In this document: positions 1 through 64,000 of the stretch, one piece after another
Layout: the number at the start of each line of letters is the position of its first letter
Numbering within the stretch: the first letter of the stretch is position 1
Assembly: GCA_028023455.1 (NCBI GenBank)
Contig: JAQFVV010000003.1
Span: 4,216,001 to 4,280,000 of the forward strand
Direction of reading: 5' to 3'
DNA from: Epiperipatus broadwayi
Taxonomy: Eukaryota > Animalia > Onychophora
Length of the DNA stretch: 64,000 bases
Notes under the pieces: generated by a model
The model's database searches: none
Told to the model about the DNA's origin: nothing
Seen by the model: only the letters and a program-made list of their open reading frames with translations
Made by a program: the position numbers and the translations under genes

Positions 1-743
1 TTGGAAATACAGTTTATAAAAGCCATTCCGTTAAAAAGTTGTGATATAATCCTTCTAATTGCTAAAATATAATTACTGCCTAAATTCATTGAATACAAAA
101 TAAGATAGCCATTCCAAAAGAATATTAGATATACACTGTATTAAAAATTGGTATAGATAGAAAATTTAGTAAATAAAAAAAGAAGAAAATGTTAGGGAAA
201 TTAAAAAATATGTAGTAAAATCCTAATATGTTATCATAAGAAGATATATATTAAAACAGTAGAGAAATAATTTACTATTTAAGGCTAAAGCAGGAAATCT
301 AGAAGTAAATGAGCGAACTAAGAAGTAGGAAAAAATTAAGTTTATTGTATGATTAATGCGTGGATGTTCAGCATTTATTAAAGTATAATAATTTTAATAA
401 AATAGAGACAAGTAATGAAATTATGGAATATGTATTATGAGGTGGAAAATTATGCTAAAAAGTTGATTACTTTATAGTATAAATGAGAAATAACAAATTA
501 GGAATAAAATAGCAAAGAAAATAAAGAGAATTTTTGAAACATAAGAATAAAAGAAATAGAAATTAAAAGTAAAAGTTTTTATAAATGATATTTATAAATT
601 GATAGTAATAAACATTTATTAAGTAATAAACATTTATTATGAATGGCTTTGGTGTGAGATAGCTCATATATATCACATCAACAACCCTAATTTCTTCTTT
701 AAACATATTAAAGTCTATCTCAGGATTATTTACTCTACATTTT

Positions 744-1130
744 TTAGAGAAGATATTTTCTGAAAGGATAATTTGATATTCTCATAATCTCATTCATATA
801 TATGTCAGGATGAAGAATCCTTGGAATATAATGTATCTTATTACTTGAATGATGTAATAGACTGAAGGACTTTCTGAACATCAAAACAAGGTCTTTTATT
901 TTCAGATGAGGAACAAGACTTTCATTTAGAAACTGCAATCATTTTAAGAATTGGAAATAGTTTAGAATTATCTAAAGGAATTTTGTAAGAGAAAGGCAAT
1001 GACTCTGAAAATAGTTCCCATTAAACTGAAATTGTTGCAGAAAATCTGGATGCTTAACAAATAAAAATTGCTTATTTAGGCCTATAACCTCTGTCTGTTT
1101 CAAAAGCTAATAATAATAAAAAAAATTTCA
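744..1130 (-). pseudogene. Possible decayed PLE reverse-transcriptase fragment
   Basis: Minus strand FLQQFQFNGNYFQ resembles the PLE RT YFQFNG.YY.Q motif; many stops. Confidence 0.3.
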
Positions 1131-4100
1131 GAATAGATTAACTGGAAATTTTGTTATGATTATCAGAATTTTATATGTTAAATATTTACTTAGGATTTGA
1201 TACTAATTATATATATATATTTTTTTGATCAGTGAATTTTATGAAAAAATTAATATGGACTTTTATATGACTCAGCTCTTTATATTCATACACATGCATG
1301 TTTGTACAGCGCACATTTATATAGAAGATGTTATTTGCTTAGCTTTTGATCAGTGATTTACATTTTGTACATATATGTAAATATAAACACAAATGCATGG
1401 ACATCCCATCCTTTAATGTAAGGCACTTTGTCTTCATGGTTAGGATTTACATGTATAGAATTAAGCTTACACAGTCTTGATTAATAAGTAATGTGTATCT
1501 ATATGTTTTTTTATTATAAAAATTAAGAATTCTTTTATTTATAAAAACTATTTATTTTCTTTAATAATTAAATTATATACTCATGTCTTCTTTTTCTTTA
1601 TTACTATTTGAATATACAATGTTATGAATTTTAAATGTGATTACACATGTAATCACAATAAGTTGTATTAATTTTGTTATTGCAATAGCCGTTTTAAAAT
1701 AGTTTGCATTAATGTAACAACAAAACTCGAGACCCCCCTCCCCACCCTCAGATGTAATTATTAATGTTTGTATCAAAACCATCTGTGAGCTGTTTATTTT
1801 ATTTGTTATTAATGAGGCTCACATGGAAGTTTACAAGATTATTTTATTGCAATGCAATTGTTTAAAAAAATTTTTTTGAGATGTGTTGATATACCTTTTG
1901 CCAACTATTTTAAAATGACAATTATAATAAAATAATTATGGAGTCAAAAATTAAGTATTATCTGTATATATATAAATTATGTATGCTATATATATATATT
2001 GGTATTAACATTTGTCACAAAGTAGAACATTTGATAAAAATAAGGCTTAAATTTTTTTTTTAATTTATTACATTATTTACCTCATTTGTATGTTACTGTG
2101 ATGTATTGATGTCACGATGGTTGTGTTTGTATGGATATATATATATGTATGATGTGATTTGTTTTATGACACTAAAAGGATTTTCTATACATATTTATAA
2201 TGAGTGCAGTATTGAATTGTTTTACGTATTGAGATTTTATGTGTATATATGTGGAATGTATATATGCATTCAGTTAGTTAATTGCTGAATGTTAGATCTC
2301 TTGTTTATTTGTATAGGATGTAAGGTTGCATCAAAGTGATTATTATCCTTTGTTTTTTTGGAATTTTGTGTATATATGTTACAAAAAAAAAGTAAGGATG
2401 TAAAATATTGTTAATTAGTTAGAATACTATAGTAGTTTTTTTTTTTTCTCTGTGTAATAAATTAGTAAGTAAATTTGTCTTTCAGAGTTAGGGTTATATA
2501 AATCACTTTGTGTTTTTTTATCTGAGGTGATTAGATGACTGAGAGAGAAAATCTTTGAAGAAAAAAAATTATATTATTTAGTTTTATTTTTTTATGAGTG
2601 ACATAAAAGAGCTTGGACCATATGGATTATATGCACCCAAACTAACATGTTTTTCATGAATATCATTAAAATGGCTTATTCTTATTGTTGTGTGGTGAAA
2701 GAATTTCTTATCATAGGGAATTAAATACGACAAAATGCAAAGTGTATATCCAGAAATAATTAATAGCATGTCTCCTATATTATTACCGATGATTTATTAA
2801 TAAATTGGTATAAAAAATAATCTAATGTGTAATCCCTCCCACCCTCACTTTTTTTTTAAGTGATTATGATGAGTCTTACAAATTTTGAAATTTTTTCTAG
2901 ATTTTTTTTTTTGCAGTATGATGAATGACCAATGAGCTGCTTTGACCTTACAATTTTATATATAGATTTCAGCTGTGAGTAGCACATAAATTAAAAGGTT
3001 AAAGGCATTAACGTGATTGCTTTTAGTCCTAATTCAAGATATATATATATATATATATTTGTTAGCAATACATGTAATATATACATTTTTTTATTAATAC
3101 ATGTAAAACTTTATTTGTATGTATATTAATTTCAACAGTCACAAATATTGTTCATTGGGGAATAATTGTGTTTATGTTTATTAGAGTAGATGGATTAAAT
3201 TAAATTATTAGAAAGTGTTCATTTCATTATTTTATTTGAATAACATTAGTAAATGATTTAACCTTCTATTTTTTAAGAAATATTGGTATGCCATATTAAA
3301 ATTATAGTAGAGATCAGCAAGAGTATATGCAGAGTCTGCGATCACATTATCAAAAATATAAAACAATAACTAAAGCTTTTAGATAATATAGTTATGGCAA
3401 TGATAAAGGAAGCAATGTCATTTATATCCATGTTTTTAACTGGAGAAAGTATGATTAATATTGATGAATAGAATTTGACAGAAGCACAGGCAGGGAGAGA
3501 TGCTAAATTGTTAATGGCAGTTACTAAATTAAAAGAAAATAGGTTATAGTGATTATAAAGGAGTAATAAATTTTGCAAAATAAAATAATCCTTCTGGAAA
3601 GGTATCATACATAAATGGGAAATCAGTGGAATATAAGAAGAGGCAAAAAGTATAATGACTTTGGAATTAAATTACTGACTAAGGAATATTCAGTTTTATG
3701 AAGAAATAATTGAATATCCTTAAAGATGAGAGGGGCTTGAGCAAATGGAATATTATTTGATAGAATGGGAAGAAAGTAATGGAAGTTTACATGTAAAGAT
3801 TGAAGTAATAAACAAAGAATTACAGAGAATGAGATTGGAAAGAAACAAAAAGCTTCTTAACTATGATAAAGTTGAGAAACAAAATTCAGCAAAAAAAAAA
3901 TAGTGATTTACTTGAAGAGTCTTAAAAACATCTCCCATTCAAAATCTATGGGAGGAATAATAGAAGAAACTATTACAATTTTATCAGTCAGTAATCATTT
4001 GAGAACAACTGTATAATATTAGAAATGATAAGCAATAATAATGCTTAAGTATATATGAAAATTAGTTTAATTATTCTGAATATTAGAAAAATAAAAAACA

Positions 4101-5413
4101 AATCTTCTTGTATCTAGAAGTGAGTATATAAATAAGGAAATTGATGAACATCAATAAATGAAGTAAACTTATGATTAAAGGAAAATAAATGAATATGTTT
4201 AATAACTAAGTTTATCTATTGCAATGGTGGAAACAAAGATGATTAATAGAAAAAGAGCACTATCATAGTTAATAAAAGAATAAATTAAGAAAATTGGAAT
4301 TTTTATAGAAACTTAAATTTCAAAAGAATATCAATGATAGTAATATTGGCATCAGCAAGGGGTTTGGGTGTTGCATTATCAGATTTTCAATAGTATGGAT
4401 GGCTGAAGAATTGGAAGGTGGAGTAGATTGAAGCCTATCCTTTAATTAAAGTTTGAAGATTTATTATCTTAATATAAACCAAACACTGATTATATATATG
4501 TGTGGGAGATGATGATCTGGACCAACTGATGAGTGCTAGTTCAACATAAAATACATATATCGGAGATCATTTATCTTTTTCACATGGGTGTATTGGTTGA
4601 ATGAGATAGAGTGGATGACTGAAAGGAACTCGAAAGTCTGCTCAAATCCTCAGTAATTAAATATTAAAAACAAAAAATAAATTTTTAAATCTGGTACATT
4701 TATCTGTTGTTTTAAAAGTAGCACTTTTTAGCTTCTAATTTAATATAGGAGGGCTAATAGTGTCCATAGTCCATATTTTTCAATGGAATTATGCATTAAT
4801 GCAAGTACTTTTAATTATATAAAAATTTGAGAATTGCACTAATTTTCTGTTGTTGTTATTATTTTTTTACACAAAAGCTTGACAATTGTAAAAATATAAT
4901 GCACGTAATATATATATTTTCATCTAAATAAACAATAGAATTAGATCAAAATAAAAAAGTAAACTACTGAAACCTAAATATTTTATGTAGTCCAAAATTA
5001 TTAAATATTTCATTGCAAGACAAAGTTCTGCAGATCCTTTTAGAAATGAATAGTGATGGAGAAGATATTACTCATTCATTTATCTAGTTAATTGCTGAGT
5101 ATTGAAAGCTTTTGCTATTTTTCTTTTTTAGTTTCACACTAAGTAAAAAATAAACAGTTACAAATTGGATAACTGTGGCTATTTGAAAAGAAAATCCTAA
5201 GTATATTTGGAAATCCTCAACTGACTTCGATTGTGGACAAATAGGTGAATGAACTTACTATTATAGCACACAAGATCTTCACTTTTTGTATATATAATTA
5301 CACTTGGTAAACACAAATATTCCTCATTGCAGATAATATTTTACTATAATATAAAATTTTTACACTTGGTTCCAAACTCATTTTTTGGTTGTTTTCTTTC
5401 ACACACACATATA

Positions 5414-6304
5414 CACCTGGTTCTTGTTTTATGCGGTAGATAGGTTCCACAGAAAACCCTCATTAAAAAAAATGGCACAAAAATAGACTTAATTTACCTT
5501 TCAGAATTCGCATAAAAGCAAAGCATCAAAGAAAATTGACTTTAAAATTTGCATTAAAAAAATAAACAAAGTATGACTAATAAAAAATTTCAAATATTTG
5601 AAAAATATTAATACAAGACAAACTTTTTTTTATTACTACAGTATTTAATTTTACATTTTTCATACATATTTTAATCATTACCACTAGCGTTCATTTGTAA
5701 ACTGGTAAGAAATCAGATCATTGATGTGATGTGATGTATTGTGGCTTCTCCTTAAACGAAGTCAAGAATCTCTCAGCAATTATGCACAGAGAAACCTGTT
5801 AAGCTACTTTATTTTTATTCGTGATGTGTGCTGTGTTAATGGTTTTCTGTTTCTATATTTAAAAAATGATATCGCAATCAAAACATTATCATTAGAAAGA
5901 TTATTTTCAGTTTATAAAATCTTCGTTTTTTATTTTAAAAATCTAAAAGATTATTTATTTCTGTTATATATAACATAATACGTTTTAAAAGTTTAAATTA
6001 TTTGAATATTTATTGCGATATTTTTATATGTAAGTATAAATCTACTATTATTATTTACTCATTAGTATAAATAGGGTATTTATATAGAAGCTAAGTTCTA
6101 AATACAGCTTCAGGCCATATTCACGTTAGCTGCTATTAATATAACGTTATATTTTTGGAATTTCAAGTCAAAATAAGTTATTAATAATTTAAATTTCTTG
6201 ATATCTAATAAATATAGTGAAATATGAAAGATATTAAGAAGAAATATGAATCGCATAACTTCAAAATCACATTAAAATAATCTGCATAAAACGAGACCCA
6301 CGTG
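5414..6304 (-). mobile_element. Tigger/pogo-derived non-autonomous element (older subfamily)
   Basis: TA|CACCTGGTTCTTGTTTTATGCG ... GCATAAAACGAGACCCACGTG|TA; internal sequence shared with 15512-16410. Strand is given relative to the transposase remnant. Confidence 0.9.
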
Positions 6305-7349
6305 TATATATATATTTAAAAAACTCATTATAAAGCTACTTTATGTATTTTGCTTTCCTAAGTTATTTGAAATAATTTTTAAAGCTTATAGGAAAAGTAG
6401 ATATGTTTAGAATATATATAAAAAATACTAAAACCAAAGTTTAATTATAAAATTTAGAAAGATTTATTGTGTTTTGTATACTTTCAATGCTTTCGTGTCA
6501 TATTCATGATTAGTCTACTGAGAACATTAATTTTTTGCTGATTTGAATTCTATTTGAGTTTTGGTTCATTACATATTTATTTTGTGTAATGAACCACACC
6601 TTTATTTTACATTTGCAATCGTTTCTCTCTTCACACATAATTTTGACAATACTTGGATCACAAGTAGGACCATGCTTTATTTCATGATTATGAAAGACAT
6701 GAATTGATAGCTTCAAATTTAATCTTAGATTTTTTATGCATTAATGAATGTGAGTCATTCTTGTTCTATGATTTGCCTGGTTTGTCCATAATATACATAT
6801 GGACAGTCTTTTTGGCTGCTGTTTACAGCATAGACCACATTGGGCCGATACAATATTAAAATTTTGTCCTTTATGTTGTTAATAAACTTGTTTAAATTTA
6901 TAGGGGTTCTGAATCCGACATCAAATTTGTTTGAGCATGTTTGTACTATTTTATTATTTGTATGTGATAAATTAGAGCAATCCAGTTTTTATTTCTAACA
7001 ACTGTTTTATTAATTATTTTGGTTTTGAATCGCTTTATATATCTGTATGTGCGTTTTATAATAGCATGCTTTTATCAAATCAGCGACATAATGACGAATG
7101 TTCTCATTTCTATCTGATTCATATTCATACAATATATATGCAATAGATTTATTTTTTTGTTTTATTGGCTGCTGAAAATAATTATTGACTCATTTTAAGA
7201 GAGTGCAAAACTAAAGATTGGAAAAACATTGGCCTGAAGAAGAAAACATAACTTTAATTTGATGAATTTAAATAATATTTTCTAAAAGTATTTTTTGCAG
7301 ACGTAAAATTGCTTATGGAATAAATTAATATTCAAACAACTTTTTAGTA

Positions 7350-8170
7350 CACCTGGGTCTCTTTTTACGCGGACTTATTTAACACGATTTTGAAGTTACG
7401 CGAACTCCGATAATGCACTATTACTTTAAATAATAAATTTCACGCACTTACGTTATATTGCAAGTAATAGCACATTATTGGAATTCGACTTTCATCTTAG
7501 TAATTTCAATATTTATAATAGTAAGATTTTATGCAATAATGAAATTAAAATCATGATTTCCACATTTTATGTATACACACATTAAATTTTACAAGATTAT
7601 AATGTAAATTTGTTCAAACATTGTGCGTGTTAATTTTGCATTTTAAATCACATTCTGTTCTTGCTTTTTAAAAAAGAACGTAATCAATTATTATTTTCGT
7701 ATTAATGACACTAATCATTAACGTGCTCTTAAATTCCAACGAGAGCTAAATGGTTGTATGTCTGGATATCGCGAGCTTCGTAAACAAAATCATTGTCTCT
7801 AAGATTAATTACTAATTACGTTGTCACCAGAAAATCATAATAATTAAAACGTGTATAAAAAAATGTAAATTATGCACAAAAATATATTATTTTGAATAAA
7901 ATTAAATATTATAGTTAAAAAAAGTTTGTCTTGTATCAATTTTTTTCAAATTTGAAATTTTTTATTAGTCATATTTTATTTCCTTATTTTTTTTTTTTTT
8001 GCGCGAATTTTAAAGTAATTTTACGTTGGTGCTTTGCTTTTACGCGAATTTTGAAAAATCACAGACCGCATCCCCCCCCTTTTCAAGGTAAGTTACGTCT
8101 ATTTTTGCGCGATTTCGTTTGCGTGTGTTTTTTGAGGAACCTATCTATCGCGTAAAACGAGACCCAGGTG
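7350..8170 (+). mobile_element. Tigger/pogo-derived non-autonomous element (younger subfamily)
   Basis: TIRs CACCTGGGTCTC(T/G)TTTTACGCG at both ends, TA duplication, CpGs retained. Confidence 0.95.
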
Positions 8171-9656
8171 TATAGTGAATTATTATAAGAAAAAGAAATT
8201 ATTGTAATTTATTAATGTTGAAAAAGTTACTATCCAAGAGAAACACATTTTTCTTTATAAGAAATCTTTAATTTCATATTATATATTTATTTAAAATAAA
8301 TAAATAAATATAATAAACGTTTTTTTATCTTAAGGACGTTTCTGAAGTATTAATATTGTTCAAGTAGTAGTAATCATAAATTTGATTAAATACATATCTT
8401 TATTCATAGTGAACCCATTAGATCACAAACATAATGTTTCACAAAGCTCATACTTACTAAAATATATATATATATATATAAAATGCATGATTTAAAAATT
8501 TGATAGCCATTAGCTACCAGTAACCTAATAAAGTGTTTAAGGATTTTAATTTTACTAGACCTTTTATGCTGTCAAATACTATAATTTGTAATAGGAAATA
8601 TAGGTAGAATACCATTAATCTAAAATTGTCCTTTCTAGATTATTTTTGTATGATATTAAAAATACCATGCTACATAAAAAAAAAGGAGGATGCTAAAATA
8701 GAAAATATAATAATCATCATAATATAAAGAATTTAAACATTGCTAAAATTTAAACATATGTAATACTATTCTATATAAAATTAAATAAAAAAAAAAAGAG
8801 GTTATAAAAGGTACTTACTGATCATTATTAGTAATAGTTATTATTTATGAAAGTGGGAAAAAACATATTTAGGAAGTGTTTATTTCCTATTAAAATAAAT
8901 ATCAATTATGTATGTTTTTAAATATTTATTTTGATAATAACAAAGATGGAATCAAAAAATAAATTACTACTGAATTTGCTTATTTATACACATCCACAGT
9001 AAATCCAATGTTGGAGTGTTAATCTGTTTGTGTAATATTAACCACTGGGAAAAGTTTATATTTACATTATTTCATCTAATATTGACAAACTGTAAATTGA
9101 AAAACTTTGTCAATGTCATAGAATTAATATAAAGCAACTTGAAATATAGCTTTAATAAAAAAAGTAATTTGATTAATTTAAGATGTTCATGCTTTAATTC
9201 CAAAGTGTTTTAGATTTCCCTATATAAATGAATTTAGGTAAAAAGATAAGACCGTTCTTTTCAAAATATTTTATCTTATGCTTTGGATTGAGAGTATTTC
9301 ATTTACTCATTAAACTAGTATTGGAGTGTTAATCTAATTATATATTAACCTCTGAGAAAAGTTTATATATATATATATGTATTATAAACATGTTGCATGA
9401 AAAAACGTATATATTATTTTTTGGACATTTTTTTTTTTTACAAATTAATATTAAAAAGTGTAATTATTATTGTTTTAATGAGAAACTTAATTTTGTTATT
9501 ATAATTAAAAGTTTTGTATATAAATAATGCATATTGATATAACAAAAAATAGAATAATTAAAAGTGTATACACCTATAGCATCTATCATTTTATTTAAAA
9601 AATATATATGAATTCTTTTTATGTTCTCTCTATATATATATATATATACTAGTTTT

Positions 9657-9949
9657 TTTAAAAATACAGTATAACTTTTATGTAAATCTCGAAAATTATA
9701 CACTTCATAACATACGTAATCATACAAAACTTGTACAATTTAAGTTAATATGAAAAGTTAAATATAATACCAAGAATCGAGAGCACTGAGCTAACTTTGG
9801 CAGCAACCTCCTGAAAGCTATATCAGTACTCTCGATTCTTAATATTATATTTACCATTTCATATTAACTTGAATAGTATAAGTTTTGTATGAATATAACC
9901 TTTACTGAAAAATTCACAAGAAATTAAAAGTTATACTTTGGTTTTAAAA
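9657..9949. repeat. Hairpin MITE-like inverted repeat
   Basis: 9721-9789 pairs with 9823-9891 (CATACAAAAC...GAGAGCACTGA / TCAGTACTCTC...GTTTTGTATG); outer AGTATAACTTTT/AAAAGTTATACT arms. Confidence 0.8.
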
Positions 9950-12500
9950 TCACAGTTGGGAAATAGAATTAATTATCTATAACATGACAACCCATGTGCA
10001 GAATATGAGCTTGTTTTTTATATTTATATATTTTTTCAAATATAACTAACACTTTCAGACTGAAAAAGTAAAAGTTAAAAAAGAAATTAGTTTTAGCCAA
10101 TAAATATGAAAATCCTGAAAAATGACAAATAAAAATAGTATTTAATTGAACTTTTTTAAAATTAATATTTATCTTTATTTTTTTAATTGATGCTATTGTC
10201 TAGAGCCCAATATAAACATCAACAGATCTCTTTAATTATAATAGGAATACATGAATATATGATTTTCACACCTTCCATTCTTGATCCTTTTTTTTATATA
10301 TTAGTAGCTCTTTCATTGTAAAAAAAGGAACATCTTAACAAAAAAAGTGAAGATATCATGGTAATTGTAAAGAAATGGGGGGGGGGGGGTATTCAATTAA
10401 ATTTTATTTTAAAGTAAGTAACTATAAATTTTTTTGTTGTCTTATAGTCTTTATAAATATTGTGAATTAAAGGAAATGCATCCTTATAATTAATTAATTA
10501 AAACATTAATATTTTAAATTATTGGTTTTTGATAACATAAGTAGTAAGTATTTATTAGAGTGGGTGATGATGTCAGAATAGAGATTGGGGAGATAAATGT
10601 TACTTGCTAATAGATTTAATAATGGATATCCAAGCCATTTTAAACTATATAAATCAGAAGAATAAAGTCAGAAGGCAAAAGTATTTATGCTAGTTGATAT
10701 AGAATCGTAAAAGAAGTGAGTATATATATATTTAATTTTTACTTGCGGAACATAAATGATTTTACAGAAACTATTATTCATCCAAATGTACTGTTAAGTT
10801 TGCTACTAATTACGGAATTTTGTTTATTAGTAATTAGAAACAAAAAGTTGAGGCCACCTGTTCTTCAAACTTCAATGAACTACAATTAACGAGATCATAT
10901 TTAAACTTAATTTTTCAATAGTGTATTTTGATTAAATTTAATTTATAGTCATAATCATGTGTGTCATTTGCAAAATATGTAAACGGCAATTGGAGAAAAT
11001 GTTTTCAGTGTCTGGAAAAAAAAAGGATGAATGATGAGCTGCAAAAGATGATGAAACTTTAAAATTTAAATTTGTTAAAAGCGCTAAATTAGGCTTACAT
11101 TTGCATATTTCAAAGCAGGTGTACAGTGAAAGTTCTAGAATTGCCCAATTTTCTTCGTATTTTAATGTTGATTAAGTGAAAGATTGAGGAGATAGAAAAT
11201 GTAACTATTGAGTATTATTTTGTTTTACAATAGCTTTATTTTCTAGTGCTATAATTATTTTTATGTGAAAAGCATTTATTTTTTAAAAAGAAATTGTTCA
11301 TGGTCAGTTTTGACAAAATATTTTTAAATCCATTTATCAGAAAATGATTTCATGTACATAAAATATTTTAGTCGTTCTAGATGGTAATGTATGCAAATCG
11401 TAAGCATTTTCTTGGGTTTTTTTTTTCCTTTGTGTTTTTTAAGTTGCAGTTAAAGTTTTTACTTTTATTTTTTGAGTTAACAAAAATTTTTTTCCCATTT
11501 GTATTAGAAATTTGTGATATTCATTTTTTCCTAAAATAGAAAAGAAAGAAAGAAAAAGGAAAAAAGAAAAGCTGAAATTCAATTAATGATTTTTTAAAAA
11601 ATACATTTACTATTATATAAATGTTAATAAAAAGCTAGTAGAAACTTTGCTACAGGAAAGATAAAGAAAAAAGTTAAAATTTTTGTCGCTTAAGTCTTAT
11701 TAAAAAATTGTCATAAACATTATTTGAAAAAAGGAAAAAAAAAAAGATTGCTAAATGTTTCTATTTAAATAAAAATATATTAGTAAAGTCGGATAATTTT
11801 CTCATAACTTCACTTTCTTAGAGATTTGTTTGAAAGACTTAAGTGAGAACAAATGAATATTAATCGTAAAATTTATTTTAAATATATTTTGAATTGATAT
11901 TAATAAGGTAACGAGAGAAAACAGTCCAATCTTTTATCGCATAAATTATTATGAGTAATCTCTCAATCTTATGCTTTGATTAGAAATTATTTGAATTACT
12001 ATTATGCCAACTGATTGAATATTAAATTAACTTCAAAATATTATGTATTATTAATTACTGGAAGAATCATATATTTTCATTATTGGATCAACATTAACTA
12101 TTTAAAATTGAGAAAATTCTTGAACATGTCAGTAATGTCAATCAATTCAAAATATCTCCAAAATAAATTGTATCATTGATTTAATATTTTTTTTGGTTTA
12201 AGTGTTTTAGACAAATCTCTAAGATGAGGCAACGAAAGAAGATGGTTCGTTTTTTTTTCGTAAAAATTGTCTTATTGTACCCGAGTATTAACCATTAAAT
12301 ATTACGTATATACAACATTTTGCATAATATTGCAGTAAATATATTTATCCTCTTTTTTGGGGGGGGGGGTCGTTAGTAAGATTTTTCTAAAAAAAAAAAA
12401 AAATTAAATATGGAACAATAAATTCAAGAGTGTAATTTTAAACTGTTAATGTTAGCTACATTTAAATAAATTTACATTCTACAGTTGTAACATAAATCTT

Positions 12501-13785
12501 TAAGAAAAACAATATTTACCATTGATATTCTTAATCTTCAGAAACATTCTAATGAATTTAAATTAGAACTTGCAAATCGGTTTCCAGTATTAATAGATTT
12601 TGAACATGATTCAGATTTGAATGAAATTAATAGGAAAATAACTGATACACTTTTAAGAACTGCAACAAAGATAGCTGGTAGAACAAAGCAGCAATTGACC
12701 AATAAAATTTATACTGTGATTAGAGAATTAATAAAGAAAAGAAAGAATATGAAAATATATAAAAATGATGCATTAAAAAGGATTGAATATCTAATTTTGT
12801 AAAATGGTACAAAAAAGAGTTGATAATGATATAAGAAAATATAATTGTGAACTAGCAAGTAAGGCTGTAGAAGAGAATAAAAGTCTCAAGAGTGTAAAAC
12901 AACATTTTGGTATTAGTAAGAAACTTATATCTGCAATAAGAAAAAAAAAGATGGAACTATTATAAAAAGAGAGATGACATCATAAAATGGGTAGAAGAGT
13001 TCTATCAAGAATTATATAGTGATAAAGAACGAGTACCTCCTACATTTATTTTATTTTCTGAATTGTCCAGAATTTTAAATGAAGAAGTGCGACATGTAAT
13101 TAAATTTATGAAGAAAGGAAAAGCTCCAGATAATGATGGAATTATAATCAATATTTATTAAAAGAAGCAGGTGAAGAAACAAATTTTTTTTGCAAAGTTA
13201 TATACCAAATGTCTAAATGATAATGATATACCAAGTGATTGGAAGAATGCAGTATTAATTTTAATATTTAAAAAAAGTGATAAAAAAAGATATTAGAAAT
13301 TACACCTATCAGCCTTTTATTAGTTTTATATAAATTTGTTACCAAAATAAATTACAATTCGTCTACAGAGAACATTGGATTTCAACCAACCAAGTGAACA
13401 GTTCTGGATTTAAAAATGGTTTTAGTATAGTAGATCATATCCAAGTATTGAGAGAAGTTATAGAAAGGACCAATGATTATGAGTTACCATTATGCTTTGG
13501 ATTTGTAGATTATGAAAAGGCATTTGATTTTATAAGCATTTCTTCAGTGATTAAAGCATTGGATCATCAAGGTATAGATCCAATATATTGTCATTCTGAA
13601 GAATATAAAAATTCAATAGCAACAATTAGATTACATAATAATTCTAGGAAAGTTAATATTGAGAAGGGTGTAAGACAGTGACTCCATATCCAAAACTTTT
13701 TACAGCAGTGCTGCAGGAAGTATTTTGTGGATTAAAATGGGAAGCTAAAGGAGTAAAAATAAATGAAGATTATTTAAAGTGTGTT
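12501..13785 (+). mobile_element. Older fragment of the same RTE family (linker + RT N-terminal half)
   Basis: ORFs 12617, 13394 and 13678 are near-identical in protein to the 45659 and 44860 ORFs (ITDTLL.TATKIAG, FVDYEKAFD, GVRQ). Confidence 0.92.
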
Positions 13786-14210
13786 ATTTGGTCTGATCAA
13801 GTTCTATTTTTTGACAATGAGAACTTGTTGGGGCATAAACCTGAATTATCTGCCTTTGGTATCTTCCATCAATTTGAATAACTATTTTGCTGTTGATATA
13901 CCATCAATCTTCATTTAATAATTTTACCATATTTCTACTTCAAATATTTGTGTTTTTGTAGTAAAATATATGTCTACTTTTTAAATTAATTTTCACCTTT
14001 TCCTATAATTTGCAAATTTCAACAAGTCTTATTTAATATTAATTGTTTTCCCAATTTGTATACTCTTTCTTTTCTTAACTTGTAATTAATCTACAGTTGT
14101 AGATATCTAAATCAAAGATTGTTGTCAAGTGGGTCTGCAATCAGGATTCTTAGCATTTCAGCCTTTGGTCACCAACTATTGCCTTGATTAACGATTTTTC
14201 ACTTCCTGGG
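13786..14210 (-). mobile_element. RTE endonuclease/5' fragment in inverted orientation
   Basis: gaacttgttggggcataaacctgaattatctgc matches 46197-46230 (QVYAPTSS on the minus strand); gtctgcaatcagg matches 46556-46568. Confidence 0.8.
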
Positions 14211-15511
14211 AATAAAGACCATATTTAATTTTGTTTATCACGATTGTAAATGTCTATTTAACAAAAAGATTCTTACATATGTTCATAGAGTTTTCAAAAA
14301 AACTCTACTGATGCTTCAATTAATAACTATCAAGCTGCTGAAAAGAAAGGCTGTTATTTCTTGATCTTAAACTATGAACTAAATGGTCAGTAAACTTATC
14401 GCACTGTTTGTAGTATGTTTAACATCTCATTTATATATGTTTATCATACCTTATGAATAATCGTATAGTAATAAGCATTGCAATTACAAAACCATATAGT
14501 ATCTGGACATTTGGAATTTGCTCGGTTTCTTAAGATCTTATAGCAAATTAAAGTTTTTTTGGTTAACAGCAAACTTCTTTCTGCAGCCACTGTTCTTACG
14601 TGTGTGTGTATATATATATGAATGTGTGTACATATAAATATGCAGTTAATATATATTTGCATTTTCAAATTATAATTTATCAATATTTTTTTACTAAATA
14701 TCTGAATAAATTTTGGCAAAGTCTGATATTTGTTTAATTTGCTAAGGAGAAATACTAATCTTTCAATAGCTACTGAGTCTGGATTAAAAAATTTTTGAAT
14801 TATAGCGGGATGAACTGATAGGTATTTTTAAATATTTTCGGCACTAAAAACGGATTTTGGTTATACTGTTATTTATTAACTACTATTTTTTTCTATTTTT
14901 GGAATTACTATTCCTTGTGTTTAAACATTAAAATTATTATTCATAAGTAACAATATAAAACTTATCAGTAATGTTTATTTTAATAAATGGTGAACGGAAA
15001 CTGAGATGGAAGCATCCAAATGATGGTACAGCAATATTGAATTATTTTTAACTGGTAGAAAACTAATATTGTTAATAGATTCAACAGAGAAACTGAAGCA
15101 CTCACTGCAGTAATTCAATTAGAGTAATTAGTTTAAATTTTAGATAAAATGTAAGCATAATTCAGAAAATGACATCATACTACTTTACATAATCTGATTA
15201 GCTAACAAAAAAAAAAAGTATTTTCTATCAGCTATTACTCTAGTAATTAGAGATATCTGTTGTCAGTAATTTATTTTTTCTACCGAAAGTTTTCAGTTTG
15301 TCATATATCTATTAAAAATATCTTTAGAAATAAAATTAAATAATAAATATTTTTAATGTTATCGGTATATTTCATTACTGCTTGCACGCAATGCTTAGAA
15401 AAGGCATGGTATATTTATAAAAAGTAAAATATACTTTTTATGTATTCATATTTATGTTTTGTAAAGGTTTGATGTTTAAGCATAGCATCTTTTAGTTGAT
15501 TATCTTTTGTA

Positions 15512-16410
15512 TACCTGGGTCTCGTTTTATGCGGTATATAGGTTCCTCAGGAAACATGCACAAAAGAAATCGCACAAAAATAACGTAACTTACCTTGAAA
15601 AATGGGGGATATGTGCCAATAATTTTCAGAAGTCGCATAAAAGCAAAGCAACAAGAAAAAATTACTTTAAAATTCACATTTAAAAAATAAGGAAATAAAG
15701 TATGACTAATAAAAAATTTCAAATATTTGAAAAACATTAATACAAGACAAACTTTTTTTACTTTTTTTATTAACTACAGTATTTAATTTTACATTTTTTC
15801 ATATATATTTTAATCATTACCGCTGTTTACAATATGCGTTCATTTGTAAACTAGTAAGAAATCAGATTCGTGACGTGTTGTACAACTAGCGCCACTTTCA
15901 GTCTTCAGCTGTGTTAATGGTTTTCTGTTTCTCTATTAAAAAAAATGAGATTGCAATCAAAACAAAAAAATTATACATTATCATTAGAAAGATTATAAAA
16001 TCAATAAAATTTTCGTTATTATTTATTTTAAAAATCTAAAAAAATATTTATTTCTCTTAATATCTAACAAAATACTTTTTAAAAGTTTAAAATTTTTGAA
16101 TATTTATTGCGATATTTTTATATGTACCTATAAATCTATTATTATTATTTACTCATTAGTATAAGTAGGTTATTTACATAGAAGCTAAAATTCTAAATAC
16201 ATCTTCAGGCTATATTCACGTTAGCTGCTAATATAATGTTATATTTTTGAAAAAAAAAAAAAAGTATTTCAAGTCAAAATAAGTTATTAATAATTTAAAT
16301 TTCTTGATATCTAATAAATATAGTGAAATATAAAAGATATTAAGAAGAAACATGAATTGCATAATTTCAAAATCGCATTAAAATAATCTGCATAAAACGA
16401 GACCCAGGTG
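15512..16410 (-). mobile_element. Tigger/pogo-derived non-autonomous element (older subfamily)
   Basis: TA|TACCTGGGTCTCGTTTTATGCG ... GCATAAAACGAGACCCAGGTG|TA. Confidence 0.93.
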
Positions 16411-19400
16411 TATTTATCACTACTTTTTTAGCATTTACAAAAAAAAAAAAAAAAAGCTGTTTAGAAAATGGTATTACAAAGAAATCAATATTATTAAGAT
16501 ATTTTTTTAAAGAAAAAAATAAATACAGATTTTGTTTAGTTTATGTCATGATAAATTTATATTTTCAACATTTTTTTTTTAATAGAAAAACAAAATGGAT
16601 TAATGAAGACACATTAATTATCATTCAGTAATATATGCATAGTTGAAGTTGTAATATTTTAAAAGCTATATTAAATTGTAGGAACAATCTTTATTTTACA
16701 ATAAATAATTGAATATTATACCCTGCATGGATTAGTTCAGCCTGCTTTATTTGAGTGTTCATACTTTTTGTTAACTAGCAATAAATCATTTTTAAATTTT
16801 ATTATTGAATATTATAGTGAACTTTAAGACATAATAATAAAATTGTCAGGAGATAATTTTTGCAATGGAATCTAATGCATCAGTTAAGTTCTACACACGT
16901 AAACTGGCAAAAATTGACCAATAATATCAGATTATTGAGAAAAGTTCCGAAGATTTGTTTGTAGGTGTTAATATGAAAGAAAGGTTATGAATTGAGTAAG
17001 TAAATGCTAATCTGGAAAAAATTATTAAAGGGGAAAGTTGTTTTCAACCAATAAGGTTTGTGAAAAATTAAGATTTAAAAGATCATATCTCTTTACAACT
17101 TTAAGTTCTGATGAAGTTGTATTATGATCACACTAAAGTATCAACCATTTATTAAATATATTTTTATAAGATTACTGTATTGTACTTAGATAGGGATGTT
17201 TTTGATTAAGCTTTAAAATACATTGGGGAAATATGGTATACTATCTCATCTTTCAAAGATTTTATTTCAGATGACATTATAAATTCTTATATTCTGCCCA
17301 TATATATGAAGATTTCAAAAATCATTGAAACTTTATTTAGTGAACTGACACTACAATCAATTACAATAGTAGGTTCCACATGTCACTTGTTAATATGTTT
17401 TATTTAAATCTTGATAATTAGTGTTCCATGGATGCCTTGGAACAAATATTTTCATCTTATTCAAGCCTGTATAAAAAGTTGACACTCACCTATTACTCAA
17501 GCTAACTAATGTCAGGTTATCATTAAAAAAACATTAGTTATTTATATATTAAAAATATGTCATATCACTTATTATCTAATCCTAATTTTTTGTTTTGGCA
17601 AACTTTAATATGAAATAGATATTTAAGCAAACTATACTTTCAATAAGGGGATTAGAAAACTTCTGTTTAGTATTTTTTTAAAATATTTATGCTATGAACA
17701 ATATTTCATAATCCTCTTTCCTAAATTAAATTGTATGTTTAATTCTATTGTTTTTGAAATGTTATATTCAGCCAGAAATTCTCATTACTTGATAATTTGA
17801 AATCTTCATATTTAATGTTTAATAAGTCATTGGATATTTATTATATTGACACCATTAAATCCTTGCTAGTCTGTATAAATATGAAGTCTACATTGCTACT
17901 AAGATTATAAACTGCCTAATGTTTGCAGAATTTACTAAGAATTTTTAGATAAACTATTCTATGATGCTCAGTGAGCCTGGCTTTAAATCCATCCTTATAT
18001 TTACTTCCATAAGTTATCCTATCTACTAGTTTAAAAATATGTATATATCTAAGTGACATTACTTCATTCTGAAAAAAGTTTGCTGGTGGTTTTTAATATA
18101 ATTTCAACAAGTTTATTATATTATTTGATCATTTGAAAATGGAAAGTAATTTTTGTGAAAAAATACATCTGTATAGTAATTAATCTTGGACAAGTTGGTC
18201 ATTTAAATAAGAGTACATCGGTGCAAACTCTTAGGAAGTAGTGGAATAGCTTAGTGATTGATTAATCAATCATTTCAAAAAGTTTAACTCTGGCATATAT
18301 TAAGTAGTAATGTGAAGACACCTCTGTGATTAGAATTTCCATATGTGATTTAATAATTATATATAAAGTCTTGCATTAATTAGTAAACTTGAAATCATAA
18401 AGAATTTCATGCATAACTTCAAGGATTTAATGTCTTTAGGATTGTTTTTTTTTCTTTTTTTATAAACTAAAATTTGTATCTCATTCCAGATTTCAAAATA
18501 TTTTGATAATTGCTAGTTCTTGTAAGTGTGAAAGATTATTTTATATTTAAAAAAACATGTGTTGAATTAAATATACATCATTTATAGAAAACTAACTGTG
18601 CCCATTTTATTCTTGACTTGCATTGATGTGCTGTTAAAAATGTTTTCAGTTTTTTAGATTTTCCTAATATTTATAAATTGTTAATATTTTGATGTCTTAC
18701 CAATAAATTCAACAGATTAAAGTTCATTATAAAAATGTTTATATTTGATATGTATATGTCTAAGTATAAGAAAAAAATATTAATTTTTGTATTAAATGTG
18801 AAAAAGAAATTAAAAAATATATAGATAGCAATCCCAAGAATTCATAGTTTGGAAAAAATATAGAAAGTCACTTTACATTGTCTAACAAAAATTATAACTG
18901 AATTAAATAAATTTTGTAAATTTTTACTTTTATAAATTTTATTTACATATCCTGCTCTTATTTCCTCATTTTATACATCCCATGTGATGGTTCTCTTATT
19001 TTATTATTACTGTATTAGTTTTTTTTAATCTACATTCTATTTTTTTTTTTGTTAATTATATTTATTGATGTTTTAATGTGTACATACATTTAAATTAAAT
19101 TACAAAGAGATGTGTGTATATTTCAAATGTATATATTATATAGAATATGATATCCATGATTTCAGATATTCAGATATTCATGAGACTTGAACCCATCTGC
19201 AAATAGACCACTATATATGAAAACAATTCACTATATTATAATGAAGTCTAAATTATTTCAGTTTATGAATATAATAGTATTAATAAATTTATTACTGATG
19301 TTATATTTTCAAAAATTTAATTGTAAACTAATTTTGAATTATTAATTTTAATACTATTCATTATAAGCTTGCTTTTTTTAAAAAATTTCAGTGTATATGT

Positions 19401-22400
19401 GGATTTAAAGACAAACTATATTTGCTTTAAAATGAAAAATCACAAAATTTGATCTTAAGAACAGAAAGTATTTTTTTATTTACAAGAATATGTAAAAACT
19501 TATGTAATATCCCTAATAATTAATTCATAATGATCATGCAATAAACTTATATGATAGTTTATTAGTCATTTAGTTTATTAATCATTTCATAATACTATGC
19601 AAGATTTGATTATGCAAGTTATATATATATTTGATTTTATAATAATGTTTTAGAGCCACAAATGAGTTTTTTTTTAAAATTGTACTTAAGGAAGTGTAAT
19701 TGATAATGATATAAAGTATAAGAGTTTCAAATTATAGATTTTTTTTTTTAGTGTCATTATTTGTATATATGATTTTGATCCTAAATTATTTATTGTGTTA
19801 TTTGTCATGTAGAACTAAACTATCCAAGATGTCCATAACTTCTTCCACCATTGCTTTTATTAAATCTTAACTAAAAATCACTCTTATGGCTTTGCTTCTG
19901 TTAAATCTTTAATTAAAAAAAAGCAAGTCAAGCTTCTTATAAAGTTTTGTATGTTTATATAATAAAGATGTTTAGATTTGAAGAAGATAGCTAGACTGTC
20001 AAAACTATTAGAAATTAAAGTACTGAAAATGACATTATGAGAAGTGGGAGTATTTTTTTTTTTTGTAAAAATAGAACTTAAACTGTCTACAATTTTTTGA
20101 AAATTATATTGCTCTTAAATTCCAATTTTTAATACATATTTCGTGTATGGATTCTTTCTATTTGTTGGTTTTTCATTTTGTTAAGAGATATATAGTTTAG
20201 TTGGACATTTGAAATTTGCACATTTCAACAATTTGGAAATATTCAAATGTCAATCAGGATATATGCTCATGAAAGTTTTTATCAATAAAATTATTTTTTT
20301 TGTATTATTAACTGAATTGTATGTAGATGAATTTATCACCATTAGCTATTATTTACTCTGCTGAAGTTAAAGGATTTTCATTTACTATTTTACTTATGCC
20401 ATTAAATGTATTCTTTCTATAAACTTAGGCAACTATGAGCTCGTCATCAAATTTCAAGTTAATTCTTTCTTATAATGTTTATCCTTTTTCTTTTAAATTA
20501 TTTTAATATTTATAACAGTTCTGTTTCAAAAAAAAAAAGAATATATTGATTGAAACTTATTTTAAGGACAAGAGTTTAGTTTATTTAAACTAAACACTAA
20601 AACTTTTCAAAATATTTTTTCCATTATACATTTGTGTGTTTTAATGAATATTAACATATCTCTCAAAGTAAATAGAATTGGCTATTTCTCAATTTTGTGA
20701 GATCATTAAATTACATGTGTTTTTGTCAAAAAACGAAACCAATACCGTTTAATTGTTTGAAAATTTTTTCCCCGTTTTTTGATCAATATGAATGCATATC
20801 CATGCAAATATTTGTTTGTGTGTGTGTGTCTATATATGCAGTAAGAAAGAAAAAGAATGCTAAAATCTGCTGTAAGTGGATATTCAATATAATTTTTGTT
20901 TATATATGATTAAAATCTCAAAGTAAAATTAAAACTTAAACTGAGTATGTAGTTAGTCATAAAAGTAAATTACCAATGTCTGTTGGGCATGATCCAAAAA
21001 AAAAGTACTTATTGTGGTTTTTTATAGTTTAACAAATTAACCCGGAAATTTCTTTAAAAAAATACTGTTAGTCAGCTACAAGAATTATTTATTAAGCTAA
21101 AGAACAAATCGATTATCTTGTTACATTTTAGACTGTGTAAAATAAATTATATTAGGAGAGAAAAAAATTTTAATATTTTAAATTTGTTGTACATTACATA
21201 ACATTCATAATCTAGAAAAAATAAAAATATAGTTGCTCAATTACAGAAACAGCTGGCTACGAAGATCATCCGGGTACATTTAGATATTAACATTTTGTTT
21301 GCTAATTTGTATCTTTTCTAGCGTTTAATAATTCTTAGAAGTCATTTGATAAATTTTGGATTTTTAAATAGTAAAACATAGCTTCTGCAATTAAAAATAA
21401 TTTATTCAAATAATGCATGTTTATCCGTATAATAAAATAGAAAAATTATAATTATTATTTTGTTTGTATATCTTGTTCAACCTATCACGCCTTAATAAAA
21501 ACTAATATAGCAAAAGTATGAAAAGAAATGGGGGGAGGGAATTTACTTTTAACAATTCACTGTCTTGAGAATTAAATGACAATTTGAAGATAATTTTTTT
21601 TTTTGCTATTTTTATTGTATGTCTGGGAATATCTGTAAATGTTGCAATTCTGTTATCACAAAAGAAGTTTTGCATTTTAAAATTCTCCACTACTTAACAT
21701 TATTTTAGTACTGGTTTGCAAATCTAAGTAATTTTAAAAAAAATTCAAACAAAATATATGGAAATAAATAATTTTAAAGCTGTGAAATACAAATTTATGA
21801 TGGTGAATTGGAAAAACATCAATACATCCATTTATTTTTCATACTTTCTTTGTAAATTCTGAAAATGCCCAATGATATTTAGCTGAAATGTTAATTGCAA
21901 TTGTAGCAGTAAAATTTTTTCATTTAAAAACAAACAGAATTGCAATAATTTATTTTTATATTTTAGTTTAGGATTATTTATAAATGGAAAAAATATAATT
22001 AAAGGTGTTTTTTAACAAGAGGAGATAGATTTATAATTCATATATGAATATATTGAAATATGAGAAGTTAAAAATGTAGATAATGATAAATAATTAAAAA
22101 AAAAGAAAGAATTCAGCTGCTTTGTAGGTTATAATTTATAATTATATCAATAAATTGTACTGCATAAAAAATACAATTGGGTGAAATGTGATGAATTATT
22201 TTTATTTTTTAAATATTTTTACTTTATATATTTGGAGAATTGTTTGTGTCTTGATTTCATAAATCTGTAGCTGATGAGGAAAAGAATTATGAGAAATGGA
22301 AATTTATGGAAAAAAACAACAAAAATGTATGATCTTTAGGAGAATAAAAGAGAGGGAGTTTTGAGAAGATATGGAGTTTAACTAGATTGAAGACATATAA

Positions 22401-25400
22401 GTTTGTTATAGGTTTAAAATTTTCAGGTTATGCAACCAAATGGTTAAATAAACATATAATGGCACACATCACTATAATAATGGATAGAAATGAATGTGTA
22501 TATATAAATGTATCCATATTATAATTTTATGTATGCTTTTAAGTTTTCATTATATAATTAAATGATTATATAGTATATATATTTAAACACAATACATAAC
22601 AGTTTAATAGATGTAAAAATTCTATTTAGTATGCCAAAGTTGTTATTAGTGTTTGCCTAATATTTTAGTTGTATTTATATGTTGGACTATATAATCCAAC
22701 ATATAAATTCAATTTTAAGTTATGTGATCATATTTCAAATCTAAAGCTTTTTAAAAATTTTGATACCCTCTCTAACTTTAATAATGTATGTTTTTGTTTT
22801 TTTTTTAAATGTCAATTTGTAAATTTGAATTCATAAATTCTGCGTATGTGCTCATTTAAAAAATAAGTAGCTTCATGAATTATTCTTATTCAGCCATTTT
22901 ATCATTTTACACACTGTCATGAGGTTGCTATCATAATAAAACCATTATAACTGTGGTATCAGATGTGAATTATTAAATCAAAATTTTATTTAAAATGGCT
23001 CCATGGGGCAAAGTTAATGATGATGACAATTCTATATGATAAAGAATAATTTATTTTGTAGTAAAATTAAAACAAGTATTTATGAATGAACACATTCACT
23101 TATCAACTTGTCTAGATTTGAGATTATATATATGTGTATTTCATTATCAATTTATTACTGTATTTGGATATTTATTTTTAAAATTGTTTATGTATGTCTA
23201 GTAAGTATAATTTTTAAATTGCATTATATATGTATATGCTATGCATTTGCATGAAGATTTGAAAACAAAAAGTTACAGGTTGAGGAGGTGAGGTCATGAA
23301 ACACGAACATCTTGATAAATGAGATTAATTTGGTTAATATAGAAATGAAACGTTTCTGCAGAGCTTTGATGAACATACTGCACAATGCACACCATTCCCA
23401 ATTAATATGAAGGTAATTAGTTGTGACTACAGGAATGCTGTCCTTGAACTCTTAACACAACTTATCTTTAGAATAGAAGTCTGGTCTATAATACTCTGCA
23501 TAAAATGTGCAAAGATACTTCTTTATTTATTGAATTTCTAGTTTAATCAATTTCCATTCTGTAAATGTGCATTGAATTCAGATCTATGTTACAAAACTTA
23601 AGTATTACTTTATTCTGCATACTTTGTTCATAAGAGGACTGTTATTTTTTGTATGAGTGAAGTTATTTTGCCCAACAGAATTATGACATCTGACATGGTT
23701 ACATTTATAATTTAAATCAAGAATACTTTTTTTGTCTTTTTTTTAAAAAGAAAAAAAAATGTATTATTCAAATGTATGTGTATTTAGTAATTTGTGTTAT
23801 TATTTTGAATTAAAAATTTTTTTTTAATAGTGATCAAAATTACATTGGTTATCAATTCAGAGTATAAACATGCTTTTATCATATGGCTGGAATTTTTCAG
23901 GGTTTTTTTTTATTTGCATATTTTGCTTTTTTTTTTTTTGTTGTTGTTTATGTTTTATATATATTAAATTTATTTCAGATTTTATTTGGATATTTAGATT
24001 TATTTAGGTATTTTAAAAATGGATTTATCATTTGGTTTTATTATTTGCCTTTTTATTTTAAATTTCCATTTCCATAAATTAGTCTTTTTAATTATGCTTA
24101 TTTTTGTTTTAATTTTATTTTCATTTATATCAAAATTAAAGCTGTGTATTCCAAACATTTAACAACTAAAATGCAATATTTGATTTAAAATAAACATTTG
24201 ATTATCATACAAATCATTATGTTTTGATCTAATTTGATAATGAAAATTATCATTTAATTTATGACTTTGCAATTTTATTTACTGGTGCACTTACAAAATA
24301 TAATACAACTTCAGCAAGATTCTTTATTTTTGCTATGATATCTTTTCATTAATAAATTTTTTTTGGTTATTTTTAAGAAGTGTCTTCAGTCATCTTTTAA
24401 AGACCAGACTGGTAATGATTTTTTAAAAAGATAATCAAAGTGCCTGTAATAGAGAGAGGAAAAATAAAAACAAGTAATTTCATTGAACATTTATTTTTCC
24501 ATATTAAAACTGTAGTTTGAAAGATGACACTTTTATTTATCAACTTCAAAAACAGTAACAGTGAAAAATTTGTACTTTAATAATCTAGCCTATCGTTCTT
24601 ATCCTGTATATGTGGTAAGTAATTTAAAAGAAACATTTCTCAAAAATATTATGAGTTAGGATAAATATAGATTGGTTTATCAGTTGTGTATTTGAAGGCG
24701 GAACATTTTTCCAGCTTCAAATACCAATGTCTATGGGTAAAATATTAGTTTGATGCATTTATCTTGGCATGTGATTATAATATGTTTATTTAAATAAAAC
24801 ATTTATATTTAATGTTTGTAATAATTTAACATTTGTTCTTAAGTAATTTGTTTTAGATATTGTATAAAAATTGACTTCTATTCGATATTTACTTTAATTT
24901 GATATATAAGCGCACATAAAAGTCTGTGATGTTTAGCAAGTATAGCATAATGTTAATTGAGACTATTGTTTTTTGAAATTAGCATATCTTAAGTGATTTT
25001 CTTTACCTTTGATAATATTTGCAGATTAGCAAAAATAAATTAGTTTTACTTATTTTGCGTTTTAAATATTTAATTTTAGTAAATTATTAAAATTGATGTG
25101 TAAAGCAGGTTTATTGATTTCGAGTCTTGTAGTCATTATGATTAAGCCATAAAATAACACCCATCTAACTATCTAGTTTTGTTAATTTGCTTTTGTTTCC
25201 ATTTAATCCTAAAGTAATTTTTTAAAAAAAGAAAATATTTTTTGATTAAATAATGAATTACTAGACTACATATTATATAAATATATAATGCTGATAATGA
25301 TTTAACTGTAATTGTTCAAAAAATATGAAAGATCTTTTAACATAGTAGTTAGCATATTATACTGCATATTATATATAGAATTCGCAAAACAAACTCTTAA

Positions 25401-28199
25401 CAAGCTTTGAGAATATCCCCAATCCCATATTACACACACACACACAGAGAGAATAATAATTTAACTGTAATTGTCCAAAAAGGGGGGGGGGTCTTTTAGC
25501 ATTGTAGTTAGCAAATTAATGTTCCATTACTCAAGACTTCGGAAGAGCAAAATAAACTTTGGATTTGCTTATATTAGCCATCCAGTTTATGCTCTGTAAA
25601 TGAGTAAAACAAGAAAACTACAATTCTTTATCATTGGGAATTTGGCTAGCCTAGTGAATATTGTTTTCACAATCAATGATTTTCTACAGAGGGATGATGG
25701 AGGTTTTTGTGGTAAGATATTTAAATGCAATCACATTTATGTTTACTGGTTTTAGTATCTATTAGCACTATTTCAATGCATATTTACTACCTTTTCCATC
25801 TATTAGATCTAATAAAGTTTAGCAATAATAATCTTCTTTTCCTGATTGAAACTTCATTAACACAATGCTGCTGACTTTCAGTATATTAATGTTAACAGGA
25901 TTTTATTGGAAATTCAAAGAAGAAATACTAAAAGTATAACAACAGTTTATATAATAAGATGTGCTAACAACAGAAGAATTAATAGAAAAATAAAAATCAT
26001 TCTTGCAGTTTTTTTTATATTAATGTTGATGTTTTCTCTGTCTTAGTAGGTTAAATAGTTTTAAAATAGGCCAATGTAGGGAAGGAATAGTAAAAGAGAG
26101 CATTATTCACCAGGTATGCCAAATGATGAGGGTTTGAGAAGTTTTCATGTTTTTTTACACTCTAGTTAGAATATCTAGATATTCAGTTATTGACTAATAC
26201 TGGATAGATTGATTATAGGCTAGTTATCTAAAAGAAAAATTCTAAACTTGATTACAGTGTGATAAAATTTCCAAGTTTTATCAAGTCTCACGAAATTATA
26301 AATAGTATTTACTTATAAACGTTTTTATAAGATTTGTAATTATTATTTGCATAAATAGTTTTATAGTCAAATAATTATCAATTTTTAAGTAAGATTGACT
26401 ATCTAAAGATTTTAATTATAATATTAATATAATTCATCAATTTGGAAGAAGGTGACAATAATTGAAATATCTATATGAAACTGAAATTTTATTGTATTTT
26501 TGTGTTTAAACAATGTAAAGCCCTGAGAGAATACAATAATATGGAAATTATTTTATTTTATTGGATATTTTACATTGTTAATTTAAAACTGAATAAAATG
26601 TAAATAAATTAATTATAAAAAAATTTGGATGTCTTTTTGAAAATTTTAATTAAATTGATTTAAAGTTTAAATTTATATAACAGAATAAGGACTTTTAAAT
26701 TAAGATTGATTATATAAAGTATATATTTGTATATCATATAAGGAAGAAGATTTAAGTTTTACTGTTCTTAATTCAGAGTTTCTATTTCTTTCAAGTTCAT
26801 GGATCTATGATCATACATTTGTATTGACCTTAGTTACTACTCCTCTTCCCCCACTGTTTAATAACCGAACTTTTTTCACAGAAACACACATCCAAACTAC
26901 CACCATACATGAATTGATTTAGAAGTAGCCATTTTCGGTCTGAGAGCAAATATAATACATAGATAATGTTTAAGTTAGTTGAATGGTATAATTAAACATA
27001 ATTTATAAACTAAAAAAATAGTATTAGTTTTCCTTAAGTGGATTATATTAGTAGATGTATGTGAACACTAAAATTAAGCTGTATTCAAGCATTTATTATC
27101 AGATAAACTTGTTTTATTATTGTTGTTTTCCTTTTACTAATAGTGACCTGGGAAACTCTCTATAAAATTAACTTTTTATTTTTGTTAATGAAAGTAAACA
27201 TTTGATTTGAAAAACTGTTCTTTTAATAAATTAATATAGTCAGTTCTTGAAGTAGGCTAATTCATATTAATAATGAGAATTTTATCTTTTTTTTTCTTGT
27301 AGAAGCTTGTAAACACATTTTGTATCGACTTTTATATTAAGCATTAATTAATATCAAACACTGTTATTGAGGTTTAAATTCATATGAAGTAAGATCTTGT
27401 GCTAAAATTGTTTGCATGATAATGAGATTTTGTATGTTTATTATATAACCAGTATTAATTATACAGACTTTCATTTGTTAAGCAATTTAAAATCTTTTAT
27501 TATTTGATAGTTATGAATACTGAAAAATTTAAATTCTTAAATTGTAAACTACAATTGATTACATGTATTAGGTGTATTTGTGAATTCACACAGTTATGAA
27601 TGCAGTTGTTGAAGGTTATTGACATGAAATATGCCTGTTGCATTTTTTGTTGACATTTGTTTTTTGTGAAAGTATTTTAACATAGAATATTCTCAATTTA
27701 TATATACACTGTACACACATTATCTTAAATAGTGTAGGCTTTGGTTTAAAAAACAATTTATAAACAGTGCAACTATTTGCTATAAATAGCTTTTTGCAAT
27801 GATACTACAAAATAAATATCTTTTCTATTTTGATTCAGTATGTATTTAGGACTTACATTAAAACTTAAATAACAAAATTATATGAATTTCGTCATATTTT
27901 CATTTTGTTGAATAGGAAGGATAAAAGATAAACCATAGGTTCAATTTCCATATCTAATCAGTGATGCATACAACTATGTCTTTTTTTTTTAATCAGTGCA
28001 CAACATTCTGTGACTAATTATTATGGGGCCTTTATTTTCCAAATAAGACTAGCTAGATATTGATATACTCAAAAATATGAACTAACTGAACTGCTATTTG
28101 AATTTTTTGGAGAATCTTCACCTATTTCAAGCTCAGACTTGGAGGGGATAACTACTGTTTGTGAGACCTTCCATAATGTGGAGAATTAAAAAATGAAAT

Positions 28200-28590
28200 A
28201 TCTTAATTATAAAGATAAAATCTTAGCAAAATAATTTTTGTAAAGAAGTAAGTATCTGAATGAATTTGCATATTTATCAATATAGAAAGAATCTTCATTC
28301 ACCAAATGTTGAGAAGATACATAATAAATACCTTGAACAGTTAGCTCACTGCAAAACTATCTGTCATTTATAAAAGTTAGACTTAACAAAATTGGTGTTG
28401 ATCAAATTAGTAGCAAAAGTAAGTTTTGTATTTTTTTTGTAGTGTACAGTATTGTATCAAAATTGTAAAATTTATCTCAAAAAAATTTCATGTACAAAAT
28501 GATAATCATTCGCATCATTTGACTTAAAGCTTTAGCACAGATATTAAAATTCACTAATAGTAGCATGCCCCATCATAGCATGCACTTTTA
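28200..28590 (+). pseudogene. Possible hAT transposase dimerisation-domain remnant
   Basis: HSPNVEKIHNKYL weakly resembles S...VER.FSKY; TAGCATGC..GCATGCAC motifs near 28560. Confidence 0.2.
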
Positions 28591-29265
28591 GTATATATAT
28601 GTTTATCATACACATTATGTATTGAACATGCGAAAAATTAAAATGTAAAAAAATATTTTATTCATTTCTAACTTAAGGGATTATCCAGGTGAGTTAGAAA
28701 CGTTTGATATTTTTTTTGTAAGGTAACTGGCCCATAAATTAATCAAACTGGCTGGCAAAATTTATTACTGTGATATAGTTATTCTTAATTAAAACAATGA
28801 CACACTAAAATTACACTCCATCCCAATCTGGCAATTGGAAGACTGAATAATGTCTTCTTGGAGAGATGTATTTGCTTTGTGTATGATATTTAAAAAATTG
28901 TTCTACTGTTTAAATTCAATATCTTTGGGCTATCTTTGTTTTCATTAGAATATTAAATAAACTGGCAAAATTGTATTAAGGTTGGTAATAATGTCAAAAT
29001 CATGACACATATAAAAAAAATCTCAGATAAGATCAAGACTGATAAAAAATAGACATTTATATAGAAAAATGATAAAAATCAGACCTATTTCACAATTGAT
29101 GAATTTTACTATGTAATAAAGTTTAATTCATGAGGAGTTTGCAGATAAAAACTGACACATATATTAGAATTCATGATAGCTTTTAGGAACAACCATATAG
29201 AATATTAAAATATATAATTGTGGATGTTTTAGCAAAATAACATCCATCTTTAAACCGGATAAAGG

Positions 29266-30434
29266 TATGCGATAGATAGATTCCACAGAAAACCCACATT
29301 AAAGAAATTGCACAAAAATAGACTTAATTTACCTTGAAAAGTGTGGGATATATTTTGCAATTTTTGAAAATCGCATAAAACCAAAGCAACAAGGTAAAAT
29401 TACTTTAAAATTCGCATAAGTATGACTAACAAAAAATTTTAAATATTTGAAAAAAATTGATACAAGACAAACTTTTTTTATTAACTACTTAATTTTATTC
29501 AAAACAATATGTTTTTATATGTAATTTATTTTAAATTTTTTCATACATATTTTAATCATTATCGCTATTTGACAATATTTGGTTTGTTTGTGAACTGGTA
29601 AGACATCAGATTCATCACAAGAGGAAATGCAATTTAATGCCAATCTTAGTCTCTTGCTGTGTTAATGGTTTTCTGTCGACAATGTAATCAGTAATTAAAT
29701 TTTGAGACAATGATTTTACTAATTGTTTATGAAGCTTGCGATATCCAGACTGCTATGTCTAGACAGCTGTTAGAGAATGCACTTCCACGAGTGAAACTAT
29801 ATATATATAAATAACATGCTTCTACGAGTGTGTTAATAATGACTAATGGTTAAAATTTTTTTTATATACATATACATGAGAAACTTAGAGTAGACAGAAA
29901 AAAGTTACAAGTAAAAATATTTAAAAAATTTTAAAGATACATTCTTTTTAAGTAGAAATTAAAAGTTCTTAAATATTTTTACTTGTAACATTTTTCTGTC
30001 TAAAAGTTTCTCCATGTATATATGTGTATAAAAAAAAAATATAAACATACACAGACATACAACTATTTATCTCTCGTTGGAATTTAGTTCATAATTCATG
30101 TCATTAACAAGAAAATGATTTTCCAATTGATTAGAAAGTTAAAGACTTTCTCTAATCATTTTTGCTGTGAAACGAACAGGTTCCACTTCTGTTTTATTAT
30201 CTTTTTCTAAATCTTCTACAGTATCTAAATTTATTGCCAAACCTTTTTCCAATAGGCATTTAAAGTATGTAAAATTTAATGCGCATATATAAAACTAAGA
30301 AATCCCGATTTTAAGTGACATATGAACTTTTTTATCGCATAAAATAAAACCGCATAAAAAGATGTTAAGAAGAAAAATGAATCGCATAACTTCAAAATCG
30401 CATTTAAAAAATCCGCATAAAAAGAAACTTGGGG
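29266..30434 (-). mobile_element. Degenerate Tigger-derived element, one TIR lost, with nested hairpin
   Basis: Homologous to both ends of 5414 and 15512; contains the reverse complement of the transposase C-terminal segment (~29690-29750). Confidence 0.8.
29856..30039. repeat. Hairpin inverted repeat nested in Tigger copy
   Basis: AGACAGAAAAAAGTTACAAGTAAAAATATTTAA (to ~29924) pairs with TTAAATATTTTTACTTGTAACATTTTTCTGTCT (from 29969). Confidence 0.8.
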
Positions 30435-31529
30435 TATTGTACAAAAAAGTAGAAAACATGAAATGACGGAACAAGTTAAAGATTGCATTTTTTATTTTCA
30501 ATCAAAATAAAGAATAAGAATCAAATGATGATTAGGACCAGTGATTGGATTTAAATTGTTGATAAGTTTTTAATTATTTATATAAACTTCTATGCAGGTG
30601 GTACACTGATTCATTATTTATATTAATGCAGTAGTTTCTTTAAAATCTCTAATCTTTTTAAATATTCTTTGGTGATTGTTGCATTTGAATAGGATTTTGT
30701 TTTGGAAAATTCTATGTGATGGCCATGCTTAAAATATAGAAACAATTGCTGAAGATAGTTGATTTTTTTACTGTTTTAAATATGTTCATCTCTTCTAAAC
30801 TAGTGAGATGGTTATTCAGTCTTATATATGAGACCTGTTGCTCTTCAGGGAATCTCACATATTCCTTCAATCTCGAGCTATTATTACATCTTTATGAAAT
30901 GCCAATTTTGTCTCATTTTTTTAATTTAAGAAGTACATAATCTAATAAAAGTTTTTCTTTTTTGATGCTTTTTAATTTGGTACATTGTTCTTTTTACAAT
31001 AATGGTATTGTAACTATTTATTCATACAATGTCATGCATACATTAGATTTCTTTCTACAAAATAGTTTTATTTAAAAGAAAGAAGTCTATTGTAAAATGT
31101 GACCTAGCCACAGAAAAGATTTCAGCTAAATGGTAATGAGATTATGCCTTTAAATGTCTTACATAGAAAATCTTAAGATTTATGTAGAAAATATACACAT
31201 ATTGATAGATATTTAAAGACATCATCTTATTATCCATTTCAAATCTATTCCATAGCTCAATCATTCTTTTTTATATTATTATAAAAAATGCCTATTTCTT
31301 TTAAATAAAATTTTGGAGAAAGAACTCAAAGATATACATGATATTTTTAATGAATAGTTAATATACATTTAGTATAAATGTAACAAACCAAAACAGAAAC
31401 AAAAAAATTCTATTAGAATATGCATTCTTATATAAAACAAACCAAAAACAAAATTGGACATGCTACAACATTTCCCACTGAATAAAATATTAGTAATGTT
31501 ATGATCAAATTTGAAAATATAATTTCTCT

Positions 31530-31860
31530 TGGAACTCAAATAATTGAGGAGTGCCTTATGGAGTATGCCATGTTGTTTAAATAGAAATTAGTAATTGATG
31601 CTAGAAGAAATTAGTATGATAAAGCAGTAAAACACTCATTTCCATCAGCATTTGTTCTCCATGCCGTAGACACTGACCATCACATAGATTTCTCCAAAAT
31701 CAAAGCCCTATCCCAATGCAATAGTCATAAATGAATATTTAGAGAGATCATAAAGACTTCGAAGAGTCTGATTTGTATTTATAAACAATGAAAAAGCCAA
31801 ATTATCATTTACATGGCAATTACATTTAAATTGATCAATCATCATCATTTAAAATTTGAT
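31530..31860 (+). pseudogene. Decayed Penelope GIY-YIG endonuclease fragment
   Basis: Frame from 31621 reads KAVKHSFPSAFVLHAVDTDHHIDFSKIKALSQCNSHK*IFREII, matching the PLE pattern SA...H....H.IDF...K.L....R..RE.I. Confidence 0.65.
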
Positions 31861-34800
31861 TCTCACTTATATTTTGATTGAACAAAAAAAAAAAAAATGC
31901 AGGCTCTACAATTCTTAATTAATTTTTACAATTTTCTATATCTTTGTAGTGACTTTTTAGTATTTTTATTCAGTTTGAGGCAAATGTTAATTTGCCGTAA
32001 TGTCTAATTATATATTTTAATATTTTGCATGGTTGTTCCCGAAAGTTATCGTGAATTATAATACATCTTTTGTATATAAAAACCTTCACTTCAACTTATG
32101 TACATAGATATGAAATTAAAGAAATTCTTGGGATATACCATGTATCAGTCCTCCACATTGAGAAATGTTTATAATCAGCTGTCAAAGAATGTTGTTAAAA
32201 GTCTCCACAACAATTTTTTTCTGCAGAATTAGATTGCCAACATTTTGATAAAATCTTATTCATCCTTATCAAGGCTATGATGTCTTGGAAAAATATTGCG
32301 CCACAAGCTGTTTGAATTAATCATTTTATTACATATTTTTTTGAGATGGTTGTCCAATCACAGATGGAGAAAGATTAAGAAAAGTTTCTGTATTTTTTTT
32401 GAGATGATTAATTGATTTTTAAAAATATTGCTAAAGGCAGAAGAAATAAATAATGGATCTCCATAAGGCTGGAATACAATTTAGTTTCTTCACACACTTG
32501 GATAACATGAAAAAATAATGAAAAAGACTAATTCACACAGTTTCATTAATTACTTGAGTCAGAACAGTTCTTTAGAATGTAATAGTCTTGATAAGCATGA
32601 ATGAGATTTTATCAAAAGTTTATTTCTGAGGAGAGGAGACCTTTTAGGATTCTTTGATTGCTAAACAGAAGAATTTCTGGATGTAAAAAACTGATAACAC
32701 AATGTCCCAAAAATTTCATCTTTTAACTACGAAATTTATTGTATTTTATATTTTAAAACTGTTACAAAATAAAAACAATATCAGACTATATAATTTATAA
32801 ACATAAATACTGTGGAAATCACTGAGTTGTTTACAAATGAAAGTAAAATTTAACAGAAATAACAGATTTGATATATATTAGTAGATACAGTACATTAATG
32901 CTTAGTTGCTGATTTTATTTAAAATGGTCACTGAATGTACTAGATTGCAAAACACACTGATAAGGATTTTTTGTAGGCAAAAATATTTATAAGGAAATTT
33001 TTTTTAACCACATTTATATTTGGTCTGAAGATTAAATTTAAAAGAAGTTAATAAATATTTGAAACAACAGAATATAGATTTATATGCTGCAGACTTTGAG
33101 GGATTGGAAAAGCAATAGGACTTGTATTTTTATAGAGATTAAATCAAGATTTGTATTTTAATGCAAATTACTGATTTTTTTTATCTGTAGCATAGTTTGT
33201 TTAAGGTAGGCGGTAGAAATAGTAGTTGATGAACCTATTTTCAATACCTTTAAACTCTCATGACTATTTTTTGGCTATTGGTTTTCGTTTAGATTGAAGA
33301 AATGATTAGAATAATAAAAAAAAAATCTTTCAGTTTGCTTATATCATATGAAAGTTAATATTTTGAAAGTACTTCAATATTTGTCCAGAAGCTAATTCTT
33401 CTTGCTATGCTGAACAGTTGTGGGGAAATAACTTTGATACTATTTAGTATACAAATTTATTTCTGTTAATTAAGGATTTCTTTTAGTTGATCTATGACTC
33501 ATCTCATTGCTGGTAATCCATTTTTTGCATCATTCTAATTGTCTGATATTTTCAGAAATCATTGCTATTTTACTACAATCATATAGCACTTTTTTTAATA
33601 GAATCAGTGTTTCAATGCTCATCTGATCAATATTGGATAATTAATTCGTTTTGCTTAGAGTTGGTCACTTTTAAATAATTCTTAGCCTATTGGAAAATTT
33701 CGTTTTTGCAAAAAAAATAATCATGTTCTAATTGAGTTTGAATCTTATGTCATATTAATGTAGTCTGCTATAGCATTTTTTTTTTTTTTTGGCATAATTT
33801 TCCAATTTTCATACATATATTTAAGCAAAGTTTTGTAACAGTTCTCTTAGTCATGATTTCAAACGCGTGGAACAAGTTTGGAAACATCCATAAAATATTT
33901 TACTATGATAATTTGTCAGTACAAAATAGCAAAACAATTAATTTGTATAGTAAATTTAATCCTCTGATAACAAATTAGCTAAATTACCAGACTTGTAACT
34001 ATTTTTTGTTTCAAATTTTTTCCAATAGTAAATTCTGCTCATGTTATTTCAGAATCCAAAAATAAATAGTTGATAGAAATTCTTTCTTATATCATCTCTT
34101 TTGTAGAAATTTTTGTGCAGTTTTTAGTTCAAAATCTAGAGCTGATAAATTCATTATAGCAGATAGTAAACCCCTCAGAAAGCAGGGCTCTTTGCAAACT
34201 GATCCAAAAGTGTTTTCTAGTAAACATCATTTTTAAACCCACATATTGCAGTAGCAATATTAAATTCCACAGTTCATTCACAAGCTTATTGCAAGATCAC
34301 TTAGTTTTTTTTTTAACACTTAAGCTAACAACTTCTTTTAAATCATTTATGAAGATACGAAATAAAAGCAACCAGATGTTTTCTATATATGCAGTGGTTA
34401 TAAACGTGTAACATTAAATTTCACAAACATAGAGATTAATTATTTAAAAAAAATAATGGTCACATTTTGAATAATAATTCCCTCCCCAATAAGGAAAAAC
34501 CACATAAAAGGTCAACACACATCAAATGATCAGCTTTGTTAGCCTTATCTTCCACAATTCAAAATTGGCTTACTTACACTTCACATTATTTCAATTATAA
34601 ACCAGAGTATTAATTTTACAAGGTATGGTTGTAAGTTCTTAAAATTTTGTTTTTCAGTTAATGCTTTATTAATTTTTAATGTATTGAGATTTTTAGTTTT
34701 TAGTATTTTAATGATTGTTTTTAAAAGCTTGAAATTGGTTTTGCAAATGATATTTTAGTAACTTTTAAAGTACAAATCACAATTTTGAGATTGTTTTAAA

Positions 34801-35020
34801 GGAGTCTAGATTACAAGGGATAGGTTGATAGAAAGTAATGAGCTACCACTTATGATGTTCAAGTGCTTTTTTTGTTTACAGCATCTTTTGACAGTGGAGT
34901 TATAAAATCTGCATCTCAAATCATATTTTATTTTTTTCATTAATATTGTTTGGCAATTGGTTACATGCCAATATTAGTCTTTTTTATTATATATTCGTAT
35001 AATTTTGTTTTTTATTATAG

Positions 35021-35148
35021 AGTCTCCGAGTCCAAAGCATCAGGTGAATGGCTTGCTGCTGAGTTCCAGCACTTCCTCCAGCAGCAGCAGCTCCAGTCCA
35101 AACAGGCTCAGTCCAGATGCTGCCTGGGCCATGACAATGCAACAAAAG
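35021..35148 (+). CDS. FAM120A: Probable upstream coding exon of the same FAM120A-like gene (Ser-rich low-complexity region)
   Basis: GC-rich island with T-rich tract + TAG acceptor and AAG|GTAAAT donor; 128 nt, phase 1-0. Encodes (x)SPSPKHQVNGLLLSSSTSSSSSSSSPNRLSPDAAWAMTMQQK and joins in frame to 51002. SSTSSSS resembles the Ser run that precedes the PEV..RH.KGLM motif in vertebrate FAM120A (recalled). Confidence 0.7.
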
Positions 35149-35983
35149 GTAAATCTTTGCTTAAACCTTCATTGTTTTGACTATGTTTGGTCTTTACTTT
35201 TTTTGGTTTTTATTAATTATGAATGAACAACAGAATTGAACACCTTATTTATTTGATATACACGTTTTTGGTAATTAATTGGATTTAAGTATACTTAGAG
35301 TGAATCTAAAAGGTGCTTGCAGTGTATATAGATTTCTGAATTCACTTACTGTGATTATCCAATTAGTATGTAAATGATTGTCTTTATCTTAGCTTAGAGA
35401 ATAAATCATTTGAGAGAAACTGCTGAAATCTCAATGGATTAATCTGGTGTTTGATGTCTCTGAATTGGGCTTCGTCTGAAATTTGTCTAGTTTTATAGAT
35501 TTTTTATTTTCACTGTTATTGAATTGGTATAAAATTATAATAATGCTTCAGTCATCTGACATTATTGTTCATTTCTTGCACTCAATTAAAAGTGGCACCA
35601 TATTATCATTGTAATGAATAATTTTTGAAAATTAAACAATGATGTTTGTGCCTTTATATGGATGCACAAGCCTTCAAAAAATTACTTTGTACATCTTCTT
35701 TCAAATACAATGTCTGCTGATAAATATTAATATTGCAGCCTGCATAAAAAGAATTAGAGATAAATGTTATTGAAATTATTTTGTCAGCCATAATTACTTA
35801 GTTAGCAAGACTGAAAAGTATTTGTATTCTTTGAGTGGCACGCATACGTACACACATATAGTATGTATCCTAAGCATGGCTTTTGATAAACTTTATAATA
35901 TCACTTATCATTGTCCTGAAATGTAAATTGACTAAAATTATGAATAATGCAGGAAATAAATTGTGTTCATTGCTCATCATATA

Positions 35984-37140
35984 CACCTGGGTCTCTTTTT
36001 ACGCGGACTTATTTAACAAGATTTTGAAGTTACGCGATTCATGTTTCACCGGAAGTCGAACTCCGATAATGCGTTCTTACTTTAAATAATAAATTTGGTG
36101 CACTTTTATTGAAAGTAATGGCACATTATTGGAATTCGATTTTCATCTTAGTAATTTCAATATTTTCAGTGCTTTATAATAGTAAGATTTTATGCAATAA
36201 TGAAATTAAAATTATGATTTCCACATTTTATGTATACACATTAAATTTTACAAGATTATAATGTAAATTTGTTCAAACATTGTGCATGTTAATTTTGCAT
36301 TTTAAATCCCATTCTGTTTTTGCTTTTTAAAAAAGAATGTAATCAATTAATTATTAATCATTTAGTGTCCGCAAGTTTATTTTTAAAAGGTGAGTAATAG
36401 CAGTGAAACGAAATTTGATTTTTAAACGGAATTGAAAATTAAAGACAAAAATAAAAGTTTAGATACAGAAGAAAATGTAGAAAAAGATAAAGAAGCAGAA
36501 GTGGAACCTGTTCCTTTCACTGCAAAAATGATTCGAGGTCTTCAACTTTCTAATCAGCTGGCAAATTATTTTCTTATAAATGACACTAATCACGAACGTG
36601 CTCTTAAATTCCAACGAGAGCTAAATGGTTGTATGACTGGATATCGCATTCATAAACAATTAATAAAATCATCATCTCAAAGATTAATTACGTTGTCACC
36701 AGAAAACAACACAACATGAGAGTGAAGTTGGTGCTAGTTGTATTTCCTCTTGTGAAGAATCAAAAACCAGTTTGCAAATGAACTTGTTTACCGGTAAATA
36801 GTGATAATAATTAAAACGTGTATAAAAAAATGTATGCATAAAAATACATAATGTTTTGAATAAAATTAAATATTATAGTTAAAAAATAGTTTAAAAAGTT
36901 TGTCTTGTATCAATTTTTTTCAAATTTGAAATTTTTTATTAGTCATATTTTATTTTCTTATTTTTTTTTTGCGCGAATTTTAAAGTAATTTTACGTTGGT
37001 GCTTTGCTTTTATGCGAATTTTGAAAAATCACAGACCGCATCCCCCCTTTTTCAATGTAAGTTACGTCTATTTTTGCGCGATTTCGTTTGCGTGTGTTTT
37101 CTGAGGAACTTATTTTATCGCGTAAAACGAGACCCAGCTG
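35984..37140 (+). mobile_element. Tigger/pogo-derived element retaining transposase C-terminus
   Basis: TIRs and TA duplication. ORF 36432-36719 ends NDTNHERALKFQRELNGCMTGYR..KQLIKSSSQRLIT, resembling the Tigger C-terminal D.N.ER..K..R.L...M..Y....K....Q..IT motif. Confidence 0.93.
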
Positions 37141-39246
37141 TATGCCATCTCTAAAAAGTGAACTCCAGATATTCGTAGAATGTTGTAAATAAAGTATCAC
37201 CATAGTAAAAAGAAAGAGAAAATAATAAACTGTATTTTGTAGGGAATAATACTGTTTTATTAAGCTGCAATATATAGTCAGTGCATGTGTAACTTTGATG
37301 CTAGATATTAAAAATTAGTTCTGAAAACAATCATTTTCATTGAAAGGCCAGAGCATTAATTTGTCAATATACAGAATATTATTTTAATCTATTAATTGCT
37401 TGCATATAACATTGAAAAATGTCTGATGGATGAAGTAACCAAAAAAAAAAGGGAGTAAAGAATGGACGTAATGAGCTGATATTTCATGAATGTAAAAAGT
37501 TAGTTATGTACTATATAAAAGTATATGAAAATGATGTATTTATAAAAAATAATGCATTAAGATATTACTAAGTATTGAAATTTATCTTAATGAAGCATAT
37601 CAAATATTTTATAAGACAAATAAATGAGCAATATCATTGCAATCTTAAGTTTACACAAAATATACTATTTAAAGGGATAATCTGATTTCAATTCAAAATA
37701 TTAATTAATAAAGGTCTATTAAACTGTTATTTTAAGAAGTGCCATCAAACTATTATTAAGTGCAATATAAAATTTAAGCCAACTTGGATTTTGGAAAGCT
37801 AGATAGACTCCAATGTGCTGGAACTGCATTTAACAGATTAAAAAGTGCAATATTTCATTATATTGATATAATTATCATAATTAAATTAGTAATACATAGG
37901 GATGTAGTTTGTTCATTTTATTATATGAAGTCAGATATGAACCCTTATCAATATAACACGCACAGATAAAAATCTCATTAGCTTGAGTGCTTTGTAAGAT
38001 TGTATAAATATGACTGCAAGATTATAAAACCAAGTATGGTGTTATGGAATCTACTATTATAAAGACACATCTTTATTGGATTGAAAATATATGCAAATGA
38101 ATGGTAACAGGACTTCATAATAAGTTATAATGAATTTGAGCATAACTTTCATTGGAGAAGTAACCCATTTATATTATAAAGATTATCTCAAAAAGATGTT
38201 CTAAGAAAATGCAATACTGATTTCTTTCTTCGGGGAGATGTTGCTGAGGATAAAATACAACTGCTATTGGTTATTGTGAACTTAAGAAGTTTGATAAAAA
38301 AATGAAAAACATTTGTACATGTCAGCAAACTGGAAACAGTATCTGATATATGTGGATGTATTTGTAAGATAATCATTACAAAATTAATTTTACTCTTTGT
38401 CTCTATTTTTTTCTCCCAAAGTTAGAATTCCCATACTCATATGTGAGGGACTGTTACTTAGATGTATTGGGATTGGACATTATTGTGAACCAAAGTAAAT
38501 GTATCTTCTCTAGGAAGTTTTAATGAAGTTAAGCTATTCTGTAGATAATTGAAGTTTAACAAACTTTTGAAAAATATTTTTCATGAATGGAAAACAAATT
38601 GATTGTTAGAATGAAAATAAGTGGAAACAAAGTATGTGAACAAGAAAGCAAAACATTGGTACTGAAAAAATAGGAATAAAAGGCAGCATGACACTTTGGA
38701 GATTGAAACAGGGATAAAAAAGAAAAAAAAAACATTTGCTGTAAATATTTATCAAAGTAGATGCGAAATTAATCACTATAGTAAATTGGAAGGTTGAATT
38801 ATTGAAATGTGAATGAATAATTTGCAATTGAGAAAATAAAAAAAAGGAATTAGAAATATTTATTAGAATGAATGTTTTGGAGGAGCAATGAAGAATATGA
38901 GGGAAAGGATCTGTTAAAAGCTACAACAAGGATAAGGAGGGAGGATGAAACAAAAATTTATGCAGCAGTTTTTGATGATTATTTTTTTATTATAATGAAG
39001 GAAAAATTTTATTTTTATTTTTAGATGAAATACATTTTATTATTATAATGTTGGTTTCTAATCATTTTGTATGCTATAAAACTTACTTTTTTCTTTATAT
39101 ATTTTGTAAGATAATATCATGCTGTCTTTTTAATTAAAACAGGCAAAACTCATTATACGTATTGCCACACTTAGCAAGCTAGGGTAATCAATGGATGCCA
39201 GAAGGCTTGTGCATAAAATCCCTATCTAGTGCCTACTCATCCAATA

Positions 39247-39289
39247 TCCCCAGACTAGTTTCTGGATTATGTCCTTCATCAGTGAGGAG
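39247..39289 (-). ncRNA. Minimal type I hammerhead ribozyme (left arm of palindrome)
   Basis: Minus strand CUCCUCA-CUGAUGA-A-GGA-CAUAA-UCC-A-GAAAC-UA-GUC|UGGGGA; same architecture as the right-arm copy. Confidence 0.8.
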
Positions 39290-39625
39290 TCTTGGATCTG
39301 AGAGCACGGCATCTTGATCTTAGGATCTAATGCAACCCTCCAGCAGCCATCTTTTATCTCCATATAACTACAAAACTATAAGTCTTAAACTCTTAAACTG
39401 AAAACACCTTAATGTTTTTAGTCCAAGCCCATTAGCTTATATAGCCATATGAGTCTGAACAGTTCAGACCCATATGGCTATATAAGCTAATGGGCTTGGA
39501 TTGAAAACATTAAGGTGTTTTCAGTTTTAAGACTCATAGTTTTGTAGTTAAATGGAGATAAAAGGTGGCTGCTGGAGGGTTGCATTAGATCCTAAGATCT
39601 AGGCACAGTGCTCTCAGATCCAAGG

Positions 39626-39668
39626 CTCCTCACTGACGAAGGCCACAAGCCAGAAACTAGTCTGGGGA
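39626..39668 (+). ncRNA. Minimal type I hammerhead ribozyme (right arm of palindrome)
   Basis: CUCCUCA-CUGACGA-A-GGC-CACAA-GCC-A-GAAAC-UA-GUC|UGGGGA. Stem I 6 bp, intact core, palindromic ACUAGU stem III, GUC cleavage triplet at 39660-39662; A.A apposition at the base of stem II. Confidence 0.8.
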
Positions 39669-40479
39669 TATTGGATGAGTAGGCACTAGATGGGGATTTT
39701 ATGCACAAGCCTTCTGGCATCTATTGATTACCCTAGCTTGCTGTGTGTGGCAATACGTACAGTGAGTTTGGCCTGTTTTAACAACAATTATGCACAAGCA
39801 TAAGAAGTGGTGGTCAGGTAATATTTATTGGCTTAAAATCTTTTTAGATTACAATGTGGATATTAATGCATTTGATCACACATAAGCAAAACTATGTCTA
39901 CACATTATGCCTTTCCTACGTCTTTGAAATTAATTAAATAAGATTAATTATTATAAGCAAAAAAAAATAAAAAATAGTCACATATCACATGCCTCCACTT
40001 TTTTTTTAAGCTTGCAGGAAATAAAGAGCAATGCTAATTGCTCAATAAGCTTTGAGGTAAAAGCTTAGCAAGAGAAAGTATTTAAATTTATCTCTATTTG
40101 AAAACCACCACCCCCGCCATCACCTGACCAATGGTTTCATGCTTTTGACACTCCTCAGAGAAGCGCTAGGGTAGCTTTAGATACTAGATCTAAAAACACC
40201 AACCCAAAGCCAGCATTTAACTAAAAGTTGACTATTGAGTAGAAAATCTGAAGTTTTCAGATACCTAAATGTCTTCAAACCCAGCTATCTAACTCAAATA
40301 GCTATAAGGGGCTGAGAGAGCTTCAGCCAAACCATATATAAGTCTCAGCAATATAACGTTGCTTAAGACTAAAACCAAAGATTATAAGTAGTCAATAAAA
40401 AAAAATAAAAAATAGAGTCATATATCACATGACTCCACTTTTTTAAGCTTGCAGGAAATAAACAAAGAGCCATATATAT

Positions 40480-41399
40480 TGTAACGGGATGGGGTGGGTG
40501 ATAAGTGGAACTAAATTTGAACTGGGTGATGGAAATAATCATCATCACACCCAAGTCAACAATATTTCAATAATTTACAGAGTATAATAAGTCAGATATT
40601 TAATAATAAAATGAGATTAGAGAATCTCTGAGAACATTGAGAGATCAGCCAGCTAACTCAGAAGAGCAACTAAAAAAACAATTATTTATCAACCAGCATT
40701 ATAAAATTAAAGTATGGGTAAATACTCAAGAGAAATAACCATCTATCATCATTATTGATGGGAATAAACAAATCAGGACAATAAATCAACAGTCCATCTT
40801 GTGGCTGGATTTGAACAATAAAAAATATAAATCAACAGTCAACCTTGTGACTGGATTGGAAATGGGTCTTCTGTAGACCAGGCTAACTATTGAGCCTTTG
40901 CCAGCTTGGGCAATTATATAAACATAACTTGGATGCACCAGCTTAGTGCCCATCTGTTAAAATACACAATAATCAGAAATCAAAACAATAATAATGGGAC
41001 ATTAAAACATGCTGATCATCATCAATGCTTAGACCATTTGTAGTGGCCAACTATAAACGTAAATTTTTAATAAGAACATTAATTTTTAATAAGACTAAAG
41101 TAAAATAAAAGATAATAGTGCATGGGCTTTAAAGAGTATAATCTTATGCGCCAACCAGGATGATTATTGATCATCACTGGATGCCTAAAGCACTAAGTAC
41201 ACATCCCCATTTATCCGTGCACCAATCTAGCTCAGAGAACATCAGCTCTATTACTATATGTGATCAAGAGATAACGGAAATAATTTTTAACAATTAAATA
41301 CAAGTTTATTAATAACAGTAAAAAAAATGATTAAGGTCTTATAAGGGTTCTAATTTTGAAAAGTATACAATAATAAACGTTATTACATTGTAATTTACA
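40480..41399. mobile_element. Solo-LTR-like young repeat (boundaries uncertain)
   Basis: Starts TGTAACGGG after ATAT; candidate end TTTACA|ATAT; internal ~46-bp tandem repeat; higher GC than flanks. Confidence 0.3.
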
Positions 41400-42011
41400 A
41401 TATTACTACAAAATTCAAGTTATCACATTAATTGCATTATTTCTTAATGGGTATCTATAAACGCATTTATATATCCATATACAGATGTGCATTTTATAAT
41501 ACATGATGAAGACATTTCAATTAAACATAAAATAATTATTACATTTGTGATTTATATAATTACTATTCAAAATTTAAATTGTTACAATGATTTACATATA
41601 TGTGCGCACAGACGTGCGATTTATAATATATAATGAATATTCAATAAATGAATTGACATTTAATAAAAAAAAAATATTAAAATTTTACATATATGAGTGT
41701 GCATGTATATACGCACACTGACTTTTACCTATTTAAACTTGTTATAATAATAGTTATATTTTTCTAATTGATTCCGTTTGGAAAACATATATAAATTTCT
41801 CACATATACGTGTATAAACAAAATATATAATTTAAAATTTAATTTCAGTTTATAAGTTCTTTTTTTTTTTATCAAACTAAATACTGTCAACTTTTGTTTG
41901 CTAGGTACTTGTTCATTAATTATCAAGGTTCTTAATAAATGAAAAATAAAATCGTTTTATATATCTGTTATTTCAGACCAAAGAAATTATTTAAAATTGC
42001 ATTATTATATA

Positions 42012-42840
42012 TGTAACGGGCACATACGCCGTTACATTATTTTTTTTTTATTATTAAACATGAAAAAATAAAAGTTCGCAAATAAAAACTTCTTTTTTAA
42101 GAATTAAAAATTGAAAATTAATTCTATCTTAAACTCATATATATAAAATCGCACAGATGAAAAAAATTATTAAACAAAAACTTTATTAAAAAAAAAGTAT
42201 TTTAAAACTAAATTTTCAGTAAAGATTTAAAGATAAAAATATATCTTAAGTTTGTACAAAACAAATTAATTAATGTTATTGAAAAATGGAAATGATTATT
42301 TTAATTAGTCCAAGTGAACTAGCCCTTGGGCATTTAAATGTATAAGCAATGGTCAGATAGGAAAACAATAGAAACTAATAGCCAATGAAAGAAATCCATT
42401 GGGAAATCAGACCTCAACGGATCATCATCGATGACGTAATGACCATTGGATCCAAAAGTTACATATAAAAGAAAAAGTTTGGAAATAAATTTTTAGTGAG
42501 TGAAGAAAGTTTAAGGGAAGACGGAGATGTGTTAAGTCGGAGAGTTGGAGGTGAAGGGATTGAAAGACGCACTTTAAATTCCTTCAGTGGTTATTAAAAA
42601 AAAAAGAAAAGAAAATGAAACATCATTTTTCCTATATTGAGGACCACAGGACATCGGGGGAATTAAAGCTGGCATCCAAATGGCAAGCAACTGCAAGAAA
42701 TTAGAAACTACGGACTTGTTAAAACTGTAAGAACTTTATGAAATGTAACGAACTTTAATTAATTTGAATACACTAAGAACTCTAAAATATAAACTTTCCC
42801 AGTATTTAATTTATAGAAATAGAATCCTATCTGGCCAACT
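42012..42840 (+). mobile_element. LTR-like young repeat (boundaries uncertain)
   Basis: Starts TGTAACGG-9nt-CCGTTACA; CpG-rich; TATAAAAG followed by R/U5-like sequence. Confidence 0.3.
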
Positions 42841-42913
42841 TAATTTATTAATAAGTAATTTTATGTGATGTATTTTTTTTTTTTAAAATCATTTCCTTTT
42901 TTTTTTTTGTTCT

Positions 42914-43511
42914 TATTTTCTTATTAATGACACTAATCATTAACATGCTCTTAAATTCCAATGAGAGTTAAATGGTTGTATGTCTGGATATCGCGAGCTT
43001 CATAAACAATTAATAAAATCATCGTCTCAAAGATTAATTACTAATTACGTTGTCACCAGAAAACCATTGATACAACATGAGTGTGAAGTTGGCGTTAGTT
43101 GTATTTCCTCTTGTGAAAAATTTGATTTTTTACCAGTTTATAAATGAACGTGTTTTTCGGCAAATAGCAATAATAATTAAAACGTGTATAAAAAAATGTA
43201 AATTACTGTACTGTAAATTATGCATAAAAATATATTACTTTAAATAAAATTAAATATTATAGTTTAAAAAAGTTTGTCTTGTATCAATTTTTTTCAAATT
43301 TGAAATTTTTTATTAGTCATATTTTATTTCCTTATTTTTTTTTGCGCGAATTTTGAAGTAATTTTACGTTGGTGCTTTGCTTTTATGCGAATTTTGAAAA
43401 ATCACAGACCGCACCCCCCCTTTTCAATGTAAGTTAAGTCTATTTTTGCGCGATTTCGTTTGCGCGTGTTTTCTGAGGAACCTATCTATCGCGTAAAACG
43501 AGACCCAGGTG
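42914..43511 (+). mobile_element. Truncated Tigger-derived element (right part only)
   Basis: Aligns to ~7693-8170; ends CGAGACCCAGGTG|TA; left TIR absent. Confidence 0.88.
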
Positions 43512-43715
43512 TATATCACATATATACACTAAGTTTATGAATTTTATATAAATTATTAATAAGAGAAAAAGGTAAAGAAATAATGGTAATTACATAAATG
43601 CAATGTATCACATATAAATTGCTTAAGTCTTAAATAAGTATAATTGAGATGTAATTGTTTCCATTAGTTTCATTTATTCATAATTAAACTTATATTTGAA
43701 AATTAGATTTTATAT

Positions 43716-46568
43716 CGTCATTAATCATTATCAATCCTCTGCAGGATGAACGTCTCTCCAAGTTCAATCCATCTTTTCCTATCTTTAGCTTCTCTTCTCC
43801 GCATCACCCCTGCACACTTTCTTATTTCATCCATCCATCTAACATGTGGTCTCTTTCTGGGTCTTTTACAATCTCTTGGAATCCAGTTTAAAATTTCAAG
43901 TCCATCTATTATCATCTCTTCTAGCAATATGTTTAGCCCGACTCCACTTCAGTCTTAATTTTTTCAATGAGGTCAATAACACCTGTTTGTTCTCTTACCC
44001 ATACATTGCGTTTTCGATCTCTTCTTGTTACTCCCAACATGCATCTCTCCATACTTCTTTGAGTGGTCTGAAGTCTCTGTATTGCTCTTCTATTAAGTGT
44101 CCAAGTCTCAGATCCATAAGTAAGAATTGGCAAAACACATTTATTAAAAACCTTCCTTTTCAAACACATAGGCATATTTCCTTTTAGTATCAAGTTATTT
44201 CTACCAAAAGCACTCCAACCAAGTTTAATTCTATGATTAATTTCATCCATTATGTTTCCATCTGTATTAATAATCTGACCAAGGTATTTGTAACTGTTAA
44301 CTTCTTCTAACTCATCATAATCAATCTTTATTTTCATATTTTGAGAAAATCTATTAATCATTACTTTAGTCTTTTTAACATTTATCTTTAGTCCTACTTT
44401 CATCTGATAACTCCTGCAACATTTCCTGTAACTCTAAAGCATTATTTGCAAAAACAACTACATCATCTGCAAAATCTAAATGACTTAAATAATCTCCATT
44501 TACTTTCACTCCTTTAGCTTCCCATTTTAATCCACAAAATACTTCTTGCAGCACTGCTGTAAAAAGTTTTGGAGATATGGAGTCACCCTGTCTTACACCC
44601 TTTTCAATGTTGATTTTCCTACTATCATTATGTAATCTAATTGTTGCTGTTGCATTTTTATAAATATTCTTTAAAATATGACAATATCCTGGATCTACAC
44701 CTTGATGATCCAATGCTTTAATCACTGAAGAAATGTTTATAGAATCAAATGCCTTTTCATAATCTACAAATCCTAAGCATAATGGCAATTCATATTCATT
44801 TGTCCTTTCTATAACTTCTCTCAATACCTGGATATGATCTACTGTATGTACTAAACCCACTTTTAAATCCAGCTTGTTCTCTTGGTTGGTGGAAATCCAG
44901 TGTTTTTTGTAGAAGAGTTGTAATTATCTTAGTAAAAATTTTGTATAAAACTGATAAAAGGCTGATAGGTCTGTAATTTCTAATATCTTCTTTATCACCT
45001 TTTTTAAATATTAATATTAATACTACATTCTTTCAATCATCTGGTACATCTTTATCATTAAGACATTTGGTATATAACTTTGCTAAAAAATATTCTATTT
45101 CTTCACCTGCTTCTTTTAATATATCAATTATAATTCCTTCATTACCTGGAGCCTTTCCTTTCTTCATACATTTAATGGCATGTCTCACTTCTTCATTTAA
45201 AATTCTAGGCAATTCGGAAGATATAATAGGTATAGGAGGCACTTGTTCTTTACTATTATATAATTCTTGATAAAAGTCTTCTACACATTTCATGATGTCA
45301 TCTCTCTTTTTAGTAATAATGCCATCTTTTTTTCTTATTGCAGATATAAACTTCCTACCAATACCAAAATGTTGTTTTACACTCTGTAGACTTTTATTTT
45401 CTTCTACAGCTTTCCTTGCTAGTTCACAATTATAATTTCTTATATCATTTTCAACTCTTTTCTGCATCATTTTACAAAATTCGAGATATTCAATCTTTTT
45501 TAATGCATCATTGTTGTATATCCTCATATTCCTTCTTTTCTTCATAAATTCTCTAGTCTCAGTAGAAATTTTATTGGTCAATTGCTGCTTTTTTCTACCA
45601 GCTATCTTTGTTGCAGTTTTTAAAAGGGTATCAGTTATTTTCCTATTAATGTCATTCAAATCTGAATCATGTTCAAAATCTACTAATACTTGAAACCGAT
45701 TTGGAAGTTCTAATTTAAATTCATTAGAATGTTTCTGAAGATTAGGAATATCAATTGCAAATCTTGCTTTTCTTAATAATTTTTGTCTCTCTAGTTTTGC
45801 ATTAACATGTATCTTACATCTTACTAATCAATGATCACTTCCTGTATTAAATTTATTAAGAACATTACAATCTTGAAATGTGTATTTTCTGTTAGTTAAA
45901 ATATAATCCAATTCTGCTGTACCTTCTTTTGGATGCTTCCATGTCCATTTCTTTTAACATTTTTCTCAAAAAAAGAATTCATAATATAAAGTTTTTATTT
46001 TTCTGCAAACTCCACAAGTTTATGTCCTCTCTCATTTCTATTACCATAACCAAAATTACCTATAGCATTTTCATCTTTCATTTGTTTACCAATTCTAGCA
46101 TTAAAGTCTCCCATAACAATTTTAAAATGTTGTTTACTCTGATCAAAAGCCTTTTGTACATCCATATAAAAATCTTCTATAACGTCATCACTATGAGAAC
46201 TTGTTGGGGCATAAACCTGAATTATCTGCATTTGGTATCTGCTATTAAGTTGTAAAACTAATCTTGCCACTCTGTCTAATACACCATCAATTTCCACAAT
46301 GTTATTCTTCCATTTTTTATTTATAATGAATCCTACTCCACTTGTATTTTCAATATTTGTGCCTTTATAGTAGAGTGTATGTCCATGTTTTAAATCAATT
46401 GTTTCTTCACCTTTTCTTCTAACTTCACAAAGTCCAATAATGTCCCATTTAATATAAGATAGTTCTTCTTCTAACTCTTGCAATCTTCCTTCACTTGAAA
46501 GTGATCTGCAGTTGTAAGTACCTAAATAAAAAGTCGTCATCAAATGGAAGCCTGAGTCTGCAATCAGG
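43716..46568 (-). mobile_element. RTE-clade LINE, near-complete ORF (APE endonuclease + RT) broken by a few stops/frameshifts
   Basis: LGTYNCRSL, WDIIGLCEVRR, IQVYAPTS, IVMGDFNARIG (APE); FVDYEKAFDS, GVRQGDSISPKLF, HLDFADDVV, YKYLG, LPILTYGSETW (RT); GAT/AAT-type tail near 43716. Inserted in an LTR. Confidence 0.97.
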
Positions 46569-47121
46569 TTGTTTGATCAGTGTTTAATAGTGTACATATT
46601 TTCATTTATATGGGAGAATACATTCCTATCAGTTTTATGAGTTAGAGATCGATCTCAGAATGAGTCATCCCTGTATAAATTGTTGTATCAAATTAGGTAG
46701 GGCCTAAGGCTGCTTCTTATAATTATTGTATTGACAAATTTATTCAGTTAGGGTTTGAACCAAAAGGCCACCCTTTTATACTTTTTATATAAGCAGTTGC
46801 ATTTAGGAATAGGATCTAAAAAAGACAATTTCTTATGATTATTGTAGTAAAGATTGCATTGTCTACTCATATAGGACATGTATGTATAAATAGTAGGTAG
46901 ACATGCAAGTTAAAGAAATATATATTTATGAATTCATACATGCATAGAATTATATTTAATTTTAGTGAAGTTAGGGTTAAAGATACGGCAAATGTTACAC
47001 TATCTATGAATGGTTTGACAGTATGATGTATAAAGATTAAAGGACTTTGTTAAAGAAATAAATTGCATATTTATTAATGATTATATTTTGTAAATAAAAT
47101 ATTGTTACATGATTTGTTAAT

Positions 47122-47337
47122 AAACAAAGGCAAAACTCCCCGTACAGTAGTGTCACCCTGTGCCAAACAGAGTAATCAATGGATGCCAGAAGGCTTGTGC
47201 ATAAAATCCCTATCTAGTGCCTACTCATCCAATATCCCCAGACTAGTTTCTGGCTTGTGGCCATCATCAGTGAGAGTTTTGCCTTTGTTTACAACAAATT
47301 ATGTGCTAGTATAGAAATGGTGATCATGTGATGTTTG
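47122..47337 (-). mobile_element. 216-bp non-coding HHR-bearing mini-element, internally deleted relative of the 39134-39781 palindrome
   Basis: 47130-47276 aligns to the palindrome left arm and 47274-47337 to its right end and tail. Flanked by a 13-bp direct repeat ATGATTTGTTAAT (47109-47121, 47338-47350). Absent from the sister LTR at ~50630-50660. Confidence 0.85.
47235..47276 (-). ncRNA. Minimal type I hammerhead ribozyme, fully paired stem II
   Basis: Minus strand CUCUCA-CUGAUGA-UGGC-CACAA-GCCA-GAAAC-UA-GUC|UGGGGA. Stem I 5 bp (two G.U), stem II 4 bp, palindromic ACUAGU stem III. Confidence 0.85.
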
Positions 47338-49875
47338 ATGATTTGTTAATGTTATTAAGGAAAATAAATTGTATATCAATTAATAAGTACACTTGTAAAT
47401 AAATTATTATCATATGATTTGTTACTTTGTTTATGTAAGATTGCATGGTCTACCATCATTCATAAGGTCTCTGCGATTTAGTGTGTCATTATAAATGGAA
47501 CTGTGTAATGGTAAATATTGTTTTAGATATATATATATATGTTAGTTAATTTCTTGATGCTTAAAGCCAGGTGGCACCCGTGTAATTTATGTAAATGATT
47601 TAATAGCGTAAATGTAAATTTTTGCTTGCCCAAGATATGGGCATGAATTTATCTGTTATAAACTCGCATTTGTTTGAATTAAATGAATGATATGATTGAC
47701 CAGACAATATTATTATTTTTCTCTATATTGTAATTATATTGTAAAACAAAAAAAAAAAAAAAGAAGGCAGCAAATTGTGCCATGAAGAACACATACAAGT
47801 ATATGTGGTATTCTGGAGTGTTCCAGAGGACCATCTAGTGCTGTTGGTGATGTATCTAGTTACAATTGTATAACACATAATAAGTTTATTGTTTATAATA
47901 TTTTGAATATTGTTAAAATGGAGAATGAAAATGAAAAGGATGAAGAGCAGCAGGAAATATTGGAAGCAAATACTTCTGAAACTTGTTGTGAAGAAGATGA
48001 CGTTGAAATTTCAGATGTGGACAATGCCCATCCAAATAGTTATTCATGTAATCAAATAAATTATAAAGGCATTAATAAAGAAATAAAAATACATGAAATA
48101 CTGCAATGTCATTACAATTAGATGTGAAGCAGATGTTTAGCATAATATTAAAACAGATGAAAAATAATCAAAAAGATAAAAATATATAGAGCAAATAAAT
48201 CAACACTATGGAAAATAATCAAAAGCTAATGGAGTGTAATCAAAAGCAAATAAAAACCAAACTATAGAAAGTAATCGAAAAGATAAAAGCACATGAAGCA
48301 ATAAACTAAACTAAAAGATAATCATAAACATATGGAACTTAACCAAAAACAGATGGAATCCTGGTTTGAAGATAATCGGCAAAAGATGGAATTGAAGAGA
48401 CAAAAATGGATGGATAATTTTTGCAAACCATTTAAACTATAGCGAAAACTAGATGATGAGCAAAAAAGATGAGCAAGTATGAATTCAAGAAGAAACAGTA
48501 GATCAAATTATGGGTCACGAACAAGCTCAATTGTTTTTAAAATCAGAAAATGAACCAAAAATATGTGATGAACTTTTAAAAATAAATCTGAATTAAAACT
48601 GTTAGAGGAAAATATACAAAATAAATATAAAACACATTCAAATGAAAGAACAAATAACAGAAGGTGAACCTGTTGAACTAACCCAAGTAGATAATAATAA
48701 ACTACAACTGCTGAAAGAAATTCAAAGCAACAGGAAGTGTTAAAACTAAATATCCAAATACATGAGAATAAGCTTGAAGACTCGCAACAAAAGTTTGATG
48801 GATCAAAAGAATGTTATGTTCTATATCAAGTACCAATCCTAATCTCACAACTGGATAAACAAATACAAGTTAAAATAGAACAAAGTTTACTTTATCCCAA
48901 AATGAAATGGATTCACTGTTTACACTAAAAACTAAATGAAGACTTGACTCTTATGCTGATTAATCTATTATCTAAAGAAATACTACAGCATCAAGTAAAC
49001 ATTGCATTATGTGTTACATGGATATATTGTATTTCTATAGAGTTATGCACAACAAGAATTTTACTGATTGTCAACATTACTTACAACTGGGAAGAAATAA
49101 AATAAATTTCACCCACACAATTGCATCTCCACAGATGCCACAAAAGAAAAATCCCCAGATACTTTATTATCAAACTACACTTGAACAGTTTTATGTTAGT
49201 GAAGAATGGCTGAATAACCAGATTATAAAATGTAAAATGGACATAAGTACAATAATTTTTGTTGTTTTTAAGTTTGAGTATTTGAAATGAGCAATCCATT
49301 ATTCATTTCAATATAAAATAAATAATTTTTTTTTTCTTTTCTAAGCAAAATGATATGTGCAAATTTGGTTTTAAAAGAAAAAAAGAACCAAAACAAGATT
49401 CAAGAAAGAAATTAACTTTTGGATATAAAAATCAGTTTTTCTTTTCTATTGAACAGATTGGAATACTATTTTAAATAAATTCCAGGATTATTTCACTATG
49501 CCTTGTGAATAATAAACTAAGGACACTACTAACACTTAGTTAGATCTAATCTGGAACACTTTAAATGATATTTTGAATAATTCCTGCTGAAAGGAAGAAG
49601 TAAGCTTATTTAGAAGATAGCTAGAAATTACAAGATTATTATCACCTTAATTTAAACAGACTTCTAATATTTGTCAGAAAGACGTAAATGACAACTATTT
49701 GTTTTGGATGAGTTTTATTTAAAGAATGATTTGTACTTTATTTTAAATAATTTGGATTTGTAAATAATGCTTATTATCCAGATATTATTTTAAATAAAAT
49801 GTTAGTTTTAAAAAAAGAAAGAAATGAATTTGTAATAACTTTTGTATTTGTTGAAATTATTTAAAAAAAAAAATT

Positions 49876-50937
49876 ATATATCATATATGTTCAATAAGTT
49901 TATGAATTTTATATAATTTATTAATAAAGAGAAAAAGGTAAAGAAATAATGAGTCATATAAATGCAATGCACACGTATAAATTGCCTATGTCTTAAATAT
50001 AACCGTAGTTAACATGTAATTATTTCCATTAATCTCATTCGTTTGTAGTCAAACTTATATTTGAAAATTGGGTTTTGTATAGATAGATTTATATATGCAC
50101 AGTTGTTTATTCAGGGTTTCATAGTTTATATATGTTCACATCCATATGGAAGAATACATTCCTATTGGTTTAATGAGTTAGGGATCGATCTCATAGTGAG
50201 TCATCCCTGTGTAAATTGTAGTTGTATTAATTTAGGTTTAGAATCAAAAGGCCACTCCTTATAATTATTGTATAGAAGGTTTATTCAGTTAGGGTTAGGA
50301 TCAAAAGACCATCCTTACATAGTTATTATTATATAAGCAGATACATTTAGGAATAGGATCTAAAAAAAGAGACTATTCCTTATAATTATTGTAATAGATA
50401 GTGTGTCTATTCCATATAGAGCATATGCATGTGTAAGTACTAGGACACATGTAAATCAAAGAAATTTTATATTTATGGATTCATACATGCATAGAATTAC
50501 ATTTAAGTTTATTGAAGACAGGGTTCAAGATACATCGAATGTTATATTATCTATGAATATATTAATGATATATAAAGATTAAAGGATTTTGCTAAAAAAA
50601 TAAATTGATTGTACTTTGTGAATAAATTATTGTTATATAATTTGTTAATTTTAAAATTGTACATCAATCTAATAAGTACAATTGTAAATAAATTACCATT
50701 GTATGATTTGTTACTTTGTTTATGTAAGATTGGTTCATCTACCATCATTTATTGGGAGTAACTTATGTTCTCTGTGATTTAGTCCGGCATTACAATTGGG
50801 ATTGTATAATGGTTATTTTATTATATTGTATAAAATATTCTTTTAGATATACATGTGTTAATTTATTTCCTGATGCTTAAAGCTAGGTGGCACCTGTGTA
50901 ATTTATGTAAATAAATAGAAAATGTAAAATTGTAACA
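49876..50937 (+). repeat. Right (3') LTR, uninterrupted
   Basis: Direct repeat of the interrupted left LTR; ends 64 nt upstream of the FAM120A exon at 51002. Confidence 0.75.
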
Positions 50938-51001
50938 TATGCTAGTCTGACCATTACAATATATATATTTTGTTTAATAGTATTTCATTATATTATTTCA
51001 G

Positions 51002-51157
51002 ATTCAAGCAAAGCCACAACAAGGTAATGCAAGTCATAATAAAAAGGATCTGTTATCGCGACAGCAACTTACAGTTCCACCAGAAGTAATGCGCACAGCT
51101 AGTGAACGTCATCAAAAGGGTCTCATGTCTCCTTGGATATATCAGATACTCACACAG
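51002..51157 (+). CDS. FAM120A: Internal coding exon of a FAM120A/FAM120C-like gene (constitutive coactivator of PPAR-gamma-like protein)
   Basis: tttcag acceptor and CAG|GTATTT donor; 156 nt, phase 0-0, open. Encodes IQAKPQQGNASHNKKDLLSRQQLTVPPEVMRTASERHQKGLMSPWIYQILTQ, which matches the FAM120A segment I recall as VAPEVLRVAEHRHKKGLMYPYIFHVLTK|GEIK. Putative branch point CTGAC at 50947-50951. Confidence 0.88.
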
Positions 51158-52329
51158 GTATTTTAAATATTTATTTATTAATAGATAAATAGATAGCTGA
51201 ATGTTATATTTTTATTTCCAAAGGGGTGAGGGAGAAGAGTTCGTTAAAAATTTTTTAGATAATGGAAAAAAACCCCAAGGAAATTCTAATAATTGTATAT
51301 ATTGTAAACATATGATTGTATTACAGATCTTTGTTTTGATGATTTTATATTACATAGGTTTTTTTTTTAATAAACAGTTAAATTGTGTCTTTGTTGTATC
51401 ATTATATATAAAATAAAGTAACCAAAATGATAATAAGCACATTAATTTCTTAATATCCTGTAGAAATAAAAATAATAAAATATGTATATCAATTGTGGCT
51501 CCAAAATGGATGATATGTTGCTTTTCTGTTTGTATTAATGTGTATGGATAATACACATAATTTTAAACACTGTTACAGTACTTTTATTTAAAAAGTTAAA
51601 GAGCTATGGAGGTTAAGTTAACCAATGTTAACTCTGAATATTTAAAGGATTTGTACTTCAATTTTTTTTTCTCCTTAATATTTGAAATATACATTCTTGC
51701 AATAAATATTTATATTTATTAATAGTTTTGGACTTGTAAATTTGTACAATAATTAATGATATGCAAAAATACAAGTTTTATTAGGCATAATGTAAGGCTT
51801 TGTTAGAGCTTAATACATATTATTCGAATATTTTTATTTCAAGTTATGTTCATTTTTTTATTCTGTTAATTTTTGACTAAAGAAATTTTTTTCATAAATG
51901 TAAATAATACTATAGCATTCTAAAAGGGATCTAAGGTTATTCATTCTTTATTTGAATATATTCAAATGCTAATATCAGGGGAGTCAGTGATGGGGGTTGA
52001 AATTTATATTTAATCTGGCATTGTAGTTAGCTGTAGATTTGACCATCAACTATTTTAACAAAATACCATATGACAGTTCTGAATGAGCATTATTTTCACT
52101 ACATAACAAGATTCTAAATTTGGAAATCTACTGTAAGAGCACAAATCATTAGTTTTAAACACAAAAATGATGTATTCACTGGTTTTTTTTTTTTTTAAAA
52201 GATATCCACAAATCAATTATTCATCCCAAAATAATATTTCATAATATTAAGAACTGTCTTTGTTTATTTTGAATAATTAATACAAATCAATAAATTTTGC
52301 TTTCATTTGACTATCACAGTTCAGTTGAA

Positions 52330-52500
52330 ATGCATTTCTTTTTGGATTATTGGTATTGAAGAGTGCAGAATTGCACTATGCCACTATAGAAAAAGAGCCT
52401 TGGCTATTATATGGCCCTTTCGGAAGCGCTTGACAATATTTACTTGGGTCTGAAATAATAGTCATCACAGACCGCAAGAGTTTAGAGTTTATCAATCAGA
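52330..52500 (+). pseudogene. Ty3/gypsy RNase H fragment
   Basis: With frameshifts reads LKSAELHYATIEKE.ALAIIW...QYLLGSEIIVITDRKSLEFI, the gypsy RNase H NY...EKE.LAI.W and TDH..L motifs. Confidence 0.75.
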
Positions 52501-55500
52501 GTTATATATTTCCTAAAATAATACATTTTATTGTTTATTTTGTAGTTTTTTTAAGACTTTTCTATAAATACTAAAGATATTATTAAAACTTATTACTGTG
52601 AAAAAGTTTATAAACAATTCTATAAATAAATGATATATCAGTGATAATCAGTACTATTGCTTGTATTTACGATGATAAATAAAAGTACCATAATAAAATT
52701 CGGACAAACAATCAAATATTTAAAGATAACATTTACTATGGCTTATTAATAATAAAAAAGAAAAATGTCTTTAGGTGAAATGTATAGCTTGATAAAGATT
52801 TTTTTAATTATAATGTTATTCTTAAAATCATTTATTTCTCAGCACACTCAGTAAAAAGCATTATTCCAGCAAGTTATCTATTAAAGTACTTTTCATATTT
52901 TGCAATACATGAAGAATACAAAGAAGCCAACTTTTATTGAGCATGCACTTATGATTTAGTCTATTTCTTTTATGATACTGATCTCTATTTCATGTTGAAT
53001 TTTTTCATTAAATTGAAATGGTTTTGTAATAATACTTATTGCTGTAAATTTGGTTTGTTACATTCTCCACATACAGGCTATACAGAACTGCATAAAATTT
53101 TTTCTTCGTTTATTTTTCTTTTTTTTTCTTTAGTGTTTTAATAAGGCTAAAAATGAATAGTAATTAAATTTAAAGATACTTATTACAGTATCTTATAAAT
53201 TTGATTACTAATAACATTAATCATTTTGACTTATTATCAGCTCAATGAACATAGAGATGTAATGATCTGATATACTGTTAAGATTGTGTAAATGTTGACA
53301 GAGTCACGAGATGCTAAAAGTTATTTTCAATGTATGGACAGAATGTAACTATATTTTATTTTTCATTTTTAAAAATTAAATTATATTTTTTTGATAGATC
53401 AATTCACTAGATGATATATTGAGCAGGGGTTGGTGATATAATTGTTTTGATATGTGGATGAAACTGGATTAAATATTTTGTTATGTATATGCTGTAATAA
53501 TTTTTGAATAACCAGAAATGTAACTACATGAAGAAAATTGCAGGATAGTTGGAAGTTTATATCATGTCATTTACTATTGCAGTAATTTGAAAGGAACTAA
53601 TAAATCATTAAAGAATGCTATATCTGCTTTGCAAATGCAAACACATAATTTCTAAAATAAAGAATTTTGAAATCCTCTAATCTTCCATCTATATAATAGG
53701 GCTACTTCCACTCATTATTGTAATACCAGTAATAAACCTTCCAGAATTTGATAATATTTAAATGTTGGAGGAATTGCACGAGACTAGAACAAGGAAAAAG
53801 TTGAAATTGCTGATCTTATATTTTAGGTTTCTAGTTCTTTTTGTTATAGGGAGACTGATATTCATAATTTGGATTGATTTAAGAAGTCTGCCTTACTTTT
53901 AAGTTGGAGATTAAAAGGTTGAAATTTATTGCAATGTGGTAATGTTTATTTTTTGCTGATCATAAATGTAAAGAATAAATTCATCTAAAGAATGGATTTG
54001 TATCTGATAAAATTGCAAATTTAATTGTGGACTCTCTTAGTTACGAAAATATTATGAATACTTGTTAATTAACTTTAAAATTAATTTGAAAGATATATTA
54101 GAAATGTGAGTTGATTATCTACAAGGTCTAATAAGATTATGCACTTGTTGCTAAATATGTAGTTAAATTGTATCATGAACTAATTTTTTTTTTTTTTTTA
54201 ATAAGATATTGTAATAAGTATTTTTAAATTTAATTAATATTCAATTTTAGCCTTATCAAAACTAAAGGAAAAAATAAAATATCAACTGAGAAAAATTTTT
54301 ATGCTGTTCTGTGTAGCCAAATTTACAGCAATGGGTATCATCACAAAACCATTTCAATTCAATGAAAAAATTCAGCTTGAAAGAGAGATCAGAATCATAA
54401 AATAAACTAAATCATAAACAAAATGTTCAATAAAAGTTGGCTAGACGTATTTTAGTTTTTACAATCAATAAAAATATTAACAGTTTATTAATTGACCTTG
54501 AGAAAATATGCTTTTATATTTTGCACATTAAACTAGAATTGAGGTGAAAATTGTTAAAGGTATGGATAAAACACAAATTGGATTTACATACTTGAAAAAC
54601 AAGTTTTTTTGATCAATGATGCCAAGAATAAAGTCAGAATTATTAATAGATTTATAGAAATATTGAATATTTGTGTGAACATTGTAGGAACTCATGGCTA
54701 AAAATGTCCTGAAATAGTGGGTCTCTTTCTCAAATTTTTGCAAGCAATGAGATAGAATATCCCCTTAACATGCCAATTTTTAAATACCTGCTTTGATTTT
54801 TTTTTAAATACCTGGTTACTGTGAATGAACTATCATTGTGAGTATTTCCATCAGGGCATTGGTTGACCAACATTCCTGATCAATTACAGTAGAAAATTAC
54901 AGAAACATTATAACTTTGTTTTTTTTTTTTAATAAGATTTAAACAAGTATGTAAATATATTGATTTATGTAAATATATTGATTTTTAAATTTGAATGGCA
55001 TGTCATTTACATGGTTGATGTGAGGATTTTTTTTCCTTTGGTAGTATCAATATACTCGTTTTGAAATTAATTGTAAAATTTATTAAGTTTGTGATAAGAA
55101 AACTTGGAAAACATTTAGAGAAAATTCATCTTGATTCAGAACAAATAAAACACTACTATTACTATGTTTGAATTATACTTAACTGATGAATACTGAGCAG
55201 TATTTTTTTTTTTGTGGAGGATTTTTTTATATTGCACTAAAGTTTAAATAAAGCAGTGCTATGTATTTATAAATGGATGATTAGTAGTTATGTATTAATT
55301 TGAAAAAAAAAAAAAAAGTTGTCACTTATTGTGTGAAGATATTAAAATACTATTTAGTTTTAACAAAAAAAATTAAGGAATGACAGATGTATATTAATTC
55401 AAATAGGTTGTGATTTTTTGCAAAAAATAATTGCAATATCATGTAATGTTTATTGAGAGATCCACTATTATTCAGAATTTATAATTGTTTCCATTATTTA

Positions 55501-56345
55501 ATGTTTTTCTATACATGTATTTGTTATGTCATAATGTATCGATTAACCAGTTGTCTTTAAGCATTAAAATCAGTAAATATTCCCTGACTTCATTTTTACA
55601 CTAATTATGCAATAACAGAAGAAATTTGAAATGAAAGCAAGGAATAAAGTGAAAGATACATAAGTTAAAATTATTTCTGAATTATAGCATTAAAGGAGAG
55701 TGAAGATACAACTTTTTTTAAAAATAAAATAATAGTTTAAGATAAAAAAAGGAAAACAACTGTACATATGGGGAAATATTTTGTCTTGACTGTAATTAGT
55801 CAATGATATAGCCCCCTTTCCCCCAAAACAAAACAAAAAATCTTCAAAAAGTGATGGATCCATTAAAAAAAAATTTTTTTTCTATGGTATTAATTTCTGG
55901 ACCAAAGAAAGAAAAATGATCCATCCATATAAAGTGGGTCAAGAATTCATAGCATATATAATTATGAAATAGTGCTTTAATAATAATAAAGTTGATAATA
56001 ATTTTACAATAATTTTTTTCAAATCTTCTGTTTGCATATTGATTTTGATAATATTTTAAGTTTGACAAAATAGAATATAAATTCCTTACTGTTTCCATAA
56101 TGTGTATGTACATTAAATTTTTTGCAAGACATTGAATGGGAAGTAATTAGGTAATAGGATATTCTGATCACTGCTTTGGTGATAATTTGCCATTCTTTGT
56201 CATCTTCTGATCATGATATTATAAATAGAAGTATTATTCTTATATCTTCTCTTTTATTTTTTTTGCATTTCTTCATATATATATTACTTATATCCAATGT
56301 CCACATATACATTTTAATGCAAATTTTTTTATATAATTCCTTTAA

Positions 56346-56390
56346 TTTCCTAACAGTTTCGACTGTCCTGCAGTCTTCATCAGAGCTACT
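56346..56390 (-). ncRNA. PLE-type hammerhead motif (stem I weak)
   Basis: CUGAUGA-A-GACUG-CAGGA-CAGUC-GAAAC-U-GUU|AG: perfect 5-bp stem II, only 2 bp of stem I. Confidence 0.55.
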
Positions 56391-56854
56391 TCATTTAAAC
56401 ATATAATCATATAACAATATACATATAAAAATACATATTTTACATTATTATTCATAATACATATTTTATTCTTTACTCTATAAACTTTACCCCCTCTTCT
56501 AATAATTATTTTTTCATTATTTCTTTACTGTTTCTACTTTCTTTTTATTTTTTCTTCCTATCATTCTCCGTTACTCTGTAATATATTTATCATCTTTTTA
56601 TTTTACTTTTAACACCTATAAATCTAATTCCTTGCCTTCTTTTCTAATCTTTATCTATACTTATTTTTTTTATTAATAATCTTTATTTCTATTCCCATCT
56701 TTACTCCCTTTTATAATTCACTTATTCATTTTACTCATCACTTCACAACCTTTCTCTTCCTTTTAAATTTATAACTGATTTTTTTCAAAATCCTTTCATA
56801 CAATTCCCTCTATTATCAGTTTCTTTAACTATTCTATGTTACAAAACTCTCTAT

Positions 56855-56878
56855 ACACACACACACACACACACACAC
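56855..56878. repeat. (AC)n microsatellite
   Basis: About 12 uninterrupted AC units. Confidence 0.95.
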
Positions 56879-57475
56879 ATTTTCTCTATCATTATTAATA
56901 TTCCTATAAAAATAATGTGCCCCCCCCCCATCTCTATTCAAATTTGGTTTTACCTTCTTAATTAATATAGCTTCTTTTATTTTTCTATCTCTTCTTTTAC
57001 TAGTATATTTGTGTAGATTGAATTTTTCATTTCACCTACTTATTTAGTTCTTTTCTTATTATTCCTACATGATCTACATTCTATCTCATATACCCCATAT
57101 ATATATATTTAACGAAATCATATGAGAAGGGAAAATGCAGAATAGAAACATCAGTGAATAAGAAAATGAATGGGGATAGTAGTATAATGAATTGGAATTC
57201 TAATGTGAATAATAAATATAAGATAAATAGTATTAGTTCAAGAGTATATAGATCTGTTAATTATTATTCAGATAATGAAGACTATAAGAAAGAGGTAGAT
57301 TTAATAATTAAAGAGTTTAAGGAGAATGAATATTCAGAGAAAATAATAGAAAAAAGTGTAAAAATATCAGAAAAAAGATATAAAGGAGAAAATGAAGAAG
57401 AAGAGAAGGGAAAATGTAAGAAAGATAGCATAAAAAAGGATGAATATATAGGTGTTAAAATGTATAGTAATAATA

Positions 57476-58547
57476 CACCTGGGTCTCTTTACGCGGACTT
57501 ATTTAACACGATTTTGAAGTTATGCGATTCAAGTTTCACCGGGAGTCAAACTTCGATAATGCGCTATTACTTTAAATAATAAATTTCGCGCACTTACGTT
57601 ACATTGAAAGTAATAGCACATTATTGGAATTCGACTTTCATCTTAGTAATTTCAATATTTTCACTGCTTTATAATAGTAAGATTTTATGCAATAATGAAA
57701 TTAAAATCATGATTTCCACATTTTATGTATACACACATTAAATTTTACAAGATTATAATGTAAATTTGTTCAAACATTGTGCGTGTTAATTTTGCATTTT
57801 AAATCATATTCTGTTTTTGCTTTTTAAAAAAGAATGTGATCAATTATGAATCATTTAGTGTCCGCAAGTTTATTTTTAAAAGGTGAGTAATAGCAGCGGG
57901 CATAAAATCTGATTTTTAATTGTAATTAACAATTTAAAAATTACTTACGGCGACTTGAAATTAATGTGATGTAAAACGAAATTTGATTTTTAAACGGAAT
58001 TGAAAAAAGAATTTAATTTTTAGTTGTTAGTTTTAATTAAATTTTTCCCAGCAGTGGTGAATAAATGTCTTTTTATTATCATAAGTCTAAGTTCATAAAC
58101 AATTAATAAAATCATCATCTCAAAGATTAATTACTAATTACGTTGTCAACAGAAAACCATTAACACAACGTGAGAGTGAACGTGTTATTCACCAAATAGC
58201 GATAATAATTAAAACATGTATAAAAAAATGTAAATTACTGTACTGTAAATTATGCATAAAAATATATTATTTTGAATAAAAGTAAAAATTATAGTTAAAA
58301 AAAGTTTGTCTTGTATCAATTTTTTTCAAATTTGAAATTTTTTATTAGTCATATTTTATTTCCTTATTTTTTTTTTTTGCGCGAATTTTAAAGTGATTTT
58401 ATGTTGGTGCTTTGCTTTTACGCGAATTTTGAAAAATCACAGACCGCATCCCCCCATTTTCAATGTAAGTTACGTCTATTTTTGCGCGATTTCGTTTGCA
58501 CGTGTTTTCTGAGGAACCTATTTATCGCGTAAAACGAGACCCAGGTG
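57476..58547 (+). mobile_element. Tigger-derived element inserted in the Penelope ORF
   Basis: Both TIRs and TA duplication (57474-57475, 58548-58549). Confidence 0.95.
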
Positions 58548-59538
58548 TATTGTCAAGAGCATTAATAAAATTATTAGAAAAAGTAATAAAAAATATAATA
58601 ATGTAATTAAGTATGAGATAGTACATAAAAAAAGGAGAAATGTAATGGATACATTAGATAATAAGTATATTAAAGAAATAGAAAAACATATAAATGGGAT
58701 ATATGAGATAGAATGTAGATCATGTAGGAATAATAATAAGGTAAGAACTAAATATGTAAGTGAAACGGAAAATTCAATCTACACAAGATTAATTCAGCAT
58801 AGGTATGATAAAACATCCCCAGTTTATATGCATGCTATGGAAACAGGACATGTGTTTGAGAAAGATAGCATAAGAATGATTGGGCATATTAGTAAAAGAA
58901 GAGAGAGAAAAATAAAAAGCTATATTAATTAAGAAGATAAAAGCAAATTTGAATAGAGATTGGGGGTGGGTGAGGTGAAGACATTATTTTTAAAGTAATA
59001 TTAATTATGATAAAGAAAATGTATATAGAGAGAGTTTTGTAAAATGAAGTTTAAATATAGGATAAATAGTTAAAGAAATTGATAATAGAGGGAGTTGTAT
59101 GAAAGGAGTACATGAAAAAGAGTAAGGATTTTTGGGGAAAAAAAAAAATTAAATTTAAAAGGAAGAAGAAGGTTGTGCAAGTGGAGAGTAAAATGAATAA
59201 ATGAATTATAAAAAGAATAAAGATAGGAATAGGAATAAAGATTATTAATAAAAGAATAAGTATAGATAAAGATTAGAAAGGAAGGAAAGGAATTAGATTT
59301 ATAGGTGTTAAAAGTAAAGTAAAAAGATGATAAATATATTAGAGAGTAATGGAGAATGATAGATAGGAAGAAAAAGTAAAAAAAAAAAAGAAACAGTAAA
59401 GAAATAATGAAAAAATAATTATTAGAAAAGAAGAGGGAATAAAGTAGAGTTAAGAATAAAATATGATTATGAATAATAATGTAAAATATATATTTTTATA
59501 TGTATATTAATGGTTATATGATTATTTGTTTAAATGTT

Positions 59539-59580
59539 GTAACTCTGATGAAGATTGCAGGACAGTTGAAACTGTTAGGA
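59539..59580 (+). ncRNA. Decayed PLE-type hammerhead motif
   Basis: CUGAUGA-A-GAUUG-CAGGA-CAGUU-GAAAC-U-GUU|AG. Paralogue of 56346-56390 with C>U changes leaving G.U wobbles in stem II. Confidence 0.45.
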
Positions 59581-62129
59581 AATTAAAAGAATTATATAAA
59601 AAAATTGACATTAAAGTTATATGTGGAGATTGATTATAAGTAATATATATATCTTAACTAGCATATTTATATTTTGCAATATAATAATATAAAATTAGTT
59701 TTTGATGAATAAAGTTCGCTTTGCAGATTAATTTTTTTTGTATAATCATTTTCTTAAAAATAAATCAATTTTATCACCCATTGAAACATAATTGTGTATT
59801 GTGATTTATGTTTCTGTATTTTTACCCTTCAGCTTTTATTAGTTTATGTCTATCAAGATTGGCCATGAATTGGCTATCTAATAAAATCTTAAGCACAGAA
59901 AAAACTTAAGCCATATGAAAAGTTTTTCAAATTCAGTTGAACTCAGATCATGAATGTTGCAAATTAACACTAGGAGTCTATTATTAATTTGTCATATTGT
60001 GTGTGTGTCAGTAACTATTGCTTCAGGAATAGGATCCCTATTATTTGTAATTTCCTCCGTAATTTGTGAACAAGATTTTTTTGAAAAGTAGTATTTAGAT
60101 TTTAAAATAACTAATTCTGGATAATGTAATGTAATAAAAAACATTTTTTGTATTTTGTAATTGATTTTTTTATTTTATTTTCACATTTTAAAAGAGCCAA
60201 TATTATAAACTAAGTTAGTCATTTAGTTAGTGCAAAATTGCTGATTTGGTTGATTAAATTAATGTCTTCCATTATTGCTTCATATATTTGTAAATGTAAT
60301 TGTCACTTTTAAAAACTATTTGACACAAAGAAGTTACAAGTTATATTATTAAAAAGCACATAAAAGTATATGATGTATATTATTTAAAATTGAGTATTGG
60401 AAAATAATATGCAGAATTTGGTTAATGTAAGAGAAACATTTGTAATAGCTATATTAAAATGTTGTAAGGTCATCATTTGCATCAGTATGAGGAATTTTAA
60501 TCTACGTGAATTATTTATTAATTATCTACTGGATAGTATTTTCATTTTGTCTGAAAGATATCAATTACAATATCAACTTTTCATTAATGATTTATAGAGT
60601 TAATATTTAAATCAGATTATTGAGGAGGGCATAGGAGATATTTGTGTTCATGGATTCGTCAAACTAATATTCATCTGTGGACTATGTGAATTTGAGTATT
60701 GTTATTATGGAAAATAACTTATGTTATGTAAAAATTTTTGAACCATGAGATAAATTTAGTCAGACAAAATATTGTAGTAATGATTGAACCAAGAGAATAT
60801 TATAATATAACTGTCTTAATCATGATTATTCTACCCAATATTTCCCAGGAATAGAGGACTGCCTATGTCTAGTTGATAGGAATACTTAAAAGATATAATT
60901 GGGACGTGTATAAGCAAGTTTTTCAATAACTGATATTAGAAATCATTGGCTTTGAATAACAACTACACTATCATAAATGTTCTTCTAGATAATGAAACTC
61001 AGTGCATTATCACTGGAATTTTCAAAAGTCTGTTGATCTATGCAATGATTTTTTCACTATGGTTTTGTGAAGTTTTTTTGGCAACATTTTTTTTTGTAAT
61101 ATCTGTCTGCTTTTTGTCATAAGTCTAGAACTTTAATCTTTACTTAAAGTAATCATTACAATTTGAAACTATCAATCTTGAAATGTTAAACAATTGAGCT
61201 CTCTTGGAAACTGAAGCTTCAGTTAATTGGTTACCATCAATTTCATTAATGTACGGTTTGTAAGGCAGAAAAAAATGTTACTTTGATATGAGCTAAAATC
61301 ATGAAGTCAAAATTGTAATTTTAATATAACAATTATTTTTCTTACTTTAACATTTGCATGTGCACATGTACAACCAGACACACATGAGGAAAGATAGATA
61401 AAATAGCATTAAATAGCCCATTATAGTACAAAACCTTTCAATATGTTCCACAGGGGAACAGTCAGAGAGATTATTAATAGATAATGACTGAAAGGTGAAT
61501 TTTTTTTTTTAGTTTTTTCTATTTTTTAATATTCCAGCTCTTGCAAATTTTCAATTACTTATAAGATTGTGGTAGTGGTAGATGAATGTGATCCTTCATA
61601 TATATATATACAGCACAATACAGTTTTGTTAAATATATATATATTCTAAGTAAGGTGTGTGTAATACATAAGACTATGGAATTAATAAATCTGTAGGCAG
61701 ATCTATAGAATTAGAGAATCAAATGAAATTTTGGCTTCTAACAGTTTTGAAAAATGTTGTATACTGAATTATGTTATGAATTAGTTTTGCTTGTCATATA
61801 TTGATTGATTTTAAATGAAATCAATATTTGATATTTTTTGTTTGAAAGTATACTCAATACTCAACTCAAAGCTATATTTAAAAATTTATAATGAAATTAA
61901 TTTGTACAGTGATGACTAGAGATGTAAAATTTTTCAAATATGTTATTGAAGACTAGTTCAAATATTTGTCAAATCATAATTTGTATATATGTCTTGGTGT
62001 TAAATGCCAAGAGTATCCATATAGTGGAACTTATCTTTTTGTATGAAGTAGAATAGCATTGATATTAAAAAAATCTTATGGAATACATGTGCATGTAAAA
62101 TGTAAAGTAATAAAAGATATGTAAAGTCA

Positions 62130-62910
62130 TAAAATATACATACCAGGAATGACAGAAAATTAAAGAAAATCTGCAGTCAATGCCATACCACACTTCAAGG
62201 AATGCTTACTTTTACTAAGTCTAAACTGGAAATGCTGAAGAACAAAAACTGCATCTATGAAATACCATGTGAATGTGGAAGTAAATACATTGGCGAGACC
62301 TGTCACCCTGTTGAACAGCAATTGAAAGAGCATAAACTAATGGTTAAAAGAGAGAAAAAACAGATATGTCTACCATAGCAGATCATGTATGTACTAATGA
62401 CCATATGTTTAATTGGGAAAATATAAAGATATTGAATAAAGAGGAAAAAATGCATAGAAAAAATTCAAGGAAGCTGCTCATATTATAATGGTAAATAATC
62501 GTATAAGTCAGCCCAGTATGGCAATATACAATATATGGAAGCCTCTAATTAATCTTGCTCTTAGGAAAAAATAAAAAAAAAATTAATTAGTCAAAAACAA
62601 AAAAAAAAATTTGAAGGACTCAGGAGGATTTGAACCAACTCTCATATATAAATATATCAAATTTTTACTATATGTTGCCTTTGACAGAATAGTTCAGTTG
62701 GTAGAGTGTTTGCCTTAAATTCAATATTCAAGAATAGGCCAGCAACACCTGAAGAAGAGTGGAGAATAATACTACTCGAAACATTGTAATTACTAATGTG
62801 TATTGTCCATTTGTGTGTTATTTCAAACAAGTTGTTTGTATTTGGAAAGTTTAAAATTTTCTATACATTCAACATTCATTCATAAATGATAGAAATAGTC
62901 CAACATATCA
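62130..62910 (+). mobile_element. Penelope-like element 3' fragment: linker + GIY-YIG + pLTR
   Basis: With frameshifts reads YIPGMTE.LKKICSQ...KNCIYEIPCECGSKYIGETCHPVEQQLKEHK...DMSTIADHVCTNDHMFNWENIKILNKEE..KFKEAAHII...IWKPLI; stop near 62575. Right boundary approximate. Confidence 0.88.
62743..62790 (+). ncRNA. Hammerhead-like motif in PLE pLTR
   Basis: CUGAAGA-A-GAGUGG..CUACUC-GAAAC-AUU-GUA: core and 6-bp stem II present, stem I not evident. Confidence 0.45.
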
Positions 62911-63241
62911 CATCCTTTTAATATATGTGATCATTTCATTTTATTTGCATTCTTAAATATTAATTTTTCCATTATTTCATGTGAGATAACTTTATGTGAT
63001 TATATTCCAAAAACTTTTTTGTAGTGAAATTCAACGGATATTAATTTATAGTCTTTTTGTCCACTTGTTTACTAATCATTTTAATTGTAAAGAATGAAAG
63101 TATAAAAAGTATCCACATTTAGTTTAGATAAGAAGTTGAATCTTCTTTTTTTTGATTGTATGAAAAAATTGTTTATAACTAGTAGAATATTTGTCTTATT
63201 AATTTCGTATTACATTTATTACATAGCTATTTCATTTAACT

Positions 63242-64000
63242 TTAATCACTTTTAATTTGCTTTTTAAAAGCCTCTATTATTTTTACATAACCTTGTTTTG
63301 TTTTTTTTACACTTTCTAAAGTTTTTCTTCTCCATTTTTTTTTTTTTTTTTGTATATTAATTCTCTTGATTCTAAACCAAAAGTTATTTGCAATCTTTTT
63401 CACCATATCTACCCACTTCTCATAAATGTCATTGCTGTTTCTTGTCATTTTTATTAACCTTTCTATAAGTTTCATTATTTAACTTTTCAGTTATCACAAT
63501 TATTATCTTTTCTAATTCCTCTTTATTTACTAAAACATATTTAACCAAATTTCAATTCTGCTTGTCCTTGTAAGCTTCCTATTTCTAATTCCTCTTTATC
63601 TACTAAAAACCATATTCAACCAAATTTCAATTCTGCTTGTCCTTGTAAATTTCCTATTATATACTTTCTAAAATTCTCTTTTTTTAGTCCATTTTTTTCT
63701 TTCATATATTTTGATAATATTTCATATTCTTTACTCCATGAACTTCCTTAATATGGTCATTTGTATAAATTACAATAAATATTTTGGAATTATTCTTTCT
63801 AAACTCATTTGTATTTCCATACAAATATATTCTTAAATCAAATACCCTCACTTCCAGTAGCTAATGCTATGCCACATTTTTTTTTTTTTAATTACCCAAT
63901 TTCAATCTAACCCATTAAAGTTTTGTATATCTTTTTTCTAAGATATCTTCCTTAACAATAATATTTATACTGTCTTTCTTATCCTTATCACATCTGTTAA
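63242..64000 (-). mobile_element. Decayed Lys-rich retroelement-like coding remnant containing a 73-bp tandem duplication (63511-63658)
   Basis: Strong purine skew on the minus strand and a K/R-rich ORF at 63242-63475. The duplication is directly visible; the family is not identified. Confidence 0.3.

Follow-up and report, generated by a model that had tools for sequence, protein, structure and literature searches.

The palindrome at 39134-39781 of the window (the whole 64,000-nucleotide stretch of DNA that was analysed) is very probably, together with its one-sided tail, a single retrotransposition product of a very high-copy, non-coding hammerhead retroelement of ~320 nt, mobilised in trans by the machinery of a Penelope-like element (PLE). 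The head-to-head form is insertion architecture, a by-product of integration and not the unit of the family, and the locus does not reveal a new class of element. Only two of its features are less ordinary: the exact symmetry of the junction and the probable origin of the two arms from two different source RNAs.

Structure of the palindrome

The two element copies lie in inverted orientation and are separated by a single nucleotide, 39461, where their 5' ends meet. The inverted-repeat search paired 39134-39389 with 39526-39781 at 92% and 39395-39460 with 39462-39527 at 95%. The left arm (39134-39460, minus strand) is tailless and has its 3' end leftward; the right arm (39462-39781, plus strand) has its 3' end rightward. 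Global alignment of the arms over 320 columns gave 23 substitutions (16 transitions, 7 transversions) and a single indel, of 7 nt at 39388-39394. Direct reading of the sequence placed a TATA-like motif, TATATAAG, at 39479-39486 (+) in the right arm and its mirror at 39437-39444 in the left, that is, 18-25 nt from each arm's 5' end, where it reads TATATA on both strands. No direct repeat of the ~320-nt unit was found at the locus. The longest ORF within 39134-39838 has 45 aa, and the ORF encoding the reverse transcriptase (RT) and GIY-YIG nuclease of an autonomous PLE is absent from the same interval.

The initial annotation had described a ~650-bp palindrome with a 1-nt spacer, no ORF, a sequence motif in each arm and an asymmetric right tail of ~45 nt, and all of these were recovered. 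It had also proposed that transcripts of the locus would form a rod. The full palindrome does fold back on itself, with a minimum free energy of -544.5 kcal/mol, but this is a trivial outcome of the inverted duplication. The right arm folded alone is nevertheless strongly self-paired (z = -5.2), with a 5' hairpin at 39470-39555 and a long hairpin at 39559-39730, the tip of which is the hammerhead motif. A minimal type I hammerhead ribozyme had been claimed for each arm as well; here the motif and its palindromic helix III were confirmed, whereas the Rfam hammerhead models gave no match, either at the gathering score over the whole window or at E<=10 over 39000-39950.

The hammerhead motif

An outward-pointing CUGANGA...GAAACUAGUC is present in each arm. 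The pattern CTGANGA-N(4-30)-GAAACTAGTC matched at 39253-39282 (-), 39633-39662 (+) and 47241-47270 (-), with 0 matches expected in shuffled sequence; since the three are copies of one repeat, they are not independent hits. The pattern scan and the fold together delimit the left-arm motif at 39239-39297 (-), with a helix I of 6+6 bp, the core CUGAUGA, helix II GGA/UCC, GAAA and helix III ACUAGU, and the right-arm motif at 39618-39676 (+), with the core CUGACGA (position 7 is free), helix II GGC/GCC, GAAA and ACUAGU. The core CUGANGA / GAAA / U-H cleavage triplet, in type I order, is carried by all three copies, and it follows from the motif that cleavage is predicted after C39662 (+) and C39253 (-). 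Helix I pairs UCCUCA with UGGGGA and AUCCAA with UUGGAU. Helix II has only 3 bp. Where a G10.1-C11.1 pair would be expected to adjoin the core, the helix is bordered by A and A (by U and A in the second copy), which puts its G-C pair one step away from both core strands. Pairing in this helix is kept in all the variants GGC/GCC, GGA/UCC and AGC/GCU, the last of these occurring in loose-end consensus sequences.

When two copies were folded together, an intermolecular ACUAGU helix was formed (-32.2 versus 2 x -14.3 kcal/mol). As modelled, the hammerhead is a feature of the family, apparently built for action as a dimer through the palindromic helix III. In a fold-back transcript of the palindrome locus the ribozyme would lie in a ~320-bp duplex, with no second sense copy available for helix III, so its action there is not expected. 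The only Rfam models that matched the palindrome were generic miRNA-hairpin models, driven by the palindrome itself. Silence of the hammerhead models is expected for minimal helix III variants, though the result is still negative. The exact ribozyme-core pattern had no match in metagenome, viral and prokaryotic genome contigs, and a literature search with the helix III string returned unrelated primers only.

Ends of the insertion and a second copy

The right arm is extended at its 3' end by a 47-nt tail (39782-39828, +), which is identical at 37 of 47 positions (79%) to the tail (47292-47337) of a second insertion and is absent from the left end of the palindrome. Depth of family contigs persists through the 39802-39842 bin and then falls to about 119. 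At the left boundary, in DNA run X1, it climbs from about 266 to >10^6 at about 39134, and the RNA-run contigs show heterogeneous loose ends before 39133. Just outside the insertion, TCTTTTTAA at 39125-39133 matches TCTTTTTAG at 39839-39847 at 8 of 9 positions, and the pair is probably a target-site duplication; support for this is only moderate because the DNA is AT-rich. The 10 nt between the recognisable tail and the right candidate copy (TGGCTTAAAA, 39829-39838) could be either a longer tail or filler. Two details fit a PLE-type insertion less well: the duplication matches at 8/9 only and begins 10 nt past the recognisable tail, and a 47-nt tail is slightly above the published 30-40 bp.

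An assembly artefact is unlikely, as 7% of sites differ between the arms and the outer boundary on either side is spanned by single-copy contigs from the DNA run (38900-39156 on the left, 39796-40014 on the right); these contigs cover the outer edges only, and no single contig is shown crossing the palindrome centre. The possibility that the flanks of the palindrome are a third copy of the LTR which hosts the second insertion was rejected, the resemblance amounting to low-complexity similarity and one shared 12-mer.

The second insertion (47122-47337) is also head-to-head, with unequal arms. Its long arm (47122-47274, -) is a 5'-truncated copy of 153 nt, broken within hammerhead helix I and identical to 39629-39781 at 133 of 153 positions; its short inverted arm (47275-47337, +) consists of the element's last 17 nt followed by the 46-nt tail. 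The host of this insertion is an LTR whose sister LTR has the empty site, which ends at 50649. Alignment of the occupied with the empty LTR defines a 13-bp target-site duplication, ATGATTTGTTAAT, at 47109-47121 and 47338-47350.

Abundance of the family

The arm belongs to a non-coding family that is repeated on a huge scale. It was matched by 196,603 contigs. Across 39134-39842 the summed contig depth (DNA run) was 10^6-3.7x10^7, compared with about 36 for the single-copy contigs of the flanks; this depth is not a copy number. Depth peaks over the hammerhead-bearing core and is lower toward the palindrome centre, which is the 5' part of the element. The family is also contained in RNA-labelled runs, possibly through DNA carry-over. 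This depth was rejected as evidence of transcription, as the family-to-flank ratio is no higher than in the DNA run and carry-over could explain it, and the contig data contained no RNA ends for the element.

Contig joints between left-arm and right-arm sequence number about a thousand (15 listed and 978 unlisted). Among the 15 listed, which have short sides of 20-29 nt in the DNA run, 14 skip 234-439 nt in passing from left arm to right arm, all at different positions and unequally. Together with the arms of 153 and 17 nt in the second insertion and the fall of depth in the 5' direction, the many joint positions indicate variable 5' truncation with a constant 3' end. A unique palindrome, with every other copy being the pLTR of a coding Penelope, is contradicted by these data: the family shows the palindromic arrangement repeatedly, and its copies are by far too many, and too short, for all of them to be such pLTRs.

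Mode of insertion

Inverted copies are well documented for PLEs. Their signature is an inverted 5'-truncated copy, with a tail of 30-40 bp confined to one end (PMC8557442). Also described are duplications of 8-10 bp, an inverted pLTR bearing a tail of 31 bp, copies arranged head to head more often than in any other way, and non-PLE sequence mobilised in trans (PMC3846280). A PLE protein, once purified, cuts both strands and extends them, and its reverse transcription starts from two neighbouring internal sites, which mark the limits of the tail (PMC11167929). The palindrome was probably produced in the same way. A PLE reverse transcriptase with its GIY-YIG nuclease, supplied in trans, would make a staggered cut, and both DNA strands would be extended by target-primed reverse transcription, as occurs in vitro for an Anolis PLE. 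One synthesis would begin at the tail-distal site of the RNA and the other at the tail-proximal site. Both cDNAs would then have run to the RNA 5' end and been joined, giving the exactly symmetric junction.

A non-coding element mobilised by a PLE had been claimed initially, and the inverted copy, the one-sided tail and the target duplication speak for it; no PLE ORF was found in the window. A Pfam search of 14 ORF segments of the window detected no PLE and only a LINE (APE + RVT_1) at 43933-46543, which holds the sole RT; ten of the segments had no Pfam match at all. With neither a PLE reverse transcriptase nor a GIY-YIG ORF found within the 64 kb, we infer the PLE partner from the architecture. 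ARAGORN found no tRNA-like head in 38500-40500, and a scan of the window DNA for bacterial-type promoters and terminators was uninformative.

The differences between the arms could be explained either by two source RNAs or by decay of an initially perfect palindrome. In the latter case the same PLE-type insertion would have started from a single RNA, the cDNA snapping back at the template 5' end and priming itself; the arms would have been identical at birth, and all 23 differences and the indel would have arisen after insertion. Such self-priming was inferred by Arkhipova et al. 2013 from palindromes at inverted PLE junctions (PMC3846280). An exactly symmetric junction with a 1-nt spacer is also expected from a single template, about 8 of the differences are private to one arm and resemble later decay, and transitions lead transversions 16:7. 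We nevertheless regard this course of events as rather unlikely. A snap-back copy should mirror the 3' end, yet only one arm has the tail. For at least 7 of the 23 differences, each of the two letters is common among members of the family, in runs from several organisms. Moreover, of the four differences within the ribozyme, two form a compensatory pair in helix II, one lies in loop II and one at the free position 7, a pattern unlikely to result from random decay (by rough estimate, of the order of 10^-4). By these comparisons the two arms probably came from two different source RNAs.

A distinct, unrecognised viroid-like family had been proposed because of the head-to-head layout with both polarities. 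The palindrome itself would then be the unit of an ambisense, rod-like RNA, with one ribozyme for each polarity. Recurrence of head-to-head copies in the genome would suit such a unit, as would the self-pairing of a single arm, which resembles that of retrozyme RNAs. The positions of the junctions do not, being variable and mostly asymmetric both in the second copy and in the listed joints, from which it follows that the palindrome is a by-product. The palindrome centre is much less abundant than the core, and the second copy retains just 17 nt of one arm. The two "polarities" are the same sequence twice, and the transcripts of the two strands would be about 93% the same sequence. In any fold-back transcript the ribozyme would be buried in the duplex and lack the second sense copy needed for helix III, and no RNA ends or circles were seen among the assembled contigs. 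This reading is very unlikely. An event at the DNA level is extremely unlikely: the long inverted repeats and short flanking duplication could recall a foldback or MITE-type transposon with long TIRs, or hairpin-capped repair of a break in a single earlier insertion, but the arms have homologues in unidirectional copies truncated at the 5' end, the two ends are not symmetric, just one of them bearing a tail, this tail recurs in an independent insertion with an empty-site control, and junctions varying across the family are unexpected for TIR transposons.

Within the reading as a PLE-type insertion, it is conceivable, if doubtful, that full-length head-to-head dimers are the self-sufficient source loci of the family, each arm gaining an upstream promoter from the other. 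An initiator-like TCAGACC (39464-39470) stands at the very beginning of the right arm, with the TATA-like motif of the left arm (39438-39444) ~28 nt upstream; the arrangement is mirrored on the other strand. If this were so, the symmetric dimer would supply a promoter that a solitary copy lacks, and outward transcripts would be of near unit length.

The locus offers a clean, well-delimited example of short non-coding hammerhead ("retrozyme-like") elements integrating with the full Penelope signature. It lends support to the recent proposal that the retrozymes of animals derive from PLEs and are non-autonomous, and it extends that proposal to head-to-head arrangements. The symmetric junction, combined with arms of probably different ancestry, bears on the origin of inverted PLE copies, which could lie in self-priming or in priming on both target strands; if the arms did come from two RNAs, the genome would show directly that PLE enzymes can prime on both strands and from two templates.

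Comparison with known systems

The endonuclease-positive PLEs (Penelope/Poseidon, Neptune, Nematis, Naiad) resemble the palindrome in that an inverted copy lies head to head, its 3' end and that of its partner facing outward, that one end alone may be extended, and that the target duplications are short and variable (PMC8557442, PMC3846280, PMC11167929). They also share a hammerhead motif in the terminal module and a TATA-like motif that can be read both ways. The palindrome differs from them in that its repeats neither enclose nor adjoin an RT/GIY-YIG ORF and a direct pLTR is lacking; two copies of a ~320-nt non-coding unit make up the entire insert, the tail is of 47 nt instead of 30-40, and the arms abut exactly, 5' end to 5' end.

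In minimal PLE hammerheads, which act as dimers, helix III is palindromic and an extra nucleotide precedes helix II on its 5' side (PMC4209133). The metazoan type I motifs of this kind (Cervera & de la Pena 2014, PMC4209133) agree with ours in the core CUGANGA...GAAA...UC, the 6-bp helix I, the extra nucleotide between A9 and helix II, a helix III of 1-2 bp whose palindromic insert (ACUAGU) points to action as dimers, and compensatory variation within the families of one genome. In contrast to them, helix II here has 3 bp (published, 6-8 bp), an extra A stands between helix II and G12, and helix I runs into an imperfect hairpin of ~55 bp.

Metazoan non-LTR retrozymes (Cervera & de la Pena 2020, PMC7229834; Li et al. 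2026 preprint, 10.64898/2026.07.22.740005) are likewise non-autonomous, AT-rich and highly self-paired elements of 170-400 nt with a type I hammerhead, a proposed PLE mobiliser and very high copy numbers. Their defining feature is head-to-tail tandem copies, the transcripts of which self-cleave and circularise, and neither of these two papers mentions inverted arrangements. The palindrome locus has no direct tandem; both the 5' and the 3' end of its element are fixed, and the ribozyme lies about 200 nt within it.

The likeness to viroid- and HDV-like circular RNAs, namely that the fold is rod-like and that a hammerhead can be read from each of the DNA strands, is superficial. Those are RNA replicons whose plus and minus strands differ in sequence, each with a ribozyme of its own, whereas the two motifs found here are inverted copies of one DNA element. 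The palindrome is chromosomal DNA with a probable target duplication, in which one element is present twice, on the two strands.

Structure of the palindrome

The palindrome with a 1-nt spacer described in the initial annotation was real over 39134-39781, both in an inverted-repeat search and in a global alignment. The repeat search gave two collinear blocks, 39134-39389/39526-39781 (92%) and 39395-39460/39462-39527 (95%, arms 1 nt apart). When the left arm was aligned globally with the reverse-complemented right arm, the 320 columns contained 23 substitutions, 16 transitions and 7 transversions, plus one 7-nt indel. The TATATAAG motif and its mirror were both read in the arms, the longest ORF over the element was only 45 aa, and the arm alignment and tail comparison confirmed a right-end extension (the tail) without a left-hand counterpart. 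The proposed rod was recovered in that the whole stretch folded as RNA into one hairpin of -544.5 kcal/mol, but this is the mere outcome of an inverted duplication, which folds so trivially. A probable target duplication was found as TCTTTTTAA at 39125-39133 and TCTTTTTAG at 39839-39847, the right copy lying 10 nt past the recognisable tail. Single-copy contigs of a DNA run, 39796-40014 and 38900-39156, spanned both outer boundaries at a depth of ~36-38.

Hammerhead motif

The pattern CTGANGA-N(4-30)-GAAACTAGTC matched three times in the 64-kb window, at 39253-39282 (-) in the left arm, 39633-39662 (+) in the right arm and 47241-47270 (-) in a second copy of the element, versus 0 in 100 shuffles; since these are copies of one repeat, the count shows the repeat and not three independent ribozymes. 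Infernal with the Rfam hammerhead models did not corroborate the motif, as no window match reached the gathering score, and at E<=10 over 39000-39950 generic miRNA-hairpin models were returned and no hammerhead model. Read by hand, each arm has a helix I UCCUCA/UGGGGA lengthened by AUCCAA/UUGGAU, followed by the core CUGANGA, an extra A, a helix II of 3 bp with a 5-nt loop, A, GAAA, the self-complementary ACUAGU and the predicted cleavage C, with A15.1-U16.1 framing the palindromic insert. The sole deviation of the right-arm core, CUGACGA, is at the free position 7. Helix II is GGC/GCC in one arm and GGA/UCC in the other, a compensatory pair, and a third version with pairing kept, AGC/GCU, was seen in loose-end consensus sequences of the family contigs. 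When two left-arm motifs were cofolded, an intermolecular ACUAGU helix was predicted at -32.2 kcal/mol, versus 2 x -14.3.

Other hammerhead-like motifs occur in the window. One, CTGAGGA...GAAACCATTGGTC at 40134-40158 (-), lies ~110 nt right of the palindrome in a unit of ~440 nt (39959-40462), where DNA-run depth was also raised; this unit has 66-nt direct-repeat ends (39959-40025, 40399-40462) and is another ribozyme family in a partial head-to-tail tandem. A third motif, CTGATGAAGA[C/T]TGCAGGACAGT[C/T]GAAAC, was present at 56356-56383 (-) and 59545-59572 (+), in each copy of a 730-nt inverted-repeat pair (56275-57006 / 58886-59652; 83%, ~1.9 kb apart), and the ORF segments between these copies had no Pfam match. 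A further motif lies at 62749-62782.

Abundance of the family and fold of the single arm

Contigs from a DNA run and from three RNA-labelled runs were mapped to 38900-40100 at a likeness of >=85%. The mapped contigs numbered 196,603, and in the DNA run the summed depth within the element was 10^6 to 3.7x10^7; such sums do not measure copy number, so the claim is limited to extreme abundance of the family. Depth climbed at ~39134 and dropped back to ~119 only past the 39802-39842 bin, and the right extension is therefore part of the repeat. The maximum was in the ribozyme-bearing core (39187-39268, 39556-39719), with depth toward the palindrome centre ~9- to 150-fold lower, depending on the bins compared. 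Loose ends of the family contigs were consistent before 39533, before 39559 and near 39168-39184; they reveal subfamilies that have the core in common and differ in their 5' and 3' sequence. The family was also at high depth in the RNA-labelled runs, one of which included a contig of the locus (39759-39934). This depth was rejected as a sign of transcription, the family-to-flank ratio being no higher than in the DNA run. RNA ends, which contigs by their nature do not reveal, were not detected. Exact patterns of the ribozyme core retrieved no further copies from public metagenome, viral and prokaryotic contigs.

One arm alone folded significantly better than its shuffles (z = -5.2), with a predicted 5' hairpin at 39470-39555 and a long imperfect hairpin at 39559-39730 carrying the hammerhead at its tip. 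No tRNA-like head was found at the locus.

The palindrome as an insertion architecture

The second copy (47122-47337) is head-to-head yet asymmetric: its minus-strand arm of 153 nt is cut short inside helix I, and its plus strand has just the element's final 17 nt and a 46-nt tail, 79% identical to that of the palindrome. It is inserted in one LTR of a pair, flanked by a 13-bp duplication, ATGATTTGTTAAT, and the sister LTR is empty at the matching point. Contig joints (15 listed and 978 more) linked left arm to right arm in 14 of the 15 listed, skipping 234-439 nt and implying arm pairs of, e.g., 72/176, 97/140, 124/290 and 211/134 nt; with joint sides of 20-29 nt in the DNA run each is weak alone, and the argument lies in their number and consistent type. 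Because the second copy is asymmetric, its sister LTR is empty with a duplication at the insertion, and the joints vary, the palindrome is an insertion architecture and not the unit of the family. The viroid-like, 'ambisense' family proposed initially was thus not borne out, while the non-coding, hammerhead-bearing, PLE-type insertion stood, PLE being a Penelope-like element with reverse transcriptase and GIY-YIG nuclease. The locus is a further member of this already known type.

Several of the best-supported joints fell at 39250-39261 and 39639-39657, in or beside the core of the ribozyme and its palindromic ACTAGT; in this small selected sample of listed joints they may reflect microhomology or a template-switch hotspot. 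The direct repeats read as LTRs lie at 46568-47621, hosting the 216-bp hammerhead mini-element, and 50102-50931 (~75-77% identical, flanking ~2.5 kb). The 12-mer TATATTTTGTAA has only three occurrences in the window, against 0.26 expected. Two of them (39098-39109 and 47082-47093), in the same orientation, are 24-28 nt away from the two hammerhead-element insertions, beyond the 3' end that lacks the tail. It is native to the LTR hosting the second copy, with a diverged version in the empty sister, and its position near both insertions may indicate an endonuclease target preference. With 25.7% G+C, the window has a very high AT content, and it contains dense interspersed repeats common to many positions, e.g. 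7345-8179, 35981-37143, 42910-43515 and 57471-58556.

Origin of the two arms

The probable mechanism is target-primed reverse transcription on both strands by a PLE enzyme supplied in trans. Observed directly were the head-to-head layout, the fact that it recurs with junctions at differing positions, the tail at one end only and the control given by the empty site; exact symmetry requires either two full-length cDNAs or the snap-back of one cDNA copying itself. Snap-back would make both arms from one molecule, and the tail on one arm only speaks against it. So do the family letter frequencies, which cover ~15 of the 23 arm differences: ~8 are confined to a single arm, with the letter of the other arm at 89-99% in the family, and at least 7 affect positions at which each of the two letters is frequent (19-50%), a pattern shared by the runs of several organisms, although these frequencies are biased by contig-to-arm assignment and do not show linkage among variants. 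The four differences inside the ribozyme (the two compensatory changes, one in the loop and one at the free position 7) are likewise improbable as random decay, of the order of 10^-4 by a rough estimate. We therefore consider snap-back unlikely, and two templates are favoured as the probable source of the arms, given the one-sided tail, the shared family variants and the pattern of ribozyme differences.

If two independent cDNAs did end at the same nucleotide, 39461/39462 would be the 5' end of the RNA, and the ribozyme would be internal to the mobilised RNA, ~200 nt in, and would not define its ends. What remains novel is the symmetric, probably two-template junction, together with the speculative idea that head-to-head dimers provide a promoter for each arm.

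Comparison with Penelope-like elements and retrozymes

No PLE ORF was found in the window. Its reverse transcriptase, at 43933-46543, belongs to a LINE with an AP endonuclease, and 10 other ORF segments had no Pfam match. This LINE (-) is decayed, with RVT_1 and broken frames, and a second partial copy lies inverted at 12490-13777 (+; 88% identity).

The locus carries the documented signature of endonuclease-bearing PLEs. In Adineta vaga, head-to-head is the commonest PLE arrangement, with a 31-bp tail on one inverted terminal repeat (pLTR), 8-10-bp duplications, palindromes at the inverted junction and a TATA box reading both ways, and pLTRs by themselves are enough for trans-mobilisation (PMC3846280). 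Purified PLE protein of Anolis cuts both strands of the target and extends them, and reverse transcription begins at two adjacent internal RNA sites delimiting the tail (PMC11167929). Studies of retrozymes, non-coding hammerhead-bearing retroelements, propose PLEs as their mobilisers and describe monomers and tandem copies only (PMC7229834, 10.64898/2026.07.22.740005); the word 'inverted' is absent from the 2020 paper (PMC7229834) and occurs in the 2026 preprint (10.64898/2026.07.22.740005) in a reference title only. The strong predicted fold of the single arm resembles retrozyme RNAs, which are 'highly self-paired' (PMC7229834). Metazoan PLE hammerheads carry one additional nucleotide between position 9 and helix II and a tiny palindromic helix III, with dimeric action and low in vitro activity (PMC4209133). 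The putatively catalytic motif of each arm matches this published pattern (PMC4209133), but differs from published PLE hammerheads in its very short helix II and in the A that separates helix II from G12.
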